NCBI GenBank assembly: GCA_041660165.1
Contig: JBAZWW010000007.1
Coordinates: 1 to 57,410, forward strand
Direction: 5' to 3'
DNA length: 57,410 nt
Source of the DNA: Patescibacteria group bacterium
Lineage (GTDB): Bacteria; Patescibacteriota; Patescibacteriia; UBA9934
The translations under genes and the position numbers were made by a program. This document shows, in pieces, positions 1-57,410 of this stretch. The notes under the pieces were generated by a model, which ran no database searches, was not told the origin of the DNA, and worked only from the letters and a program-made list of their open reading frames with translations. Within the stretch, counting starts at the first letter, position 1. Every line of letters starts with the position of its first letter.

Positions 1-137
1 AACAGAGTTATCGAAAGCTCTCTCAACGTTACGAGATGTTACAAGAAACACACATGGGTTTCCGTTATCTCGCTTACTCAATGATCAACCTGAGACAGTT
101 CGTATGAAACTCGCTATGGGTTCATATTGATACAAAG

Positions 138-168
138 TAGCATAACAAAACAACCCCGCGAAGGATTG
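138..168. repeat. 31-nt direct repeat, copy 1 (TAGCATAACAAAACAACCCCGCGAAGGATTG)
   Basis: 29/31 identical, in the same orientation, to 609..639. Lies immediately 3' of minus-strand ORF 174..572. It is a degenerate version of the 616..645 hairpin. Confidence 0.8.
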
Positions 169-173
169 CTGGT

Positions 174-572
174 TCACACCATTGCGACATTTGGAGTCGC
201 GAACGCCGTGGCGGGACGCACGGATTCCGAACCTGCGCCATTCTTTGTTGAGTCTGCGTTTAGAAATGGTAGATAATGAGATATATAACTAACAATAATG
301 GAGGTAAGGATTGCGGTACAAACAGAAAGTATAAACGGTTTCCAGTTGCCATTGGGGACCCATGATGACCCGTTCTGTTCCTCGCTCTCCATTCGGATGC
401 GGGCCATGTTTATTTCTGCGGTAAATTTTTCATGCAGCTCCTTCTCCTGTCGATTCCGAATACCAGAGTACGCAAGACCGCGGTCGGCAAGATCCCTCTG
501 AAGAGCTTCGAGTTCGACGACTTCAATTTCCCGTTGTCTTTTTTCCCAAATCAAGAATTCTTTCCTATCCAT
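174..572 (-). CDS. hypothetical membrane-anchored protein (132 aa)
   Basis: Only long ORF here. Has a charged helical N-terminus (EKRQREIEVVELEALQRDL) followed by one hydrophobic helix (FILSVCTAILTSIIVSYISHYL). No family recognised. Confidence 0.45.
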   Translation of the reverse strand: MDRKEFLIWEKRQREIEVVELEALQRDLADRGLAYSGIRNRQEKELHEKFTAEINMARIRMESEEQNGSSWVPNGNWKPFILSVCTAILTSIIVSYISHYLPFLNADSTKNGAGSESVRPATAFATPNVAMV

Positions 573-608
573 ATTAATTTTAGTGAGTCGATGCGTATCA
601 GCTCACTC

Positions 609-639
609 TAGCACAACAAAACAACCCCGCGAAGGGTTG
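609..639. repeat. 31-nt direct repeat, copy 2 (TAGCACAACAAAACAACCCCGCGAAGGGTTG)
   Basis: Pairs with 138..168. The two copies bracket ORF 174..572. Confidence 0.8.
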
Positions 640-645
640 TTTTGT
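616..645 (-). terminator. perfect 12-bp hairpin ACAAAACAACCC-CGCGAA-GGGTTGTTTTGT
   Basis: Read directly. The arms are T/A-rich, so it can act in either direction. Sits at the 3' end of the GC-rich block 646..872 if that block is transcribed on the minus strand. Confidence 0.55.
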
Positions 646-872
646 ATCGATAAGGCCCTATCGGACGCCACGCCCGCCCTAAGGCGCATGGGTCTACCGA
701 TAATAAGACATTTTCGTGGCGAACCGGACGGGACTCGGCCTCGCCTCTCGGTTCGCCGTCGCTCACCTCGGGCTAGCCACTGCCTCGCCATGCAGTCTGG
801 TGACTGCATATGCTCTGGCGTTCTCGTCCCGACGCAGGCCAAACTGTTGGCCTGCTTCCGGCCCGCACAAAG
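646..872 (-). ncRNA. candidate structured RNA of unknown class (GC-rich, hairpin-dense); strand uncertain
   Basis: Bounded by two terminator-like hairpins (616..645 and 873..900). Visibly more GC-rich than the flanks. Contains several local stems: CAGGCCAA-ACTG-TTGGCCTG, ATGCAGTC-TGGTG-ACTGCAT and GGCGAACCG...CGGTTCGCC. ORFs here give Arg/Cys/Pro-rich nonsense. Confidence 0.25.
717..737 (-). repeat. duplicated tRNA-Asp 3'-end segment (TGGCGAACCGGACGGGACTCG on + strand)
   Basis: 19/21 identical, in the same orientation, to the 3' end of the tRNA-Asp gene at 902..922 (TGGCGGGCCGGACGGGACTCG). The GG>AA change is compensated by TT in a local stem (718..726 with 749..757). Confidence 0.7.
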
Positions 873-900
873 AAAAAACACCAGTTGCCTGGTGTTTTTT
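873..900 (-). terminator. bidirectional intrinsic terminator AAAAAA-CACCAG-TTGC-CTGGTG-TTTTTT
   Basis: 6-bp GC-containing stem flanked by an A6 and a T6 run. Lies 1 nt downstream of the tRNA-Asp 3' end. Confidence 0.75.
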
Positions 901-901
901 C

Positions 902-978
902 TGGCGGGCCGGACGGGACTCGAACCCGCAACCTCTGCCGTGACAGGGAAGCGCTCTAACCAATTGAGCTACCGGCCC
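902..978 (-). tRNA. tRNA-Asp (anticodon GTC), CCA encoded
   Basis: Hand-folded cloverleaf. Acceptor GGGCCGG/CCGGCCC, D arm GCTC..GAGC, anticodon loop CTGTCAC, T arm GCGGG-TTCGAGT-CCCGT, discriminator G followed by CCA. Confidence 0.95.
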
Positions 979-1141
979 AATACATTTTCGAACGGGGGGA
1001 TTGTAACAGGCAGGGAAAAACCTGACAAGAGAGGCCGATACATCAAAAAAGCACCACCCATAGGAGAGGAATAGATACGTCTTGGGCGCGTAATTAAGGC
1101 TTCAAAGACGAAAAAGTCAAAACGTGAGAAAATGCTCGCAT

Positions 1142-1768
1142 ATGGCCAAAACCATCATCTTTGACTTTGACGGGACCATGGCGAATACGCTGGAGGCTAT
1201 GATAGGCATCTATAACACGCTGGCCCCGCGCTATGGGTGCAAAGTGGTGGATGTGGCTGACCTGGAACGCCTGCGCGGGAGCAAGCCAAAGGATCTCATG
1301 CGTGAGTTTAACGTCAGTGCCTGGAAACTCCCGTTTCTTGTTTCAGCTGTTAGGCGAGGACTGAAAACCCGCATGGCCATCATGCCTGCGCAACCTGGAG
1401 TATGCGAAGCTATTAGAGAGCTTCATGGGAAGGGAGTGACGCTTGGCATCCTCACCTCAAACTCGCAAGAAAATGTTGAAACCTTTCTCCGAACAAACAA
1501 CTTGGAGAATATCTTTTCGTTTATTTCTTCCTCCCGTCATCTCTTTGGCAAACACCGGGCCTTACGTAATATCATGAAGACGCGACATCTCCTGACCTCT
1601 GAAGTGTCATATGTTGGCGATGAAATCCGCGACGTAGAGTCCGCCAAAAAAGCTGGCGTCACCAGCGTAGGCGTAACCTGGGGTTTCCAAACTAAGGGCG
1701 CTATTGAATCCGCTCGACCAAATATTCTGATCAATATCCCGTCAGAACTACTGGAACTTTCAAAATGA
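1142..1768 (+). CDS. HAD-superfamily hydrolase (phosphoglycolate-phosphatase-like)
   Basis: Motif I IIFDFDGTMANT, motif II GILTSN, motif IV VGDEIRDVESAKKAG. ATG at 1142 is preferred over the GTG at 1124. Confidence 0.8.
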   Translation: MAKTIIFDFDGTMANTLEAMIGIYNTLAPRYGCKVVDVADLERLRGSKPKDLMREFNVSAWKLPFLVSAVRRGLKTRMAIMPAQPGVCEAIRELHGKGVTLGILTSNSQENVETFLRTNNLENIFSFISSSRHLFGKHRALRNIMKTRHLLTSEVSYVGDEIRDVESAKKAGVTSVGVTWGFQTKGAIESARPNILINIPSELLELSK

Positions 1769-1833
1769 TACCGTCGAACAATGCCTCCCCCGATGTTTCT
1801 GTGGCATAATGGTGCAAACTCTTTAAATCATCT

Positions 1834-2550
1834 ATGAAAAAAGGGACTTCGCAGCAGGGGCTGATCATAGGACTGGCAGTGGTCATTGCCGTCCTGGCCA
1901 TCACGCTTGTGTACTCGGCAAATAAGAACGCGGTGGGACAAAAAACAATCAGTAACGGAACGGCTGTTAACGCACAATCATTCGCCGTTGAAAACTGGAC
2001 GTTTGACTCGGCTGAACAGAAAAAGATTGAAAAAAATATTGCCTCGCTTGGCGCCGGACAAACGATTCAATCTCAATTCGTCATTGATCCGACAGATTCA
2101 AACACGGTCTACTTTTCAACTTCAACTTCGCTCCCCGCTGGCGAACCCATGAAAACAAGCTTGGCGAGCGTTTACAAATACAATCTCAAGACGCAACAGT
2201 TTGAACGCCTGTACAAAAAAGAATTCGCCCCTGGCAGTTTCCCCGGACTGACCAAAGCCAACGGCGTTGAGGACCAAGGCGTGAGCCACTTTGTTCTGCC
2301 AGTGGTGAGAGTGATTGGCTATGACAACGGAAGACTCGCCATGCTTGTCCAAGACACTGACGATTCTCCGGGCCCTTGCTCAACCTATTTAAGCATCGCC
2401 TCGCTTGGTTCCGCCTTCCCCCGTGCCGTGGTCAGCATGAACATTGCCAAACCGTATGACGGCTTCACGCCATACACGCTTCCAGTAGCAGTGAAGGCCC
2501 AGTCTGACAAAGACCTCCAAACCTGCATGAACGAAACCTTCCCGCAATAA
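1834..2550 (+). CDS. hypothetical secreted/membrane-anchored protein (238 aa)
   Basis: N-terminal hydrophobic anchor (GLIIGLAVVIAVLAITLVY). No recognisable family. Confidence 0.55.
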   Translation: MKKGTSQQGLIIGLAVVIAVLAITLVYSANKNAVGQKTISNGTAVNAQSFAVENWTFDSAEQKKIEKNIASLGAGQTIQSQFVIDPTDSNTVYFSTSTSLPAGEPMKTSLASVYKYNLKTQQFERLYKKEFAPGSFPGLTKANGVEDQGVSHFVLPVVRVIGYDNGRLAMLVQDTDDSPGPCSTYLSIASLGSAFPRAVVSMNIAKPYDGFTPYTLPVAVKAQSDKDLQTCMNETFPQ

Positions 2551-2568
2551 ACTGAACACTAAAAAACG

Positions 2569-3279
2569 CTACTCCGCATTCACAAATACCTCGTCCACAT
2601 CATCAAGCTCATCAAGGGCGCTTAAAAATGCTTCAAGCTCCTCAAGGTGCGAAACTATAACGGTGTCTTTTGGGATGAATTCCAGGACGGCCGAGGAAAC
2701 CTGTCCGCCAGCGTGTTCAACCGCTTCTGAAAGTTGGGCAAGGTGTTTTGGCGAGCCAATAACCCTGAGGGATTCGCCGTCTTCTTCCAAATCATCTGCG
2801 CCAGCATCAATCACTATCAGATCAAATTCTTCTCTTCTGCTCGGTGTCTCTGCAAGCGTGACCACAGCCTTGCGATCGAACAAAAAAGCAAATGTCCCCG
2901 GGCTGGCCATGGTTCCGCCGTACTTGGTTACGATATTTTTCACGTCCCCGGAAGTTCGGTTTCTATTATCCGTGGTGCAAACGATCATGGTGGCTACTCG
3001 CCCCGGCGCGTACGCCTCATAAATCACCTCGGCCAGCGCTCCGCCCTCGCCCGTACCAGTACCACGAGCGATTGCTCGATCAATATTATCCTTAGGAACG
3101 TTTACGGCCTTGGCCGCTTCAATAGCTACGCGCAATCGAACATTAAAATTCGGGTCGCCCCCGCCTTCTTTGGCTGAAATCGTAATCCCGCGGGTAAACC
3201 GGCCAAAAACCTTGGCTCGCTTCTTATCCGCTTTTCCTTTGGTTATTTGGATGTTGTGCCAATGACTGTGGCGGGCCAT
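2569..3279 (-). CDS. yebC: YebC/PmpR family DNA-binding regulator
   Basis: Typical N-terminus MARHSHWHNIQITKGKADKKRAKVFGR...EGGGDPNFNVRLRVAIEAAKAVNVPKDNIDRAI. Confidence 0.9.
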   Translation of the reverse strand: MARHSHWHNIQITKGKADKKRAKVFGRFTRGITISAKEGGGDPNFNVRLRVAIEAAKAVNVPKDNIDRAIARGTGTGEGGALAEVIYEAYAPGRVATMIVCTTDNRNRTSGDVKNIVTKYGGTMASPGTFAFLFDRKAVVTLAETPSRREEFDLIVIDAGADDLEEDGESLRVIGSPKHLAQLSEAVEHAGGQVSSAVLEFIPKDTVIVSHLEELEAFLSALDELDDVDEVFVNAE

Positions 3280-3301
3280 AAGAAAATCAGGTTACACCTG
3301 A

Positions 3302-3772
3302 TTACTCTACTATCAGTGTGCCCTCCATGCCAAGCGTCCGGTGGGCACCTACGGAACAGTAGTAGGCGTATCGGCCGGGAGTGCTTGGCGCGGTAATAGT
3401 CACAGATCCACCTTCAGAAATGGACTGGCTCACGCCAAGCTCGTCAATGGTAAACACGTGGTGGCCAGTGGAACCGGAAAAAACAATCGTTATCGATTCG
3501 CCGGGCTTGGCGGTCACTGTTTTAGGATCAAAAAAGAAATCGGCGACTGTCATTTGGACTATACGGGGAGAGGAAAGGATTATAGAGGGCTCGCCCGAGG
3601 GTGATGAAGGGTTAGAAAGGGTTTGATCCACCCCGACGATAGGAGGGGTAGTATTGGTTGCCTTAGCAGACATCGGCGCGCCAGTCGCCTTGTCATTCTG
3701 CGATTGAGTCAACGCACAGCCAGCGCCAACCAGCATGACGGCAAAAACTGGGATGAGCCAGGTGGTGCGCAT
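3302..3772 (-). CDS. cupredoxin-fold (type-1 blue copper-like) lipoprotein
   Basis: Signal peptide with a lipobox-like LVGAGC. C-terminal domain carries His...Cys-x4-His-x4-Met ligands (GHHVF ... YYCSVGAHRTLGM), as in cupredoxin_1-type proteins. Confidence 0.7.
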   Translation of the reverse strand: MRTTWLIPVFAVMLVGAGCALTQSQNDKATGAPMSAKATNTTPPIVGVDQTLSNPSSPSGEPSIILSSPRIVQMTVADFFFDPKTVTAKPGESITIVFSGSTGHHVFTIDELGVSQSISEGGSVTITAPSTPGRYAYYCSVGAHRTLGMEGTLIVE

Positions 3773-3773
3773 A

Positions 3774-5186
3774 CTAGAGCGCTATGAGACTAAGGGAAAC
3801 TCCCCCGCCCGTGTTAGTGATATACGCCACGCACTCGCCTGCGGGCAGGCGCAAACGGCTGTGGAGTACTGCATGCATTCTTGGGACAAACGTTCCGCCG
3901 TGATCATCCATGACCATGGGCGTGACGCCAATATGCAACAGCGCTTGCCGAGCAGACGCCTCATCAGGCACAACCACAATGACAGGAACCCGGGGCCTAA
4001 ACATGAGGAGCGAACCAACTGCTGGGCCGAAGGATGAGGCAATGACAATCCCCCGAATAATCTCGCGCCTACTCATAACGGCGAGTGTATGAGCCAGGGC
4101 TGAGGGCAAACAATTTACGAGCGAGTCATCTTCCGGTACATCGTCAAACCGCGATTTCTCCGCCTCGCGAATAACTGAGGCCATGGCCTGCACAGTAACC
4201 GCTGGATACTTGCCAGCAGCCGACTCGGCCGAAAGCATCACCGCATCAGCATGATCGAATACCGCGTTTGCGACATCAGAAAACTCCGCCCTCGTTGCCC
4301 GCGGATTTTCCCGCATGCTCTCAAGCATCTGCGTGGCTACAATGACCGCCTTGCCGGCAAATCGGCAACGCTCGACCACATCCTTCTGCACAATCGGCAC
4401 CTCTTCCGGCGGAATCTCCACACCCAGATCTCCCCGGCCGAGCATAATTGCGTCAGACGCCTCGATTATTTCATCGAGCCTCTCCAGTGCGGCCTTGCGC
4501 TCAACCTTAGCCATCAGTAATGGCGCTCGCACCCCAAATTCTTTAGCCGTCTTTTTGATGAGCGACCTCACTCCCTCGAGTACTTCAGGACCGGTGACAA
4601 ACGACAAACAAATCCAATCAACTTCATGCTGAACACCAAAAAGAAGATCCTCACGGTCCTTAGCCGTAAATGAACTTACCTGGAGCGTACTGTCTGGAAA
4701 ATTCGCCCCCTTATGAGATTTTAAAAGTCCCGTAATTTTTACCACCGCCGTCACTGTCATCCCCCTCGCCTTCAATACTTCAACCTCCAAATATCCGTCA
4801 TCAAGCAAAATTCGATGCCCCGGCTTCACGTCCTTTCCCAATCGCTCATATGACAAAGGAATAACGCCATCAGCCGTTTTAGCATTTTTCGCCGAGGAAA
4901 AAGTAACCGTCTCACCGGCATGAAGCATGACGCCGGCACCAAGATCCCCCACCCGAATCTTTGGTCCCTGGAGGTCCTGCAGAATCGCAATAGTCTTGCC
5001 AGCTTTTCTCCCCGCCAAGCGGACTGCCTTCATGAGCGCCGAATGTTCCGGATACGTTCCGTGAGAGAAATTTAAACGCGCCACGTCCATGCCAGCAGTC
5101 ATCATGCGGTTAAGCATGGTGACAGAAGCGCTGGCCGGTCCAATGGTGCACACAATTCGTGTTCGGGCATCCTCCATACCCCCCAA
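3774..5186 (-). CDS. pyk: pyruvate kinase
   Basis: RTRIVCTIGPAS, MDVARLNFSHG, ILQDLQGPKIRVG, MLGRGDLGVEIP, VATQMLESM. Confidence 0.92.
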   Translation of the reverse strand: MGGMEDARTRIVCTIGPASASVTMLNRMMTAGMDVARLNFSHGTYPEHSALMKAVRLAGRKAGKTIAILQDLQGPKIRVGDLGAGVMLHAGETVTFSSAKNAKTADGVIPLSYERLGKDVKPGHRILLDDGYLEVEVLKARGMTVTAVVKITGLLKSHKGANFPDSTLQVSSFTAKDREDLLFGVQHEVDWICLSFVTGPEVLEGVRSLIKKTAKEFGVRAPLLMAKVERKAALERLDEIIEASDAIMLGRGDLGVEIPPEEVPIVQKDVVERCRFAGKAVIVATQMLESMRENPRATRAEFSDVANAVFDHADAVMLSAESAAGKYPAVTVQAMASVIREAEKSRFDDVPEDDSLVNCLPSALAHTLAVMSRREIIRGIVIASSFGPAVGSLLMFRPRVPVIVVVPDEASARQALLHIGVTPMVMDDHGGTFVPRMHAVLHSRLRLPAGECVAYITNTGGGVSLSLIAL

Positions 5187-5193
5187 GTATACC

Positions 5194-5670
5194 TCACTCC
5201 TTTGGAATCTTCGGTGCTTTACCCAACTGTTTTAATTCTTTCTCAAAGGTTTCCACATCTTCAAATGAGCGGTAGACGGAGGCAAAACGAATGTAGGCAA
5301 CTTTATCAAAAAGGCGCAGGCGCTTCATCACAATCTCACCCACTTCCGTGCTGGTCAGTTCTCCTCCCCTGATTTTCTGAATATCGCGTTCTATTGAGTG
5401 AACAAGATGCTCAAGCTGAACATCCGTATAAGGCCTTTTTTCCAGTGCCTTCTTAAGCCCGCTGGTCAGCTTCTCCCTGGAGTACGCTTCGCGCTTGCCG
5501 TTGCGCTTAACCACCGTTACGTCGAGTAATTCAATTTCTTCAACCGTGGAAAACCGAAAACCACACTTTTCTTTTTCACACTCTCGCCGACGCCGAACGC
5601 CCATGCCGTCAGACAATAGGCGAGAATCTACGACTCGAGTCGCCTTAAAATTACAGACGGGACAGCGCAT
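5194..5670 (-). CDS. nrdR: transcriptional repressor NrdR
   Basis: Canonical start MRCPVCNFKATRVVDSR (zinc ribbon CxxC...C) plus an ATP-cone. The ORF track extends 11 codons upstream to 5703; the shorter start matches the family. Confidence 0.88.
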   Translation of the reverse strand: MRCPVCNFKATRVVDSRLLSDGMGVRRRRECEKEKCGFRFSTVEEIELLDVTVVKRNGKREAYSREKLTSGLKKALEKRPYTDVQLEHLVHSIERDIQKIRGGELTSTEVGEIVMKRLRLFDKVAYIRFASVYRSFEDVETFEKELKQLGKAPKIPKE

Positions 5671-5791
5671 ACATGATTGACCATCAGGTTTCAGTTTCTC
5701 CATCCCGAGCTATGCGAGGGATCCGACTTTCCCCTGTGATAGTGGAGAGGGTCGGACCCTTCGCTCTCGCTCAGGGTGGGATCCATACTCT

Positions 5792-7126
5792 CTACATCAT
5801 CTTCCTGCGAATAAAAGCGGGAATGCCAAACTCTCCGTCATCTTCCTTTGGCGCAGGAGCGTTTGGCGTACGCGTAACAGGAGACTGGCTAATGCTTCCC
5901 GGGGCAGGATGCGGATTATAGGTCGGGATGGAGGTATCCGGAGCAGGTTCAGAAGCGGTAAATTGAGAAACCGGACGGCGTCCAAAGGGAGAAAAAGGTT
6001 CCTGCGCGGGTTGAGGCACAGACGCAGGCACAGGTGCGGGCGAGGGGGATGGGGATGCCGTAAAGGGATTTGTTGAGCGTCGCATCGGCTCTTGCTCAAC
6101 GGCCTGCGGACGCCAGCCGGACTTTGGCGCAATGCCAATCTCTCCGCCAAGTGAAGGAGCGCGCCGATGATCCTTGGAATCAAAACCCGTAGCGACAACC
6201 GTGATTCGTACCTCGTCTCCAAGCGTATCATCCTGGATAAGGCCGAAAATGACCTTAGCGTCATCATCAGCGGCCCCGGTAATCACCTTGGCAGCTTCTT
6301 GAACCTCAAACATTGAAACCTCGGAATTGCCGGCCACAGTGAACAAAATGCCTTTGGCACCGTCTATCGAGATCTCGAGTAGTGGGCTAGCGATTGCCTG
6401 CTTAGCGGCTTCGACAGCCCTCGATTCTCCAGAGGCTCGGCCGATGCCCATGAGCGCACTACCGGCATTCTGCATGATAGCTTTCACGTCAGCAAAGTCT
6501 ACGTTGATTTGTCCCGGCACGGTGATCATCTCGGCAATCCCCTGGACACCCTGTCGGAGCACGTCATCAATTATTCTAAAAGATTCCGTCCATGAGGTCT
6601 TCTTGTCTATCACTTGCAGTACTCGATCATTAGGAATGGTGATAATGGTATCCACGTGCTGGGCAAGTTCATGATGCGCGTCCTCAGCAATCCTTCTGCG
6701 CTGGGCACCCTCAAACGCGAACGGCTTAGTTACAACGGCAACAGTGAGCGCACCCACTTCCCTGGCGATCTTAGCAATCTCCGGCACGGCTCCGCTTCCG
6801 GTTCCTCCGCCAAGTCCGGCCGTTAAGAAAACCATATCCGCACCAGCCAGGGCGTTGCGAATCTCAGTCGCGTTTTCTTCAACTGCTCGCCGGCCCATCT
6901 CTGGGTTCATACCAGCGCCAAGCCCGCGAGTAACGGCCTTGCCAATAGAAATTTTCACGCTAGCCATTGAGCCATGCAAAGCCTGCGCATCAGTATTGAC
7001 CGCCAAAAACTCAATACCCCGGATTTTCTCCAGGATCATGCGGTTAATGGCAGAGCCTCCCCCGCCTCCTACGCCGATAACCTTGATTTTGGCACACGTT
7101 TCAATTTCTGGCTTAAACTCCGCCAT
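5792..7126 (-). CDS. ftsZ: cell division protein FtsZ
   Basis: KIKVIGVGGGGGSAINRM, GLGGGTGSGAVP, NVDFADV. Has a long Pro/Ser-rich linker and a C-terminal DDGEFGIPAFIRRK peptide. Confidence 0.97.
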   Translation of the reverse strand: MAEFKPEIETCAKIKVIGVGGGGGSAINRMILEKIRGIEFLAVNTDAQALHGSMASVKISIGKAVTRGLGAGMNPEMGRRAVEENATEIRNALAGADMVFLTAGLGGGTGSGAVPEIAKIAREVGALTVAVVTKPFAFEGAQRRRIAEDAHHELAQHVDTIITIPNDRVLQVIDKKTSWTESFRIIDDVLRQGVQGIAEMITVPGQINVDFADVKAIMQNAGSALMGIGRASGESRAVEAAKQAIASPLLEISIDGAKGILFTVAGNSEVSMFEVQEAAKVITGAADDDAKVIFGLIQDDTLGDEVRITVVATGFDSKDHRRAPSLGGEIGIAPKSGWRPQAVEQEPMRRSTNPFTASPSPSPAPVPASVPQPAQEPFSPFGRRPVSQFTASEPAPDTSIPTYNPHPAPGSISQSPVTRTPNAPAPKEDDGEFGIPAFIRRKMM

Positions 7127-7210
7127 AGCGCAGTGGTTGATTGAACACCAAGTGTGTTCAAGGTTCTCCTAGGGTGAGTACGTTTCGTATTCTACCCTAT
7201 AGTACCACTT

Positions 7211-8470
7211 CTAGGGAATCAAGGATTTCATCCACTTCCTAAGTTGCTCGGCTACTTTGTCTACACTTTTCAAAGGCAGGAGTTTTCCAAAACTGAAGGT
7301 TGAGCCTGAAACCTGCTTGATTCCGTACCCCCAGGCTGCCAAACCTATGGCGGTAGCAAAGGCCGGATCCTTTGCTTCATCAATCACGCTCATGACACCC
7401 GTAGGCGCACCAAGAGCGCATGGCAACCGTAACACTCGCTTAGCCACATCAATCGCTCCCGGCAGTTTCATAGCTCCTCCCGTAAAGATAACGCCCACTG
7501 GCAACATGCCTGACCGGTCAATCTTTCTCAACTCGTTATCAATCGCTTCAAACATCTCCTCCATTCTTGCTTCCGCTATCTCAGCGACAAACCTGGTCTT
7601 CACTTCATCATCAGACTCAGCGCCGAAATCCCGTAAAATAAATTGTTCTTTCTTATCAACATTATCAGGAATCGCATTGCCGTAGGCCAGCTTCACCTGC
7701 TCGGCTACTTCAATCGACGTTCGCAAACCGATCGCAATATCATTAGTCACGTGATCTCCGCCAATCGGCAAGACGGCAGTATGCAACAGGTCGCCTTCCT
7801 CAAAAACGGCCAGCGACGTGGTAGCTGAGCCGATCGTCACCAAGCAGACGCCGAGTTCTTTCTGCCGTTGCGAAATCACAGACTCGGCAGTAGCCAGCGG
7901 GGCGTAAACCAAGTCATCAATGTCTAGACCGGTGCGATAGACGCACTTGGTCAAGTTCTTCATGTGCGAGTTCAGAGCCTCAATGATGACCGCATCAACC
8001 TCTAACCGAATACCACTCATGCCCACTGGATCTTTAATGCCTCGCTGGCCATCTACGGCGAAGCCTTTTGGTATCACATGCAAAATCTCATAGTTCGAGG
8101 GGACCGCCACCGTTCGCGCCGCCTCCATGGAACGCTCAACATCGCCTTCCGAGATCTCGGCGTCAGGCCTAGAGACAGCAATTGCCCCTCGGCTTTCCTG
8201 CACCAAAATGCTCTGGCCGGCAATCGCCACCCAGGCATGGTTCAAACCGATGCCGGTCATTCGTTCGGCCTTCTCAAGGGCCTTAGAAACCGCAGAAACG
8301 GCGTCTTCCATGCTTGAAACTGCCCCCCGGTGCATACCGGCGGACGGGCTTGAGATGGCGCCAATGACATGAAGCGTATTTTTTCCATCTTCCCCCGGCG
8401 CAACCTTACAAACAGCAACCCGGATGGTTGAGGTGCCAATGTCCAAGCCCGAGATGATTTCGTCAGCCAT
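7211..8470 (-). CDS. ftsA: cell division protein FtsA
   Basis: Actin-like ATPase, LDIGTSTIRVAV...GGDHVTNDIA...IFTGGAMKLPG. Directly upstream of ftsZ. Confidence 0.93.
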   Translation of the reverse strand: MADEIISGLDIGTSTIRVAVCKVAPGEDGKNTLHVIGAISSPSAGMHRGAVSSMEDAVSAVSKALEKAERMTGIGLNHAWVAIAGQSILVQESRGAIAVSRPDAEISEGDVERSMEAARTVAVPSNYEILHVIPKGFAVDGQRGIKDPVGMSGIRLEVDAVIIEALNSHMKNLTKCVYRTGLDIDDLVYAPLATAESVISQRQKELGVCLVTIGSATTSLAVFEEGDLLHTAVLPIGGDHVTNDIAIGLRTSIEVAEQVKLAYGNAIPDNVDKKEQFILRDFGAESDDEVKTRFVAEIAEARMEEMFEAIDNELRKIDRSGMLPVGVIFTGGAMKLPGAIDVAKRVLRLPCALGAPTGVMSVIDEAKDPAFATAIGLAAWGYGIKQVSGSTFSFGKLLPLKSVDKVAEQLRKWMKSLIP

Positions 8471-8486
8471 ACCTCAAGAATGAAGC

Positions 8487-8882
8487 CTACAGGGGCTTAC
8501 ATGTCTGAATTATAGCACAGGCGAATTCCATGACCGGATGGTAAAAAATGGCGATCCCGACCCCCACCGCACACAGCGCACACAACAAAACCGCACCTGC
8601 CATCATATCCTTCACATCTCGCACCATCGGACTCAATCGAGGCTGAACCGCATCAGCTACTCGCTCAATAATGCTATTGATAATCTCCAAAATAAGCACC
8701 GCTGAACACAAAAGAACAAGCAAAATTCTCTGCCACGCCTCAAGACGAAAGACGAACATGAAGGCAAGAACGGCAATGGTGGCGAGTACCTGAATGCGGA
8801 AACTTTGCTCGGCAGAAAAGAGCTCGGCCAGGCCTCTGAGCGCATGCTTGATTGAGCGAAAAAATGTACGGATGACAATCAT
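8487..8882 (-). CDS. dgkA: diacylglycerol/undecaprenol kinase (prokaryotic DagK family)
   Basis: Three-TM small kinase with LEIINSIIERVADAV and VRDVKDMMAGAVLL. Conserved ybeY-dgkA order. Confidence 0.8.
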   Translation of the reverse strand: MIVIRTFFRSIKHALRGLAELFSAEQSFRIQVLATIAVLAFMFVFRLEAWQRILLVLLCSAVLILEIINSIIERVADAVQPRLSPMVRDVKDMMAGAVLLCALCAVGVGIAIFYHPVMEFACAIIQTCKPL

Positions 8883-9304
8883 AGGGATGAAGCTACAATG
8901 GCGTCTTGCAAAGGGAACATCACTTCCGCATCTTCTGCCTGTTCATGGTCATAGCCTAACACGTGGAGGATGCCGTGGACGAGGAGATCAGTCAGTTCGA
9001 GTTCAAGGTCTCCGTCTTCAGCTTGGCGCACGGCTTGCTCGAAAGAAATAACGACGTCTCCCAGATACCCACTCATATCCGCTTGAGGTGAAGCAAAGGA
9101 CAGCACATCCGTCACCTTGTCCTTCTGCCGATACATCCTATTTAATCGCCTAATCTCCTCATCCGTCACCGCGCTCAAGGAAACAACGCCCTCTGGCGCC
9201 GTTTTCAGCTGCTTCTCAAAGGCGTGGGCGATCTTTTTCAACCTCGCGCTTGAAAAACGGTGCTTGGCAGGAATTAGCTCTTGAGCAAGGTCAAAGGTGA
9301 TCAT
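8879..9304 (-). CDS. ybeY: rRNA maturation endoribonuclease YbeY
   Basis: Zinc motif HGILHVLGYDH. 4-nt overlaps with both neighbours. Confidence 0.9.
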   Translation of the reverse strand: MITFDLAQELIPAKHRFSSARLKKIAHAFEKQLKTAPEGVVSLSAVTDEEIRRLNRMYRQKDKVTDVLSFASPQADMSGYLGDVVISFEQAVRQAEDGDLELELTDLLVHGILHVLGYDHEQAEDAEVMFPLQDAIVASSL

Positions 9305-10299
9305 GGGAGCAGAGTTAAGCTGTTCAGCATCATCTGGAAAGTGGTCAAGTACTCGATAGTCGTTTCCTCACCGAGCGAGTACGTCAAAGTAAACACCTTG
9401 CTCCCACCGTCTATATACGCAATGCGCTCATCCCGCTTGCTTAGGGCGAGCAAGCCCTGTGACGTATACGAAGGCTCAAGTGGCTGAGAATTTTCACTCG
9501 GCACGGTCTGCTGATACCACACCTCAAGATTTTCCGTTGGGTCTTTGGCAATCGTCGCGATCACAATAGAGGCAGTGCTGGGCGAGCGAAAAGTAACGAA
9601 GCCCGTTGTTGCGTCAACCACCGGCGTCCAAGTGGACGGATAGTAAATAGTAAATGGTGCTTCGGGACTTTGGAAAATTCGTACAGCTCCTGTGTCGAGC
9701 AAAGTCTGTGGCGCACTACCGTTAGGATGATAGCGATGAAAAACTTCATTGCCGTCAAGGAACGTATCGCCGTCCGTATCAGGATTTCGGTAATCAGTAC
9801 CGTAAAGGAGTTCCTCCACGTCCGTCAATCCGTCAGAATCCGTATCCTTGCCCGGAACTGGCACGGTTGCCACAGGAACTGGCTCCGGCACGGGTACGGG
9901 CGTTGGTTCAGGCGGAGGCGCTGTAATAACAACAGGAACTGGCATGAGGAAATAATAGTAATACGCGCCTACGCCACCCCCGGCAATCAGCAAAAGAAGC
10001 AAAAACAGGAAGATGACCACGCCAAATTTTCTTCGTGGGGCAGGCGGCTGAACCACCGGAGGCTTTGGACCAGGCGCAATGATCGGCGCCTGAGCAACGG
10101 GCGGAGGCACTGGCGTCGGAATAGGAGCCACGGCCGGAACAACAGCCGGCACGGAAACCGGAACAGGAGCGGACAACGGCTGAGCCGGCCTGCCCAAAAA
10201 CTCCCTCGGCATAACATGAAGAATCATGTCGTCCGTTTTTACGGCCGATGTCTGAGGAGCTTGGCTAGCTGATTGTGGCGCAGTCTTGTTACCGAACAT
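9301..10299 (-). CDS. membrane-anchored surface protein with TSP3-type Ca-binding repeats (paralog 1, 332 aa)
   Basis: Pro-rich N-terminus, one TM helix (VVIFLFLLLLLIAGGGVGAYYYYFLM), a PEPTPVPVPEP linker, DTDSDGLTDVEELLYGTDYRNPDTDGDTFLDGNEV, then a 170-aa unknown domain. Confidence 0.75.
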   Translation of the reverse strand: MFGNKTAPQSASQAPQTSAVKTDDMILHVMPREFLGRPAQPLSAPVPVSVPAVVPAVAPIPTPVPPPVAQAPIIAPGPKPPVVQPPAPRRKFGVVIFLFLLLLLIAGGGVGAYYYYFLMPVPVVITAPPPEPTPVPVPEPVPVATVPVPGKDTDSDGLTDVEELLYGTDYRNPDTDGDTFLDGNEVFHRYHPNGSAPQTLLDTGAVRIFQSPEAPFTIYYPSTWTPVVDATTGFVTFRSPSTASIVIATIAKDPTENLEVWYQQTVPSENSQPLEPSYTSQGLLALSKRDERIAYIDGGSKVFTLTYSLGEETTIEYLTTFQMMLNSLTLLP

Positions 10300-10318
10300 A
10301 GATGGAGCCGAGACTAGG

Positions 10319-10972
10319 CTATGGTGTTACCGGTATCTGCAAAAGCTTTCCGGGACCGTTCGGATTGAATCCCGCCGTCACCTCAGCGCCGTCTAGGAAG
10401 CCGTCACCGTCAGTATCGGTGCGGAGAGGATCCGTTCCGTAGACTTGCACCTCTTCCTTGTCCCCCAGACCGTCGCCATCCGTATCGGGATTGGTTGAGG
10501 ACGTACCAGCTTCAAGCTCTTGCGCATTTGTCAGTCCATCGCCATCACTGTCAAGAAACGTGCTTTGCCCGATCGTAGCGGTAGGCGGGGTGGCAACGTC
10601 TGGCAAAGTTGGCGCTGGCTCCGTTGGAACGGCGTTCGCATCAACAGTGCTCGCCGGCACCAGGGGCGCTCCCACCGCCGGCGTCTCAGTCTGCGGAACA
10701 ATCATCGTACTCTGAACAGGCTTCATGATGAGCGCGTATGCAAGGTAGGCAGAGCCGGCAATAACGACGAGTGCAACGAGCAGGATGATGATCGTTTTCA
10801 ACGTACCGCCCTTTGAAAGGGCGGGGTTTGAAACCCCGCCTTCTTGCGGGGCAGGCATCACCGGCGCCGGCGCGGACGATGGCGTGATTGGTGCTGGTGC
10901 TTGGGCGGGGTTTGAAACCCCGCCTTTATCTGTTCCTGCAAAAATATCTTGTGGTTCTTTGGAATCGAACAT
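10319..10972 (-). CDS. membrane-anchored surface protein with TSP3-type Ca-binding repeats (paralog 2, 217 aa)
   Basis: One TM helix (TIIILLVALVVIAGSAYLAYALI). C-terminal DSDGDGLTNAQELEAGTSSTNPDTDGDGLGDKEEVQVYGTDPLRTDTDGDGFLDGAEV. Confidence 0.75.
   Translation of the reverse strand: MFDSKEPQDIFAGTDKGGVSNPAQAPAPITPSSAPAPVMPAPQEGGVSNPALSKGGTLKTIIILLVALVVIAGSAYLAYALIMKPVQSTMIVPQTETPAVGAPLVPASTVDANAVPTEPAPTLPDVATPPTATIGQSTFLDSDGDGLTNAQELEAGTSSTNPDTDGDGLGDKEEVQVYGTDPLRTDTDGDGFLDGAEVTAGFNPNGPGKLLQIPVTP
10820..10840. repeat. intragenic palindromic 21-mer GGCGGGGTTTGAAACCCCGCC (copy 1)
   Basis: Part of an identical 24-mer (GGGCGGGGTTTGAAACCCCGCCTT) that recurs 84 nt away. Each copy encodes GGVSNPA in gene 10319..10972. 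Confidence 0.9.
10904..10924. repeat. intragenic palindromic 21-mer GGCGGGGTTTGAAACCCCGCC (copy 2)
   Basis: See 10820..10840. Confidence 0.9.
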
Positions 10973-10976
10973 ATTT

Positions 10977-11801
10977 TTATTTTTTCAGTGGATCATGTCC
11001 TGACGCTACCTCCGCCCCATCAGTATACCCGTCTCCATCGGTATCCGGGTTTTTTGGGTCAGTAAAGTATTTGGTCAGCTCTTCACCATCAGATAATCCG
11101 TCTGCATCCGTATCCACAGAGTTGAATCCATCAAGACAGCCAGCGCGCGTTTCAATCGGAACCGCGTCGCAAGCCTTGATATCCCCAGATGCTACAGCAA
11201 CAGCCGTTGCGGTGGACCGGCATTCGCTCTCCGGCACTCCAAAACCACTACAATCATTCGCTAAACGCGCCTTATCAGTGACCATAACTTCACAACCAGC
11301 CCGCACAGCCAAATCAACCACTGTCTCGCATAACGAATATTTCTTGTCTAAAACGGCTTTTGTTGAAGTGGCCACATCTGTACAAGAAATTTTTTCAGCT
11401 CCCTCAAGCGAAGCACAGGCCTCAGCCGATCCCGAATCAATCGCAATAAGAGACAAGCAGTCGGCAAAAGCTGGTCCCGTCAAGCCGTTGCACCCGTCCG
11501 CAAATCCGACAGCTCTGGCGGCATCGGATTGCGGTACGCCACTATTAACCATGTCCGCCACGGCTGTTTTCTTTTCTGCCACTACCGCCTTGGCCTGCCT
11601 GTTAGCTTGAATCATGTTCGCCGTAAAGGCAATAATGAATCCGCCGACAATCATGGCCACTACTACTGCGCCCACGATCATGCCAAAATGACGCTTTTTA
11701 TAAAGCGGGACCGGTACGGCTTCAGGTTCCGGCGTCAGCGAGTAGAAAACCTGCTGAGGCTGGGACTGAGGTGGCGATGGTGGTTGGAGTACGTCCGGCA
11801 T
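10977..11801 (-). CDS. membrane-anchored surface protein with TSP3-type Ca-binding repeats (paralog 3, 274 aa)
   Basis: One TM helix (IVGAVVVAMIVGGFIIAFTANMI), a Cys-containing middle domain, and C-terminal DTDADGLSDGEELTKYFTDPKNPDTDGDGYTDGAEV. Confidence 0.75.
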   Translation of the reverse strand: MPDVLQPPSPPQSQPQQVFYSLTPEPEAVPVPLYKKRHFGMIVGAVVVAMIVGGFIIAFTANMIQANRQAKAVVAEKKTAVADMVNSGVPQSDAARAVGFADGCNGLTGPAFADCLSLIAIDSGSAEACASLEGAEKISCTDVATSTKAVLDKKYSLCETVVDLAVRAGCEVMVTDKARLANDCSGFGVPESECRSTATAVAVASGDIKACDAVPIETRAGCLDGFNSVDTDADGLSDGEELTKYFTDPKNPDTDGDGYTDGAEVASGHDPLKK

Positions 11802-11804
11802 ACG

Positions 11805-14800
11805 TTAAGGAGCGCAGTAATTAAGACGGACATCGGAAATCGTAATCTGGCCCGTTCCGCCAAAGGAAACGTGAATCGGCACCTGCTGTTCATGCACGCC
11901 GTCGCACTTCAGAAACTCTGGCCACGGAAGAACCTGCCCCGCGCCCTCATGCAAAACTACGGATGAAGCCACAACCGTGTTATTGGCGTCCGCGCTGAGG
12001 AGAGAAACCGTTATTCCCGTAATAGATTTAATGATCCCATCATAGGCGCTGGCCAGTTCAGTTGGCGTATGAGCGTCATAGGCGTAATCCACTCCATTGC
12101 TGGTATTTGTTTCAAGCGGACCGGTCCTCAGAGAGAAAGAGTTGCTTGACCATTTCTTCATGTTCTCAATGAGCGAGTACGTGTCGGTTAAGGCCACGGT
12201 ATAAATCTCATAATCTCTTTGTGATGCCTTAATACTATCGGCTGCGTCGTTAGTAACGGATAGCGCGTCTGCAGTTCCTTCCGGTTGTCCGTCAGAAAGA
12301 AGAATGATGATGTTGCGAGTATTGCTGGCGTTCGGCAGAGCATCAAGCAGGCCCTTGGCTGAAAGCAAGCCAAGCCCGGTCTGCGTGCCATTCTGCGCCT
12401 TGGCATCATAGGCATTGATACGGGAAGTGAGCGTGGTCTTTGCGTCCTTACCGCAGAAACCAAAAGTACAAACAGTCTGACTCTGCATCTTTGCCGTACA
12501 AATGCCTCCAGCCCCACACTCGCCATCTACAACGCCATCACAACTCTGGTTGTATAGATCATTGTGTGGTCTTGGATTTGTGCACATACCCGTCCCAGCG
12601 ATACCTGAGAAGCCAACCAAACTAATGTGCGCATGCTCGCCAAAAGCAGTAAAGACGGAGTTCACGGCAGTGGCCAAGGATGCCTTAACCGCATTGATGC
12701 GCGATGGATCAACGTAGTTTTGATTGATAGTAACCCCGTCAGCCTTGTAAAGACTCCTCCCTGCAAAATCCCAATCCATGGAACCGGATCTATCAGTAAC
12801 GAACACAATATTCACTTCCGGAGGAGTCACATTGTTCATGGAAACCGTCCCCGTGAGCTGGCCCACCAATGTACAGGCCGGAATGGTCAGAGTGGCCGCG
12901 TTCGGCAAAAGCGAAGTTGATGAGGAGCTGTAACTGTTCAACTCCACGCTTGAGGAGGCCCTGGATCCTGGAAGATTCGGCAGTAAGAGCGTGGGGTTGG
13001 TTGAGAAGGAAAATGGACAAGCACTGGCACAGCTATTGGAGCATTTTGGTTTTACACAAGCGATGCCGGTGCCACAAACCGTCATGTCGTACGGAATAGA
13101 AGAAATCGTTGTGTTAGTGCAATACTCGCCATTGCGGGGACCGCCATTGCAAATCCCAAGGTCAGCACAGTGATAAAGATCCTGGCCAACAGTTGTAAAA
13201 CCGGTTGGCGTAGAACATGAACCGGCAGTCTTGCCCGTCCCGGCATCATAATATGTCAGCTGAACATCAGAACCGTCGCAAAACTCAGTACCATTTCTTA
13301 CGCCGTCTCCGCAGAAAGCACCTGATGAAACCACATTTCTACAAGACACGGAGCACGCCGTACAGGTAGATCCGTAAGTTGAGGAACAGGACTGGCCGTT
13401 CTGCACGCCAAGATCACATTCTTCAACGCCTACATAATAGGCACCATCGCCACACACATTCGTCTTGCAGGAATTCGTACAACTATCAGAAGAATCCGTG
13501 TTGCCATCATCACACTCCTCACTCCCTTCTTTCTTGCCATTACCACAGGCAGAGAGAGCGGTGCACTTAATAAACCGGTAATTTGGAGTTACCCACTGAC
13601 AGGCCGTTCCATTACTGCCGTTGCCACAGGCCCGGATGCGAGAAGTCTGATAAGTCTGAGCCGAACATATGCCATCTGTTCCGCAACTGGAGTTTTGCGC
13701 ACAAATATGTCCAAGCTTGGCAGGATCTCCCGCCGTACAAACGGTAGAAAGAGGGCAAGCATCCGCCCACGCATACGGCCCAAGCGCAGTCATACCGCAT
13801 GTCCCGCCGGATCCGCAATCCGCATCCGTAGTACAAGGAGCACCGGTTTTTGTAGCCCCCGGAGTACACAGCTTGCCCTGATATGAATCGGTATTGCCAT
13901 CACAAACCTCGCCATTCCCCGCGTCCACTTTTGTGTCCCCGCAATAGGACGCAGGGCCAGAACAATCCCACGCGCAAGAAGAAGTTGCAGACGATTGATA
14001 AACGCCGTTCAATCCTCCGCAGATGCCTCCGCCAAATGCTCTGCGCCCAATGAGAGGAGGGGTACTTCCGCAATCACATTTCTCGCTACCAGCAAGCGAG
14101 CCATCTCCGCAGGAGAAACCGCTAGCCCTGGTACAATCAAATCCGCAAAAACCGTATTTACCGTTTTGCGCGCCGTCATCACATTCCTCCGCACCTTCTT
14201 TTAAGCCGTTGCCACAAGCATTGCTGACGCAGGCAGATCCCGAATCCGGAACAAAGGCTGTACACGAGGCATTACAAACTTGCGAGCGGAAACCGTCATT
14301 CACGCCGTCATTATTGCCATCGCAGGCCACCACCAGACCACCATGCTGGCCAAGCTCACACGTTTCGCCCCCGCCAATAACGCCATCTCCACAGGAAGCG
14401 GAGGTGCCATATGTCACACCCACGCAATATGACGCAGGGATGAAGCCATTACCCGTGTTCGCCGCTCCGCCAATCAAAACATCCACCCGGTCAGCTGGGC
14501 CATCCGTATCAATCGGACTGCCCCACTGCGCAGAGTATTCCAAGTCTGCAGTAATGCGCGCCGAACGGTTGCCCGTGGCAATGTAGTGATACACGTGCGA
14601 ATTGACCGGACAAACATATGCGCCCTTTGACTGGTCTACGCATGTAGCCGAATCAAATGAGACAAACGGACCGCCAGCGTTCCCGCAAGAATTCTTTGAA
14701 AAGACGTTCAAAGGGTCCTGTGCAATATCTTTCATCTCAAGCGCCCCGCCAAGGATATCGCTCCAAGACGGCCACGGACTGACGGCGATACTGCGCACAA

Positions 14801-17800
14801 AAGTTCCTGCGGACAGTTCCGGAACAATCGGAATGCATGATTCCGTTCCAGGGCACTCCCCGCCTGTACTACAAAGCTGAGCACCTGTCCCGCTACAAAC
14901 ACCGTTTTGTGTCCCGTACTTCTTAATTTCCGTACGCAAATCAGTCATGTCAGAAAGTCTTCTGATATCTCGGCGAACCTTCGCTTTCACGGAAGAACAC
15001 GCACGTGGAGAAATAGGACTAAGAGGACAGTCGCTATCGGCCGAGCAAGACGCGCTTGTCACCGCGCCGTTTACCGTACAGAGCGTCACGTCATTCATGT
15101 TAGAAGCAAACGCGAATGAAGACAGCAAAGCATCAGCAATTTTCTTCGTGGTGTCGCTCGCTCCATCATTATACGAAATGACGTAAATATTATCGTACAA
15201 CACGTTTGCCCCCAGATTCGGCGCGGCCACATAGGTTGACCGGCCGTCCTTCACCGCCAAAAAGCCATCAATCGTTGTCTCCTGCGGGGTTCCCTTAAAA
15301 TTCTGTGCCGTGTACCACGCGCGCGGAGAAAGGTAATCCGGGTTACTAAGAACCCGAACGCCAATGGCATCGCCTGATCCGTCCGCAGTTTCAAACAAAT
15401 ATTCCTTAATCACCCCTCCCGCCTGTGAGACAGGGGGCCTCACCACCGTCATACCCGGCAAATCGTCTGACACGCCGGCTATACCCGCGTCACGGCAGTA
15501 ATACGTAGAGAAATTCATCCAGCCGTTAGCCCCTTGCGACGCCAAGCCGTTCGCCCCGCCCCTGGCCGTATCTTCCCAAGGAAACTTGGATAATTCCGGC
15601 CACGGATTTTCACAAAGGAACGCAATAAGTGGCGCGGTACCAGAAACCACTTTCTCCCTTGGCGTGCCCGTGGTGGAGCCAAGAGCATCCGTAGTAATGG
15701 TTGCCTCAGCCAAAAGCGTGCTTCGGCCGTTCTTGCCCTTCACCGCCACATCCGCCAAATCATGCTGGGTGGCGCTCCTGGTGGCGGTAAACAAATCAGC
15801 ATTTGCCGGGGCCCACGCGGTGTAATCCCAAGCGTATGTGCCAGGGAGCGATTCAATCTCGCGCGTGGCGTTGCCTACGTATGAAAGCGCGCTTGTTTTG
15901 AACGTATGCACATCATCTCCGCGCGTAAACGCATTCGGGCTCTTCTTGTTTGTGTCGAGTACCTGAACGGCATCAAGCGAACACAGGCTCGGACCCGTCA
16001 TAAACACGGAAGAGACGGTTCCGCTCATGCCAACGCCTGTGGCCGAACGCACGCCGTCAGTAACCGCGTCTGAGATATCTTCATCTCCCTTCACAACAAG
16101 CATGTATGTAGTATTTGGCACAAGCGGTTTTGAGTAGCGCAGGTACACCCTATACGTTCCATCCGCTTGAGGAACCTGGTCAAAACCGTCAATCGGAAGA
16201 ACGCAGGCAACACCCGTATTTGGCGCCGCCTCAGCAGACGCGCCGGTCAAAAATCTCACAAAAGCATTTCTTGCCTGCGCAAAAATATTCTTTGGATCAT
16301 GCGCCAAATACGTGTAACCGGACGGACACGCGCCTGCAGTTAAGGAGTGGAATGAAAGATACATTCGATATTTCTCCGTAGTGATGGCCCCCGCCGTTTC
16401 TTTAAACGTAAAACTCGACGTGTCCATCTTTTGATTGAAGACGGCGTACAGCGATTGGTTCAAGCACACGGAGGTGCCGGAAGACGGATACGGAACCGCG
16501 GTTGGGCGAAGCGAACAGCAATTGTTTGTTCCCGCACCGTTTAGCCGTGGGTCACGGCAGTCCCGGTCTGAAGATGCCGAACAGGCAAGCGAGAGGCTGG
16601 CGGTAGTTGAAAGCCCCGAAGAAGATTCCTTAACCTCAATTGATGCGTTAGCCATTCTTGTTACGGCATCCACTTCAAATACCGCATCATCACGAACAAC
16701 CGCCGTTTGCGTAGGATCAATTCTACCGTCGCCACCGGCACTGACCTCACAGGAATAATTTTCCCCAGCGCCCAAATTCCCATCACCGCAATACGATGGA
16801 ACAAGGTACTGCGCGCTTGAACCCTCAAGGAGACAAGTGCTTGAACAGCCATCGCCGGAAATCCTGTTCCCATCTTCACACTCCTCACCCGTTCCCGGAA
16901 TAATATCCCCGCAGACTGATGGTGCCGTATAACGCGATGAAGAACCCTCAAGCAAGCATGAGGAAGAACAACCGTCGCCATTCACAATATTCCCATCATC
17001 ACAATTTTCTGCTGGTTTGTCCGTCCGGTCATCACCGCAAACTGCTCCGCCAATGGAAGCAAGCGTTGGCGTCCCCTCATTCAAACACTGAGAAGAACAG
17101 CCGTCGCCATTTTTTGCGTTGCCGTCATCACATTCCTCGCCAGCCTTAGTGGTTGTATCCGCGGCAATGTCATGGTTCCCGCACGTGGCGCCAACAAAAC
17201 GCGAACCCTCCGCCAGACAGAGTGAAGAACACCCGTCTCCGTCTGCTTTGTTCCCGTCATCGCAATCCTCACCCGCTCCAGAAGATGAACGTTCTACTCG
17301 GCCATTCCCGCACGTCGTGCCGGCGGTCGAGTTCCCTTCTCGTAAGCAGGAGGAAGAACAGCCGTCGCCGTTCGCTACGTTGCCGTCTTCACATTCCTCG
17401 CCCGCCAGTGCGTCTGCCGTGCCGTCCCCGCAAATAGCGGAATACGCCACGCTTCCTTTTGACGTACATGAAGCGGTACATGACGTTGAGACAGATGACG
17501 GAGAAGTGTCAACCATTGTTCCGCCCAGCCACTCAGCTACCCTGGTAGAAGAGTCATTATCAATATTTTGGTCTTTGATTGGATCCGTCCAGGCCCAGCT
17601 ATAAGAGAACCCCGTCAAGCGCTGGCCAGATGCGGAACAGCTATCCGCCGCGCCAAATGCTGAGGAAGAAAATGAGGCGCGATCCCCCGTTGAGCGGAGC
17701 GTGATAGCAGAAGGGGCGAGCGCTACGCGGTCAACCGCACACGCAGAGCCGTCTTCCCTGGCCCGGAACGTCCAAGAATAATCTCCGCCATCATTTGTTT

Positions 17801-20800
17801 GAATAAGACGAACTCCACTTTCGCTTGTGACACTGCCGGAAATAACCGCCCTGTAGAACGTGCCGGGTGTCAGAGCCAGATTGCCCAGTGTGAAGCCGGT
17901 GCACAGCCCCTGCGCGCCCGTCACAGTCACACAAGATGCCCGGACTCCGCCGATTTCCGTCACACTCGTACAAAGCTCATACGCGCAAGAGAAAAGTTTT
18001 ACAGCACCAACACGTTCAACACTGGATGAATTCATGGGGATATTAAACGTTCCGCCCACCTGCGCGTTTGGACAAGCTGAATCACAGGCCGGCCACGTAC
18101 CAGTCACATAAGGATCAAGGAAATTGATGGCCAGGTTTCCAGCTGATTTGATATCGCTACCCGTCTCTGAAGCCGTCACCGGGGTTTCTCCCTCAGCCAG
18201 CGCCTCAACCGTAGTACAGGCAGAGGCTCCGCCAACGCAGGCCGGATTCGCCGCGCTGTTGAAACGCGTAATAGAGGGACTAGCATCCCAGCTCCAGGAA
18301 TAACTAGCTGAATCCACAGGGACACAACCCGCAGTGGGAACCGCGCTAAATGATTTCGTTCCGCCAAGAAGAGTAATGACGCCCTTGGCCGGAGTGACGC
18401 GCACGCTGTCAATGGTGCAGGGCGCGCTTGTTGCCTGTGTCACGAAGGTCCAGGAAACATCGCGAGCGAGCCCGGCCCCGCCCGTGGAGACCGCCACCGT
18501 GGTCACCGTTACTCTGTACGTTGAGCTGACCGCCAGCGAAGCGCCTGGAATAAAAGTGAAGGATGTTGGCGTCGTTCGGAGAGTTCCTGAAGCAGAGATA
18601 ACGGCTGAACACGGGTTTGTACCCTGGCCGGTACAGCGGTCCACTTTCACGGCGTCATTCAGCGTTCCCTCATTCATAGCCTCCGTAAATTCTGCGTACA
18701 CCACCGCATTCGTACACACCAAATCCGTAAATTTGTTATTTGGCACGGCACTCACCCGATCCGCTGAACATTCAGTCACCAGCTGTGGTACATGAGGGAT
18801 GGCACCCGTAGAAAAACTCCAAGCATAGCCAGCGGTTGATCCCGCGCCGGCGGATACACCGCTCGTTACCTCAAAAAAGGTATCGTTCCCCTTTGTACCC
18901 GTGCTCGAAACCAATTTTACAGCTCCCGTTTTTGCCGCGGAAGGAACAGGAACTTTAATTTCCGTTGGCGACCAGGAAGCAATATTCGTCTGTGCTCCAT
19001 CCGCAAACGTAACGGTCCCCGTTGCCGTTCCGAATTGATTGCCAACCAGAGACACCGTGTCTCCTACGGCGCCAGTGCCAGGAATGACTCCGCAAACATT
19101 CGGCGCGCTATCATCAGCTGTAACTGTAAACGGCACCGTATTTGATGATTGACTGCTTGATGTTGTTACAGACACGTCATAGACGCCAACAGCCAGCGCC
19201 ACAGCAGAAGTATATTTTGCGGGAACAATGAAGCGGATCTGGTTGTTCGTCCATGGATTGATGGCGGAGCACGCCGTAGGGAAATCAATACTGCCAATTG
19301 CGGAATCTCCCGTAGCGCGGTTCACAAACTTCACTGTCCCCTTTGACGCGCCAAAGTTCGCTCCGTCAAGCGTGACATATCTGCCGATTCCGCCAGTTGC
19401 CGGAGAAAGCGTTGCTATAGATGGCAGGGTCCCTGTAGTTGAGACAGTTGAGGCCACGCGCAAAGAAAGCGCATTCGAAGAAATGCCATTCACGGAAACA
19501 GAAACAGGGAACGTACCGTTTGGCATCTGAGGCACTGTTGTCATGATTGAAGAGTTCGTCCATGCTGAATAGCTTCCCGCGCTCCCCTGCGTGCCAAAAT
19601 TCACCGTAGATGTTCCGCGGTTCGCGCCAAAATTATCACCAATTAGCCCAAGGGAATTTGTAGGAGAGACACTGTTTTTGTCGAGCGAACAAAGATTCGG
19701 ATGGATAACCGTATTCACGGCAAAGTTTGGAAGCACCGGTCCGTGATCATTAGCGGTGTCATCTTTCCTTGTCCCCCCGCTTGCAGTAACCGTAATTAGT
19801 CCGGAGACTGTAGTTGCTGGAACAATGACAATGATTTCTCTATCCGTCCAAGCACCTCCGCATGGCGCAACCACCGCCTCAACAGGACCATTCGCTCCCG
19901 TAAAGGAAACCTTCCCGGCAGAAGAACCAAAACCCGTACCGGCAATGGTTACATATGTTCCTGGCGCTCCAGAATCCGGCGATACCGCATTGATCACCGG
20001 GTTTTCAACACATCGTCCGGCCTCGCACAGACCGCTTCCGCAATCGGCATTTGCCGTACACGCGCCCCCGCTACACGCCCCGCAAAAATTCGGGCTGAGC
20101 GCGTCACCCCCGCAATCAATACCCGTTTCGCCACTTCCCGTATCAAGAATCCCGTTAAAGCAAGAGGCAGGTTTCACCCTCACCGTCACCGCATCAGTAT
20201 CCGTGTTGCCGGCCAGATCAGAAACCTGGGCAGAAACGCGATAGGATTTTCCGTTCTCTAGTCCGGCAGTATCCCAAAGGTCATCAATCGTCACGCTCTT
20301 CAAATCAGCGCCCGTAGCTGTCACCTCATCAAACAGGACATCACCAACTAAGAAACCGGCGGAAGCCACGCCCGCATCATCCGTAGCCTGAACCTGTACA
20401 GGTTGAGTGCTATCAGCAGGAACCGTTTGGTTATTGTCTGGCAAGGTCATGTGCGCTACCGGATTCTTCGTATCAACCACGGCCCCGCTCGTGAACCCGC
20501 CGGTACACGGCTTGGCAGTTGAACAGGTGAGCGTCAGGCCAGCTGTGCTCTTGAGCGTTGGTAAAACAGAAATTGAATAGGCGGTGGACGCGTCAAAACA
20601 GAAACGAGTCTCATTCGGCGTAGCGCATGGCGCGTCAGGATGGAAAGTGATCGTATTGCCGGCCACGGAAGAAACGCCAGGAACTTCAACATTGGTGGTT
20701 GAGTTCACAATCTTCAACTGGCCGTTCATGCTGGCCGGATCAATGGATTTGCTGAACGTCACGCGAACCAGGGCGTTCTGAATAGTGATCGTTCCGGCTG

Positions 20801-21290
20801 GCGAAATACCCGTCACTAATAGCTCTGAAGCTCCCCCCGTCCCGCCTATTCCCCCGCCCCCTCCACCCGCACCACCTCCGCCCCCTCCCGCACCACCAGC
20901 GCCCGTAGCACTCAAAAGTGCGGACAAGATAAAACTGACAATTGACCAAGAAAGCAGAATGATAACCAGCCCGATAGCTCCGCCAATCAAGATCTTCTTA
21001 GCTCTGCCCACTTTTTTCTCATCACCCGCAGCGGTCATCCACACAAATCCGCCGTAAAGCACAATGACCACCGCCACCACGCCAAGGAAAGAAATGGCCG
21101 TCCGGATAATCCGCGCAACAATAATCTTTGGATCAGTATTCCCAAGCCCGGTAGCATCGCCCACCGTGGTTAACCCGGTCTGGACATCACTAGTCTGCGC
21201 AAACGCCGGGACCGCAAATGCCAAGGAAGACACGGCGCTCAAAGCGACGAGTGACCCAAGCGCAAGTTGTTTAAGGCGTTTTATGTTCAC
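11805..21290 (-). CDS. giant multidomain surface protein (3161 aa): pilin-like membrane hairpin, poly-Gly linker, Ig-like and IPT/TIG repeats, Cys-rich repeats, C-terminal vWA
   Basis: Single uninterrupted 9486-nt ORF. Domain calls rest on motifs listed in the sub-features below. Antisense ORFs in the track are shadows. Confidence 0.9.
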   Translation of the reverse strand: MNIKRLKQLALGSLVALSAVSSLAFAVPAFAQTSDVQTGLTTVGDATGLGNTDPKIIVARIIRTAISFLGVVAVVIVLYGGFVWMTAAGDEKKVGRAKKILIGGAIGLVIILLSWSIVSFILSALLSATGAGGAGGGGGGAGGGGGGIGGTGGASELLVTGISPAGTITIQNALVRVTFSKSIDPASMNGQLKIVNSTTNVEVPGVSSVAGNTITFHPDAPCATPNETRFCFDASTAYSISVLPTLKSTAGLTLTCSTAKPCTGGFTSGAVVDTKNPVAHMTLPDNNQTVPADSTQPVQVQATDDAGVASAGFLVGDVLFDEVTATGADLKSVTIDDLWDTAGLENGKSYRVSAQVSDLAGNTDTDAVTVRVKPASCFNGILDTGSGETGIDCGGDALSPNFCGACSGGACTANADCGSGLCEAGRCVENPVINAVSPDSGAPGTYVTIAGTGFGSSAGKVSFTGANGPVEAVVAPCGGAWTDREIIVIVPATTVSGLITVTASGGTRKDDTANDHGPVLPNFAVNTVIHPNLCSLDKNSVSPTNSLGLIGDNFGANRGTSTVNFGTQGSAGSYSAWTNSSIMTTVPQMPNGTFPVSVSVNGISSNALSLRVASTVSTTGTLPSIATLSPATGGIGRYVTLDGANFGASKGTVKFVNRATGDSAIGSIDFPTACSAINPWTNNQIRFIVPAKYTSAVALAVGVYDVSVTTSSSQSSNTVPFTVTADDSAPNVCGVIPGTGAVGDTVSLVGNQFGTATGTVTFADGAQTNIASWSPTEIKVPVPSAAKTGAVKLVSSTGTKGNDTFFEVTSGVSAGAGSTAGYAWSFSTGAIPHVPQLVTECSADRVSAVPNNKFTDLVCTNAVVYAEFTEAMNEGTLNDAVKVDRCTGQGTNPCSAVISASGTLRTTPTSFTFIPGASLAVSSTYRVTVTTVAVSTGGAGLARDVSWTFVTQATSAPCTIDSVRVTPAKGVITLLGGTKSFSAVPTAGCVPVDSASYSWSWDASPSITRFNSAANPACVGGASACTTVEALAEGETPVTASETGSDIKSAGNLAINFLDPYVTGTWPACDSACPNAQVGGTFNIPMNSSSVERVGAVKLFSCAYELCTSVTEIGGVRASCVTVTGAQGLCTGFTLGNLALTPGTFYRAVISGSVTSESGVRLIQTNDGGDYSWTFRAREDGSACAVDRVALAPSAITLRSTGDRASFSSSAFGAADSCSASGQRLTGFSYSWAWTDPIKDQNIDNDSSTRVAEWLGGTMVDTSPSSVSTSCTASCTSKGSVAYSAICGDGTADALAGEECEDGNVANGDGCSSSCLREGNSTAGTTCGNGRVERSSSGAGEDCDDGNKADGDGCSSLCLAEGSRFVGATCGNHDIAADTTTKAGEECDDGNAKNGDGCSSQCLNEGTPTLASIGGAVCGDDRTDKPAENCDDGNIVNGDGCSSSCLLEGSSSRYTAPSVCGDIIPGTGEECEDGNRISGDGCSSTCLLEGSSAQYLVPSYCGDGNLGAGENYSCEVSAGGDGRIDPTQTAVVRDDAVFEVDAVTRMANASIEVKESSSGLSTTASLSLACSASSDRDCRDPRLNGAGTNNCCSLRPTAVPYPSSGTSVCLNQSLYAVFNQKMDTSSFTFKETAGAITTEKYRMYLSFHSLTAGACPSGYTYLAHDPKNIFAQARNAFVRFLTGASAEAAPNTGVACVLPIDGFDQVPQADGTYRVYLRYSKPLVPNTTYMLVVKGDEDISDAVTDGVRSATGVGMSGTVSSVFMTGPSLCSLDAVQVLDTNKKSPNAFTRGDDVHTFKTSALSYVGNATREIESLPGTYAWDYTAWAPANADLFTATRSATQHDLADVAVKGKNGRSTLLAEATITTDALGSTTGTPREKVVSGTAPLIAFLCENPWPELSKFPWEDTARGGANGLASQGANGWMNFSTYYCRDAGIAGVSDDLPGMTVVRPPVSQAGGVIKEYLFETADGSGDAIGVRVLSNPDYLSPRAWYTAQNFKGTPQETTIDGFLAVKDGRSTYVAAPNLGANVLYDNIYVISYNDGASDTTKKIADALLSSFAFASNMNDVTLCTVNGAVTSASCSADSDCPLSPISPRACSSVKAKVRRDIRRLSDMTDLRTEIKKYGTQNGVCSGTGAQLCSTGGECPGTESCIPIVPELSAGTFVRSIAVSPWPSWSDILGGALEMKDIAQDPLNVFSKNSCGNAGGPFVSFDSATCVDQSKGAYVCPVNSHVYHYIATGNRSARITADLEYSAQWGSPIDTDGPADRVDVLIGGAANTGNGFIPASYCVGVTYGTSASCGDGVIGGGETCELGQHGGLVVACDGNNDGVNDGFRSQVCNASCTAFVPDSGSACVSNACGNGLKEGAEECDDGAQNGKYGFCGFDCTRASGFSCGDGSLAGSEKCDCGSTPPLIGRRAFGGGICGGLNGVYQSSATSSCAWDCSGPASYCGDTKVDAGNGEVCDGNTDSYQGKLCTPGATKTGAPCTTDADCGSGGTCGMTALGPYAWADACPLSTVCTAGDPAKLGHICAQNSSCGTDGICSAQTYQTSRIRACGNGSNGTACQWVTPNYRFIKCTALSACGNGKKEGSEECDDGNTDSSDSCTNSCKTNVCGDGAYYVGVEECDLGVQNGQSCSSTYGSTCTACSVSCRNVVSSGAFCGDGVRNGTEFCDGSDVQLTYYDAGTGKTAGSCSTPTGFTTVGQDLYHCADLGICNGGPRNGEYCTNTTISSIPYDMTVCGTGIACVKPKCSNSCASACPFSFSTNPTLLLPNLPGSRASSSVELNSYSSSSTSLLPNAATLTIPACTLVGQLTGTVSMNNVTPPEVNIVFVTDRSGSMDWDFAGRSLYKADGVTINQNYVDPSRINAVKASLATAVNSVFTAFGEHAHISLVGFSGIAGTGMCTNPRPHNDLYNQSCDGVVDGECGAGGICTAKMQSQTVCTFGFCGKDAKTTLTSRINAYDAKAQNGTQTGLGLLSAKGLLDALPNASNTRNIIILLSDGQPEGTADALSVTNDAADSIKASQRDYEIYTVALTDTYSLIENMKKWSSNSFSLRTGPLETNTSNGVDYAYDAHTPTELASAYDGIIKSITGITVSLLSADANNTVVASSVVLHEGAGQVLPWPEFLKCDGVHEQQVPIHVSFGGTGQITISDVRLNYCAP
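12140..12821 (-). other. von Willebrand factor A (vWA) domain with MIDAS motif, interrupted by a Cys-rich insert
   Basis: VNIVFVTDRSGSMDW (the DxSxS MIDAS motif; Asp codon at 12792..12794), later NIIILLSDGQP and YTVAL. Confidence 0.7.
13010..14400 (-). repeat. Cys-rich repeat region, block 2 (degenerate CGDG/CGNG...ECD...C units)
   Basis: SCGDGVIGGGETCELG, ACGNGLKEGAEECDDGAQNGKYGFCGFDC, ACGNGKKEGSEECDDGNTDSSDSCTNSC, VCGDGAYYVGVEECDLG, FCGDGVRNGTEFCDG. Boundaries are approximate. Confidence 0.6.
16790..17445 (-). repeat. tandem Cys-rich repeats, block 1 (about 6 units; CG(D/N)G..EECDDGN..GDGCSSxC)
   Basis: CGDGTADALAGEECEDGNVANGDGCSSSC, CGNGRVE..GEDCDDGNKADGDGCSSLC, CGNHDI..GEECDDGNAKNGDGCSSQC and further units. 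Matches the myxococcal cysteine-rich repeat / DUF4215 pattern. Boundaries are approximate. Confidence 0.7.
18850..20000 (-). repeat. IPT/TIG-like Ig repeats (about 4-5 units) within the giant protein
   Basis: Recurring P-x-I-x-x-(V/L)-SP-x-x-G-x-x-G-x-x-V-T-(I/L)-x-G-x-x-FG units: PVINAVSPDSGAPGTYVTIAGTGFG, LPSIATLSPATGGIGRYVTLDGANFG, CGVIPGTGAVGDTVSLVGNQFG. Boundaries are approximate. Confidence 0.6.
20913..21152 (-). other. TrbC/VirB2-like (T4SS-pilin-like) two-helix membrane module of the giant protein, followed by a poly-Gly linker (20829..20906)
   Basis: GLGNTDPKIIVARIIRTAISFLGVVAVVIVLYGGFVWMTAAGDEKKVGRAKKILIGGAIGLVIILLSWSIVSFIL, then GAGGAGGGGGGAGGGGGGIGGTGG. Alignable with the N-terminus of the next gene. 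Confidence 0.6.
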
Positions 21291-21299
21291 AAAATTTCT

Positions 21300-23060
21300 T
21301 TAGAAGAGCGAACACGCGGTTGCTGAGGCCGTACCATTGCAACAATAGGGTTGGGATGCGGACACTCCGCATGTTCCGCCAGAAGCATCAGGGCCCACGG
21401 CGGGGACATAACAATTCTGGTACTCGTTGCGCAAATCCTGCGTTGCCTCTGTCCCGTAGACGTAGGATTTTCCATCCGTGGATTCAAGGAAAGTGCCGTG
21501 CGCAATGGTCACCACCGTTTGCGCAGGAACCTGGGAAGATGAAGCAACCACGTCGCCGTTTGCCGTCAAATACGAAAGTCTTGTCGAGTACCACATCTCA
21601 TGCGAAGTACCGCCTATCAGCTCCTTATTCGTCAACAGAATGCTATCTGATGATACTGAGGAACTCTGGAGAACGCCGTCAAACGTAGCCGTCACCGCCT
21701 GATCAAGCGGAACACTTTCTTCAGCAATGTTCGGGGCCACGGACAGGATCTTGGGGCCAGTGAGCGCAATGTCGCCCGTAGTTGAGAAGCTCCACGCATA
21801 CGCGTCCCCCGCCGAGCCATCACCGTTTCCATCAAGTGAATTTCCGGCCATATCCACCACGCCATTGTACGGGAAATTATCAGCCTGTGGCGGGGCTGTG
21901 GTGGTGGTTGCGGATTTTATGGAGACTGAGAGACTTGAACTGCCCGGCAAACACATGATGGTCTGACCGCAAGAATTTGTTCCGCAGGGATTTGCGGGAA
22001 CAAACGTCAGCGCTGTGTAGCCGTTGGAAATTTCATAGGTTCCCGGGGTAGTAGTTCCGCCCGCGCCAACCGTAATATTATCGAATCCGCTTGTGTCGCC
22101 CCTTGTACCGGTAGCTGAAGTGGGATCAATGGGCTCAGAAAATGTAGCCTGCACCGAAATATTCCTCGAATATGTGCCAGAATTCCCCGGAGTAACCGTC
22201 ACGATCGAAGGAGGCGTCAGATCGAGAACGGTGCCCGTTTCAAATGACCACTGGTATCCGCCGGAAAAACTCCCGCTAAAAATCTTGGCCCCGCCAACAT
22301 TCTTAATATCTGCGGTCAAGGCCACGGTGTACTGCACTTTGGCGCTGGCTGAACCAAGCGGATCCGCCAGCTTCAAAACAAACGTCTTGCCGTCAGCCGT
22401 GCCGTTCACCGTAATAGCACTTGCAGGCAAGGACGCCGTTGCCCCCTGCGCAGTTGGATAGATCTTCACTGAAGACGCAGTAACTGAAGCTGGATCAAGC
22501 GCATCCTTAAACGTAATCATGATCTTTGTATTCCTCGGAACACCGGTTTGATTTCTTGCCGGGAAGTGGTCGCGAATCGGTCCACTGCCGAGTGCTCCCG
22601 ACAATCGCTCAACAGACACCCCTCCGTTGTTAGCTCCCCCGCCTCCGGCCCCGCCAAAGCCCGTAGCCCCGCCAAGCGCGTTCACAATAAAGGTGGTGAT
22701 GCCGTACGCGCCAAGCGTGATCACGATACCAATCGTAGCGTTAATCAAGATGCTCTTCGCCTTCTCCACCTTCTTATGATCGCCTCCCGCTGTCATCCAA
22801 ACAAAACCGGCGTACATGAAGAGAATGAGAAAAACAACGCCCAGGATGCCAAGGAAAACACTAATAATCCGGCCTACCAGCGAAGGGAGGTCGGAATTTC
22901 CCAGCCCTGCCGTTTGCGCTACTTGATCCGTATTTGAAAGCGCCTCAGTCTGAGCAAACACCACCGGCGCGGAAACGAAAAAGCCCCCCGTCAGGACAAG
23001 GATTGTGAAAATAACATTCTTAGCCCAACGGCGTAGCATAGCTCCCGCACATTTTACCAC
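21300..23060 (-). CDS. surface protein (586 aa) with the same pilin-like N-terminal module plus Ig-like (SbsA/Big-type) repeats
   Basis: GLGNSDLPSLVGRIISVFLGILGVVFLILFMYAGFVWMTAGGDHKKVEKAKSILINATIGIVITLGAYGITTFIVNAL + GGATGFGGAGGGGANNGG (module about 22674..22910). The start could instead be Met8 at 23039. Confidence 0.85.
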   Translation of the reverse strand: MVKCAGAMLRRWAKNVIFTILVLTGGFFVSAPVVFAQTEALSNTDQVAQTAGLGNSDLPSLVGRIISVFLGILGVVFLILFMYAGFVWMTAGGDHKKVEKAKSILINATIGIVITLGAYGITTFIVNALGGATGFGGAGGGGANNGGVSVERLSGALGSGPIRDHFPARNQTGVPRNTKIMITFKDALDPASVTASSVKIYPTAQGATASLPASAITVNGTADGKTFVLKLADPLGSASAKVQYTVALTADIKNVGGAKIFSGSFSGGYQWSFETGTVLDLTPPSIVTVTPGNSGTYSRNISVQATFSEPIDPTSATGTRGDTSGFDNITVGAGGTTTPGTYEISNGYTALTFVPANPCGTNSCGQTIMCLPGSSSLSVSIKSATTTTAPPQADNFPYNGVVDMAGNSLDGNGDGSAGDAYAWSFSTTGDIALTGPKILSVAPNIAEESVPLDQAVTATFDGVLQSSSVSSDSILLTNKELIGGTSHEMWYSTRLSYLTANGDVVASSSQVPAQTVVTIAHGTFLESTDGKSYVYGTEATQDLRNEYQNCYVPAVGPDASGGTCGVSASQPYCCNGTASATACSLF

Positions 23061-23063
23061 GAA

Positions 23064-24182
23064 CTACCGGAGCATGACCGCAATCTTTTCCTTAAGTGTG
23101 GGTAGTCCATCTTTCGTGATGGCAGAAACGCAAATGCCATCTGTCATCCCGAGCGGAGCGAGGGATCCGATTGGGCGAGTCTTTGATCGCTTTGGCAACA
23201 AATCGCACTTGTTATAAACCAAAATAGTCGAGCGATCCTTGAGACCAAGTGAGGCGAGGATTTCCTCAACTACCGCCCGTTTAAGGTCGAGTTTCGGATC
23301 AGACGCATCAATTACGTGCAAGATGAGGTCAGCGTGGACGGCCTCAGACAGTGTTGATTGAAAAGCCTTAATGAGCGAGGGTGGCAGATCGCGAATGAAG
23401 CCGATCGTATCAGATAGCAGTGCCGAGCCACCGAGGTCCGGCAAATACATCTCGCCTACTCGAGTATCCAAAGTAGCAAACAATTTATCAGCCGAAAGTT
23501 CTTTTCGCTTAGTTAACGCATTCAGAAGCGCGGTCTTGCCGGCATTCGTGTAACCAACAAGCGCGACCGTTTTCAGACCAGCGCGAACCCGGCTCTTTCT
23601 GTGCTCCGCTCGCCCACTCTCATACATTTCGAGTTTCTTGACGATGGTTCTCTCACGCTCCTTCAAGTGGCGTTTCATCTTCTCGGTGTTCCCTTCTCCG
23701 GCGCCACCGCGAGTTCCCGTTCCACCTCTCTGCCGGCCAAGCTGTGCGCCCATGTTGTAAATACGCGGACCGATATGACGTAATCGAGCGAGTTCGATCT
23801 CGAGCTTGGCTTCCGCACTCGTGGCATGCCGATCAAAAATATGGAGAATCAAATCAACCCTATCCCATACCTTCATCTTATAAGGTTCGAGCGCTTCCTC
23901 AAGCCTAAAAAGCTGGCCCGGTTTCAGCAGGTCATTGATGATGAGCACATTAGCCCCGGTGGTTTTTGCGGACTCGATGATTTCTTCAAGCTTCCCGCTC
24001 CCAACAAACGTTACATAGTCCGGCTTCTCCCGGCGCTGAATTGTTTTCACCACCGCAATTCCGCCGTACGTTTTCGTCAAAGCCTCAAGCTCGGCCATCC
24101 GTTCCAGCGCTTCCGCTTTGGGGACCGTAAAATGCACCACGTCAGCCAAGATGGCCTTGTATCCGCCCGCTAAATTATCCAT
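23064..24182 (-). CDS. hflX: GTPase HflX
   Basis: HflX N-domain with GGTGTRGGAGEG. G1 motif LVGYTNAGKTALLNALT, G3 LSDTIGFI, G4 VYNKCD. Confidence 0.92.
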   Translation of the reverse strand: MDNLAGGYKAILADVVHFTVPKAEALERMAELEALTKTYGGIAVVKTIQRREKPDYVTFVGSGKLEEIIESAKTTGANVLIINDLLKPGQLFRLEEALEPYKMKVWDRVDLILHIFDRHATSAEAKLEIELARLRHIGPRIYNMGAQLGRQRGGTGTRGGAGEGNTEKMKRHLKERERTIVKKLEMYESGRAEHRKSRVRAGLKTVALVGYTNAGKTALLNALTKRKELSADKLFATLDTRVGEMYLPDLGGSALLSDTIGFIRDLPPSLIKAFQSTLSEAVHADLILHVIDASDPKLDLKRAVVEEILASLGLKDRSTILVYNKCDLLPKRSKTRPIGSLAPLGMTDGICVSAITKDGLPTLKEKIAVMLR

Positions 24183-24621
24183 TCAAAAATTTCTCAACTT
24201 TTTCTTTAATGCGTGCGCCATCTACCAGTCCGCGCAGTTCTTTGGCGAGTGCTCCGACAACTTTTCCAGCTTCGTTCGACGCCTTCGCACCAAGCTCCTC
24301 AATCTTGGCCTTCACCTTTGCTTCAAGCTCCGCATCAGGCATCTGCTCTGGCAGATACTTTTCGAGTATGGCAATTTCTTTTCTAGCTTCGACCGCAAGA
24401 TCTTCGCGGGCACTGGCCACAAACATTTCAAGGGCATCCTTAATCTTCTTTGCATCAGCCTTGATCACTGCAATCACTTCCGCATCTTCGAGTTCTTTAT
24501 TGAGCTCAATCGCCTTATTGCGGATCGAGGAGATGACTAGACGAAGCACCTCAAGCGTCTTTGCCTCCTTCCCCTTCATAGCCGTCTTCATGTCCTCTGC
24601 CAATTTGTCTTGTAATTTCAT
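24175..24621 (-). CDS. yqeY: GatB/YqeY domain protein
   Basis: MKLQDKLAEDMKTAMKGKEAKTLEVLRLVISSIRNKAIE...EKYLPEQM. 8-nt overlap with hflX. Confidence 0.85.
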   Translation of the reverse strand: MKLQDKLAEDMKTAMKGKEAKTLEVLRLVISSIRNKAIELNKELEDAEVIAVIKADAKKIKDALEMFVASAREDLAVEARKEIAILEKYLPEQMPDAELEAKVKAKIEELGAKASNEAGKVVGALAKELRGLVDGARIKEKVEKFLNG

Positions 24622-24681
24622 ATGTGAGAAAGAGTACCCCGTAACAACTTTTCTTTCAATTTATGAGCCATTGTATCAAAG

Positions 24682-24867
24682 AAAAAACGCACCCGGTAAA
24701 ACCAGAGCGCGATTCCGAAGGATGTGATCACGGTCATCAGCCGTGCCCAAGGGCCAGAAACCAAAGGGACAAAGTGCCTACCGAACCGCCTCGACGCGGA
24801 CGTCCGATCAGTCCAGTGTCGCCGACGATGACTCGCCAGCCATCCCTAGCGATCACGACGTGACAAC
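24682..24867 (-). ncRNA. candidate small RNA (about 185 nt, class unknown) with its own promoter and intrinsic terminator
   Basis: Lies between the fic terminator and yqeY. Upstream TTGACA-N16-TAAGAT. 3' end is an imperfect hairpin (CGCGC-T-CTGG/CCGGGTGCG) plus T6 (24682..24711). Nested long-range pairings are possible: CGTGATCG with TGATCACG, and GTCATC with GATGAC. The only ORF (66 aa, + strand) is Arg/Pro-rich nonsense. Confidence 0.35.
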
Positions 24868-24873
24868 GCACTA

Positions 24874-24901
24874 ATCTTAGCAAAAAGTGGGGTTTTGTCA
24901 A
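24874..24901 (-). promoter_or_regulatory. sigma70-like promoter: -35 TTGACA (24896..24901), 16-nt spacer, -10 TAAGAT (24874..24879)
   Basis: Read on the minus strand. Perfect -35, 4/6 match at -10. Confidence 0.4.
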
Positions 24902-24904
24902 GCA

Positions 24905-24928
24905 AAAACAGCCCTTTCGGGCTGTTTT
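24905..24928 (-). terminator. intrinsic terminator AAAACAGCCC-TTTC-GGGCTGTTTT
   Basis: Perfect 10-bp stem with a flanking T-run on the minus strand, 21 nt after the fic stop. Confidence 0.85.
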
Positions 24929-24949
24929 GTGCTTAATACTTGGAGGCTG

Positions 24950-25873
24950 TCATTCCCGCTCCACAATGGAATATCCGTCCAGAATGGCATCGCAAACAAA
25001 GTCCTCTAAAAGACTCGTGTCTGCAGTCATTTGAGCTTTATTGAGATAGGCCATGTAAAGGCCCTTATTGCCTGAACGGATAACCACAGGGGCCAGATTT
25101 GACCGGAGCGCCATAGCGATCATCATGAGCCGGCCTACTCGACCATTACCGTCCCCAAAGGGGTGGATCTTTTCAAAACGGGCATGGATTCCGGTCATCT
25201 GAGCCATGACATCTTTCCCCTCGCGCTTAAAGTCACGGCCAAGCTCTTTCATGAGGTCTGGAATCTTCAAGTAGTTGGCCGTAGGGACGTAAGTGCCAAG
25301 AATACGAACTGCGTGATAACGATACTGTCCAGCGTCCTCACGGATGGCGTTTATGAGAATGGAGTGCAACTTCAAAATCAGCTCTTCGTTTAATGGCTGT
25401 TCGTCCTGCAGATACGCGAAGAGATATTGAAGCGCGGCCTGGTGATTCTTCGCTTCCAGTTGTTCAATGAGCGTTCTATTCGGTAAGGATGCGTTTCTAA
25501 AGAGCACCGCCGCCGTATCCCCCTCACTCATGGTACTGCCTTCAATTTTGTTCGAGTGAAATGTGAGCGACAAATACAACTGGTCCCGGACGTCGGGATT
25601 GGCCAGGATTTCTTTAAGAATATTCCTATGCGCTTTTTGCTTGCCAAAAATGTGCGCTTTCTTAGCCTCAAGCACCGTCTCAGGAATGAACTTCTCGCCA
25701 GAGTATTCTTTGTACAGTTCATCAATCTTGGCCAGCGCACCGGCTCGCGGTACAGCTCTGTCATTCATCCAACGGTTAAGCGTAACAAAAGAAACGCCAA
25801 AACGCAGACCCATCTCTTCCTGAGATAGCCCTGACATTTTCTGAATAAGCTGGAGTTTTTGCGAAATGGTCAT
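24950..25873 (-). CDS. Fic-family protein with N-terminal XRE-type HTH
   Basis: Fic motif HPFGDGNGRVGRLMM. Upstream inhibitory-helix-like SNKIEG, matching (S/T)xxxE(G/N). N-terminal HTH LSQEEMGLRFGVSFVTLNRWMND. Confidence 0.88.
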   Translation of the reverse strand: MTISQKLQLIQKMSGLSQEEMGLRFGVSFVTLNRWMNDRAVPRAGALAKIDELYKEYSGEKFIPETVLEAKKAHIFGKQKAHRNILKEILANPDVRDQLYLSLTFHSNKIEGSTMSEGDTAAVLFRNASLPNRTLIEQLEAKNHQAALQYLFAYLQDEQPLNEELILKLHSILINAIREDAGQYRYHAVRILGTYVPTANYLKIPDLMKELGRDFKREGKDVMAQMTGIHARFEKIHPFGDGNGRVGRLMMIAMALRSNLAPVVIRSGNKGLYMAYLNKAQMTADTSLLEDFVCDAILDGYSIVERE

Positions 25874-25879
25874 AATCTA

Positions 25880-25928
25880 AAACTTTATAACGTTTCATCA
25901 CTTTAGCACATTTTATAAAGTTTGTAAA
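25880..25928 (-). promoter_or_regulatory. fic promoter overlapped by an 11-bp inverted repeat (AAACTTTATAA-N22-TTATAAAGTTT), a putative operator
   Basis: Inverted-repeat arms at 25880..25890 and 25913..25923. On the minus strand: -35 TTTACA (25923..25928), 17-nt spacer, -10 TAAAGT (25900..25905). The adjacent gene encodes an HTH. Confidence 0.45.
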
Positions 25929-25990
25929 TACGGCCTAAAACACAAATCCCCCGTCGCTTTCGCTTCGGAGGACTTGATGCTGATCTGAGA

Positions 25991-26248
25991 TTACCGACCG
26001 CCAGTGCGCTTCGGCTTGAGATCTTCTTCCTTGAGCTTGCCTGTTTTAAGCAGGAACTCCCTACGCTCGCCTTTGACTAGGCTTCTGAGGGCGCTGTCAT
26101 GGACTTTGTTCTTAGCCGGAGACTTGGCAAAGAAACGGTGTCCGCGAACTTCCAGCACTTTACCGCTCTGTTGGAGACGGCGGGAAAAACGGCGGAAGAC
26201 CGCCTCAAAACTCTCCCCCTTCTTTCGTTTGACTTCGATTGATGCCAC
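25991..26248 (-). CDS. rpsU: 30S ribosomal protein S21
   Basis: ESFEAVFRRFSRRLQQSGKVLEVRGHRFFAKSPAKNK. Small, basic, typical bS21. Confidence 0.85.
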   Translation of the reverse strand: MASIEVKRKKGESFEAVFRRFSRRLQQSGKVLEVRGHRFFAKSPAKNKVHDSALRSLVKGERREFLLKTGKLKEEDLKPKRTGGR

Positions 26249-26299
26249 AATATTTTTTAAACCTTCCTTTCAAGGTTGGCAGGAGCTTAACACAGGCCA

Positions 26300-26542
26300 T
26301 CACGCGTGTAAAGTCCGCACACGGTTCCCGTCAATCTGGTCGCCAGTCGCAGAAATAACCTCATCTTTCGCAAAATCTATCTTGGCCATCATCCGCTTCT
26401 CTGAGGCTCTGTCCTCCTGGATGAGCAGGTCTTTCGTGTTGTCGAGTTTATCCAAAAGTTCATTCTTTGTAAGATCAAGCTTGCGATCAAGAAAAATGAC
26501 TCGCTTGTCGAGAGTGCCGAATTTCTTGTTGAGGCTTCCCAA
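26300..26542 (-). CDS. hypothetical small coiled-coil protein (80 aa)
   Basis: ORF lies 16 nt downstream of the AbiEii gene. Heptad-like KLDLTKNELLDKLDNTKDLLIQ. No family recognised. Confidence 0.35.
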   Translation of the reverse strand: MGSLNKKFGTLDKRVIFLDRKLDLTKNELLDKLDNTKDLLIQEDRASEKRMMAKIDFAKDEVISATGDQIDGNRVRTLHA

Positions 26543-26558
26543 TCCCTTCTCTTCCCTG

Positions 26559-27212
26559 TTATAAAAGAACGGATGGAGCCAGTTCTCTTGCGCGTTCAGA
26601 AAAGAATCGCTTGAGTTCAGGAACGGTTAATGGCTTCAGCATTTTTGGGAGAGCCTCCACCCGACTCACTTTTGCCAACTCGCCTCCAAGAAACACCTCG
26701 CTAATTTTTACAGCGAATTTCTTTTGAGCGTCAGCACGCACATCGTCCAACTTTCGTTCTTGAAGCAAGAAGTACATGTCCACAAAATCCTTTGGATCAA
26801 ACCGGTCAAGCATAGCCATGAGCTTATTCGCGGCAATGTCGCGCAGGCTATCTATCACCATGCCGTTCTGCGGAGCTGATGGATCGAGCCGTGGAAAAGG
26901 ATAGCGGGTAAATTCAAGCTTCAGTTCATAGCCGTCTGCAAACGTCAAAAAATATAAATTCCGATCATACAAGTGTTCAAAGCGCACATCTTGAGCGTTG
27001 AGTTCTCCCCGCAGTTTCTGAACAAAAGACAGAAGAAACTGTTTGTCCGGCGGGTTGACGGTAAAAAAATCAAGGTCATCGGAAATCCGATGCTGGAAGT
27101 GATAGGCAGAAAGAGCCGTCCCCCCACTCAAATAATATTCGGCTAATCCAGGCTCATGCGAAACCGCCAAAAGAACAGCCCGTTGCCGATCCGTTAAAAG
27201 GGTTTGTTCCAT
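26559..27212 (-). CDS. AbiEii/DUF1814-type nucleotidyltransferase (type IV toxin-like)
   Basis: Signature YLSGGTALSAYHFQHRISDDLDFF, plus DSLRDIAANKLMAMLDRFDPKDFVDMYFLL. Confidence 0.8.
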   Translation of the reverse strand: MEQTLLTDRQRAVLLAVSHEPGLAEYYLSGGTALSAYHFQHRISDDLDFFTVNPPDKQFLLSFVQKLRGELNAQDVRFEHLYDRNLYFLTFADGYELKLEFTRYPFPRLDPSAPQNGMVIDSLRDIAANKLMAMLDRFDPKDFVDMYFLLQERKLDDVRADAQKKFAVKISEVFLGGELAKVSRVEALPKMLKPLTVPELKRFFSERARELAPSVLL

Positions 27213-27400
27213 AACAAGAGTTCCAAAAAAGCCCGGCGATTTTCCGGAATACGAAGCTTAGGAAGATATTGTGCCAGAAGCAGTCGATCCATCTTTTCTT
27301 CTCCATCCCCAAACAAAATCTGACGCTCTAATTTCCATGCTGGATCTTGAGCTGCCTGTTTATCTTCCGCTTGTTTATCGTAATCCCACGTCATACGCAA
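27194..27400 (-). CDS. small ORF (68 aa) overlapping the AbiEii start by 19 nt; candidate cognate partner/antitoxin
   Basis: Position and overlap only. Sequence WDYDKQ...ERQILFGDGEEKMDRLLLAQYLPKLRIPENRRAFLELLLW. Not a canonical AbiEi. Confidence 0.4.
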   Translation of the reverse strand: MRMTWDYDKQAEDKQAAQDPAWKLERQILFGDGEEKMDRLLLAQYLPKLRIPENRRAFLELLLWNKPF

Positions 27401-27423
27401 TCATCATAGCAACATCAGACAAT

Positions 27424-28848
27424 TCAGGCCATCTTGGCTGCTTTTTCCTCACGGCGCACGTTTTGTTCCTGCAGGCGCTTTGAAGCGAGGGCGACCACTT
27501 TTTCCACGTCCACGATCTCTTGCGCACCGGATTCCATGTCGCGGATAATGATCGTACCATCAAGCACTTCTTTCTGGCCAAGGATGACGGCAATAGGAAC
27601 CTTGAGCTTATCAGCTACTTCAAGCTGGGCTTTCAGATTGCTCTTTGAGAAAGCCTCAGCCACATCAATACCAGCCTCGCGGAACTTCTCATAAATTTTC
27701 AGGCCCTTGCGTCTGGCAGCCTCGCCCAGCTGGCAGAAGAAGACCTGTGCCCGGCGCTTGGAGTCAGGCATCTTCCCCGCGGCCCGAACCGCCATAAGAA
27801 TGCGCTCAAGTCCAAGGGCGGCACCAACCGCACTTGTCCCCTCACGCCCGCCAAAGAGCGGGATCAAACCGTCATAACGCCCTCCCCCGCCAAGCGCGCT
27901 CTGAGCACCTTCTTCACCAGTGGGGTTTGTGAGCATGACCTCAAACACGGTCTTAGTGTAATAGTCGAGGCCTCTCACCAGGTACGGATTCAAAGCGTAC
28001 GGCACTTCGGCCTCATCAAGGTACTCGAGTACTTTCATGAAGTGCTGTTTGGATTCGTCGTCTAGGTAATCAATCATCTGCGGAGCATCAGCCTTCAACT
28101 CTTCCATGCCCGGTTCTTTCGAATCAAGGAGGCGAAGCGGGTTCTTCACCAGACGCTTCTGATCAGTCTCGGACAATTTCTTTTTGTTGGCCTTGAAGTA
28201 TTTCACCAGCTCGGCCACATACGCTCGGCGGGACACCGGCGTGCCAAGCGAGTTCACATGAACAGTGACATCAAGCCCCATGTCTTTGCAGAAACGCTCG
28301 CACATAAGAATCACCTGCGCGTCGAGCACAGGATCATCTGAGCCGATAGATTCCAAACCAAACTGCCAAAACTGGCGGTACCGGCCAGCCTGCGGACGCT
28401 CGTGACGGAAAAATTGTTCAACGTACCACAGCTTCACCGGTTGTGGCTGGTTCAACATGCCGTGTTCAATGTATGCGCGGGCGATTGAGGCAGTTCCCTC
28501 GGGACGCAACGTCATACGAACACCGCCCTGGTCAGTAAAGGTAAACATCTCTTTTTCAACAACATCCGTGTCCTTCCCTACCCCTCGTTCAAAAAGCGCT
28601 GTCTGCTCAAGAGCTGGCAAACGAATACGGCCAAAGCCGTACGCGCGGGTAAGCGAGCGCATGACCTCATCCATCTTGTCCCACACAGCTTGCTCATCTG
28701 GCAAAATGTCCCTGAACCCGCGCAGTGTTTCTGGTACTTTGGACTTCTTGGCAACGGGCTTTCCAGAGGCGCCGGATTCCGCAACTTTTTCCACGGGCTT
28801 CGCAACCTCAGGCTTCGGGACAGGAACAGGAGCTGTTTTGGAAGGCAT
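27424..28848 (-). CDS. hisS: histidyl-tRNA synthetase with a Lys/Pro-rich N-terminal extension of about 40 aa
   Basis: LRGFRDILPDE, class II motifs (FRHERPQAGRYRQFWQ, GGGGRYDGL), and a C-terminal anticodon-binding domain. Confidence 0.93.
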   Translation of the reverse strand: MPSKTAPVPVPKPEVAKPVEKVAESGASGKPVAKKSKVPETLRGFRDILPDEQAVWDKMDEVMRSLTRAYGFGRIRLPALEQTALFERGVGKDTDVVEKEMFTFTDQGGVRMTLRPEGTASIARAYIEHGMLNQPQPVKLWYVEQFFRHERPQAGRYRQFWQFGLESIGSDDPVLDAQVILMCERFCKDMGLDVTVHVNSLGTPVSRRAYVAELVKYFKANKKKLSETDQKRLVKNPLRLLDSKEPGMEELKADAPQMIDYLDDESKQHFMKVLEYLDEAEVPYALNPYLVRGLDYYTKTVFEVMLTNPTGEEGAQSALGGGGRYDGLIPLFGGREGTSAVGAALGLERILMAVRAAGKMPDSKRRAQVFFCQLGEAARRKGLKIYEKFREAGIDVAEAFSKSNLKAQLEVADKLKVPIAVILGQKEVLDGTIIIRDMESGAQEIVDVEKVVALASKRLQEQNVRREEKAAKMA

Positions 28849-28868
28849 AGAGAGATGCGCAGAATTTT

Positions 28869-29486
28869 TTAATACGGATACTGGGGAACCATGAACGTGC
28901 CTGCCTTATCAAGAGGGAGTCCGCGAATCCAGACGCGCCCTACAATGTTCCCCCTAGGTACAGCACCGAACACACGGGAGTCAAGGCTGTGGTCTCTATT
29001 GTCACCCATGACAAAGTACTGATTGGCACCCAGCGTCAGCTCATCCGGCTGGCCAATGGTTGGCTGTGTTAAGTATTCTTCAGGAAGCGGGACGCCGTTT
29101 GGAAACTCTTTATTTGAAATGGTCACTCTGCCTCCGCCCACATTTACTTTCTCTCCGGGAAGACCAATAACGCGCTTGATGTAATACTGTTTTTCATTTC
29201 CGGGCGGATGGAACACGATAATTTCTCCACGCTCAGGATCTCTCAAGCGGAACGTCACCTCGTCCACTATCAAATATTCGTTATCGTGAAAATTCGGCTC
29301 CATGGAAGCGCCCTTCACAATGAACGGAAGGATGAGGAAATGCCTAGTGATAACAATAATGACCAGGGCAAGCACAGCGATCTGGACAATTTCAAGAAAG
29401 AAACTCGCCACAGCTCCCAAGGTGGGGCCGAGCATCCGCTCAAGCGCGGAAATCGTCGTAGCGGGCGTGCGTCGTCTAAAAATCAT
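28869..29486 (-). CDS. lepB: signal peptidase I
   Basis: GASMEPNF (catalytic Ser), RVIGLPGEKV, GDNRDHSLDSR. Confidence 0.92.
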   Translation of the reverse strand: MIFRRRTPATTISALERMLGPTLGAVASFFLEIVQIAVLALVIIVITRHFLILPFIVKGASMEPNFHDNEYLIVDEVTFRLRDPERGEIIVFHPPGNEKQYYIKRVIGLPGEKVNVGGGRVTISNKEFPNGVPLPEEYLTQPTIGQPDELTLGANQYFVMGDNRDHSLDSRVFGAVPRGNIVGRVWIRGLPLDKAGTFMVPQYPY

Positions 29487-29528
29487 AATGGTGTGATGAT
29501 AGCACGGGAAAGTTTGGGAAAGAAAACC

Positions 29529-29605
29529 TGGTGGATGTTGCAGGGCTCGAACCTGCGACCTCTGCAGTGTGAGTACAGCGCTCTAACCAGCTGAGCTAAA
29601 CATCC
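29529..29605 (-). tRNA. tRNA-Val (anticodon CAC), CCA encoded
   Basis: Hand-folded. Acceptor GGATGTT/AACATCC, D arm GCTC..GAGC, anticodon stem CTGTA/TGCAG with loop CTCACAC, T arm GCAGG-TTCGAGC-CCTGC. Confidence 0.92.
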
Positions 29606-29709
29606 GCGCAAAGAGCAGTTTAAAGTATTTTTACGCTCGTGTCGAGAGCCCCATCAGACGCTCTTTCCAGCAAGCGATAAACACGCTATACTCTGGCCTC
29701 TCTCTCCCT

Positions 29710-31212
29710 ATGATTGATCATAAATCCGTGAACCTGCTAGAACCGCGTACGGAAACCCCAACACCGGTTGCAAAAGAATCCCCAACCAGACGCCGTCGAA
29801 TCTCTCCGGGAGCTAAACTTCTTTTCTTTGGCACCAGCATTCTTCTGGTTGGCGGATTTGTGCTTTCGGCCGGCCTAGCAAAAAGCTCCCCCTATGAAGA
29901 CGGAGCTCCGCTTTCTATTCTCACAACGCTAGCAAATCTCGTCCGCTCAGGAGAAAAACCCGTCATCGGAGAGGAACAAGACCGCGTCAATGTCCTCTTT
30001 CTTGGCGTTGGCGGTACCGGCCATGACGGCGCTCAGCTGACGGATACCATGATCTTCGGCAGTTACCGCCCGAGTACAAAAGAGCTCGGCCTTATTTCTA
30101 TTCCGAGAGACTTGAATGTCTTTGTCCCCGGCTACGGCTACAGAAAAATCAATGCAGTCAACGCGCTGGCAGAACAAGCAAAAGCCGGAAGCGGAAGAGA
30201 CGCATCAGCCAAAACAGCTTCAACCATTCTTGGCCAACCAGTGCCCTACACCGTCAAAATTGATTTCGGCGGATTTGCAGACGTCCTTGATGCGCTTGGC
30301 GGAATAGACGTGTACGTTGATCGCAGTTTTGGAGACAGCACATATCCTGTAGACGACGAGCTCGGCAGTGTCAAAACTATCTCATTTGAAAAAGGCTGGA
30401 TGCACATGGACGGAAAAACCGCGCTTGAATTTGCCCGCTCGCGCCACGGCAATAACGGAGAAGGGTCAGACTTCGCCCGGGCTGCCCGCCAGCAAAAAAT
30501 CCTCCTTGGCCTCAAAGACCGCGCACTCTCCATGGATGTCATCTTGAATCCGGGCAAGCTGACAAGAATTTTGTCGATCATTCAAAAAAACGTCCAGACC
30601 AACATGACCCCGTTTGAGATGATCAAGTTTGCCAAATTCGTGCCGGATATCTCAACTGACCGCATCGCGCTTCACGTGCTGGACACTGTGAGCGGACTTT
30701 TGTATGAGACGTATATTAACGACGCGTACGTTATCCTGCCGTATGAAGAAAATTGGAGCGATCTCCACGCGCTCGCCCTAAACATTTTTGCCCGGAATGC
30801 TCCCGGAGCAAAGACGCCTGTGGCCATTGGTGCGCCCGGTGATACGCAAAATGCACTCACCGTAGAAATTCAAAACGGGACGCTCAAAACCGGACTCGCT
30901 GGTGATACGGCTGAGCTTCTTCAAAGTTCCGGCTTCACCGTGGCGCTTGTCACAAACGCTGATACCCGGAACATTCCAAACACCACCGTGTATGACTTTA
31001 CGAACGGTGCAAAAGATGACGAACTGAAAGCCCTCAAAGATTACCTTCACGCGCAGGTAGCCATGACCAAGAAGGGTTCGCTCCAAAGCCATGCCGTCAT
31101 TGCAGATTCCGTCATTGCAGACAAGGATTTGGCGTCCATGAAAAAAAGCGCTGGAACCATTGACTTTTTGATCGTTCTGGGTGAAGATTCGTCAACTATT
31201 GTGCTCAGATAA
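29710..31212 (+). CDS. LytR-CpsA-Psr (LCP) family cell-envelope phosphotransferase
   Basis: N-terminal TM helix. NVLFLGVGGTGHDGAQLTDTMIFGSY...ISIPRDL...RSRHG. C-terminal LytR_C-like region. Confidence 0.85.
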   Translation: MIDHKSVNLLEPRTETPTPVAKESPTRRRRISPGAKLLFFGTSILLVGGFVLSAGLAKSSPYEDGAPLSILTTLANLVRSGEKPVIGEEQDRVNVLFLGVGGTGHDGAQLTDTMIFGSYRPSTKELGLISIPRDLNVFVPGYGYRKINAVNALAEQAKAGSGRDASAKTASTILGQPVPYTVKIDFGGFADVLDALGGIDVYVDRSFGDSTYPVDDELGSVKTISFEKGWMHMDGKTALEFARSRHGNNGEGSDFARAARQQKILLGLKDRALSMDVILNPGKLTRILSIIQKNVQTNMTPFEMIKFAKFVPDISTDRIALHVLDTVSGLLYETYINDAYVILPYEENWSDLHALALNIFARNAPGAKTPVAIGAPGDTQNALTVEIQNGTLKTGLAGDTAELLQSSGFTVALVTNADTRNIPNTTVYDFTNGAKDDELKALKDYLHAQVAMTKKGSLQSHAVIADSVIADKDLASMKKSAGTIDFLIVLGEDSSTIVLR

Positions 31213-31220
31213 CCGTTTTT

Positions 31221-32591
31221 ATGGTAATCGCCCCCAAAGCAGCCCTTATCGGCAGAACAAATGTCGGCAAGTCCAGCCTTTTTAATAAAATGGTTGAGGA
31301 ATTGAAGTCCCTAGTCTCAGAAATTCCGGGCACTACCCGGGACCGTTTTGAGGCAGATTGTTTGTGGCGAGCTAAGGTGATCCGCATCGTGGATACCGGC
31401 GGGCTTGATGTTAACAAAGCGGATGAGATTGAAAAAAACGTCATCATGCAAACGGAGAAAGCCATGAAGGCCGCGCAGGTCATCTTGTTCGTGGTTGACC
31501 TCACCGTTGGCCCGACCGTTGATGACTACCGCATTGCCAAAGAGCTTCTTCATCAAAAGACACCGGTGATCGTAGTTGGCAACAAGGCAGACTCCGCGCA
31601 GGTGCGGGCCAAAGCTGATTCCGCGGAATGGGCCAACTGGCCCCTCATGAAACCCCTGCCCATTTCCGCCAAACAAGGCGTAGGCGTGGGCGACTTGCTT
31701 GACATGATGACAGAGATACTCGAAAAAGCAGGAACTCCACCCGTAGATATCACTGAAATCATGCCGATGCGCGTGGCTGTTTTGGGCGAGCCGAACGTGG
31801 GCAAGTCCACGCTTCTTAACTCGATCTTGGGCGAAGAACGTTTCATCACGGCCAACGTCCCGCACACCACGCGTGAGCCGAATGATGCAATGATTGAACA
31901 TGAGGGCAAGACATACATCTTCGTTGATACCGCCGGCATCCGCAAGCACGCAGCCATGATGCGCACGGGCAACAAACTTGAAGAGGCTGGCGTAGAACGC
32001 ACGCTTGAATTTTTGAAACGGGCGCAGGTCGCGCTCTTCGTCATGGACGTAACGCGAGGAATTACCGCGCAAGACCGCCACCTCGCTGGTGTGTTAGCCG
32101 AGTCCGGCGTGAGCACCGTCATCGTGGTCAACAAGTGGGATCTCGTCGAGAATAAAACGCCAACCAGCGTCAACAAGATGGAAGCAGAAGTCCGGGGCTG
32201 GCTTCCTCAGCTCAAGTACGCGCCAGTTATTTTCACTTCTGCACTTACTGGTCAGCGCGCTAAGAAACTCTTCCCGCTCATTGACCTGGTCTTCTCGCAC
32301 CGCTTCACTCGACTGTCTGATGACGAGGCTCATCAATTCATGTCGCAAGCTATTGTTCGCCACAAGCCAGTCAAAGGTAAAGGCGTAAAGTCGCCTAAGG
32401 TCGAGTCCTTCACCCAACGCGGAGTCAACCCCCCGCGATTCGTACTCGAAGTTGATCTCCCCCGCAAGGACTCGCTCGACGTATCGTATGTGCGCTTCCT
32501 GGAAAATTTATTGCGCGAGCATTACGAGTTCGGCGGAACCCCTATCAGGATCCGCATCCAAGCCGGCAAGAAATCACACACCACCTATTAG
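31221..32591 (+). CDS. der: ribosome-associated GTPase Der/EngA
   Basis: Two G domains (GRTNVGKSSLFN..DTGG..NKAD; GEPNVGKSTLLN..DTAG..NKWD) plus a KH-like C-terminus. Confidence 0.93.
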   Translation: MVIAPKAALIGRTNVGKSSLFNKMVEELKSLVSEIPGTTRDRFEADCLWRAKVIRIVDTGGLDVNKADEIEKNVIMQTEKAMKAAQVILFVVDLTVGPTVDDYRIAKELLHQKTPVIVVGNKADSAQVRAKADSAEWANWPLMKPLPISAKQGVGVGDLLDMMTEILEKAGTPPVDITEIMPMRVAVLGEPNVGKSTLLNSILGEERFITANVPHTTREPNDAMIEHEGKTYIFVDTAGIRKHAAMMRTGNKLEEAGVERTLEFLKRAQVALFVMDVTRGITAQDRHLAGVLAESGVSTVIVVNKWDLVENKTPTSVNKMEAEVRGWLPQLKYAPVIFTSALTGQRAKKLFPLIDLVFSHRFTRLSDDEAHQFMSQAIVRHKPVKGKGVKSPKVESFTQRGVNPPRFVLEVDLPRKDSLDVSYVRFLENLLREHYEFGGTPIRIRIQAGKKSHTTY

Positions 32592-32599
32592 CAAGCAGA

Positions 32600-32635
32600 A
32601 GACCCGCGGAGAGCGCAAGCTCCATCCGCGGGTCT
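32600..32635 (+). terminator. 11-bp hairpin AGACCCGCGGA-N14-TCCGCGGGTCT after der
   Basis: Read directly. The T-tract is weak (GTTCG). Followed by an extended -10-like TGGTAGAAT upstream of pth. Confidence 0.5.
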
Positions 32636-32676
32636 GTTCGTATGGAGCGCGTAAATGGTAGAATAAACGGCGAAAT

Positions 32677-33240
32677 ATGACCTTCATTCTAGTTGGGCTT
32701 GGAAATCCGGGAAATGAATATGAGCGAACCCGGCATAATACGGGGTATCTTGTGCTTGAGGCGCTCGCCAAGAAACTCAACGCCTCATTTAAAGGCAGGG
32801 ATGAGTTTCAGGCGGAAGTGGCTGAGGCAAACATTGGCGAGCATAAAGCCATCCTCGCTAAGCCCTGGACGTACATGAATGCGTCAGGACGCAGCGTTCA
32901 AGCACTCGCCCATTTCTACAAAGTGAAACCAGATCACGTGATTGTCATCTCAGATGATGTCTCCCTCCCGCTTGGCACACTCCGAGTGCGGACCGAGGGA
33001 TCAGCCGGCGGACACAATGGACTGAAATCAATTATCGTAAATTTAGGAACCGACGCCTTCCCGCGCGTGAAAATCGGCGTTGACGCCCAACCGGAAAATG
33101 TCCCGCTTGAAGCGTGGGTGCTGTCCCGGTTCTCAAAAGATGAAATGAAAATCCTGAACGAAGTGATTGAACAAGCGGTCGAAGTGCTTCAAGGCATGAT
33201 CAAACATGGCATCAAAGTGACAACCGTCAAAGAGCTATGA
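32677..33240 (+). CDS. pth: peptidyl-tRNA hydrolase
   Basis: LVGLGNPGNEYERTRHNTGY, GGHNGLKS. Confidence 0.93.
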   Translation: MTFILVGLGNPGNEYERTRHNTGYLVLEALAKKLNASFKGRDEFQAEVAEANIGEHKAILAKPWTYMNASGRSVQALAHFYKVKPDHVIVISDDVSLPLGTLRVRTEGSAGGHNGLKSIIVNLGTDAFPRVKIGVDAQPENVPLEAWVLSRFSKDEMKILNEVIEQAVEVLQGMIKHGIKVTTVKEL

Positions 33241-34337
33241 CGGATCATTTTTTGGTTGCACTGGCAAACTGCCCGGCCATTGGCGCCAAGTCAGTTGAAA
33301 GGCTTCTTGCACATTTCCTGACCGCGGAAGCCGCTTGGCACGGGGATGAAGACGAAATAAAAACACTCGGCATTGGCGAAGAACGAGCGAACGGATTCCT
33401 TACGTTTCGGCGAAACACCGAGCCATCAGGATTCGTAGACATACTCGAAAAAAATGAGATACGGATGATCACGCAAGCAGATGCTGAGTATCCGTCGCTT
33501 CTCAAAACTATTTCCGATGCACCGTTTTTTCTTTTCCTGCAAGGCGCCCCGCTCAAAGAACCGTGCATTTCTATAGTTGGCTCACGAGACTTTTCTCCCT
33601 ACGGAAAAAAGTGCGCTCAAACCTTTGCCAAAACACTTGCCGCGAATGGGATATCCATCATTTCCGGCCTGGCCACTGGCATTGACACTATTTCTCATCA
33701 GTCAGCCATGGAAGCGGGCGGGCATACCGTAGCCGTTCTTGGCGGAGGACTACTGGCCTATAACGGCATGGACAGAGAAAACACTGCTGGAAAAATGCGC
33801 TCATCTGGCAGCACGTTGCTGACCGAGTTCGGCCTTCACTCCCCCTTTGCCAAACATCACTTCCCCATGCGCAATCGCATCATTGCGGGTATGAGCAAAA
33901 TCACGCTCGTAGTTGAAGCAGCGCTCCCTTCAGGATCACTCCTCACTGCGGATCATGCCCTGGCATCCGGCCGAGAAGTATTTGCCGTTCCAGGACCAAT
34001 TGATTCAAAAACCTCAGCCGGAACAAATCGCCTCATAAAGGACGGGGCCATGGTAGCCACCAGTCCGGACGATATTCTGCTCTCACTCGGCATTTCCAAA
34101 CGCATCTACGGAGATAGCATCGCCAGTGAACCTAAACCGCCGATGGTAGTAAAGCCTCCTCCAGAACTTTCTGGATCCTTGGTTCTTTATGCCTGTCTGG
34201 CTGAGGGGTCGCTCTTTGCAGACGAGTTATCACTAAAAACAAAGCTAACGCCGTCAGAAGTCTCGCAGACACTGTTCGAGCTTGAGGTCATGGGTCATGT
34301 ACGCAATCTTGGCGGAACAAGATATGAACGCGTCTGA
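33237..34337 (+). CDS. dprA: DNA-processing protein DprA
   Basis: SGLATGIDTISHQSAMEAGGHTVAVLGGGL, FPMRNRIIAG, plus a C-terminal winged-helix-like tail. Conserved dprA-topA order. Confidence 0.9.
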   Translation: MTDHFLVALANCPAIGAKSVERLLAHFLTAEAAWHGDEDEIKTLGIGEERANGFLTFRRNTEPSGFVDILEKNEIRMITQADAEYPSLLKTISDAPFFLFLQGAPLKEPCISIVGSRDFSPYGKKCAQTFAKTLAANGISIISGLATGIDTISHQSAMEAGGHTVAVLGGGLLAYNGMDRENTAGKMRSSGSTLLTEFGLHSPFAKHHFPMRNRIIAGMSKITLVVEAALPSGSLLTADHALASGREVFAVPGPIDSKTSAGTNRLIKDGAMVATSPDDILLSLGISKRIYGDSIASEPKPPMVVKPPPELSGSLVLYACLAEGSLFADELSLKTKLTPSEVSQTLFELEVMGHVRNLGGTRYERV

Positions 34338-34339
34338 TC

Positions 34340-34425
34340 GCCGGTAAGATATTCACATGTAAAAATTGTGGTCGGCGCACAAGGCGGGCCTCCCAACAAT
34401 TTTTACATGTGAATATCTTACCGGC
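34340..34425 (-). repeat. core-hairpin element A (86 nt): perfect 30-bp outer stem, core in minus orientation
   Basis: GCCGGTAAGATATTCACATGTAAAAATTGT (34340..34369) pairs perfectly with 34396..34425. The interior reads, on the minus strand, AAAAATTGTTGGGAGG-CCCGCCTTGTGCG-CCGACCACAATTTTT. Starts 3 nt after the dprA stop. Confidence 0.9.
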
Positions 34426-34432
34426 TTAGTGA

Positions 34433-34508
34433 GGCGGACAACAGGTTTTCCAAAAATTTGTTGGGAGGTACTCCGACCACAAATTTTCTGGGAAACCTGT
34501 TGTCCGCC
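34433..34508 (+). repeat. core-hairpin element B (76 nt): unrelated outer stem, 36-nt core at 34452..34487
   Basis: GGCGGACAACAGGTTTTCC-AAAAATTTGTTGGGAGGTACTCCGACCACAAATTTT-CTGGGAAACCTGTTGTCCGCC. One bulge in the outer stem. Confidence 0.9.
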
Positions 34509-34572
34509 GAACGCTCCGCTTGACTATCATGTATCATTCGGGCTAACAATTCGGCTTCCTCACCTATTTTCT

Positions 34573-36843
34573 ATGTCCACCCTCCTCATTGTTGAGTCTC
34601 CTACCAAGGCCAAAACCATTAACAAATTCTTGGGATCAAAATACAAAGTGATCTCCTCCTTTGGCCACATCAGAGATCTGCCGGAACGCGAAATGGGCGT
34701 AGACGTTAGCCATAATTTCAAACCAACATACATTGTTCCTGATGACAAAAAGGATAAAGTAAAAGCGCTCAAGGACGCAGCCAAGGACGCCACAGAAATC
34801 TACTTGGCAACTGACGAAGACCGCGAGGGAGAAGCCATCGCCTGGCACATTGCGGAAGTCCTCAAGATGAATGAGAAGACCGCCAAGCGGATAACTTTTC
34901 ATGAAATCACCAAGTCCGCCATTGAGCACGCTCTTGAACAATCCCGCCATTTGGACATGAACATGGTGGACGCTCAGCAGGCGCGCCGAATTCTGGATCG
35001 CCTTGTGGGGTATGAGCTGTCACCGCTTCTATGGAAAAAGGTTCGCAGGGGACTGTCCGCCGGCCGGGTGCAGTCCGTAGCAGTGAAACTCGTCGTAGAG
35101 CGCGAACGAGAACGCCTAGCTTTCAAAACGGACGAGTACTGGTCTATTGAGGCCGACTTTGAAAAAGGCGGGCATCTTTTCCCAAGCAAACTCATTGGTA
35201 TTGGCGAGCGAAAAATCGACAAACTCGACATCAAGAATGAGGCTGAAGCCAAAAAGATTGTTGAGGACGTGACCGGTGCCAACTTCATCGTAACCTCCGT
35301 TGAGGAAAAGGACGCGGCCAAGAAACCGCCCACGCCTCTCACCACTTCCACTCTTCAACAAGAGGCCTACAACCGCCACGGCATGAGCGCTAAGCAGACC
35401 ATGACCATTGCGCAAAAACTGTATGAGACCGGCCTCATCTCTTACATGCGTACAGACTCGCTCAATTTGAGCACGCAGTTCTTAGAGGCGGCCCAATCCT
35501 ACATTAAGAAGGAGTTCGGAAACGAGTACGCGCTTGGTTCCGTGGCGTATCACACCAACAAAAAAGGCGCCCAAGAGGCCCACGAAGCTATCCGCCCAAC
35601 GGACGTAAATACCTCGCCAGACACCGTGACTGAGAAGCTCGACCCCGGGATGGCGAAGTTGTATGACCTCATTTGGCGCCGAACCGTTGCCTCACAGATG
35701 CCGTCAGCCAAGATCCGCAGAACCGCCATTGATCTCACGGGCAATGAACACACCTTCCGCGCCAACGGATCCACAGTGGTGTTTGACGGCTACATGAAGG
35801 TTTGGCAGGCCTCAGAGGACAAACTCCTCCCCACGCTCGCCAAGGGCGATGACATTGGCAAGGCAAAGGAAATCAAGCCCGAACAGCATTTTACAGAACC
35901 GCCAGCCCGCTATTCTGACGCCTCGCTCATCAAAATTCTCGAAGAACACGGCATCGGCCGTCCATCCACGTACGCGCCTACGCTCGCCACCATTGAAAGC
36001 CGGGAATACGTGTTGCGTGATGACAACAAGCGTCTCTATCCATCAGACATCGCCATGATCGTCACAGATTTGCTGGCCGAGCATTTCCCGCAAATAGTTG
36101 ATTACGAATTCACGGCCAAGATGGAAAAACAGTTTGATGATATTTCCGAAGGCCAAGAATCCTGGACAAAAGCCATTGGCGATTTCTATACCCCGTTCCA
36201 TAAATTAATCGAGGAAAAAACCGCAGATCTCTCGCGCTCGGACGTGATGAAAGAGCGCTCGCTCGGCACTGATCCGGTAAGCGGTCTTGAGGTCATTGCC
36301 CGGAACGGTCGCTTTGGCCCGTTCGTCCAGCTTGGACCCGTGACAGATGATGTAAAGCCTAAGCGGGCATCTCTTGAAAGGCATCAGGCGCTTGAAACCA
36401 TCACCCTGGCTGATGCCATGAAGCTCTTTGTCCTCCCCCGCTCCCTTGGCCAGCATCCTTCGGGCTATGAAATCATTGCCAACACCGGACGTTTTGGCCA
36501 CTACCTCAAATGCGGAGAAATGAACATCTCGCTCCCCATGGGCTTTGACCCCAAGACCATCACCCTTGAACAGGCCATTGAACTCTGCACCACGGGCGTA
36601 GCCAAAAAGACGCAGATGATGACACCCATCGCAGAACTCGGCGAAGACCCGGCCACAAAAAGCAAAATCCTGGTCAAAGACGGGCGCTACGGACCATACA
36701 TCACGGACGGCAAAACAAACGTCACCGTGCCAAAAGACATGGATCCAAAAACGGTTACCAGGGAGCTGGCGATTACGATGCTCGAAAAGAAAAGAAAAGC
36801 GCCAAAGCGCAAATGGGGCAAGAAAAAACAAACCGAGGATTAA
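34573..36843 (+). CDS. topA: DNA topoisomerase I (zinc-ribbon-free, GRxGP(Y/F)-repeat C-terminus)
   Basis: Start MSTLLIVESPTKAKTINKFLG (Toprim). Active-site region YMRTDS. C-terminal repeats GRFGPFVQLG, GRFGHYLKCG, GRYGPYITDG, with no CxxC pairs. The ORF-track start at 34366 runs through hairpins A/B and is rejected. Confidence 0.93.
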   Translation: MSTLLIVESPTKAKTINKFLGSKYKVISSFGHIRDLPEREMGVDVSHNFKPTYIVPDDKKDKVKALKDAAKDATEIYLATDEDREGEAIAWHIAEVLKMNEKTAKRITFHEITKSAIEHALEQSRHLDMNMVDAQQARRILDRLVGYELSPLLWKKVRRGLSAGRVQSVAVKLVVERERERLAFKTDEYWSIEADFEKGGHLFPSKLIGIGERKIDKLDIKNEAEAKKIVEDVTGANFIVTSVEEKDAAKKPPTPLTTSTLQQEAYNRHGMSAKQTMTIAQKLYETGLISYMRTDSLNLSTQFLEAAQSYIKKEFGNEYALGSVAYHTNKKGAQEAHEAIRPTDVNTSPDTVTEKLDPGMAKLYDLIWRRTVASQMPSAKIRRTAIDLTGNEHTFRANGSTVVFDGYMKVWQASEDKLLPTLAKGDDIGKAKEIKPEQHFTEPPARYSDASLIKILEEHGIGRPSTYAPTLATIESREYVLRDDNKRLYPSDIAMIVTDLLAEHFPQIVDYEFTAKMEKQFDDISEGQESWTKAIGDFYTPFHKLIEEKTADLSRSDVMKERSLGTDPVSGLEVIARNGRFGPFVQLGPVTDDVKPKRASLERHQALETITLADAMKLFVLPRSLGQHPSGYEIIANTGRFGHYLKCGEMNISLPMGFDPKTITLEQAIELCTTGVAKKTQMMTPIAELGEDPATKSKILVKDGRYGPYITDGKTNVTVPKDMDPKTVTRELAITMLEKKRKAPKRKWGKKKQTED

Positions 36844-36855
36844 ATCCTCGGTTTT
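36833..36855. terminator. bidirectional hairpin CCGAGGAT-TAA-ATCCTCGG + TTTT containing both convergent stop codons
   Basis: The topA TAA (36841..36843) forms the loop. The stop of the convergent gene (36840..36842) overlaps it in the palindrome TTAA. Confidence 0.6.
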
Positions 36856-37850
36856 GCTTTTGTGTATGACTTGAGCGCCTTGCTGGAAATTTCCTCCTGC
36901 GTGTGTGCGTCAAGGAACAAGAGATGGAAGCCGTCACTCTTCCGCACAGGAATTACCGCCAGCTTGCCAACAGCTCCCTCCGTAAACCACAGGCGGAGCA
37001 AGCCATCATTCTGCACCGCCTCCTGGGCCAAGCGACGGGCAAAGAGATCAATAGAAAGTTCGTCATCCACGCCGTGATAGCCGTACAGCCGTGGATTATC
37101 CACAATAATTCTTGCCAGCGTCTGGGTAATCCCATCCCCCGGCTTCACGATCGCCTTTTCAAAGTGCTCGGGAATTAAGACCGAATGATCGCCTGTCTCC
37201 GTATTGGTCATCCTGCGCGCTAACGAGGAATCTGATTGCACGCGATCACTCTTAGAAATCTCCTTCAGCTCATGCACGGCATCATCCGCAGAAAACGCCG
37301 AAAGCGCATCATCAATCCGCAATCGGAGATCAGTAATTGTCAGCGTATCCATGGTTGGCATCGCATCCCAGAGAGCTAGCGTGGCATACGCATATGCTCG
37401 GGCGCGCAAAATTTCACCAAGCGCCAGAAGCCCGTTATACGCACGCTCCTTTTTGTTTGCGCCAACGGGAAAAACAAGCTTGCCCGCGCGCTGAGCAAAC
37501 GCCGTTGCCACCGCCTCTCGGGCTCGATCAGGGGAAACGGCGCTAGAAACAATGACCGTTTGGGCATGCAAAGCGTGGCGCCCGGCTGTCTGGCGCAATT
37601 TCGCAAAGGCCGGATTGCTCGCCCCGCCCTTCACGGCATTCTCAAGAATCTTGGCCATAGCCCGCCCGCAGTCATCGTCCGCTTTCACCCTCTGCTCCTC
37701 CGCCTCAACCCAAAGTTTTTGCAGACTTGCCATGATCCGGCTCCTGTTCGCAGGCTCCAAAGAACGCAAAGCTTCTACGCGCTCCGCCATCCGCTTTGAC
37801 CGCTCATGGAGAGCGTCGTATTCAATCGCGTGATTGTTGAGCTTCGTCAT
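36840..37850 (-). CDS. hypothetical protein (336 aa), third gene of the orphan operon
   Basis: ATG at 37850..37848 overlaps the upstream TGA (ATGA coupling). The ORF-track start at 37892 is less likely. No TM helix or signal peptide. No recognised family, apart from a weak LysM-like stretch IVKPGDGITQTLARII. Confidence 0.6.
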   Translation of the reverse strand: MTKLNNHAIEYDALHERSKRMAERVEALRSLEPANRSRIMASLQKLWVEAEEQRVKADDDCGRAMAKILENAVKGGASNPAFAKLRQTAGRHALHAQTVIVSSAVSPDRAREAVATAFAQRAGKLVFPVGANKKERAYNGLLALGEILRARAYAYATLALWDAMPTMDTLTITDLRLRIDDALSAFSADDAVHELKEISKSDRVQSDSSLARRMTNTETGDHSVLIPEHFEKAIVKPGDGITQTLARIIVDNPRLYGYHGVDDELSIDLFARRLAQEAVQNDGLLRLWFTEGAVGKLAVIPVRKSDGFHLLFLDAHTQEEISSKALKSYTKAKPRI

Positions 37851-40237
37851 ACTTTCTTTTTTGATTGAACCCAAGTACGGAGCGCACTGCATTCTTTTTC
37901 GGACAAGGTATTTGATAAATGGTTTATGATCTCCGCAGGAATTTCTATTCCTGAGGTATCCGCCGCCGCCAACAGCGCGCCGATTTCTTCAGCTTCAGTG
38001 CCAAGATCGTCGGGCTCTAACAAATCTGGTTCCCAAATAGAACTCGGCTCTCCGCGCTTCAACACATATGTCCACGCGCGCGACAACGATTCGCGCAATG
38101 ATGACCCAAGCGGAGGAGCTTTAGGATGAGGCTGGCTGATCTTCTCAAGATTCGGCGGTACCTCGCCTCCAAGCATCCCCTCAGAAGGTTCTTTGAGGTA
38201 ATGGTCGGGAACAGCATTTGGCGTCTTCCTTCCTTCTTGCTCTGCTATAAATTCATCAACATCGCCTTCAATTTCCGCTTCAACTGCAGGCCTCTCAGTG
38301 GGCATCTCCTCTACAGCCCCCTCAATCATGTCCTCACTCACAATCTCAAACAAATTATTCGCCGTTCGTACTAGCTCATTCCCCTGGCTCAAAAGAGCCT
38401 GCACGGCGGTCTCTCCCGCTGATTCTTCATACTTCTTTTTCGCCTGAGCAAGTTCCGTCAAACAATCCACAAGTGCTCCTGCAATTTTCTCATTATCAGG
38501 CTTGGGCTGATCCGCATCATCAAAAAGAGCAAAGATTCGTGTATCAAGCTGTTTCAGCTCTTCCTGATACACCTCATACGGCGTTGCCTCAGCTTCAGGA
38601 TTTTCTTCATAATCTGCATCAATGCGCGCATCCTCCAAAACCTCAATCGCCTTGATTTTCTTTTCAACTGTATCAAGCCTAACCGCAAGAGCATCCGGAT
38701 CCTTATACTTATCGGTGTTCGAGTCTTCAGCAAACTCTTCATCAAACAGCGCAATATCATCACGCAAGCGCTTGAGAAGATTCACCACTTCTCGCCTGGC
38801 CTCTGGACCATCATTAGCCATCTGCGCATAGATCCGCGCCCGCTCCTCAAAACCGCGCAGATCGTTATTCGCTTCAACGTCCGCATCAGTCGCCTCTTCA
38901 GCCTCCTCCCCAGCTTCTTCCCCTGCAATCGGCGCCATTCTTTCACTCGAGTCGTCAACAGGGGAGCGTGCCTCCGTCCGAGGTGTGGAAGCCGTCCCTA
39001 TCCGCCGTGCATACTCTCTCTCAAGAGCAGTCTGACGAGCCTCCAATTGCGCCAGCTCCGCCAGCAATGAAACAGCGTCAGCAAAATCTGCTATCCGGTA
39101 ATGGATCTCTTCGCCTTGATGACGCAATTCAGATAAACTGCGGGAAAAATCCTTATCGCGCCAGAAATCCTCCAAATCCCCGCCCTCAAGGTCTTCAATC
39201 TTTCTGCGGAGCTGTGCAATACGATTCTTGGCCTCCCGCTCAACTGCCGTTCCCTCCAAACGATTACTCGGACGTTCTTTAGGCTTCTCCTCTGTCGGTG
39301 ATTCTTTCTTCGGCTCCGGTTGTTTCTCCGTCGGCGCAGGCTTCTCTTGTTTTGGCTTCTTCTCTCTGGGCTCAGCAGGAAGGCTATCCTTCAATGCACC
39401 AAGTCCAGAAAACGGAGAATTGATAGCTGGCGCTTTCTTTTCCTTTCCTTTCGGCTGTTCTGATGGCTCAGGTTCCACGGGCGCCACCCGCTCTCTTGCT
39501 TCCGCCTCCGCAGCTCGTTGCGATCTCTCTGAATCGGCCTTGGCATTCTCACTATTTTGTCGCTCCGTCTCCCTCTGAATTCTTGCCTGATCTAATCGAG
39601 CAAAAAATCTCGGAACAGCGTTTTTACTTTTTCTCCAAATCATTTCAGCCAGAGTCTCTTTCACGCGAGTAAAATCCGCCGAATCAATCGGCGAGCGATA
39701 ATATTCATCAATTAAACTCTTCAAATTTGCCAAAACTTCCTCCGGCGTTGCCCCCAGCTCCTCCATGGCCGTTTTCTTAAAAAGCTTCGCTCTCTCTGCT
39801 GGATCAGAAATCACATCCAGCATGTCCGTGATGACCCGGACGTTCTCCTGCACCGTTGCTTCCGCAGGTAATACTGGCGTTCTGACCGGCTCAGGCTGAG
39901 GCTCTTCAGCGGGTTTCAACCGTTCTTGGAGGGCCACAGTTCCCTCCCTAAATACCTCAATTGTTTCAACAATCTCCACCGTCCGCTCGTCAGAAAAATA
40001 CTTATGATTTTCTGCAAACCAATCATCAAGCTTAGCTAAATCAATCAACAGCCGATCAGCCATTGCTAGAGCGTTCTCTGCCGAGTTCTTTGACTGAGAT
40101 AAATGAATCACCGCTTCATATCGCTCATCAATAGCCACCAGCCGGTCTTCAAATCCCCGCACAATCTTCTCACGCTCAATCACAAATTCTTCCTCTGATG
40201 GAAAAATAACGTCTTTTTTTCCCTTGTTCTTTGCCAT
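37847..40237 (-). CDS. hypothetical large acidic helical protein (796 aa) with a Pro/Glu/Lys-rich linker
   Basis: Long clean ORF, Glu/Asp-rich with predicted helical repeats. Low-complexity EPSEQPKGKEKK...KQEKPAPTEKQPEPKKESPTEEKPKERP segment (about 39230..39480). No Walker motif, TM helix or signal peptide seen. Confidence 0.65.
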   Translation of the reverse strand: MAKNKGKKDVIFPSEEEFVIEREKIVRGFEDRLVAIDERYEAVIHLSQSKNSAENALAMADRLLIDLAKLDDWFAENHKYFSDERTVEIVETIEVFREGTVALQERLKPAEEPQPEPVRTPVLPAEATVQENVRVITDMLDVISDPAERAKLFKKTAMEELGATPEEVLANLKSLIDEYYRSPIDSADFTRVKETLAEMIWRKSKNAVPRFFARLDQARIQRETERQNSENAKADSERSQRAAEAEARERVAPVEPEPSEQPKGKEKKAPAINSPFSGLGALKDSLPAEPREKKPKQEKPAPTEKQPEPKKESPTEEKPKERPSNRLEGTAVEREAKNRIAQLRRKIEDLEGGDLEDFWRDKDFSRSLSELRHQGEEIHYRIADFADAVSLLAELAQLEARQTALEREYARRIGTASTPRTEARSPVDDSSERMAPIAGEEAGEEAEEATDADVEANNDLRGFEERARIYAQMANDGPEARREVVNLLKRLRDDIALFDEEFAEDSNTDKYKDPDALAVRLDTVEKKIKAIEVLEDARIDADYEENPEAEATPYEVYQEELKQLDTRIFALFDDADQPKPDNEKIAGALVDCLTELAQAKKKYEESAGETAVQALLSQGNELVRTANNLFEIVSEDMIEGAVEEMPTERPAVEAEIEGDVDEFIAEQEGRKTPNAVPDHYLKEPSEGMLGGEVPPNLEKISQPHPKAPPLGSSLRESLSRAWTYVLKRGEPSSIWEPDLLEPDDLGTEAEEIGALLAAADTSGIEIPAEIINHLSNTLSEKECSALRTWVQSKKKV

Positions 40238-40239
40238 AC

Positions 40240-40563
40240 TTATTCTTTGGCGCCTTCAAGCTTATCAATCTCCCGCTCAATTGCATCCATAGCGTGGCTG
40301 GCTGAGGTTTGGTTGTGCGAGTGCGCAAATTGTTTGCGGAGATCTTCAGCCTTCAAGGCCAAAATAACATCCTCAGCCTCATCAAATACTTCACGGCTCA
40401 TGTGAGAAAGCAACATGTCCCGAAAACGCGCCAGCTCCTCAAGCGTCATATAAGGCACCAGCTCTGCCCAAGCACACTTCTCTTCATCCGGTAACGGGCA
40501 ATCAGAAACCAGGCGCGACAATTCCACGCCAAAATCTTTTGCCGTCTGCAGAGCATCCACCAT
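40240..40563 (-). CDS. hypothetical small helical protein (107 aa), first gene of the orphan operon
   Basis: Its stop lies 2 nt before the next start. No family recognised. Confidence 0.5.
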   Translation of the reverse strand: MVDALQTAKDFGVELSRLVSDCPLPDEEKCAWAELVPYMTLEELARFRDMLLSHMSREVFDEAEDVILALKAEDLRKQFAHSHNQTSASHAMDAIEREIDKLEGAKE

Positions 40564-40645
40564 AGCTCTCGCATTATACCGCAGAATCTCTCCCCCGCCG
40601 GGGCTTTACGGGAACAACTCCGGGCAGTATGGTAAATTTGCTCGT

Positions 40646-42124
40646 ATGAAAGAAATTACGTTTGCGGAACTGAGAGACACGCTTGATGCCCGGTATACGG
40701 CCGAAGACGTTCGTTTGATCGAACGGGCTTTTGCGTATGCCAAAATGGCGCATGAAGGCCAAACTCGCCACACGGGCGAGCCGTACTTTGTCCACTGCGC
40801 CACCGTTGGCAAAAAACTCGCCGCCTTGAAACTGCCAAGCGAAGTCATCGCCGCTGGTCTATTGCATGACGTACCGGAAGACACCACAAAAACCCTTGCA
40901 GACCTGGAAGCCGAGTTCGGCAAAGACATTGCCGGCATGGTTGGTGCCATTACCAAACTCGGCAAAGTAAAATACAGGGGCGAAGAACGCTACGCAGAAA
41001 ATTTGCGCAAAATGTTCGTGGCCATGGCGGAAGACGTGCGCGTTATTTTCATCAAGTTCGCTGACCGCATGCACAATCTGGAAACGCTCTACGCGCTTCC
41101 GGAAAGCAAGCGTCAGCGCATTGCCAAAGAGGTCATGGAAATCTACGCGCCGATTGCCAACCGGCTTGGCATGGGTGAATACCGCGGAGGTTTTGAGGAT
41201 TATGCCTTCAAATATTTAGAGCCAAAAGAATACAGCTGGACTCAGCATTTGCTTGAAGAACGCGTGAAGAAATTCGGTCCCGCGCTTGAGCGCTCGCTCC
41301 ACGATGTTGATGTCGAGCTAAAAAAACACGGCGTAGTAGACGCTGACGTTCATGGCCGGGTAAAACACTCGTACAGCCTCCACAAAAAACTCGGGCGCTA
41401 CAAAAATGACATTGGTAAGGTCCATGACATTGTGGCCCTTCGAGTAGTTGTAAAGGACATTCCAGAATGCTACGCCGTACTTGGCGTGCTTCACGGTATG
41501 TACACGCCGTTGCCTGGCCGGATCAAAGACTACATTGCCCAACCAAAGCCCAACGGCTATCAGTCGCTCCACACAACCGTCTTCGACAACGAAGGCTCTA
41601 TTCTGGAGTTTCAAATCCGCACGATTCAGATGCATGAGGAAAATGAATACGGCGTGGCCGCCCACTGGCGCTACAAGGAGCACCCCGATGCCAAGTCCCG
41701 GCAGGTCGAATGGATGGAAGAGCTCGCCGCCATTCAAAAGGAACTATCGACCAGCGACTTCATGCAACATTTGAACGAGCTCAAACTCGACATGTTTCAT
41801 GACCGCATTTTCGTTTTTACTCCTCGTGGTGACGTAATCGATCTTCCCGAAGAATCAACCTCGATTGATCTCGCGTATGCCATTCACTCGGAAATCGGCA
41901 ACAAGGCCGTACAAGCCCGCGTGAACGGCGAAATCACATCTCTTTCAACGCCTCTCAAATCCGGCGATCTGTGCGAAATCATCACAGATAAAAATCGAAA
42001 GTATCCAAATGAAGACTGGTTGAAGTTTGTAAAAACAAGACATGCTCGAGAGAAGATAAAAGACGCTTTGAAGGACTCCAAGACGGGTATTATTTCGAGT
42101 TTGATTAAGAAGTATAGGGGGTAA
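40646..42124 (+). CDS. rel: bifunctional RelA/SpoT-family (p)ppGpp synthetase/hydrolase, short form (HD + synthetase + TGS only)
   Basis: HD motif HDVPEDT. Synthetase region DIVALRVVV...YIAQPKPNGYQSLHTTV...EFQIRT. TGS region IFVFTPRGDVIDLPEESTSIDLAYAIHSEIG. The protein ends about 60 aa after TGS. Confidence 0.9.
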   Translation: MKEITFAELRDTLDARYTAEDVRLIERAFAYAKMAHEGQTRHTGEPYFVHCATVGKKLAALKLPSEVIAAGLLHDVPEDTTKTLADLEAEFGKDIAGMVGAITKLGKVKYRGEERYAENLRKMFVAMAEDVRVIFIKFADRMHNLETLYALPESKRQRIAKEVMEIYAPIANRLGMGEYRGGFEDYAFKYLEPKEYSWTQHLLEERVKKFGPALERSLHDVDVELKKHGVVDADVHGRVKHSYSLHKKLGRYKNDIGKVHDIVALRVVVKDIPECYAVLGVLHGMYTPLPGRIKDYIAQPKPNGYQSLHTTVFDNEGSILEFQIRTIQMHEENEYGVAAHWRYKEHPDAKSRQVEWMEELAAIQKELSTSDFMQHLNELKLDMFHDRIFVFTPRGDVIDLPEESTSIDLAYAIHSEIGNKAVQARVNGEITSLSTPLKSGDLCEIITDKNRKYPNEDWLKFVKTRHAREKIKDALKDSKTGIISSLIKKYRG

Positions 42125-42135
42125 ACAGCCATCAC

Positions 42136-42161
42136 AAAACCGCCTTATGAGGGGCGGTTTT
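42136..42161 (+). terminator. intrinsic terminator AAAACCGCC-TTATGAGG-GGCGGTTTT after rel
   Basis: 9-bp stem plus a T-run, 12 nt after the stop. Confidence 0.8.
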
Positions 42162-42206
42162 GGAGGACCCGGCCAATGGATCAGGAGTCTGTTGGCCGGG
42201 ACATAA

Positions 42207-42259
42207 ACAATAAGCTCCCCAACAGCTCCATCACTGGAGATATTGGGGAGTTTTATTGT
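42207..42259. repeat. nested long hairpin (ACAATAAGCTCCCCAA ... TTGGGGAGTTTTATTGT, inner CTCCA-TCAC-TGGAG)
   Basis: Read directly. One of several stems in the 340-nt convergent rel/parB spacer. Others are CCCGGCCAA..TTGGCCGGG (42168..42200), ACACCCGGGTGT (42286..42297) and CCCCCTCTT-TCC-AAGAGGGGG (42426..42446). Confidence 0.6.
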
Positions 42260-42465
42260 GACACCAGAAGGATTTGGCTTTCGCCACACCCGGGTGTTTC
42301 CATTACAACATGAGATTTTTATGGTGCCAAAAACTATCCACAAGCCGCCCAGTTATTCCACCTCTAGATCCTTCGCCTACGCTCAGGATCGAATGCGCGA
42401 ACCGTCCGGATCAGGATGGTGCGCTCCCCCTCTTTCCAAGAGGGGGCTACGGGGGAGTCGATGGC

Positions 42466-43389
42466 TCAGTCCCGCGCCAGTCTTTCAACAAGCGACTTCA
42501 AATCCTCCTTCGCATAAAAGTAGATCGAAACCTTCCCTCCCCCGTTTTGCATGTCGATCGTAACTTTCGTCCCGAACTTCTCGCGCAGTTCTGCTTCGAG
42601 TGCCCCCACGTTCGGGTCCTTCGCAAATCTCGCGCGCTGACGAGCTGATCCTGCTCTGGCTTCGACTTCACGAACCGTGATCCCGCCCTTCAGCAAGTCT
42701 TGAAAAAGCGCCTGTCGGCGAGAAAGCACCGGCTCAGCGAGCAAGGTGCGGGCATGGCTCTTCATGATTCGGCCGTCGATCAATGCCTGAAGCATTTCTT
42801 CGTCGAGCTCGAGTAATCGTAAAGCGTTCGCTACGGCCGGCCGGCTTTTTCCAACACGCTTAGCCACGTCTTCCTGGCGCAAATCAAAATCCTCAATCAA
42901 TGCTTTATAGGCCTGTGCTTCTTCAACCGCATTCAGGTCTGCGCGTTGAATATTTTCGATGAGTGCAAGCTCAAGCTTTGTGCGATCATCTTCCATTGGA
43001 CGGATCACGACAGGAATTTCTTTGAGACCAAGTCCTCTTGAGGCTCGCAAACGGCGCTCGCCAGCAATCAACTCATACTTCCCCGGCGAAAGTTCGGACA
43101 CGATCAACGGCTGAAGAATTCCGTGCTCGGCAATACTCGCCTCAAGTTCAGCCAGTTCCTCTGGTGCAAAATGCCGGCGCGGCTGGCGAGGGTTCTCGAC
43201 AATATCAGCAGGCGAGACCTGTTTGATGCGCAATTCCCCCTCCGTAGCGATGTCGATGGGTTCGGGAATGAATGCGGACGGTGCCGGCGCCGTAGGGGTC
43301 GATCCATGTATCGACCCCGCAGGAGTCGCGGACGGCATACTCAACAACGACCCCAGGCCTCTTCCCAATCCTCCTTTTGATTTGTTCAT
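42466..43389 (-). CDS. parB: chromosome partitioning protein ParB
   Basis: GLGRGLGSLL N-terminus, GERRLRASRGLG box, HTH region. Confidence 0.93.
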   Translation of the reverse strand: MNKSKGGLGRGLGSLLSMPSATPAGSIHGSTPTAPAPSAFIPEPIDIATEGELRIKQVSPADIVENPRQPRRHFAPEELAELEASIAEHGILQPLIVSELSPGKYELIAGERRLRASRGLGLKEIPVVIRPMEDDRTKLELALIENIQRADLNAVEEAQAYKALIEDFDLRQEDVAKRVGKSRPAVANALRLLELDEEMLQALIDGRIMKSHARTLLAEPVLSRRQALFQDLLKGGITVREVEARAGSARQRARFAKDPNVGALEAELREKFGTKVTIDMQNGGGKVSIYFYAKEDLKSLVERLARD

Positions 43390-43430
43390 ATATTCTGAGA
43401 AAGCGGGGTTTAAAACCTCGCTTTTGCGAG

Positions 43431-44198
43431 CTACTCGGTTTTCTCTCGTTCCAGAAACTCCCTGGCCAATCTCTCATATGCCTTGGCTGCCTTGCTGAGG
43501 GGGTCGTAATGGATGATGGACTTGCCGTAGCTCGGCGCTTCTGCCAGACGGATACTCCGAGGGATGACCGAGCGGAAGATCTTTCCAGGGAAATGCTTGT
43601 ACAACTCTTGTAAAACTTGGTTCGCCAAGTTTGTTCGAGGGTCAAACATCGTAATGACAGCGCCCATAACCGCCAGTTCCGGCTTGATGTTGGTTTTGAC
43701 GAGCTCTACGGTTTGCAACAACTGGCCAAGTCCCTCCAGGGCATAATACTCCGCCTGCACAGGCACAAGCACGCTGTCGCTAGCTACAAGTCCGTTGATC
43801 GTTAATAGGCCGAGTGACGGCGGGTTATCAATCAAGACGTAATCATAGTCCTCTTTCAAAGGTTCAATGGCATTCTGGAGTTTTCGTTCGCGGTTAAACT
43901 CATTGACGAGCTCTACCTGGCTTCCGGCGAGATCTGGATTGCCCGGCAAGAGAAACAAGCGCTCATGCGCCGTAGGAATAATCACCTCACGAATCGGTTT
44001 CTCTCCGGCAAGCACCTCATACGTTCCTGAAAGTTCAGCAGGAGAGAAGCCAAGCCCGCTAGTGGCGTTCCCCTGCGGATCAAGATCAATAAGCAAAACG
44101 CGCTTGCCGAAGTCAGCCAAAAACGCCGCCAGGTTCATGCTGGTGGTGGTTTTTCCCACTCCCCCTTTCTGGTTTACAACGGATACAACGTGCATCAT
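43431..44198 (-). CDS. parA: chromosome partitioning ATPase ParA/Soj
   Basis: Start MMHVVSVVNQKGGVGKTTT (deviant Walker A). The ORF-track extension to 44525 crosses two tRNA genes and is rejected. Confidence 0.92.
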   Translation of the reverse strand: MMHVVSVVNQKGGVGKTTTSMNLAAFLADFGKRVLLIDLDPQGNATSGLGFSPAELSGTYEVLAGEKPIREVIIPTAHERLFLLPGNPDLAGSQVELVNEFNRERKLQNAIEPLKEDYDYVLIDNPPSLGLLTINGLVASDSVLVPVQAEYYALEGLGQLLQTVELVKTNIKPELAVMGAVITMFDPRTNLANQVLQELYKHFPGKIFRSVIPRSIRLAEAPSYGKSIIHYDPLSKAAKAYERLAREFLEREKTE

Positions 44199-44220
44199 AG
44201 TCGGGAGTAGTCTATCACAA

Positions 44221-44244
44221 AAGGACCCCCCGAAGGGAGTCCTT
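44221..44244 (-). terminator. hairpin AAGGACCCC-CCGAA-GGGAGTCCTT + T-run downstream of tRNA-Leu
   Basis: Read directly. Lies only 22 nt upstream of the parA start. Confidence 0.6.
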
Positions 44245-44245
44245 T

Positions 44246-44331
44246 TGGTACCACAGGAGGGACTCGAACCCTCAATCCCGTGAAGGAAACGGATTTTGAG
44301 TCCGTCGCGTATACCATTCCGCCACTGTGGC
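44246..44331 (-). tRNA. tRNA-Leu (anticodon CAA), class II with long variable arm, CCA encoded
   Basis: Anticodon stem ACGGA/TCCGT with loop CTCAAAA. T arm GAGGG-TTCGAGT-CCCTC. Acceptor GCCACAG/CTGTGGT (G1.U72). Confidence 0.88.
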
Positions 44332-44383
44332 CCAATTACCAAGCCGAACGATTCTAACAAAAACTTAACGGGTTCGCAAGGAC

Positions 44384-44415
44384 AAAAAATATTCGTCCAA
44401 GGACGAATATTTTTT
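44384..44415 (-). terminator. 15-bp A/T-flanked hairpin AAAAAATATTCGTCC-AA-GGACGAATATTTTTT abutting the tRNA-fMet 3' end
   Basis: Perfect inverted repeat. Its last T is shared with the encoded CCA. Confidence 0.75.
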
Positions 44416-44491
44416 GGTTGCGGGGGTCGGATTTGAACCGACGACCTCCGGGTTATGAGCCCGACGAGCTGCCTGGCTGCTCTACCCCGCG
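44415..44491 (-). tRNA. initiator tRNA-fMet (anticodon CAT), CCA encoded
   Basis: C1-A72 mismatch, and three G-C pairs closing the anticodon stem (CGGGCTCATAACCCG). Near-identical in pattern to E. coli tRNA-fMet. Confidence 0.93.
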
Positions 44492-44496
44492 GCGAA

Positions 44497-44525
44497 ATAG
44501 TACCTGGAAGTAATGAGAATTGCAA
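44497..44525 (-). promoter_or_regulatory. promoter for tRNA-fMet: -35 TTGCAA (44520..44525), 17-nt spacer, -10 TACTAT (44497..44502)
   Basis: Read on the minus strand. The -10 ends 5 nt before the mature 5' end. Confidence 0.5.
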
Positions 44526-44545
44526 GCCGGAAACTCGATGTTAAG

Positions 44546-44667
44546 AAAAACGCCATAAAATGTGTCCTGGCTAGAAGACGACGAGCACCGGCCGAGCCGT
44601 ACTTACTGGTACGGTGAGGACGGAGCGCAGAAGTCGACAACGCCAGGGCGCATTTTATGGGGTTTTT
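44546..44667. repeat. 122-nt long imperfect hairpin between two tRNA genes (possible relative of the core-hairpin family)
   Basis: 26-nt arms AAAAACGCCATAAAATGTGTCCTGGC / GCCAGGGCGCATTTTATGGGGTTTTT (3 mismatches). Apical CCGTAC-TTACTG-GTACGG. A CCGAGCC/GGTGAGG segment gives tandem G.A mismatches flanked by GC pairs. T-runs on both sides. Confidence 0.75.
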
Positions 44668-44669
44668 CC

Positions 44670-44746
44670 TGGTGGCCGGGGCCAGGATCGAACTGGCGAC
44701 CTAGGGCTTATGAGTCCCTCGCTCTAACCAACTGAGCTACCCGGCC
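44670..44746 (-). tRNA. tRNA with CAT anticodon (elongator Met or lysidine-dependent Ile2; not distinguishable by eye), CCA encoded
   Basis: Acceptor GGCCGGG/CCCGGCC, D arm GCTC..GAGC, anticodon loop CTCATAA, T arm GCCAG-TTCGATC-CTGGC. Confidence 0.85.
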
Positions 44747-44821
44747 ATGGGAATCGCAACCGGCAGTACTATAACAGTAAACTCGCCAAAATGACAAGAA
44801 TATGCTATCATTTGTCCTGAT

Positions 44822-45289
44822 ATGACGCTTACAACCCATGTAGCTATTGGGGCCTTTATCGGCGCTGTGGTTGGCGAACCCGCCCTTGGTTTTGTGCTTG
44901 GCATCGCTTCTCACTTCCTTGTTGATATGATCCCGCACGGGGACACTATCCTCGCGGACCGGTTTCATATTGAGAAACAATTAAAAGTTCCCGTAGCCTA
45001 CGCCGCTACGGACGGCGCCGCCTCCATCCTCCTTCTCATGTTCATCGTGGCTAACCGCACGGATAGCTCAAGCAACATGGCTTTTGCCGCCGCCGTAACC
45101 GGGAGCGTGCTTCCGGACCTTGTCCTTGGGGTAGCTGAACTCATGAGAAAAAATGAAATCATGAAAGCGTACTACCGCTTCCACTTTTTCTTTCACGATT
45201 ACTTTTCCCGAAGATACGGTGATGTGAAGCTCCGCTACGCGCTCGTTGCCCAAACCATCTTCATCCTAATCATTCTCAAGTTCGTCTAG
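44822..45289 (+). CDS. membrane protein, YdjM/DUF457-like metal-dependent hydrolase family (tentative)
   Basis: MTLTTHVAIGAFIGAVVG...GIASHFLVDMIPHGD pattern and four hydrophobic helices. Confidence 0.4.
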   Translation: MTLTTHVAIGAFIGAVVGEPALGFVLGIASHFLVDMIPHGDTILADRFHIEKQLKVPVAYAATDGAASILLLMFIVANRTDSSSNMAFAAAVTGSVLPDLVLGVAELMRKNEIMKAYYRFHFFFHDYFSRRYGDVKLRYALVAQTIFILIILKFV

Positions 45290-45780
45290 ATAACGGACAT
45301 AGTGCTCAGAAGAACAATCAGTTGGCCAAGTAAGGCGCCGGACAAAATTGCTATAGCCGAGGTCTTGAAAGGAATTTTGAAAATAACCGCCGCCGCCGTG
45401 GCTGACCAAACGCCAGTGAGCGGGATGGGCAGGGCAGCGAACACAAACAACACCACTGCGCCATACTGCGCGTAGTGGTGTTTTGTTTTACGTTCAACAT
45501 GCTCAAGAAAAATATCAAGCGGGCGAACAAGTGTTGGCGAAACCTTAGCCAGGAATTTTCGCACAGCTTCAAGTCCGAAGAACAACGGCAGAAAGACGCA
45601 GACGCTTCCGAGCGTTGCGGATAGGTATACGACAATCGGCGAAAGATGAAAACGCGTCAGGCCAAGAATGATGGCTAGCTTGTACTCGGTCACTGGCGCG
45701 AGCGATAATACAAACACCTTCACCGCATCCGGCACGGCACCAAGAAAACGGATGATCGCTTCAGCTATTGCTTGGGCCAT
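45286..45780 (-). CDS. small multi-TM membrane protein (COG2426 / small multidrug export-like, tentative)
   Basis: Four or five hydrophobic helices. APVTEYKLAIILGL-type N-terminal motif. Confidence 0.4.
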   Translation of the reverse strand: MAQAIAEAIIRFLGAVPDAVKVFVLSLAPVTEYKLAIILGLTRFHLSPIVVYLSATLGSVCVFLPLFFGLEAVRKFLAKVSPTLVRPLDIFLEHVERKTKHHYAQYGAVVLFVFAALPIPLTGVWSATAAAVIFKIPFKTSAIAILSGALLGQLIVLLSTMSVI

Positions 45781-46736
45781 ACGAAGGTTTTAAACGTCCA
45801 TACGGCCAGGTTGCGCGCGTCAGTAAAACGGTCATCAATTTGTTTCGCACCGAGTACAACAATCGCCACGCTACTTCCATCATGTTTCACTACGGTTGCC
45901 AAGCAGTAACCAGCCTGGGGAATGTAACCAGTTTTCCCGGCCGTAATTTCATATTCATCCCGATTCATGGCAGAGGTTAGCAACAGATTTGTACTTGGAA
46001 TGACAGCCACAAAACCACTCCCCTGTCTGATGGACAGCGTAGACTTCTGCATCAGTTCCTTAATCGACGGATATGACTGAGCGGCGAGTAGTAGCGTTGA
46101 GAGATCGCGCGCGGTTGAAACGTTCTCTGACGAAATTCCACTCGGATCCACAAAGATGCTCTGCGCCATCCGGAGCTCAACTGCTTTCTCATTCATCTTT
46201 TTGACGAATGCTTCTTCGTCGAGCCCGGAAAATCTTGCCAGTGCATGAGCCGAAGTGTTATCTGACCCCACCATGGCTGACCCGAGTACGTCGTCAAGTT
46301 TTGTCGGATCATCAAAATGTAAATAGGTAATTCCCCCGCCAATATAGTCAGCCTTCTTGATCGTGATCGAGCTGTTCAAATCCGGCTTAGTATCCAAAAA
46401 AACCATGGCGGTCATGAGCTTCGTAATACTGCCCATCGGCCGAACGTCGTCAGGATTCTCTGCGTACAACGTTGCCCCGCTTGCAGTGTCTACAACAATC
46501 GCGCTATCCGCGCTGGTCAGCACGCCAAAACTATTGCTAACGATTTTCTTTGGCGGCAAGACCTCGCGCACAGCATTTTCCGGCAAATGTGCCGTGCCGT
46601 TCGACAAGAAAAAATGCACGGCAGAAAGTCCCGCTGGATCAGCACTCACGCGCGCCTCAAGAAGTGACGCATCAAGAGGCGCTACTTGAAAGAGCGAGAT
46701 CGCAAACAAAAATTGGGCTAGAGCGCGAGCGATCAT
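45765..46736 (-). CDS. D-alanyl-D-alanine carboxypeptidase (S11, PBP5/6-like)
   Basis: SxxK (GSITKLM), SxN (GSDNTS), KTG (GKTGY). N-terminal signal/anchor. Confidence 0.88.
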   Translation of the reverse strand: MIARALAQFLFAISLFQVAPLDASLLEARVSADPAGLSAVHFFLSNGTAHLPENAVREVLPPKKIVSNSFGVLTSADSAIVVDTASGATLYAENPDDVRPMGSITKLMTAMVFLDTKPDLNSSITIKKADYIGGGITYLHFDDPTKLDDVLGSAMVGSDNTSAHALARFSGLDEEAFVKKMNEKAVELRMAQSIFVDPSGISSENVSTARDLSTLLLAAQSYPSIKELMQKSTLSIRQGSGFVAVIPSTNLLLTSAMNRDEYEITAGKTGYIPQAGYCLATVVKHDGSSVAIVVLGAKQIDDRFTDARNLAVWTFKTFVWPKQ

Positions 46737-47296
46737 ATGGATTCCGGCATACCCACCGTTAATGACGCCAGGAGCTTGTCGATTTTGGCGTTTGCGTGGA
46801 GTTCGCCGTACGCCGGAAGTTCGGATGCATCGTGCAGGCCAAGGTAGCGCATCGCCTCCGTGCTCATGACATAGCCCAGCTCGCCCTTAAACTTGTCCTC
46901 GCGCTCAATGATCAAGCCCCGCATCAAAAGATTGCGCAAAATGAGCGTGCAGTTCACTCCTCTGATCGCCTCAATTTCAGGCTTCGTGACGGGTCCTCGA
47001 TAAGCAATAATCGTCAGGGCCTCAAGTGATGGGCGGGTTAACTCCCCCGCCTCATCCTTAACGAGCGCTTGGGCAACATCAGCACACGAAGGATTAGTCG
47101 CTGTCTGCCATTCATCGCCGGTGTGAATAATGTGGATCCCCGAATCTTCTGTATTCATTCTTTCAGCAAGCGTCAAAAGTTCGGCCTCAGCATCGCTTTG
47201 CTTCACGTTCAGCGAAGAAGCGATGGATTTTACCGAAAGCGGTTTGGTTGAAAGGAATAACAGCGCGGAAATTTGGGCCTCAAGGGGAGCTGGCAT
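46733..47296 (-). CDS. scpB: segregation and condensation protein B
   Basis: ISALLFLSTKPLSVKSIAS...LTRPSLEALTIIAYRGPVTKPEIEAIRGV. Confidence 0.9.
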   Translation of the reverse strand: MPAPLEAQISALLFLSTKPLSVKSIASSLNVKQSDAEAELLTLAERMNTEDSGIHIIHTGDEWQTATNPSCADVAQALVKDEAGELTRPSLEALTIIAYRGPVTKPEIEAIRGVNCTLILRNLLMRGLIIEREDKFKGELGYVMSTEAMRYLGLHDASELPAYGELHANAKIDKLLASLTVGMPESI

Positions 47297-47298
47297 AA

Positions 47299-48015
47299 TT
47301 ATACGTTTGATCGAGTAAGCTCAATATCCCCGAAGGCCTCGCTCTGGGACACGGTGATGGTCTGTCTGCGCAATAGTTCGAGTAGCGCCAAAAAGCTTAC
47401 CACAATCTCCATTTTACTCCTGGCCCCACGCACAACATCCGAGAATGCAATCTTGGCACGCGACTCAAGGGCGCTCTTCAGTTCCTCAATCCTCTCCTCA
47501 ATGGACTTCACACGTTCCATGGAGGATTCTTGGAGAGCAAAGAAAGGTTCGAGTCTCTTCAGCACCGTGCGGAAAACTTCCTCGATCATCCCGGATGTCA
47601 GAGCCGGCGGAGGCGCGAACACGGGCTCGGTCGATCGTATCCGAACAAACGGCCTCGGCGCCATTATCGCCTGGCCAAAGCGCTCTTCGAGTTTCTTTGA
47701 GGCCTCGACAAATTCTTTATACAAACGGAGCTGTTCTTCGAGCGTATCAATTCCCTCTTCCGCCTCTTCATCTCTCATCAAGTACGGCATCAATTCCCGG
47801 CTCTTAATGTAAATCAGACGCGAGGCTACCAGCAGAAAATCCGCCAGTTCCTCAATCGGCACTTTCTCAGCCTCCATCCGCTTCACGTATTCATCCGTCA
47901 CTTGGGCGAGCGAAACCTTGGAAATCAAAAGCTCCTTGCTTTCGATCAATTCCAAGAGGAGCCCAAGCGGACCCGTAAACGCCTCCTGCTGTACAGCAAA
48001 TTCCATACCCTGCAT
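47299..48015 (-). CDS. scpA: segregation and condensation protein A
   Basis: FTGPLGLLLELIESKELLISKVSLAQVTDEY. Directly upstream of scpB. Confidence 0.88.
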   Translation of the reverse strand: MQGMEFAVQQEAFTGPLGLLLELIESKELLISKVSLAQVTDEYVKRMEAEKVPIEELADFLLVASRLIYIKSRELMPYLMRDEEAEEGIDTLEEQLRLYKEFVEASKKLEERFGQAIMAPRPFVRIRSTEPVFAPPPALTSGMIEEVFRTVLKRLEPFFALQESSMERVKSIEERIEELKSALESRAKIAFSDVVRGARSKMEIVVSFLALLELLRRQTITVSQSEAFGDIELTRSNV

Positions 48016-48082
48016 TCTACCCGAAAACCCCCCGGATTGACTACCTCGACAGAGCTAATAAATCGGCCTATCGTATTCCCGC

Positions 48083-48877
48083 ATGAGAAAATATCTCACC
48101 ATCATTAAGGCTTCCTGGCAAAGATCGCTAACCTACCGATTTTCCGTCATCACCTATAGAATAGGCGAGGTAGGAGAAATGTTGGGGCTGATTTTGATGT
48201 GGACAGCGGTCTACGGAGGCCAAACGGTCATCAGCGGGCTGACGCTCCCCCAGATGGTTACCTATATTCTGGTCGGCAACTTTTTCAATGCCATCATCAG
48301 AAACTTTCTACCGGGCATCATCGCCAGAGACATCAAAGAAGGCCGGCTCTCCATGTTCCTTGTGAAGCCTATGGGCTATTTTGGCTACACCCTGGCCCAA
48401 GAAATTGGGCGCATATCTCTGGCCACTATGCTCTCCGTTGTTACTGCCTCAATCGTGATTCTTTTCTTCAGAAACGTCTTTTTCTGGAACACTGACCCTG
48501 CCTATCTTTTCGTTATTTCCGCCACGGTCATTCTTGCGTTTATCACGGAATTGCTCCTGGCCTATCTCATCGGCCTCATTGCCTTTTGGACTGATGAAGT
48601 GGACGGCATATACATGTCCATTGACCGCATCAAAAAATTCTTTTCCGGAGGCTATTTCCCACTAAACCTCCTTCCTGTCCCCTTTGTCCAGCTGAGTTTC
48701 GCGCTCCCCTTCGCCTACTCGTTCTTTGTCCCCGCTCAGCTGTACCTCAGGAAGATTGATCTTTCAACGGGATTACGGGGCATCTGTGTCCAGCTCATTT
48801 GGATCATTGTGCTCTATGGGATCATTGCCGTAGTCTGGAAACGCGGTCTCAAGAGATATGAAGGTGTTGGCATGTAG
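48083..48877 (+). CDS. ABC-2-type transporter permease (COG4587/COG3694-like)
   Basis: Six hydrophobic segments. Immediately upstream of the matching ATPase. Confidence 0.65.
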   Translation: MRKYLTIIKASWQRSLTYRFSVITYRIGEVGEMLGLILMWTAVYGGQTVISGLTLPQMVTYILVGNFFNAIIRNFLPGIIARDIKEGRLSMFLVKPMGYFGYTLAQEIGRISLATMLSVVTASIVILFFRNVFFWNTDPAYLFVISATVILAFITELLLAYLIGLIAFWTDEVDGIYMSIDRIKKFFSGGYFPLNLLPVPFVQLSFALPFAYSFFVPAQLYLRKIDLSTGLRGICVQLIWIIVLYGIIAVVWKRGLKRYEGVGM

Positions 48878-48880
48878 CCT

Positions 48881-49858
48881 ATGGCTGATATCGAAGTAAA
48901 AAATCTCTCAAGGACGTACGAATATTACCGGAAGCAACCGGGTCTTTTGGGCTCTATAAAATCATTGTTCTATAGAGAAAAACTCTTCGCACAGGCAGTA
49001 AAAAACATTAGCTTCTCCATTGAACCCGGCGAGCTTGTAGGCTTTCTCGGCCTAAACGGAGCCGGTAAAACCACCACGCTTAAAATGCTCTCAGGGATTC
49101 TTCACCCCACGAACGGAGAAATCCGCGTGCTTGGCCATGTTCCGTCACAAAGAGAAAAAACTCTTCAAAAGCAGTTCGCCATTGTCATGGGACAAAAGAA
49201 TCAGCTGATTACGGATCTTCCCGCCATAGAAACCTTTCTCATCAATAAAGAAGTGTACGGCATATCCGACCGTGTTTTTCAGGAGCATCTGGATGAACTC
49301 GTCCAGCTTTTTGGCATCAAAGATATCCTGGACATCCAAGTAAGAAAGTTATCCCTCGGCCAGCGGATGAAATGCGAACTAGTCGCCGCGCTCTTACACG
49401 AACCAAAGATCCTGCTCCTTGACGAGCCAACCATCGGGCTTGATGTGGTGGCCCAAAAGAACATCAGAGACTTCATCAAAAAATACAATCAGCAAAAAAA
49501 GACCACCATTATTCTCACCTCGCATTACATGGAGGACATTCGGGAACTGTGTGAGCGCGTGATCATTTTGAACTTGGGCGAGATTGTGTATGACGGAAAG
49601 CTTGTTGATCTTATCGAAAAGTACGCCCCGCATAAACTATTAAAAGTTATCTTCGATGGAACCGGCGTTGAACGGACCGCTGTAGAGAAATTCGGCGAAC
49701 TTTTAGAGTTCGCCCCCTTCGCCTGCACTTTCAAAACGCACAGGAACGCGGTCAAACAACTGGCCATTGCCCTCCTCTCATCAAACCTGCCCGTTGATGA
49801 CATTTTGATTGAAGAAGTAGCCATTGATGATGTGGTGCGAAAGATGTTTCACTCCTAG
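48881..49858 (+). CDS. ABC transporter ATP-binding protein (COG4586-like)
   Basis: Walker A GLNGAGKTTTLK, signature LSLGQRM, Walker B ILLLDEPT. Confidence 0.9.
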   Translation: MADIEVKNLSRTYEYYRKQPGLLGSIKSLFYREKLFAQAVKNISFSIEPGELVGFLGLNGAGKTTTLKMLSGILHPTNGEIRVLGHVPSQREKTLQKQFAIVMGQKNQLITDLPAIETFLINKEVYGISDRVFQEHLDELVQLFGIKDILDIQVRKLSLGQRMKCELVAALLHEPKILLLDEPTIGLDVVAQKNIRDFIKKYNQQKKTTIILTSHYMEDIRELCERVIILNLGEIVYDGKLVDLIEKYAPHKLLKVIFDGTGVERTAVEKFGELLEFAPFACTFKTHRNAVKQLAIALLSSNLPVDDILIEEVAIDDVVRKMFHS

Positions 49859-49925
49859 GCGAGATCATTGACCATCATTGGGCATTCTGCTAAAGTCCGG
49901 GGTCTTCGAAACCCCCGGAGTGCCA

Positions 49926-50408
49926 ATGAATACGAACCTTCGAGACGCGATGTATTGTATTATCTCTGCCTTCGGCTTCAGCATTTGGCCGGTGCTGTCC
50001 CGCTATGCAACAACGCATTACGGTAGCGCTAGCTCGGCATGGACAGCACTCATCGTGCTCGGCGGGGCAGCCGTCATGAACATCGCCTTCAACTCGTCGG
50101 GATTCTCAGAGATCCCCGATCGGCGGGTGCTGATGATCCTCGGCGTCGCCTTCGTTCTTGATGCAACAGCCATCGTGCTTTACACGGCGTTGCTCGGAGG
50201 AAAGAGCAGTTTCACCGGCCTCATGACGGCCAATATCATCCTCCAAGTGGTATTCACCGCGCTCAGCGGAACGCTCATCTTGGGCGAGCCCATGACCAAA
50301 CGCAAGCTCATCGGCTACGCCTTCGGGGCAATCGCCTCCTGGCTCCTCCTCGGCGAGCCAGTGAAGGAGACGCCCTTAACGTCTACCGAGCTAGAAACAA
50401 CCCAGTGA
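49926..50408 (+). CDS. small EamA/DMT-like membrane protein
   Basis: Five hydrophobic helices. ATG at 49926 is preferred over the TTG at 49878. Confidence 0.45.
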   Translation: MNTNLRDAMYCIISAFGFSIWPVLSRYATTHYGSASSAWTALIVLGGAAVMNIAFNSSGFSEIPDRRVLMILGVAFVLDATAIVLYTALLGGKSSFTGLMTANIILQVVFTALSGTLILGEPMTKRKLIGYAFGAIASWLLLGEPVKETPLTSTELETTQ

Positions 50409-50456
50409 CACAATTTCGTCACCCATACGCTCGGGCCTCCCCGGGCGTTCGCGTTT

Positions 50457-50894
50457 TTACGCAATGTTCTTCAAGTCGCCATGCAGGCAAATGGGGTCCA
50501 TGGATTCAATCTCGTCAATGTAGGAAGCCTCAACGGGGAGATCATTTAACAAAAAGATTTTTTTGTTATTGACATACGCCTGGCCCATCTCAATCAAGAC
50601 ATTTCCGCCAATGTAATTTTTCACGCCCCGCTTCTCTAAATTAACGATCAAAATTGCATCACTTTCTAGAATGTGTGCATAGTGCACCTTAAGATAATCA
50701 TTCTCCCTTTTTATCGCGGCCCGCTCGCCCCTTGCACCGTTAAACCATCTATCAAGATGCTCTGGTCGTTCGCCCCTGACAAGCGCCTCGTAGTGGGGAT
50801 GAATCCAACCATCAAACCCCAGAGCGCACAGCTTATCTTTGCTCTCCACCATCTCCTTCATGAAATAATTACTGCCAAGGACGTAGATTCTCAT
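50457..50894 (-). CDS. nucleoside 2-deoxyribosyltransferase-like (NDT/Rcl superfamily) protein, copy 2 (146 aa)
   Basis: MRIYVLGS...DAILIVN...GGNVLIEMGQAYVNNKKIFLL (Rossmann-like, with a conserved Glu-x-Gly-x-Ala). Start at 50894, 1 nt after the NUDIX stop. The ORF-track extension to 51059 overlaps NUDIX and is rejected. Confidence 0.55.
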   Translation of the reverse strand: MRIYVLGSNYFMKEMVESKDKLCALGFDGWIHPHYEALVRGERPEHLDRWFNGARGERAAIKRENDYLKVHYAHILESDAILIVNLEKRGVKNYIGGNVLIEMGQAYVNNKKIFLLNDLPVEASYIDEIESMDPICLHGDLKNIA

Positions 50895-50895
50895 A

Positions 50896-51363
50896 TTAGA
50901 TAATTGCCATTTCTTTAAGCCACTCGCGCCATACCGGTTCAAGGCCAGGGGATTGTTCCCACGCATCCTGTGCGATCTCGCCTCGAAGATACTCGTCGGC
51001 TCTTTCAGCGAGCAAACGAAGTTGATCAACGGAATAAAAATCCGCACTTTTCGTCTCATCCTCGCTCCGCGTCACCTCACCCGTGGCTTCAACTTTGTAT
51101 ATCTTCCAGTAGTGCCAGCTCCCGCCTGCTCGACGACAGGGATTCTCTTTCCGGCCCTCGATTACTAGCTCGATAGTCTTCGCATTCAATCCGACTTCTT
51201 CTTCGAGCTCTCGCTTTGCGGTCTCTTCAAAAGGATCGCCTTCTTCAACATGTCCTGCCGGCGGAGCAAAGCCAAGGGTTCCCCGCTTCCTCTCAATTAG
51301 CAATAATTTACCGTTTCTCCAGACGAGCATGCCAACACATTTATTGTCGCATTTCTTAAGCAC
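50896..51363 (-). CDS. NUDIX hydrolase
   Basis: NUDIX box GHVEEGDPFEETAKRELEEEVGL. Confidence 0.88.
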   Translation of the reverse strand: MLKKCDNKCVGMLVWRNGKLLLIERKRGTLGFAPPAGHVEEGDPFEETAKRELEEEVGLNAKTIELVIEGRKENPCRRAGGSWHYWKIYKVEATGEVTRSEDETKSADFYSVDQLRLLAERADEYLRGEIAQDAWEQSPGLEPVWREWLKEMAII

Positions 51364-51364
51364 A

Positions 51365-51754
51365 TTATTTCAATCTCTTCACTAACTCAGCTGGGGTAGA
51401 AATAATTTCCCTGAAGAGCACGTGCCGGCACAGTTCCTGGTCATCCCCGCTTAATGCGTAGATGGGTTTGCCGGAGGCCACGGCGTAGCCAAGTTCTAGC
51501 GTAGTACTGTTGCCCGCATAGCCGTCCTTATTGAAGACAAAAACCACGTCCGCCATCTGGATCTTGTAGAAATGATCATGGGTTAGCCCAAGCGCAATAA
51601 ATCTCTGGTAATCGCCAGATATCTTTTCCCATTCATCCTGCCCAGAATGCAGATACGGCTCATAGACCACAACGCCAAGCTTCTTTAAGCGTTTAGCAAA
51701 GTCTCTAATCCCTGGCTTGAAGCGCCTGCTTCCGCAGAGGACAACGGTTTTCAT
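51365..51754 (-). CDS. nucleoside 2-deoxyribosyltransferase-like (NDT/Rcl superfamily) protein, copy 1 (129 aa)
   Basis: MKTVVLCGS...ADVVFVFNKDGYAGNSTTLELGYAVASGKPIYAL. Confidence 0.55.
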   Translation of the reverse strand: MKTVVLCGSRRFKPGIRDFAKRLKKLGVVVYEPYLHSGQDEWEKISGDYQRFIALGLTHDHFYKIQMADVVFVFNKDGYAGNSTTLELGYAVASGKPIYALSGDDQELCRHVLFREIISTPAELVKRLK

Positions 51755-51760
51755 AAGAGG

Positions 51761-53155
51761 CTACGCTAGCTTAATATTGGCTTCCTTTAGCGCTTTTTCT
51801 GAGACAAGTGACGGGGCGCCAAGCATCAGATCACGAGCATTGCCGTCCTTAGGGAAAGCAATAACTTCGCGGATGTTCGGTTCATTCGCCAAGATCATCA
51901 CAATGCGGTCAATGCCCGGGGCAATGCCTCCGTGAGGCGGAGCACCGAACTCAAAAGCCTCAAGCATGTGGCCAAATCGGCGCTGAATGTTTTCCTCATC
52001 CATGCCCATGATTTCAAGCACTTTTCTCAGCGCCTCTGCCTTATGGTTGCGGATACTGCCTCCGCCGGCTTCATACCCGTTCAGTACAATGTCATACTGC
52101 GTCGTCAAAATCTCGGCAATATTCTCTTTCTTCATGAGGGACTCCATGAACTCCGGCTTTGGCGCAGAGAATGGGTTGTGAGTAAACGTCCACCCGCCGT
52201 CTTCCGTCCTCTCAAAGAATGGGAAGTCGAGCACCCAACAGAACGCAAGCAGGTTCGGATCATTCTTGTCCTCGCGCAAATCCGGCTTATCAACTCCATA
52301 CTTCTCCATTGCCTCTTTGTAGGATAGTCGAGGAAAAGGAATCTGCTGAATGCGCTTTTCTGGCGTGCATGTCTTCACCATGTCGATCATCAATCCCTCA
52401 ATGAGCTGAAGGATGTCCTCGCGCTCAACAAATGACGCTTCAAGGTCAAGTTGCGTGAAGTCCGGCTGGCGGTCTCCGCGCTGGTCTTCATCGCGGAAAC
52501 AGCGCGCAATCTGAAAGTAGCGTTCCACGCCGGCCACCATGAGTAATTGCTTGAACTGTTGCGGGGATTGCGGAAGCGCGTAAAACGTTCCCGGATGCAA
52601 ACGCGAAGGCACAATAAATTCACGCGCGCCCGTCTCACCGGTGCTCTTGGTCAGCATCGGCGTCTCTACTTCAACGAACCCTTTGTCATGCAAATATCCG
52701 CGGAAAAAGTTCGTTACCTTATCGCGCAAACGCATGTTCTTCTGCATGCGTTCACTCCGAAGATCGAGATATCGATAGCGTAGTCTGGTTTCTTCGCCCA
52801 CCGGACTAGTGTCCGTGTTGATCTCAAACGGCGGAGTCTTGGCTTCATTGAGTACCTTAACTGACTTCGCTAAGAGCTCAACCGTGCCGGTTTTCAGCTT
52901 ATCGTTTATCTGTTTGGCGCCACGGGCCTGCACCACGCCTTCAATCTCAATCACCCACTCTGGCCGAACCTTATTCGCAAGTTCAGCGGATTCGCCAACC
53001 TCAGAAGGAACGACAACGATTTGGAGCAAGCCATCCTTATCCCGCAGGTCAAAAAACGCCACTTTGCCCATATCTCGTCTGGCGTGAACCCAACCAGCCA
53101 CCTTCACTGTCTCCCCCACCTTCCCGACCGTTTCTGACGTAAATATTCTTTGCAT
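51761..53155 (-). CDS. aspS: aspartyl-tRNA synthetase, bacterial-type core lacking the GAD insertion domain (464 aa)
   Basis: OB fold [74 protein letters not shown]. Only about 13 aa separate DKPDLR from WVLDFP. Confidence 0.9.
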
Positions 53156-53190
53156 ATATTGAACCGTTAATGTGTCTGGACGGGGCCATC

Positions 53191-53305
53191 GGAATGTTGC
53201 TGGCGACAGCTCGGAATCGCAATTTTTGGGAGGTCGATTTCCATCGTATTTTCAGAAATAGTTCGACCGACCGAAATTGCCCGAGCCAAGCCAGCAACAT
53301 CCCGC
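53191..53305 (+). repeat. core-hairpin element D (115 nt) inside the aspS 5' leader
   Basis: Outer arms CGGAATGTTGCTGGC / GCCAGCAACATCCCG, then GCTCGG/CCGAGC, GCAATTT/AAATTGC, then TT-GGGAGG-TCGA...TCGA-CCGACC-G. This is the same GGGAGG/CCGACC helix as elements A-C. Confidence 0.75.
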
Positions 53306-53321
53306 TGGCCTATAAAAACGA

Positions 53322-53456
53322 AATAAAAACTCGCCCTCACATCACAATCCACTTAAGAATTATGTGCTAAGGGCGAATTTCTCCGCGGTGCCACCTTGCT
53401 TTGTACTTTTATCTTCAGTTTTTGCACAACGCGGTTGTCAGGCGCGTCCAACTACC
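53322..53456 (-). promoter_or_regulatory. T-box riboswitch leader (Asp specifier) with terminator/antiterminator
   Basis: On the minus strand: T-box sequence AGCAAGGUGGCACCGCGG (53384..53396 core). Antiterminator AAGG[UGGCACC]GCG-loop-CGC-CCUU. Competing terminator UCGCCCU...AGGGCGA + UUUUUAUUU (53322..53377). Short hairpin ACGCG-CCUGACAAC-CGCGU presents GAC followed by A (codon at 53438..53440). Confidence 0.8.
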
Positions 53457-53462
53457 CAAAGA

Positions 53463-53490
53463 CCATAGCGCAACCAGAAAAGTTGTCAAG
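53463..53490 (-). promoter_or_regulatory. candidate aspS leader promoter: -35 TTGACA (53485..53490), 16-nt spacer, -10 TATGGT (53463..53468)
   Basis: Read on the minus strand. Confidence 0.4.
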
Positions 53491-53563
53491 GTGGATAAAC
53501 CCTATTGCTTCCGCGGGGATGCGTGATATTTTAAAATGGTCCCCCAGACACAGGAGTTAGACC

Positions 53564-53920
53564 TTGTCAGACCTCTCCCCTCAACAGGCCTCCCCGGCCA
53601 CCGCCACCGTCGCCAACCCCGAAAACGTCGGAGGGTACACAGAGGAAGAGCTCGGTCAGATCGAGAAGCTGAAGGGAATCGTGGAGATCGCCCTCGCGGC
53701 CGGCCGGGCAATCATCCTCGGATCAAGCGACGAAAAGGATCAGCTCGCGCTCAAAACGCTCACGGACAAAGGGGTCTTGAACGGCCTCATGTCAAATGAC
53801 GAAAAACGGCGCGTGCTGGACAAAATCCGCCGGATCGCTCAAGGCGTCCTGAACGGAGTCGCCATCAAACGCCGAAAGGACTTTGAGCTCCTCTACCGCG
53901 CCCTGCGCGAAACAACGTAG
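53564..53920 (+). CDS. hypothetical protein (118 aa)
   Basis: Lone plus-strand ORF in a GC-rich patch. Helical, no family recognised. Confidence 0.4.
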   Translation: MSDLSPQQASPATATVANPENVGGYTEEELGQIEKLKGIVEIALAAGRAIILGSSDEKDQLALKTLTDKGVLNGLMSNDEKRRVLDKIRRIAQGVLNGVAIKRRKDFELLYRALRETT

Positions 53921-53971
53921 CCAGTCCCCGGGCGCCAAGCCATCCGTGGCACAGCGCGCGGGTCCTGCCGT

Positions 53972-54006
53972 AAACCGCTCTCTCCGCGCACGGGGACGAG
54001 CGGTTT
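53972..54006. terminator. hairpin AAACCGCTC-N17-GAGCGGTTT between convergent genes
   Basis: 9-bp stem read directly. Weak T-tract. Confidence 0.4.
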
Positions 54007-54012
54007 CGTCAT

Positions 54013-54813
54013 TTAGGACGCAGAAACCGCACCGGGCACGCTCGGCAACAAATGCCAATAACAAACCTCTTCGCCATAGCCAGGAACATGATGGCGCATC
54101 AAATCATTCACGCACATGGCAAATGCTCCCACGTGGTCTGATCTAAGCGCTGGCCGTAAATAATCCGCGTATGAAGCATCACGAGCAAAGCGCATAAGCG
54201 TAATAATTTCTTCTTCAAGCGCCCGCGCCGCCACCCACTCGCTCGGCGTGGCCAGCACACAGTTTGTACACACCAGCCCTCCATGCCCGTCATGCCAGCG
54301 GAATGACAACGGCAGAATATCGCCCTTGCAGGCAAGACACCTGGAAAGTTCGATCTCATAACCCAACATTGAAAGCAACCGGAGCAGAAATCCACCGAGC
54401 ACAAAGGTGGTCCGCGCCGGGGTGAGGGTGGAGGTGTCATTTAAAAATTGAAGGAGCAGCCGATACTCGGTGTAAAGTTCAAAATCTTCTAGCTCTGGTC
54501 GAACGATCTTGTCGAGTAAGGCCGAGGCCGCACCGGCCAAAATACGGTGGTCGAAAGACTCAGACAGTTCGCGAAAAGCATGCTTGCGTTCAGCACCAAT
54601 GACCGTCATTCCGCGCGCGCCTTTAATAATCTCAAGATCAATAATCGCGAACGGGTCAAGATGCGGACCCACTTTCGCTTTTCCCTTCCTGGCGCCTCGG
54701 CCAATGAACTCAATCTTCCCAAGGGCGGGCGTCAGCGCTGAATACCGACGGTCGGCCTCCCTGAAATGGCCGACTGAGAGAATGATGCCTTCGGTTTTAA
54801 GCGAGGACCACAT
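54013..54813 (-). CDS. recO: DNA repair protein RecO
   Basis: N-terminal OB LKTEGIILSVGHFREADRRYSALTPALGKIEFIGRGARK. Zinc motif CLAC...CTNC. Confidence 0.88.
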   Translation of the reverse strand: MWSSLKTEGIILSVGHFREADRRYSALTPALGKIEFIGRGARKGKAKVGPHLDPFAIIDLEIIKGARGMTVIGAERKHAFRELSESFDHRILAGAASALLDKIVRPELEDFELYTEYRLLLQFLNDTSTLTPARTTFVLGGFLLRLLSMLGYEIELSRCLACKGDILPLSFRWHDGHGGLVCTNCVLATPSEWVAARALEEEIITLMRFARDASYADYLRPALRSDHVGAFAMCVNDLMRHHVPGYGEEVCYWHLLPSVPGAVSAS

Positions 54814-54814
54814 A

Positions 54815-55207
54815 CTACGAGTTGATCATGGGACCTTCGTCAAAAAATGCCTGCAAAATAAGCATAGCAGCCAAGGCATCTTCTTTTGCCTCAGCGCCAG
54901 ATTCCCTTCTAACCTTCCCGGCCTCGGTAGATGAGAACTGCTCGTCAACTACTGAAACTTTAAGCCCTGAGCGTTCTCTAAGCGCTTGAATAAAAGCGCC
55001 TGTGCGCTCAAATTGTTTGTCGCTCTGGTGCGCCTCTGGAACCGGCAAGCCAACCACCAGCGCATCTATATTCTCATTCTTGATGATAGAGCAGACCTCA
55101 TCGAGCCCTCCGTAAACCACGCCGAATGGAACCGCTACACGCGCGCCGTCATCGCCGAGTGCCAGCCCGATCTTGCGCTGGCCAAAATCTACGCCAAGGT
55201 ACTTCAC
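54815..55207 (-). CDS. ruvX: Holliday-junction resolvase-like RuvX/YqgF
   Basis: MKYLGVDFGQRKIGLALGD, VVGLPV. Confidence 0.9.
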   Translation of the reverse strand: MKYLGVDFGQRKIGLALGDDGARVAVPFGVVYGGLDEVCSIIKNENIDALVVGLPVPEAHQSDKQFERTGAFIQALRERSGLKVSVVDEQFSSTEAGKVRRESGAEAKEDALAAMLILQAFFDEGPMINS

Positions 55208-55653
55208 AGGGGCGTGATGAAATGTGCTTTGATCGAGATTCCATTAGACATTACCGGCAAATCAATGCCGGGGTCATAGGCCTGGTTGCCGTCATCCTTA
55301 AAAATGAGGCCGAAGAATTGGTCGTTAGCCTGGAGTGGAGTGGCCAAGTGAATCACGAGATCATGGTAGTCTCCAGCCTGCAGATACTCCGACTGGCCAA
55401 CAATAGGGCCAGGTGCCTGGCCAATCGCCTCATGAAAAACAATGAAACCTGGGACCTTCAAACTCGCGTTCACATGAACCTCGCTGAGTTTTTCTTTATC
55501 GGTGATCGAGTCTACGGCGAGTGCACTGCCCGTCGCTTCAACTGGCCCGTAGGCAACCGGTCCGGCGCTTGGCGCAAAAAAGAAAAAGACAGCCACCACC
55601 ACAATGATTACCGCCAGAATAATCAGCCCGCCCCAGTCTTCTTTTTTAAGCAT
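55204..55653 (-). CDS. hypothetical membrane-anchored protein (149 aa)
   Basis: N-terminal TM helix (LIILAVIIVVVAVFFFF) followed by a beta-rich domain. 4-nt overlap with ruvX. Confidence 0.55.
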   Translation of the reverse strand: MLKKEDWGGLIILAVIIVVVAVFFFFAPSAGPVAYGPVEATGSALAVDSITDKEKLSEVHVNASLKVPGFIVFHEAIGQAPGPIVGQSEYLQAGDYHDLVIHLATPLQANDQFFGLIFKDDGNQAYDPGIDLPVMSNGISIKAHFITPL

Positions 55654-55852
55654 ACTTTTTCAACTGTTCGCGAATATACTCCGTATCTTCTTCATCAAGC
55701 GTTTCGTAATCTACAAAGAAGTCGAACGTCCCTACCCGCACCTCATACCCGCCATCGTAGGTGTTTTCTGTGACATAGACAACCTCCTTGATCCCCATGC
55801 CTTTCACTGTCTGACGAATAAACTCCTCGTGCGCTTGGGCATGCTCGTGCAT
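55646..55852 (-). CDS. hypothetical small acidic protein (68 aa)
   Basis: ORF tightly packed between map and the next gene. No family recognised. Confidence 0.45.
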   Translation of the reverse strand: MHEHAQAHEEFIRQTVKGMGIKEVVYVTENTYDGGYEVRVGTFDFFVDYETLDEEDTEYIREQLKKYA

Positions 55853-55853
55853 A

Positions 55854-56636
55854 CTAAATGTTGACCTTCGGCTCTGGCGTCAAAATCTCCGGACCGTCAG
55901 GCAAGAGCGCAACAGTCACCTCAAAATGCGCAGCCATAGATGAATCCTCGGTCACAATAGTCCAGCCGTCCTTAGCCGTCACCACCTCATCGGTCCCAAG
56001 AGTAACCATCGGTTCAATGGCGAGACACATGCCCTCCTTCAAATCCACCTTCCCAAAACTTTTATTCACGTAGTTCGGCACGTGCGGAGACTCATGCACC
56101 GCATGGCCAACGCCATGACCCACGAGCGCCTTCACAATGCCATACTTTTTCTGGTTCACGGCACCTTCGGTAGCCTCGCTAATGTCGCGCACAACACCGC
56201 CTACTTTGGCCGCCCGAACCCCGGCGCGCATAGCTTCCCTGGTAACCCGCATAAGCTCCATCAAGTCCGGCGAGACCTTACCCACAGGCACCGTCACCGC
56301 CATGTCTGTGCACAATTCCTTATACCAGCAACCAATATCGAGCCCGACAATATCGCCTTCGTTCAACACAATATCGCGCGAACCAACTCCATGAACCACC
56401 TCTTCATTCACCGAAATACAAACGGTCGAGGGAAAGGGAATCTTGTTCCCGCCCTTATAGCCCAAAAATGACGGCTTACCACCACCCTCTTCGATCACTG
56501 TTCTGGCAATATCATCGAGTACACGCATCGTCACTCCCGGCTTTATCGCGTCAACCGCCGCCTGAAGAGCTCTCGACAACAACGCTCCGCCTTCTCTCAT
56601 TGCTTGAATTTCCTCACTCGTCTTTATCAGGGCCAT
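55854..56636 (-). CDS. map: type I methionine aminopeptidase
   Basis: Start MALIKTSEEIQAMREG. Metal ligands in DIGCWY..., GHGVGHAVHE, EPM. The ORF-track GTG start at 56702 lies inside hairpin C and is rejected. Confidence 0.92.
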   Translation of the reverse strand: MALIKTSEEIQAMREGGALLSRALQAAVDAIKPGVTMRVLDDIARTVIEEGGGKPSFLGYKGGNKIPFPSTVCISVNEEVVHGVGSRDIVLNEGDIVGLDIGCWYKELCTDMAVTVPVGKVSPDLMELMRVTREAMRAGVRAAKVGGVVRDISEATEGAVNQKKYGIVKALVGHGVGHAVHESPHVPNYVNKSFGKVDLKEGMCLAIEPMVTLGTDEVVTAKDGWTIVTEDSSMAAHFEVTVALLPDGPEILTPEPKVNI

Positions 56637-56654
56637 AGTGTGTATTGATCTTGA

Positions 56655-56729
56655 GGCGCAAATGATGTATTTGAAAAATTTGTTGGGAGGTACTCCGACC
56701 ACAAATTTTGAGAATACATCATTTGCGCC
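56655..56729 (+). repeat. core-hairpin element C (75 nt): third unrelated outer stem, 36-nt core at 56674..56709 identical to element B
   Basis: GGCGCAAATGATGTATTTG-AAAAATTTGTTGGGAGGTACTCCGACCACAAATTTT-GAGAATACATCATTTGCGCC. Its last base is shared with the adk stop codon. Confidence 0.9.
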
Positions 56730-57280
56730 TATAACACGAACAGCTTCTGGATTCTCTCAGCCACCTCGTCAATGGTCCCCATCCCGTCTACCTCGCGCAC
56801 AATCCCTTGCTTCCGGTATTCTTCAATGATCGGCACTGTATCGGTAGAATAAATCGTCAATCTCTTCTCAATCACCTCCGGCGTGTCATCTGTTCGCCCC
56901 TCTAGAACGGCTCGCTTTTCTAGGCGAGCTCTGGACTCTCGCCTGGGGATATCAATCACGATGACTGCCGTCGGCTGTTCAAAGCCTGAAAAAGCCCGCA
57001 TCTGTTCAAAGTTCCGCGGGAACCCGTCCAAGATGTACCCGTCCGCAACGTCTGGCTGCATGAGGCGCTTTCTTAGCACTGCCTCAGCTATAACATCAGA
57101 CACCAGATTCCCCGTCTCAACAACGGAGCGAACCTGTTGCGCCAATTCCCCCTCCCCTTTTGCCTCTTCACGGAGCAAATGTCCCATGGACAGGTAGGGT
57201 ATCCCAAGAAACTCTGAGAGTTTGGCTGCCTGCGTCCCCTTCCCGCACCCCTGAGGCCCTAAAATAAGTATTCTATGCAT
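56729..57280 (-). CDS. adk: adenylate kinase (short-LID form, 183 aa)
   Basis: P-loop GPQGCGKGTQA, ILDGFPR. LID reduced to LEGRTDDTPEVIEKRL, with no Cys4 or long insert. Confidence 0.92.
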   Translation of the reverse strand: MHRILILGPQGCGKGTQAAKLSEFLGIPYLSMGHLLREEAKGEGELAQQVRSVVETGNLVSDVIAEAVLRKRLMQPDVADGYILDGFPRNFEQMRAFSGFEQPTAVIVIDIPRRESRARLEKRAVLEGRTDDTPEVIEKRLTIYSTDTVPIIEEYRKQGIVREVDGMGTIDEVAERIQKLFVL

Positions 57281-57410
57281 AAGTAGAATTCATCGTGGGT
57301 TACCCACGGAAACGTGCTAATATTAGTGTAATCGACAGACGGAAGTCTGACACTAATTTTTTCACATTTCTATGGACAATCAACTCGGATACGAGGAACG
57401 AGTTAAGAAA

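What the first reader, a model, noticed from the sequence alone, without database searches (positions are those of the whole stretch)
34340..34508. Family of long intergenic hairpins: conserved 36-nt core, completely different self-complementary outer stems
Two hairpins lie back to back between dprA and topA, and more occur elsewhere.

Shared core:
- Elements B (34433..34508) and C (56655..56729) share an identical 36-mer, AAAAATTTGTTGGGAGGTACTCCGACCACAAATTTT.
- Element A (34340..34425) has the same core inverted, with a 13-nt loop replacing TACT.
- Element D (53191..53305) keeps the GGGAGG/CCGACC helix.

Outer stems:
- The 19-30-bp outer stems share no sequence between copies, yet each is nearly perfectly self-complementary.
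- A transposed MITE would instead have conserved ends and a variable middle.

Core fold:
- The core folds as an A/T stem, a bulged T, then GG/CC, tandem G.A/A.G, then GG/CC.
- Alternatively it folds as a GGAG-GUA-CUCC mini-hairpin.

Orientation relative to transcription varies: B is sense, while A, C and D are antisense. This argues for a DNA-level role or one that does not depend on orientation.

I do not recognise this element.
Basis: seen in the sequence. Interest (0 to 1): 0.7.

Follow-up and report, generated by a model that had tools for sequence, protein, structure and literature searches.

The report
Palindromic intergenic repeat family in Patescibacteria
The hairpins are real copies of an undescribed 75-130-bp palindromic repeat family in a narrow group of uncultivated Patescibacteria; they resemble the REP/ERIC-type repeats of better-known bacteria, and the whole hairpin, not only its tip, is the repeated unit.

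Summary
Four very stable hairpins (A 34340-34425, B 34433-34508, C 56654-56730, D 53184-53310) share an apex with GGAGG...CCGAC, and B and C share an exact 36-mer. Nine more copies were found in relatives; the window is a metagenome contig of an Uhrbacteria-like Patescibacterium.

Pairing is strongly supported: 26 of 33 pairs show compensatory changes and 92% of cells are paired.

The outer stems are not unrelated. Paralogous arms keep residual similarity around a shared RATGTT motif, and copies at different loci in different genomes share their arms. The whole hairpin is therefore the unit, with conservation falling from apex to base.

The copies are not efficient terminators. They lie inside operons and in a 5' leader, in either orientation, lack U-tracts, and the genome has ordinary terminators elsewhere.

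Presence is patchy. The A/B pair is shared by three ingroup genomes and absent from two outgroups. The adk-map site is filled, empty or occupied by a different hairpin.

Copies within a genome resemble each other more than their orthologs do, which indicates concerted evolution.

Best reading: a lineage-specific REP/ERIC-like palindromic repeat whose invariant asymmetric apex is a recognition module. The mobilising or binding factor is unknown. No Rfam, phage, plasmid or E. coli match was found.

The parts
34340..34425 (-). Element A. The GGAGG..CCGAC ('sense') strand is the minus strand. It has a perfect 30-bp arm pair and a 13-nt insert in the apical loop. It starts 2 nt after the dprA stop codon.
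   Evidence: 78 bits
34433..34508 (+). Element B, sense on the plus strand. It forms an inverted doublet with A, separated by a 7-nt linker.
   Evidence: 79.5 bits
34452..34487 (+). Core of B: A/T stem, bulged T, GG/CC, tandem G.A/A.G, GG/CC and a TACT loop. It is identical to the core of C.
56654..56730 (+). Element C, in the adk-map spacer inside the ribosomal-protein/secY operon and antisense to it. Its base overlaps the adk stop codon, and it ends 17 nt before the map start codon.
   Evidence: 83.6 bits
56674..56709 (+). Core of C (the exact 36-mer).
53184..53310 (+). Element D, a diverged and enlarged member. Its outer arm GGCCATCGGAATGTTGCTGGC resembles the family arms. It has an extra inner helix, the GGGAGG/CCGACC apex and a 33-nt apical insert. 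It lies between the T-box-like terminator and the aaRS start codon, antisense to the gene.
   Evidence: not recovered by model R1
33237..34337 (+). dprA, the gene upstream of A/B.
34573..36843 (+). topA. A conserved promoter-like block (TTGAC.. to TA.CAAT, about 34519-34553) lies between B and the start codon in all four ingroup genomes.
55854..56636 (-). map (methionine aminopeptidase), downstream of C.
56729..57280 (-). adk (adenylate kinase), upstream of C.
51761..53155 (-). Class II aminoacyl-tRNA synthetase gene whose 5' leader contains D.

Best explanation
This is a lineage-specific family of short palindromic intergenic repeats, functionally of the REP/REPIN-ERIC kind. It is carried by a narrow clade of Uhrbacteria-like Patescibacteria.

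Shown:
- The repeated unit is the whole 75-85-bp hairpin (longer when the apex carries inserts), not only the 36-nt core.
- Copies have been gained and lost in very short intergenic spacers. Some of these lie inside operons, and copies occur in either orientation.
- Copies within a genome resemble each other more than their orthologs in other genomes do.
- Arm complementarity has survived divergence at which fourfold-degenerate sites in the adjacent topA gene are saturated.

Inferred:
- Copies are passively co-transcribed.
- The arms stay complementary because a mutation in one arm is copied into the other by intrastrand template switching (quasipalindrome correction), possibly helped by selection for the hairpin.
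- Within-genome similarity reflects gene conversion among copies or turnover from a master copy.
- The apex is never 'corrected' to a perfect palindrome. It consists of a 1-3-nt pyrimidine-rich bulge, RG/CY, tandem G.A/A.G, GG/CC and a TAMY tetraloop. It is therefore under purifying selection, most likely as the recognition site of a trans-acting protein that reads the folded GGAGG strand.
- Whether that protein mobilises the element (as HUH/Y1 enzymes do for REPs) or is a host nucleic-acid-binding factor is not known.
For: The family is real:
- Thirteen copies were found in seven genomes or populations.
- Two copies not used to build model R1 were still recovered by it: L019C at 76 bits and L023 at 62.5 bits.
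- A Logan contig ends inside the core of B, as expected where an assembly meets a repeat.

The structure is supported:
- 92.4% of cells are paired and 26 of 33 pairs have double changes. No shuffle out of 500 reached these values, and slid controls gave 35-48% pairing.
- Pooled over the 12 copies compared, the arms have 331 Watson-Crick positions out of 360 aligned.

The whole hairpin is the unit:
- The arms of paralogues are significantly similar.
- L010E sits between murA and an M50 peptidase gene, and L019C sits between adk and map. They are 81% identical, arms included.

Gain and loss:
- The A/B doublet is in the same place and orientation in the window, L013 and L015. L014 has only B.
- The dprA-topA spacer is only 36-38 nt in the relatives with 76% and 79% TopA identity.
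- The adk-map spacer is filled in the window, L019 and L023. It is 2 nt long in L018. L016 and L017 carry a different hairpin there.
- D is absent from L018. F is present only in L015.

Concerted evolution:
- winB-winC are 78% identical against 74% for winB-L014B. L014B-L019C are 83% against 71% for L019C-winC.
- The apex pair is G-C in every copy from the window, L010 and L023, and A-T in every copy from L013, L014, L015 and L019.

Long persistence:
- Fourfold sites of topA are saturated at 32-46% identity, while orthologous elements are 62-81% identical and still fully paired.

Not terminators:
- C, D, F and E leave no room for a promoter before the next gene.
- The scan found no terminator-like site at A/B.
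- The core alone folds at only -3.5 to -12.3 kcal/mol, against -15 to -18 for the genome's canonical A-tract/stem/T-tract terminators.

Template switching is documented to make quasipalindromes more perfect (PMC7202029). Compensatory changes across hairpins are described for REPINs (PMC3116915).
Against: - No transposase, HUH/Y1 or integrase gene was seen in the 57-kb window or in the gene tables of the related loci.
- No target-site duplication and no conserved terminal motif were found.
- No pair of identical full-length copies was seen, so recent transposition is not shown.
- Density is low, about 1 copy per 10-20 kb.
- Retention of the A/B doublet past synonymous saturation could equally indicate host function.
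- Transition-type arm mismatches are biased: 11 are G.T on the GGAGG strand and 1 is G.T on the other strand (D excluded; partly non-independent). Pure DNA-duplex maintenance does not predict this bias.
- That L014 and L019 come from one genome is inferred only from their shared sample.
Confidence: 0.55

Rival explanations
1. The hairpins are host-functional RNA elements. Long double-stranded stems in intercistronic and UTR positions would act as RNase III processing sites or exonuclease barriers that set the relative stability of operon segments. The apex would bind a host RNA-binding protein.
For: - All copies lie in transcribed spacers, often 0-3 nt after a stop codon.
- Stems are 25-35 bp long, which from general knowledge is long enough for RNase III.
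- Covariation is strong.
- The A/B pair has persisted beyond synonymous saturation.
- ERIC and REP elements are reported to affect mRNA stability in enterobacteria (PMC2229807).
Against: - Presence at a given spacer is patchy among close relatives: empty in L018, and a different hairpin in L016.
- Both orientations occur, so the conserved tandem G.A apex would be present in the mRNA only for B and E.
- G.U pairs are rare (about 3% on the sense strand, 0.3% on the other). That is atypical for old RNA helices under structural selection.
- No expression data are available.
Confidence: 0.2
2. A roughly 36-bp mini-hairpin element repeatedly inserts into the loops of pre-existing hairpins, including older copies of itself. 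The apex is therefore young and conserved, and the outer arms are older.
For: - winB and winC show a sharp step: 36 of 36 identical in the core, then about 60% in the arms.
- D looks nested, with a family-like outer arm, a second inner helix and then the apex.
- A and D carry extra DNA exactly in the apical loop.
- The apex variant is genome-specific.
Against: - Empty sites in L018 and L020 contain no pre-existing hairpin.
- In the L014B/L019C and L015A/L015F pairs, similarity decays gradually into the arms rather than stopping at a fixed boundary.
- The genome's real terminators carry no core.
- Gene conversion explains the same pattern.
Confidence: 0.1
3. The elements are a DNA-level protein-binding signal, for example a DNA-uptake sequence 'dialect' or a chromosome-organisation site, embedded in a palindrome.
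For: - Copies are independent of orientation relative to transcription (2 sense, 4 antisense loci) and, as inferred from GC skew and gene direction, relative to replication (about 4 to 2).
- The apex variant is genome-specific, which resembles uptake-sequence dialects.
- Copies lie next to dprA and near recO and ruvX.
Against: - Copy density is far below that of known uptake sequences (own knowledge).
- A duplex binding site needs neither 25-bp complementary arms nor a conserved mismatch pair.
- Copies are never found within genes.
Confidence: 0.07
4. The elements are unusual intrinsic (possibly bidirectional) transcription terminators.
For: - A/B sits between the end of the dprA operon and the conserved topA promoter-like block.
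- The core has an A-tract, a small G+C hairpin and a T-tract.
Against: - C and the copies at L019 and L023 lie between adk and map. F and E lie 15-17 nt upstream of the next start codon. D lies between a T-box-like terminator and its gene. Termination at any of these would silence essential genes.
- No U-tract follows the full hairpin, and the scan found no terminator-like site.
- The core hairpin is weak.
- Canonical terminators exist elsewhere in the window.
Confidence: 0.03

Closest known systems
REP / REPIN elements (RAYT-associated repetitive extragenic palindromes)
   Same: - Both are short extragenic imperfect palindromes that are co-transcribed and occur in either orientation.
- Both occur as inverted doublets (A/B here).
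- Both show compensatory changes that keep a long hairpin (PMC3116915).
- The 36-nt core has the size and form of a REP: a stem with a bulge and mismatches plus a small loop.
   Different: - There is no GTAG or CGTC tag at the foot.
- No RAYT gene was seen.
- The conservation pattern is inverted. In REPINs the two flanking REPs are conserved and the central spacer varies. Here the centre is conserved and the arms vary.
- Density is much lower.
ERIC/IRU and other bacterial MITE-like palindromes (Correia, RUP, YPAL)
   Same: - Both are units of about 80-130 bp whose transcripts form one long stem-loop.
- Both are intergenic, often inside operons, and occur in both orientations.
- Both have size variants caused by internal inserts.
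- Both show patchy filled and empty sites among relatives (PMC2229807).
   Different: - There is no sequence similarity to ERIC: no match in E. coli genomes, plasmids or phages.
- There are no conserved terminal inverted repeats, no TA ends and no target-site duplication.
- The ends are the least conserved part.
Integron attC sites
   Same: - Both are hairpins defined by structure rather than sequence.
- Both show strand-specific features such as extrahelical bases.
- Both have a variable apical insert length.
- Both lie immediately after stop codons. (The attC properties come from my own knowledge.)
   Different: - In attC the conserved boxes are at the base of the hairpin (R''/R') and the apex is variable. 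Here it is the opposite.
- The flanking genes are core housekeeping genes, not cassettes.
- No integrase gene is nearby.
TIGR stem-loop arrays (Tas/Nop-domain systems of phages and parasitic bacteria)
   Same: Both occur in Patescibacteria-type organisms and have variable but consistently palindromic stems around a loop with short conserved motifs (PMC12045711).
   Different: - TIGR units form tandem arrays next to a Tas gene, and their loops carry two variable 8-12-nt spacers.
- Here the copies are dispersed singlets or one doublet, the apex is constant, and no Nop-domain gene is nearby.

Membership tests
REP/REPIN | Short (20-40 nt) imperfect palindrome, repeated and extragenic | tested here: met
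   The 36-nt core is an imperfect palindrome, and all 13 copies are intergenic.
REP/REPIN | GTAG or CGTC tetranucleotide tag at one end (abstract of PMC3733652, as listed) | tested here: not met
   The feet of the cores and of the full hairpins (GGCGG, GCCGG, GGGCC, GGTGG, GGAAT and others) carry no consistent GTAG or CGTC.
REP/REPIN | A RAYT (Y1/HUH transposase) gene in the genome, flanked by the repeats | not testable with these tools
   There is none in the window or in the fetched loci. The rest of the genome could not be retrieved.
REP/REPIN | Predominantly inverted doublets with conserved flanking REPs and a variable central spacer | tested here: not met
   One doublet locus (A/B) stands against four or more singlet loci. 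Conservation is highest at the centre, not at the flanks.
MITE (IS-derived) | Terminal inverted repeats conserved among copies | tested here: not met
   The ends are the most divergent part. The invariant columns are all in the core.
MITE (IS-derived) | Target-site duplication flanking the insert | tested here: not met
   No direct repeat flanks any copy. Comparisons of filled and empty sites (window against L018, L020) show none, but these relatives are too diverged for a clean test.
ERIC/IRU | Sequence homology to the ERIC consensus of enterobacteria | tested here: not met
   blastn (word size 11) of element C against 5,426 E. coli genomes found no match. The A/B doublet had no match in plasmids or phages.
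Intrinsic terminator | G+C-rich stem directly followed by a U-tract | tested here: not met
   The terminator scan found none at A/B. The sequences after the full hairpins lack T-runs.
Intrinsic terminator | Located at the ends of transcription units | tested here: not met
   C, D, E and F lie within operons or a 5' leader, 15-29 nt from the next start codon.
Integron attC | Conserved R''/R' (GTTRRRY) boxes at the hairpin base, a cassette array and intI | tested here: not met
   The bases of the stems are variable and G+C-rich, the neighbours are dprA, topA, adk, map and an aaRS gene, and there is no integrase.
TIGR stem-loop array | Tandem array next to a Tas (Nop-domain) gene, with variable spacers in the loops | tested here: not met
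   The copies are dispersed, the apex is constant, and no Nop-domain hit appears in the Pfam tables.
Any Rfam family | Score at or above the family's gathering threshold | tested here: not met
   Only tRNAs passed the gathering threshold. At E <= 10 there were only generic miRNA-precursor hits far below threshold.

The most novel reading that the evidence does not exclude
The invariant asymmetric apex is a structure-specific recognition module that is read on one folded strand. It consists of a pyrimidine bulge, two pairs, tandem G.A/A.G, two G-C pairs and a TAMY loop. An as yet unidentified Patescibacterial machinery would read it: either a single-strand DNA transposase or recombinase that copies whole hairpins without target duplications, or a dedicated nucleic-acid-binding factor. 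That would make this the first repeat-plus-enzyme system described for the Candidate Phyla Radiation. The 11:1 bias of G.T-type arm mismatches towards the GGAGG strand, and the failure of palindrome correction to erase the apex mismatches, are the observations that point this way.
Probability: 0.2. Interest if true: 0.65.

Novelty: new variant of a known kind. Interest (0 to 1): 0.42.

Why it matters
I found no described interspersed repeat family for Patescibacteria (CPR), whose genomes are small and compact. Two literature searches and Rfam found nothing comparable.

A family that (i) keeps 25-35-bp palindromes almost perfect past synonymous saturation, (ii) evolves in concert within genomes, and (iii) carries an invariant asymmetric apex would be useful in three ways:
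- It offers a natural system for studying palindrome maintenance in organisms thought to have reduced repair capacity.
- It is a practical marker of contig breaks in the assemblies of this clade.
- It is a handle for finding the unknown protein that recognises the apex.

If the elements affect mRNA stability inside essential operons such as adk-map, they would also matter for gene expression in these organisms.

Tried and rejected
- Rfam at the gathering threshold and at E <= 10 found nothing relevant.
- The pattern scan of GTDB genomes and of JGI metagenomes used the window's own core variant (TTGTTGGGAGG..CCGACCACAA). It returned chance-level hits plus one true relative, L010. The pattern was too specific to detect the AGGAGG/CCGACT variant of the relatives, so it says little about distribution.
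- Viral contigs had no match with either core variant. Phage, plasmid and E. coli blastn found no match.
- The terminator hypothesis was rejected on position, lack of a U-tract and the weak core hairpin.
- attC and TIGR unit readings were rejected on architecture and gene context.
- The Shine-Dalgarno or anti-Shine-Dalgarno mimicry of AGGAGGU / ACCUCCU was considered. No start codon follows the motif, most copies are antisense, and the few start codons inspected here lack an upstream SD-like sequence. It was not pursued.
- A K-turn reading of the tandem G.A was rejected, because two Watson-Crick pairs separate the bulge from the G.A pairs.
- A search for a mobilising enzyme in the window found none.
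- The RT-like ORF next to adk in L016/L017 is a fragment (the C-terminal part of RVT_1) with no group II intron RNA signal. No link to the hairpins could be made.
- The strand-bias test against GC skew gave about 4 to 2 and is not informative.
- A sliding-window MFE scan for further hairpins was too noisy to use.
- The DNA of the 586-kb contig that carries P0007 could not be fetched. Only its gene coordinates were usable.

Full report
**1. What is there**

- A (34340-34425) has a perfect 30/30-bp arm pair.
- B (34433-34508) and C (56654-56730) share the exact 36-mer AAAAATTTGTTGGGAGGTACTCCGACCACAAATTTT. It occurs twice in the window and never in shuffles.
- A carries the same core on the other strand, with 13 nt in place of the TACT loop.
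- D (53184-53310) keeps GGGAGG...CCGACC around a 33-nt insert.

Predicted energies are -39 to -70 kcal/mol, with z-scores of -8.4 to -13.7. On the GGAGG ('sense') strand the apex folds as A/T stem, bulged T, GG/CC, tandem G.A/A.G, GG/CC and a tetraloop. Rfam has nothing like it.

**2. Source and context**

The window is an ENA metagenome contig, ERZ27249449 k141_1617898. The named TopA relatives are annotated as Patescibacteria or Candidatus Uhrbacteria.

Gene context:
- A/B lies between the dprA stop codon and a conserved promoter-like block upstream of topA.
- C lies between adk and map, inside the ribosomal-protein/secY operon.
- D lies between a T-box-like terminator and the start codon of a class II aaRS gene.

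No transposase-like gene is present in the window.

**3. Relatives**

Syntenic contigs were fetched through TopA and Map homologues.

At the dprA-topA spacer:
- The window, L013 and L015 all have the doublet: A inverted, then B direct, 2-7 nt apart.
- L014 has only B.
- The relatives with 79% and 76% TopA identity have spacers of only 38 and 36 nt and no element.

At the adk-map spacer:
- The window, L019 and L023 carry the element, always antisense to the operon.
- L018 has a 2-nt spacer.
- L016 and L017, the closest relatives by Map (94%), carry an unrelated branched hairpin built of NTCAGGT heptamers.

Other loci:
- D is missing in L018, where the T-box-like terminator is followed directly by the gene.
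- L015 has an extra copy, F, between two genes that abut in the window.
- L010 has a copy, E, between murA and a peptidase gene.

A covariance model built from ten copies recovered two copies it had not seen: L019C at 76 bits and L023 at 62.5 bits. It found nothing else in about 195 kb. Density is therefore roughly one copy per 10-20 kb in the ingroup and zero in the outgroup loci. A Logan contig of the same species ends inside the core of B, as expected at a repeat.

**4. Structure is strongly supported**

On the ten-copy alignment, 92.4% of cells are paired and 26 of 33 pairs show changes on both sides. There are 89 compensated cells. No shuffle out of 500 reached these values, and slid partners gave only 35-48% pairing. 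Pooled over the 12 copies compared, the arms have 331 Watson-Crick positions out of 360 aligned.

Within the apex, the pair flanking the G.A tandem is G-C in the window, L010 and L023, and A-T in L013, L014, L015 and L019. This is a compensated change shared by all copies of a genome. The G.A/A.G mismatches, the GG/CC pairs and a 1-3-nt pyrimidine-rich bulge on the 5' side are present in every copy.

**5. The outer stems are not unrelated**

When the arms are anchored on the core they share a recurrent RATGTT motif.
- B and C arms match at 12 of 20 positions (p = 0.004). L014B and L019C also match at 12 of 20 (p = 0.0065).
- The mean over 43 paralogous pairs is 9.3 matches against 7.4 expected (z about 9.9; the pairs are not independent).
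- L010E and L019C, at different loci in different genomes, are 81% identical over their full length, arms included.
- The outer arm of D also resembles the family arm.

The repeated unit is therefore the whole hairpin, with conservation falling from apex to base.

**6. Evolutionary behaviour**

Fourfold-degenerate sites of topA are saturated among these genomes, at 32-46% identity. Orthologous elements are nevertheless 62-81% identical and still almost perfectly paired.

Copies within a genome are more alike than orthologues:
- winB-winC 78% against winB-L014B 74%.
- L014B-L019C 83% against L019C-winC 71%.
- The cores of L015A and L015B are exact reverse complements over 31 nt.

This is concerted evolution, produced by gene conversion or by turnover from a master copy. 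That L014 and L019 belong to one genome is inferred from their shared sample.

**7. What it is not**

*Not an efficient terminator.*
- C, E and F sit 15-17 nt, and D 29 nt, upstream of the next start codon with no room for a promoter. D lies between a riboswitch-type terminator and its gene.
- The full hairpins lack U-tracts, and the scan found no terminator-like site.
- The core alone folds at -3.5 to -12.3 kcal/mol, against -15 to -18 for the genome's canonical terminators at 44383-44416, 36823-36861 and 871-902.

*Not a member of the other families considered.*
- It is not an attC site, because the conserved part is the apex rather than the base and there are no cassettes.
- It is not a TIGR unit, because there is no array, no spacers and no Tas gene.
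- It is not ERIC by sequence.
- It is not a classical MITE, because it has no conserved ends and no target-site duplication.
- It lacks the GTAG/CGTC tag of REP superfamilies.

**8. Most likely mechanism**

Shown:
- It is a multi-copy palindromic unit that is gained and lost in short transcribed spacers.
- It occurs in both orientations.
- Its arms covary.
- It evolves in concert within genomes.
- Its asymmetric apex is invariant.

Inferred:
- The arms are kept complementary largely by intrastrand template switching. This is known to convert quasipalindromes into more perfect ones (PMC7202029).
- The scarcity of wobble pairs (about 3%) fits a DNA-level process better than slow RNA-level compensation.
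- The same process should erase the apex mismatches and bulge. Their invariance therefore implies purifying selection, most simply because a protein recognises the folded apex.
- Transition-type arm mismatches are G.T on the sense strand 11 times and on the other strand once (D excluded; partly non-independent). This hints that the GGAGG strand is the one that must fold.
- Whether the recogniser is a mobilising enzyme, as RAYTs are for REPINs (PMC3116915), or a host factor cannot be decided here.
- Effects on mRNA stability, as reported for ERIC (PMC2229807), are possible but untested.

**9. Orientation**

Relative to transcription there are 2 sense loci (B, E) and 4 antisense loci (A, C, D, F). 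GC skew is negative along the whole plus strand, so the minus strand is probably the leading strand. Sense strands then lie about 4 to 2 on the lagging-strand sequence; the placement of E and F rests on gene direction and synteny. Neither ratio is informative at this sample size.

**10. Verdict**

This is a real, undescribed, lineage-restricted palindromic repeat family. In kind it resembles REP/REPIN and ERIC elements but meets none of their membership criteria. Its conservation gradient is inverted: the apex is conserved and the ends are free. Interest is moderate. It would rise if a genome-wide census reveals an associated enzyme or a strand-specific mechanism.

Noticed in passing
window 44545-44668 (also L013 20358-20482, L015 19838-19959): A hairpin of about 125 nt with 27-nt inverted-repeat arms lies between two tRNA-Met genes and is conserved in three genomes. 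Its 70-nt middle is inverted in the window relative to L013 and L015: 56-57 of 70 identical to their reverse complement, against 40-42 of 70 in the forward direction. It has no Rfam match at E < 1. It may be an invertible segment or an unannotated small RNA.
   Followed up: partly
window about 53320-53560 (minus strand); L018 13195-13297: A T-box-like leader lies upstream of the class II aaRS gene. There is a weak RF00230 hit at 53369-53401, and the terminator hairpin is conserved in L018. Element D is inserted between this terminator and the start codon.
   Followed up: partly
L016 3352-3493 (and L017): The closest relative by Map (94%) has a different element in the adk-map spacer. It is a perfect 21-bp stem built of NTCAGGT heptamer repeats that encloses a branched interior (-74 kcal/mol). 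The site seems to be a hotspot for hairpin elements.
   Followed up: partly
L016 806-2799: About 2 kb of extra DNA lies between secY and adk, with a 135-aa ORF that matches only the C-terminal part of RVT_1 (E = 2.8e-7). No group II intron RNA signal was found. It is probably a decayed reverse-transcriptase element.
   Followed up: partly
window 44383-44416, 36823-36861, 871-902: These are canonical bidirectional intrinsic terminators (A-tract, short G+C stem, T-tract). They show that the organism uses ordinary terminators that are distinct from the hairpin family.
   Followed up: yes
window 10817-10840 and 10904-10927: The palindrome GGCGGGGTTTGAAACCCCGCC occurs twice, 87 nt apart, inside an ORF that encodes TSP3-type repeats (10319-10972, minus strand).
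   Followed up: no
window 11805-21290 (minus strand): This is a 3161-aa ORF. The adjacent 586-aa ORF (21300-23060) corresponds to the gene that carries T4SS_pilin and Big_5 domains in the gene tables of the window's contig and of the relatives. Several neighbouring large ORFs have no Pfam match.
   Followed up: no
window 34519-34553; L013, L014, L015 just upstream of position 10001: A strongly conserved promoter-like block with an internal palindrome (TTGACG-ATGATGTATCAT-...-TATCAAT) lies upstream of topA in all four ingroup genomes. It may be an operator for topA regulation.
   Followed up: no
whole window: GC skew is negative along the entire plus strand (-0.04 to -0.15), and most genes are on the minus strand. 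The window therefore lies within one replichore, with the minus strand as the leading strand.
   Followed up: yes

Follow-up and report, generated by a model that had tools for sequence, protein, structure and literature searches.

What do three tightly packed minus-strand ORFs of 107, 796 and 336 aa, lying between rel and topA in a 57,410-nt stretch of Patescibacteria DNA (the window), encode, and do they make up a system of their own? A first-pass annotation had described them as an orphan operon of three genes without assignable family. The locus is a single operon that carries a two-gene cassette specific to one Patescibacteria class, and we consider it highly probable that the second gene of this cassette, a giant one, is here split into two pieces (Table 1). 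The view of the trio as one co-transcribed, functionally linked unit is supported, and the three ORFs themselves are real at the annotated coordinates.

The tight junctions were verified in the sequence. P0001 and P0002 are separated by a 2-nt gap (TAA gt ATG), and P0002 and P0003 overlap as ATGA. The rel gene, which starts at 40646, diverges from P0001 across 82 nt, as first described. A TATAAT occurs on the minus strand at 40578-40573, 9 nt upstream of the small-gene ATG; a consensus scan requiring both hexamers listed no promoter in this spacer. The hairpin said to be common with topA was also found, its stem extending over both convergent stop codons with T-rich tails on either strand. Pfam confirmed the identities of Rel, TopA, DprA, ParB and ParA. 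The locus is present without differences in two assemblies, either of which may be the source of this DNA.

Table 1. Features of the cassette locus in window coordinates
Feature	Position	Strand	Basis
Small partner gene P0001, 107 aa	40240..40563	minus	ORF call
5' piece of split giant gene, P0002, 796 aa	37847..40237	minus	ORF call
3' piece of split giant gene, P0003, 336 aa	36840..37850	minus	ORF start is the ATG of ATGA
Split junction: A_AAA_AAG heptamer, three codons, ATGA	37847..37862	minus	sequence
Pro/Glu/Lys-rich low-complexity linker, P0002 residues ~253-335	39233..39481	minus	read off translation
Start of conserved module in P0002 tail, residues ~708-796	37850..38116	minus	alignment A5
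Conserved C-terminal domain, P0003 residues ~224-336	36843..37181	minus	profile search
Predicted RNA structure with lowered synonymous divergence, 3' of junction	37736..37855	minus	fold energy, pS
Terminator-like bidirectional hairpin, common with convergent topA	36830..36854	strand-neutral	11-bp stem
Divergent spacer to rel, 82 nt	40564..40645	strand-neutral	sequence

Two pieces of one giant gene

By origin the locus does not hold three genes: P0002 and P0003 are fragments of one gene that relatives carry unbroken. In those relatives P0003 matches the C-terminal portions of single reading frames of 733-1738 aa; by BLASTP it aligns, for instance, to residues 396-729 of the 730 in G016 and to residues 543-900 of the 901 in G006. 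ORF maps of every intact relative show a small gene and one large gene. The cut in the giant gene falls inside a conserved module: the P0002 tail aligns to the first ~100 columns of this module (alignment A5), and P0003 continues collinearly. Searched with profile A5, the locus in genome G000 matches at E 2e-101, with the P0002 tail and P0003 covering all of the module save helix 2. The loss of a single base in an A-run would be the likely cause of the cut.

A metagenome relative of ~80% identity, L023, has the same cut, ATGA overlap and heptamer on an independent contig. When compared with L023, dN/dS is 0.138 for P0003 (329 codons) and 0.089 for the P0002 tail (189 codons), with 0.017 for the topA control; judged by these substitution ratios, both pieces are kept under purifying selection. 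As the stop and start codons overlap in ATGA, translation of the two pieces is probably coupled.

Architecture, family and range of the cassette

In relatives the cassette consists of an ~100-aa helical protein encoded directly upstream of a giant acidic protein of 730-2170 aa. The ancestral giant protein comprises a long, fast-evolving helical and low-complexity N-terminal arm followed by a conserved C-terminal module of ~470 aa, which combines Gly/Ala-rich helices with a helical hairpin, an acidic linker and an alpha/beta end domain of ~110 aa. About 700 aa of P0002 form a lineage-specific acidic helical arm, and its last ~90 aa, which hold the 'LSRAWTYVLKRGE' motif, are the first part of the module. 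The scaffold-like character ascribed to the 796-aa protein agrees with its composition (22.1% Asp+Glu, 14.2% Lys+Arg, 6.4% Pro), and the Pro/Glu/Lys-rich linker reported at about 39230..39480 was located there. No 19-residue Kyte-Doolittle window of P0002 reaches 1.2. Apart from itself, P0002 has no homologue of comparable length among 5.8 billion clusters, nor any BLASTP match at E<=0.01 to the N-terminal parts of relatives. Residues 754-767 are the remnant of module helix 1, which is acidic and without hydrophobic character in this lineage, and ~25 residues of helix 2 are deleted. The lineage of this genome may be atypical and need not represent the family.

AF2 models P0003 as a helical hairpin (residues 1-75) and a C-terminal alpha/beta domain, joined by a helical middle part that is modelled poorly (pLDDT 32-59). 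This end domain, which starts with 'V.PGDGITQ.LAR.I', is the most conserved part of the family (pN 0.00-0.05) and, modelled alone, reaches a pLDDT of 88.6 and a pTM of 0.77. P0001 is helical, with a conserved motif around 'EEK.AWA.LVP.M.LEEL'; its mean column identity is 43% when aligned with eight relatives, and it is 55-60% identical to the partner genes of intact relatives. Its position on the same strand, 2 nt upstream of P0002, and a match to profile A2 at E 3e-43 place it with the partners of the cassette family. Of 20 diverse loci, 18 have the small gene immediately in front of the giant one; the same arrangement is seen in all loci of the genus, and in G002, G007, G001 and G386.

The term 'orphan' does not survive these searches. 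The module profile detects the cassette in 68 of the 401 genomes sampled from the class (Uhrbacteria and kin), or in 59 of 300 genera, and the end-domain profile collects 128 cluster representatives at E<=1e-3. A phylum-wide sample yields matches in 10 of 401 genomes, nine of them within that class. Adjacency to rel proved to be a narrower trait: the order rel-cassette-topA is kept at all 11 loci within the genus (G000 among them, with the G002 flanks checked by Pfam) and at none of 22 loci outside it. The rel/topA neighbourhood is thus synteny at genus level only.

That the three proteins belong to no recognisable family stands, with no match at cut-off in Pfam, NCBIfam, PHROGs or PADLOC. Neither P0001 nor P0003 finds anything in Pfam or NCBIfam at E<=1, and P0002 returns far-sub-threshold rows only, the best Pfam row having an E of 0.06 and 14 bits against a cut-off of 33. 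PHROGs and PADLOC give no match to the three at E<=0.01; with five relatives added, the sole match is the FtsK-gamma part of P0069. A phmmer search of P0003 against PDB sequences gives a single row at E 1.5. The end domain has no structural neighbour among 48,161 chains searched with VIA-align (best Z 3.1, none at Z>=5). The cassette matches no known family or fold and is new in that sense only.

Predicted complex, compartment and function

Co-fold prediction of the three proteins, which the first-pass annotation had proposed, gave ipSAE values of 0.62, 0.65 and 0.69, against 0.00 for the best of three controls. P0001 docks on both pieces, and P0002 residues 754-767 touch it. The runs agree in at least 35% of contacts, with partner pLDDT of at least 62 and non-partner chains at 44-66. 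Of 157 solved complexes 116 reach the mark used, as do 2 of 215 mismatched pairs; this calibration is only rough here because custom alignments and three chains were used. The score itself expresses how confident the model is in its own prediction, and the proteins are helical. A physical three-part complex is, on this modelling, fairly probable. In such a complex the three polypeptides would reassemble, with the small protein stretched along the hairpin of P0003 and in contact with the helix-1 remnant at the end of P0002, and so bridging the two halves.

The overall explanation that we narrowly favour is a split giant-plus-partner cassette that acts as a cytoplasmic hub or tether. The hub or tether function, taken by itself, is a tentative proposal, drawn from composition, five fusions among 127 proteins and gene neighbourhoods. 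The conserved module and the small protein would be the assembly or anchoring end, and the variable acidic arm would display lineage-specific binding sites. The nucleoid is a plausible cargo, since five family members have an FtsK-gamma domain in the arm; this domain exceeds the Pfam threshold in 5 of 127 representatives (35-97 bits against 30.6), always N-terminal to the module. Nucleoid-related neighbours turn up in contexts unrelated to one another: TopA and DprA here, HU in G028 and G033 and, elsewhere, FtsK with GyrA, FtsZ with GyrB, and UvrD with a nuclease; about half of 16 independent contexts are without a DNA-related neighbour, in a comparison made without background control. No signal peptide was seen by eye in 19 large-protein N-termini. 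The N-terminus is hydrophobic in just 3 of 114 representatives, of which two, P0110 and P0120, appear to be spurious members with unrelated repeat domains, while P0112 is a weak match (E 1.9e-4).

A location in the envelope is the alternative that fares best, but we think it doubtful. The Gly/Ala-rich helices of the module would then lie in the membrane, the end domain would bind the wall from outside in the manner of LysM, and the acidic arm would be cytoplasmic; such a protein would be, with the same low probability, an inverted analogue of envelope-spanning proteins of the HubP/FimV or TolA/TonB type. Kyte-Doolittle windows of 19 residues reach at least 1.6 in 31 of 114 representatives, mostly in the Gly/Ala-rich helices (for example 'IGGGIVAGIAGSAVLASVV'), and part of the family may insert into the membrane, in which case the end domain would lie outside the cell. 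In most members, however, a Lys or Arg is found midway along these helices and the values remain under 1.6, and the proteins encoded here, which are under purifying selection, have neither a hydrophobic segment nor a signal peptide. The small protein also lacks an export signal, and its predicted binding to helix 1 and the following hairpin would put all of these in one compartment. The end domain does open with a beta-turn-helix pattern, 'V..GDG(I/V)..L.R.I', in beta-alpha-alpha-beta order, and two LysM-bearing peptidase chains, 3slu_B and 2gu1_A, appear among the weak structural rows (both Z 2.5, rmsd 4.3, 63 and 71 residues aligned), but a Z of 2.5 is within noise. A sub-threshold LysM_OapA match (21.8 bits against 22.3) lies in another part of one member, P0073. 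Wzz-like, Lgt, OmpA and LytR neighbours in some contexts would suit an envelope protein, and a Pro/Glu/Lys-rich spacer recalls TonB. Against this, Pfam found no LysM, TonB_C or TolA in about 145 family proteins.

The same features bear on the likeness to LysM (PF01476) and OapA-type domains. The 'weak LysM-like stretch' first noted in the 336-aa protein is a pattern resemblance only, at the start of the C-terminal domain: 'V.(K/S)GDG(I/V)..(L/I)..R.I' resembles LysM over its first strand and helix. In the end domain the next helix has roughly double the length, and three more strands and a helix follow. P0003 has no Pfam LysM row at E<=1, and no LysM was found in 17 relatives at E<=0.1 or in 127 representatives (E<=1e-3 or 1e-4). 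TonB and TolA combine a membrane anchor at the N-terminus with a Pro-rich or Ala/Lys/Glu-rich spacer and a C-terminal TonB_C or TolA domain. The cassette has a Pro/Glu/Lys-rich spacer too, but no N-terminal hydrophobic segment and no TonB_C or TolA row in Pfam. No TonB or TolA chain was listed in the end-domain fold search, whose best Z was just 3.1.

With FtsK/SpoIIIE five distant members of the family share the gamma domain (PF09397, a DNA-recognising winged helix), which is bona fide in their N-terminal arm. Pfam finds no FtsK_gamma, FtsK_SpoIIIE motor or 4TM anchor in P0001-P0003, and no scanned member has the motor or the 4TM region, so that the fusion is a clue to cargo and not a sign of membership. 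The polar hub and tether proteins HubP/FimV/TspA, PopZ and DivIVA-RacA of cultivated bacteria are among the closest parallels in organisation: a long, very acidic, partly low-complexity and Pro-rich region joined to a small conserved folded end, and a proposed organising role in which other components, at times the chromosome, are held in place. None has a sequence or fold match to the giant or partner proteins. In HubP/FimV-type proteins the LysM is N-terminal and comes with a single transmembrane helix and an acidic repeat region, while the conserved FimV peptide is at the C-terminus. A large acidic region is paired with a short domain of LysM-like sequence pattern in both cases, but here the domain order is reversed, no clear transmembrane segment is present, and Pfam and NCBIfam give no LysM- or FimV-related row. 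The cassette differs further from polar hubs in its obligatory small partner gene, its ~470-aa module and its confinement to one Patescibacteria class.

The junction and the meaning of the split

Programmed -1 frameshifting on A_AAA_AAG, which would give the 796-aa form plus a full-length form of ~1130 aa collinear with intact relatives, is an unlikely reading of the junction. In E. coli, dnaX yields tau and gamma by such frameshifting. The heptamer (37862-37856) is in slippery register three codons ahead of the stop (TGA) that ends the 796-aa ORF; from that point the -1 frame stays open up to and through the start codon (ATG) of the 336-aa ORF. Both heptamer and register are conserved in L023, even though synonymous divergence around them is near saturation. 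A slippery-looking junction is nevertheless expected without selection, since one-base losses arise in A-runs, and crude ORF calls of the genome contain 63 in-register copies of the heptamer, so that it is not avoided. Just downstream, the predicted RNA fold has -44 kcal/mol and a z of -2.96 in G000, where none of 200 shuffles was as stable, but its z of -0.81 in L023 lacks significance. Over codons 1-45 of the 336-aa ORF, pS is 0.21-0.27 against about 0.6-0.8 elsewhere, and codons for identical residues are unchanged in 28 of 33 cases there against 134 of 223 in the rest; a second patch of low pS, however, lies far from the junction (codons 238-282). The genome encodes tRNA-Lys(CUU) besides tRNA-Lys(UUU), and in E. 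coli work tRNA-Lys(CUU) reduces slippage on AAG. For coupled translation, the ATGA overlap and the start codon it contains are enough.

Compared with known cases, the locus resembles both split genes with ATGA overlap and dnaX-type sites in having pieces collinear with an intact homologue and a 4-nt overlap. An in-register A_AAA_AAG upstream and RNA structure downstream of the junction are shared with dnaX-type sites; the differences are the tRNA-Lys(CUU), a site explicable as the scar of an A-run deletion and a frameshift product that is putative. Less likely again is a composite in which a hub or tether machine peculiar to the class (giant arm, module with an end domain of unseen fold, small clamp) has its halves partly rejoined here by a conserved dnaX-like -1 frameshift at A_AAA_AAG, with split and fused forms in a set ratio.

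Very improbable is decay, by which a frameshift inactivated the giant gene and left both ORFs as remnants, the missing hydrophobic helices being part of the process. Such a history would account for a cut within the conserved module, for the changes in helices 1 and 2 and for an N-terminal ~700 aa without homologue. Both pieces, however, are intact in two lineages at dS about 0.9-1.6 with dN/dS of 0.09-0.14, and the stop/start overlap, the partner gene and above all the sequence of the end domain have been conserved. Insertion of a module of mobile, defence or toxin type between rel and topA would fit the absence of known families, the fast-evolving large protein and the differing position of the cassette between families, but is the most remote reading of all, given PADLOC and PHROGs searches empty but for P0069, a GC content (0.50-0.53) similar to the remaining window, one module copy in the G000 genome, stable synteny inside the genus and zero integrases or transposases among 107 neighbours.

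About half of Patescibacteria genes have no assigned function and, to our knowledge, most of the proteins known to organise cells are missing from these ultra-small bacteria. The cassette is class-wide and single-copy; with its clear architecture, the three-part complex predicted for it and a confidently folded end domain without structural neighbour, it is a concrete target for structural and cell biologists. The recurrent FtsK-gamma fusions hint at a link between the nucleoid and whatever the module attaches to, which, if true, would bear on DNA organisation or segregation. The natural split, under selection, marks where the module tolerates cutting, and it could serve to test coupled translation or frameshifting in an uncultivated lineage.

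The locus and its split giant gene

The three minus-strand ORFs between rel and topA, together with their junctions, hold as the first-pass annotation had observed them. The gene for the small partner P0001 is separated by 2 nt from that for P0002 (TAA-gt-ATG), the stop of P0002 and the start of P0003 overlap as ATGA, rel starts on the opposite strand 82 nt from P0001, and an 11-bp hairpin common to topA and P0003 spans both stop codons, with T-rich tails in both directions. Pfam matches bear out Rel, TopA, DprA, ParB and ParA as products of the surrounding genes. P0002 is acidic (22% Asp+Glu), with a Pro/Glu/Lys-rich stretch and no hydrophobic segment, again as described. A perfect TATAAT stands 9 nt ahead of the start codon of the 107-aa gene; no -35 hexamer is recognisable, and the mRNA of this gene may be leaderless or nearly so. 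On the topA side, the mechanically called ORF begins at a TTG 69 codons ahead of the Toprim domain; this 5' extension looks non-coding, and the true start is probably an internal ATG.

The reading of these ORFs as an orphan three-gene operon has to be replaced. P0003 was searched against 41 related genomes and matched in 19 of them, among which are 16 of the 18 other genomes of the genus; most matches form the ends of open frames 733-1738 aa in length. ORF maps of 12 loci have a small gene (99-146 aa) and then one large gene of 730-1731 aa; in three genomes the small gene was missed by the ORF filter, and a profile search finds it immediately before the large gene. By BLASTP, the match of P0003 covers residues 396-729 in the 730-aa protein of one related genome (G016) and residues 543-900 in the 901-aa protein of another (G006). 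All-against-all BLASTP limits the common part of the family to a C-terminal module of ~470 aa, the N-terminal 300-1300 aa of the giant proteins not being alignable across genera. P0002 finds no match among the relatives' giant proteins (BLASTP, E<=0.01), and a homologue search with it returned P0002 itself as the sole match; in a 36-row alignment, its last ~90 residues ('…LSRAWTYVLKRGE…') align to the start of the module, and P0003 is collinear after them. Because the single large genes of relatives align collinearly, the 796-aa and 336-aa ORFs are, judged from these alignments, two pieces of one ancestral gene, cut within the conserved module. The locus is thus a two-gene cassette with its giant gene split in the window's lineage, and far from being an orphan it belongs to a class-wide, conserved and uncharacterised family of cassettes. 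Measured against the family consensus, the window's lineage has also turned module helix 1 acidic and deleted ~25 residues with the 'N.AL…G..LR.PAYG..L.ER' helix. The giant gene of a further relative, G015, is likewise in two ORFs, of 413 and 469 aa, with the cut elsewhere and a masked run of N at the junction; this may be a second, independent split.

Features of the cassette, its flanks and related loci (window positions unless a locus is named)
Feature	Coordinates	Strand	Remarks
P0001	40563..40240	minus	ORF, 107 aa
P0002	40237..37847	minus	ORF, 796 aa
P0003	37850..36840	minus	ORF, 336 aa
Pro/Glu/Lys-rich stretch	39233-39481		in P0002
Shared hairpin	36830-36854		topA and P0003
TATAAT	40573-40578	minus	ahead of P0001
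5' extension of topA ORF	34366-34572		looks non-coding
ATG of topA	34573		probable true start
Second patch of very low synonymous divergence from L023	37004-37138		P0003 codons 238-282, pS 0.17-0.36, inside end domain
L019 (G015:C1:18000-26000), split giant gene	3088..4329 and 1628..3037	minus	413 + 469 aa
L026 (G000:C8:38610-41375), acidic helical ORF	1653..2651	minus	332 aa, no Pfam match
L026, small-partner family ORF	1438..1644	minus	68 aa, directly downstream of 332-aa ORF, no Pfam match
Extra small coiled-coil ORF, L070, L073, L077, L082			108-115 aa
Extra small coiled-coil ORF, L074, L079, L083, L084, L086, L087			60-72 aa

Decoding of the junction and maintenance of the split

The default reading of the junction is coupled reinitiation at ATGA, and the alternative of a programmed -1 frameshift strikes us as quite improbable. 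The 796-aa frame ends in …TCA AAA AAG AAA GTA TGA, which puts A_AAA_AAG in the register of -1 slippage, the same as in dnaX; a slip would give GAA AGT and then ATG ACG AAG of the 336-aa ORF, with a product collinear with the intact relatives. The heptamer is kept in the metagenome relative L023, RNA structure is predicted just downstream of the junction in the window's genome (-44 kcal/mol, z -2.96), and the 45 codons that follow show little synonymous change (pS 0.21-0.27 vs about 0.6-0.8 elsewhere). However, the base that was originally lost probably came from the A-run, which can therefore be present without selection; moreover, the genome encodes tRNA-Lys(CUU), A_AAA_AAG occurs in register 63 times in its ORFs, the RNA fold in L023 is not significant (z -0.81), and another low-pS patch lies at P0003 codons 238-282. 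In all, ARAGORN finds 45 tRNAs in the genome, including tRNA-Ile(UAU); tRNA-Ile(GAU) was not found, and may be located in an unassembled rRNA operon.

L023, a contig of 2954 bp, carries the end of the 5' piece (75% identity to that of the window) and a 3' piece of 329 aa (80% identity), and shares with the window the A-run, the ATGA overlap and convergent topA. Nei-Gojobori estimates for the window versus L023 gave a dN/dS of 0.138 for the 3' piece (329 codons, dS 0.94) and 0.089 for the tail of the 5' piece (189 codons, dS 1.63), with 0.017 for topA as control (465 codons, dS 0.84). Decay or assembly error is an unlikely cause of the split, because L023 has the same junction and dN/dS is low in both pieces. 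The locus is also without differences in 2 assemblies, either of which may be the source of the window DNA, so that they are not independent support.

Predicted structures and searches for known relatives

AF2 with a 22-row alignment models P0003 confidently at its two ends, as a helical hairpin over residues 1-70 (pLDDT 75-93) and an end domain of the terminal ~110 aa (93-96); the helices between them are poorly modelled (pLDDT 32-59). Modelled alone (26 rows), the end domain reached pLDDT 88.6 and pTM 0.77, its elements following the order beta, two helices, long helix, three strands, helix, strand. With the whole P0003 model, Foldseek gave no match at E<=1e-3, and VIA-align returned generic helical hairpins (Z up to 9.8), a result uninformative for helices. 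With the end domain alone, Foldseek against PDB and BFVD again gave no match at E<=1e-3, and the best of 48,161 chains in VIA-align stood at Z 3.1, with none at Z 5, on a scale where, by the tool's own account, Z 7-8 is usual even for models that match nothing clearly. On both counts the end domain is without a detectable structural relative, a missing match being no proof of a new fold. The LysM-like stretch proposed earlier comes down to a pattern resemblance at the first strand and helix, with LysM-bearing chains at Z 2.5, within noise.

The earlier failure to place the three proteins in any family was borne out by Pfam, NCBIfam (E<=1), PHROGs and PADLOC (E<=0.01), where neither they nor their relatives' proteins have a usable match. 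A PDB sequence search with P0003 and with the profiles of the small partner (A2) and the module (A5) yielded chance rows only (E>=0.12), and the ESM Atlas yielded only unnamed CPR clusters at 0.77-0.85, under the meaningful level. A narrower profile, A3, scanned against the genome-contig collection found 4 loci, 3 of them in genomes already under comparison. Among the papers listed by full-text searches on cytoskeletal, coiled-coil or unknown-function proteins of Patescibacteria, or on Uhrbacteria, none concerned the cassette family. As no known family or fold matches, we would place the locus outside the known kinds, and its mechanism is one that we infer.

Co-folding of the three proteins, which had been suggested as a check, used P0001 (A2), P0002 residues 690-796 and P0003 (A4, its alignment). 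Three runs predicted a complex at ipSAE 0.62, 0.65 and 0.69, with at least 35% of contacts in agreement and partner pLDDT of at least 62; all three controls, of which two had an unrelated partner and one an unrelated protein in place of P0003, scored 0.00. Of the 157 solved complexes used to calibrate the tool, 116 reach the mark, as do 2 of its 215 mismatched pairs; these counts are only rough here because of the custom alignments and three chains. The prediction does not reproduce a known structure, because no like complex has been solved; the score expresses the model's own confidence. The tightest predicted contacts are those between residues 66-81 of P0001 and 54-72 of P0003; P0001 is also contacted by what remains of module helix 1, at P0002 residues 754-767.

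Range, neighbourhood and possible function

With the end-domain profile, 1.84 billion proteins yielded 128 cluster representatives at E<=1e-3, of which 68 stand at <=1e-10, and almost all measure 600-1900 aa; P0077, P0088, P0110 and P0120, in which unrelated repeat domains are present, are probably false members. In a phylum-wide sample, the end-domain profile alone detects 4 of 401 genomes and the whole-module profile 10 of 401, 9 of those in the same class; within the class, the latter detects 68 of 401 genomes and 59 of 300 genera. The window's genome has one copy of the module. In 18 of 20 diverse loci the giant gene is directly preceded by the small one, often with a further coiled-coil ORF of 60-115 aa between them, and many class members therefore have a three-gene cassette. 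Two of the longer extra ORFs match the small-partner profile weakly (E 2e-4, 2e-5). On another contig of the window's genome, L026 contains a weak small-partner paralogue (E 8.8e-7 to A2) and may represent another pairing of an acidic helical protein with a small partner, with the gene order reversed; G002, a related genome, has a similar weak second match to the small-partner family.

A tie to rel, raised by the first-pass annotation, ends at the genus boundary: all 11 loci of the genus, this one included, have the cassette between rel and topA (the G002 flanks Pfam-checked), as against 0 of 22 loci outside it. The adjacency is local synteny. Neighbours outside the genus include HU (G028, G033), FtsK+GyrA, FtsZ+GyrB, UvrD+PD-(D/E)XK nuclease, RNR+RNase HII, dTMP-synthesis genes and Fpg+DivIC, as well as Lgt, a Wzz-like gene, OmpA, a CHASE2 cyclase and translation factors; the DNA-related ones among them give no more than a hint of a link to the cassette.

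No signal peptide was seen by eye in 19 giant-protein N-termini, and a hydrophobic N-terminus occurs in only 3 of 114 representatives, all doubtful members (two with unrelated repeat domains, one a weak match). The module helices are Gly/Ala-rich, reaching a Kyte-Doolittle value of 1.6 in 31 of 114 representatives, but most carry a mid-helix Lys or Arg. The main rival reading, an envelope protein with its end domain outside the cell, seems to us unlikely. FtsK_gamma is the sole known domain fused repeatedly, being present in 5 of 127 representatives and each time within the N-terminal arm, and P0106, a distant member of 1704 aa, has a PP2C/SpoIIE-type phosphatase domain in that arm (residues ~437-649). 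From the compartment clues and these fusions we tentatively infer that the giant protein may serve in the cytoplasm as a hub or tether. The conserved module and the small clamp protein would then form an assembly or anchoring end, and the variable acidic arm would be the end presenting cargo, which in some lineages may be DNA.
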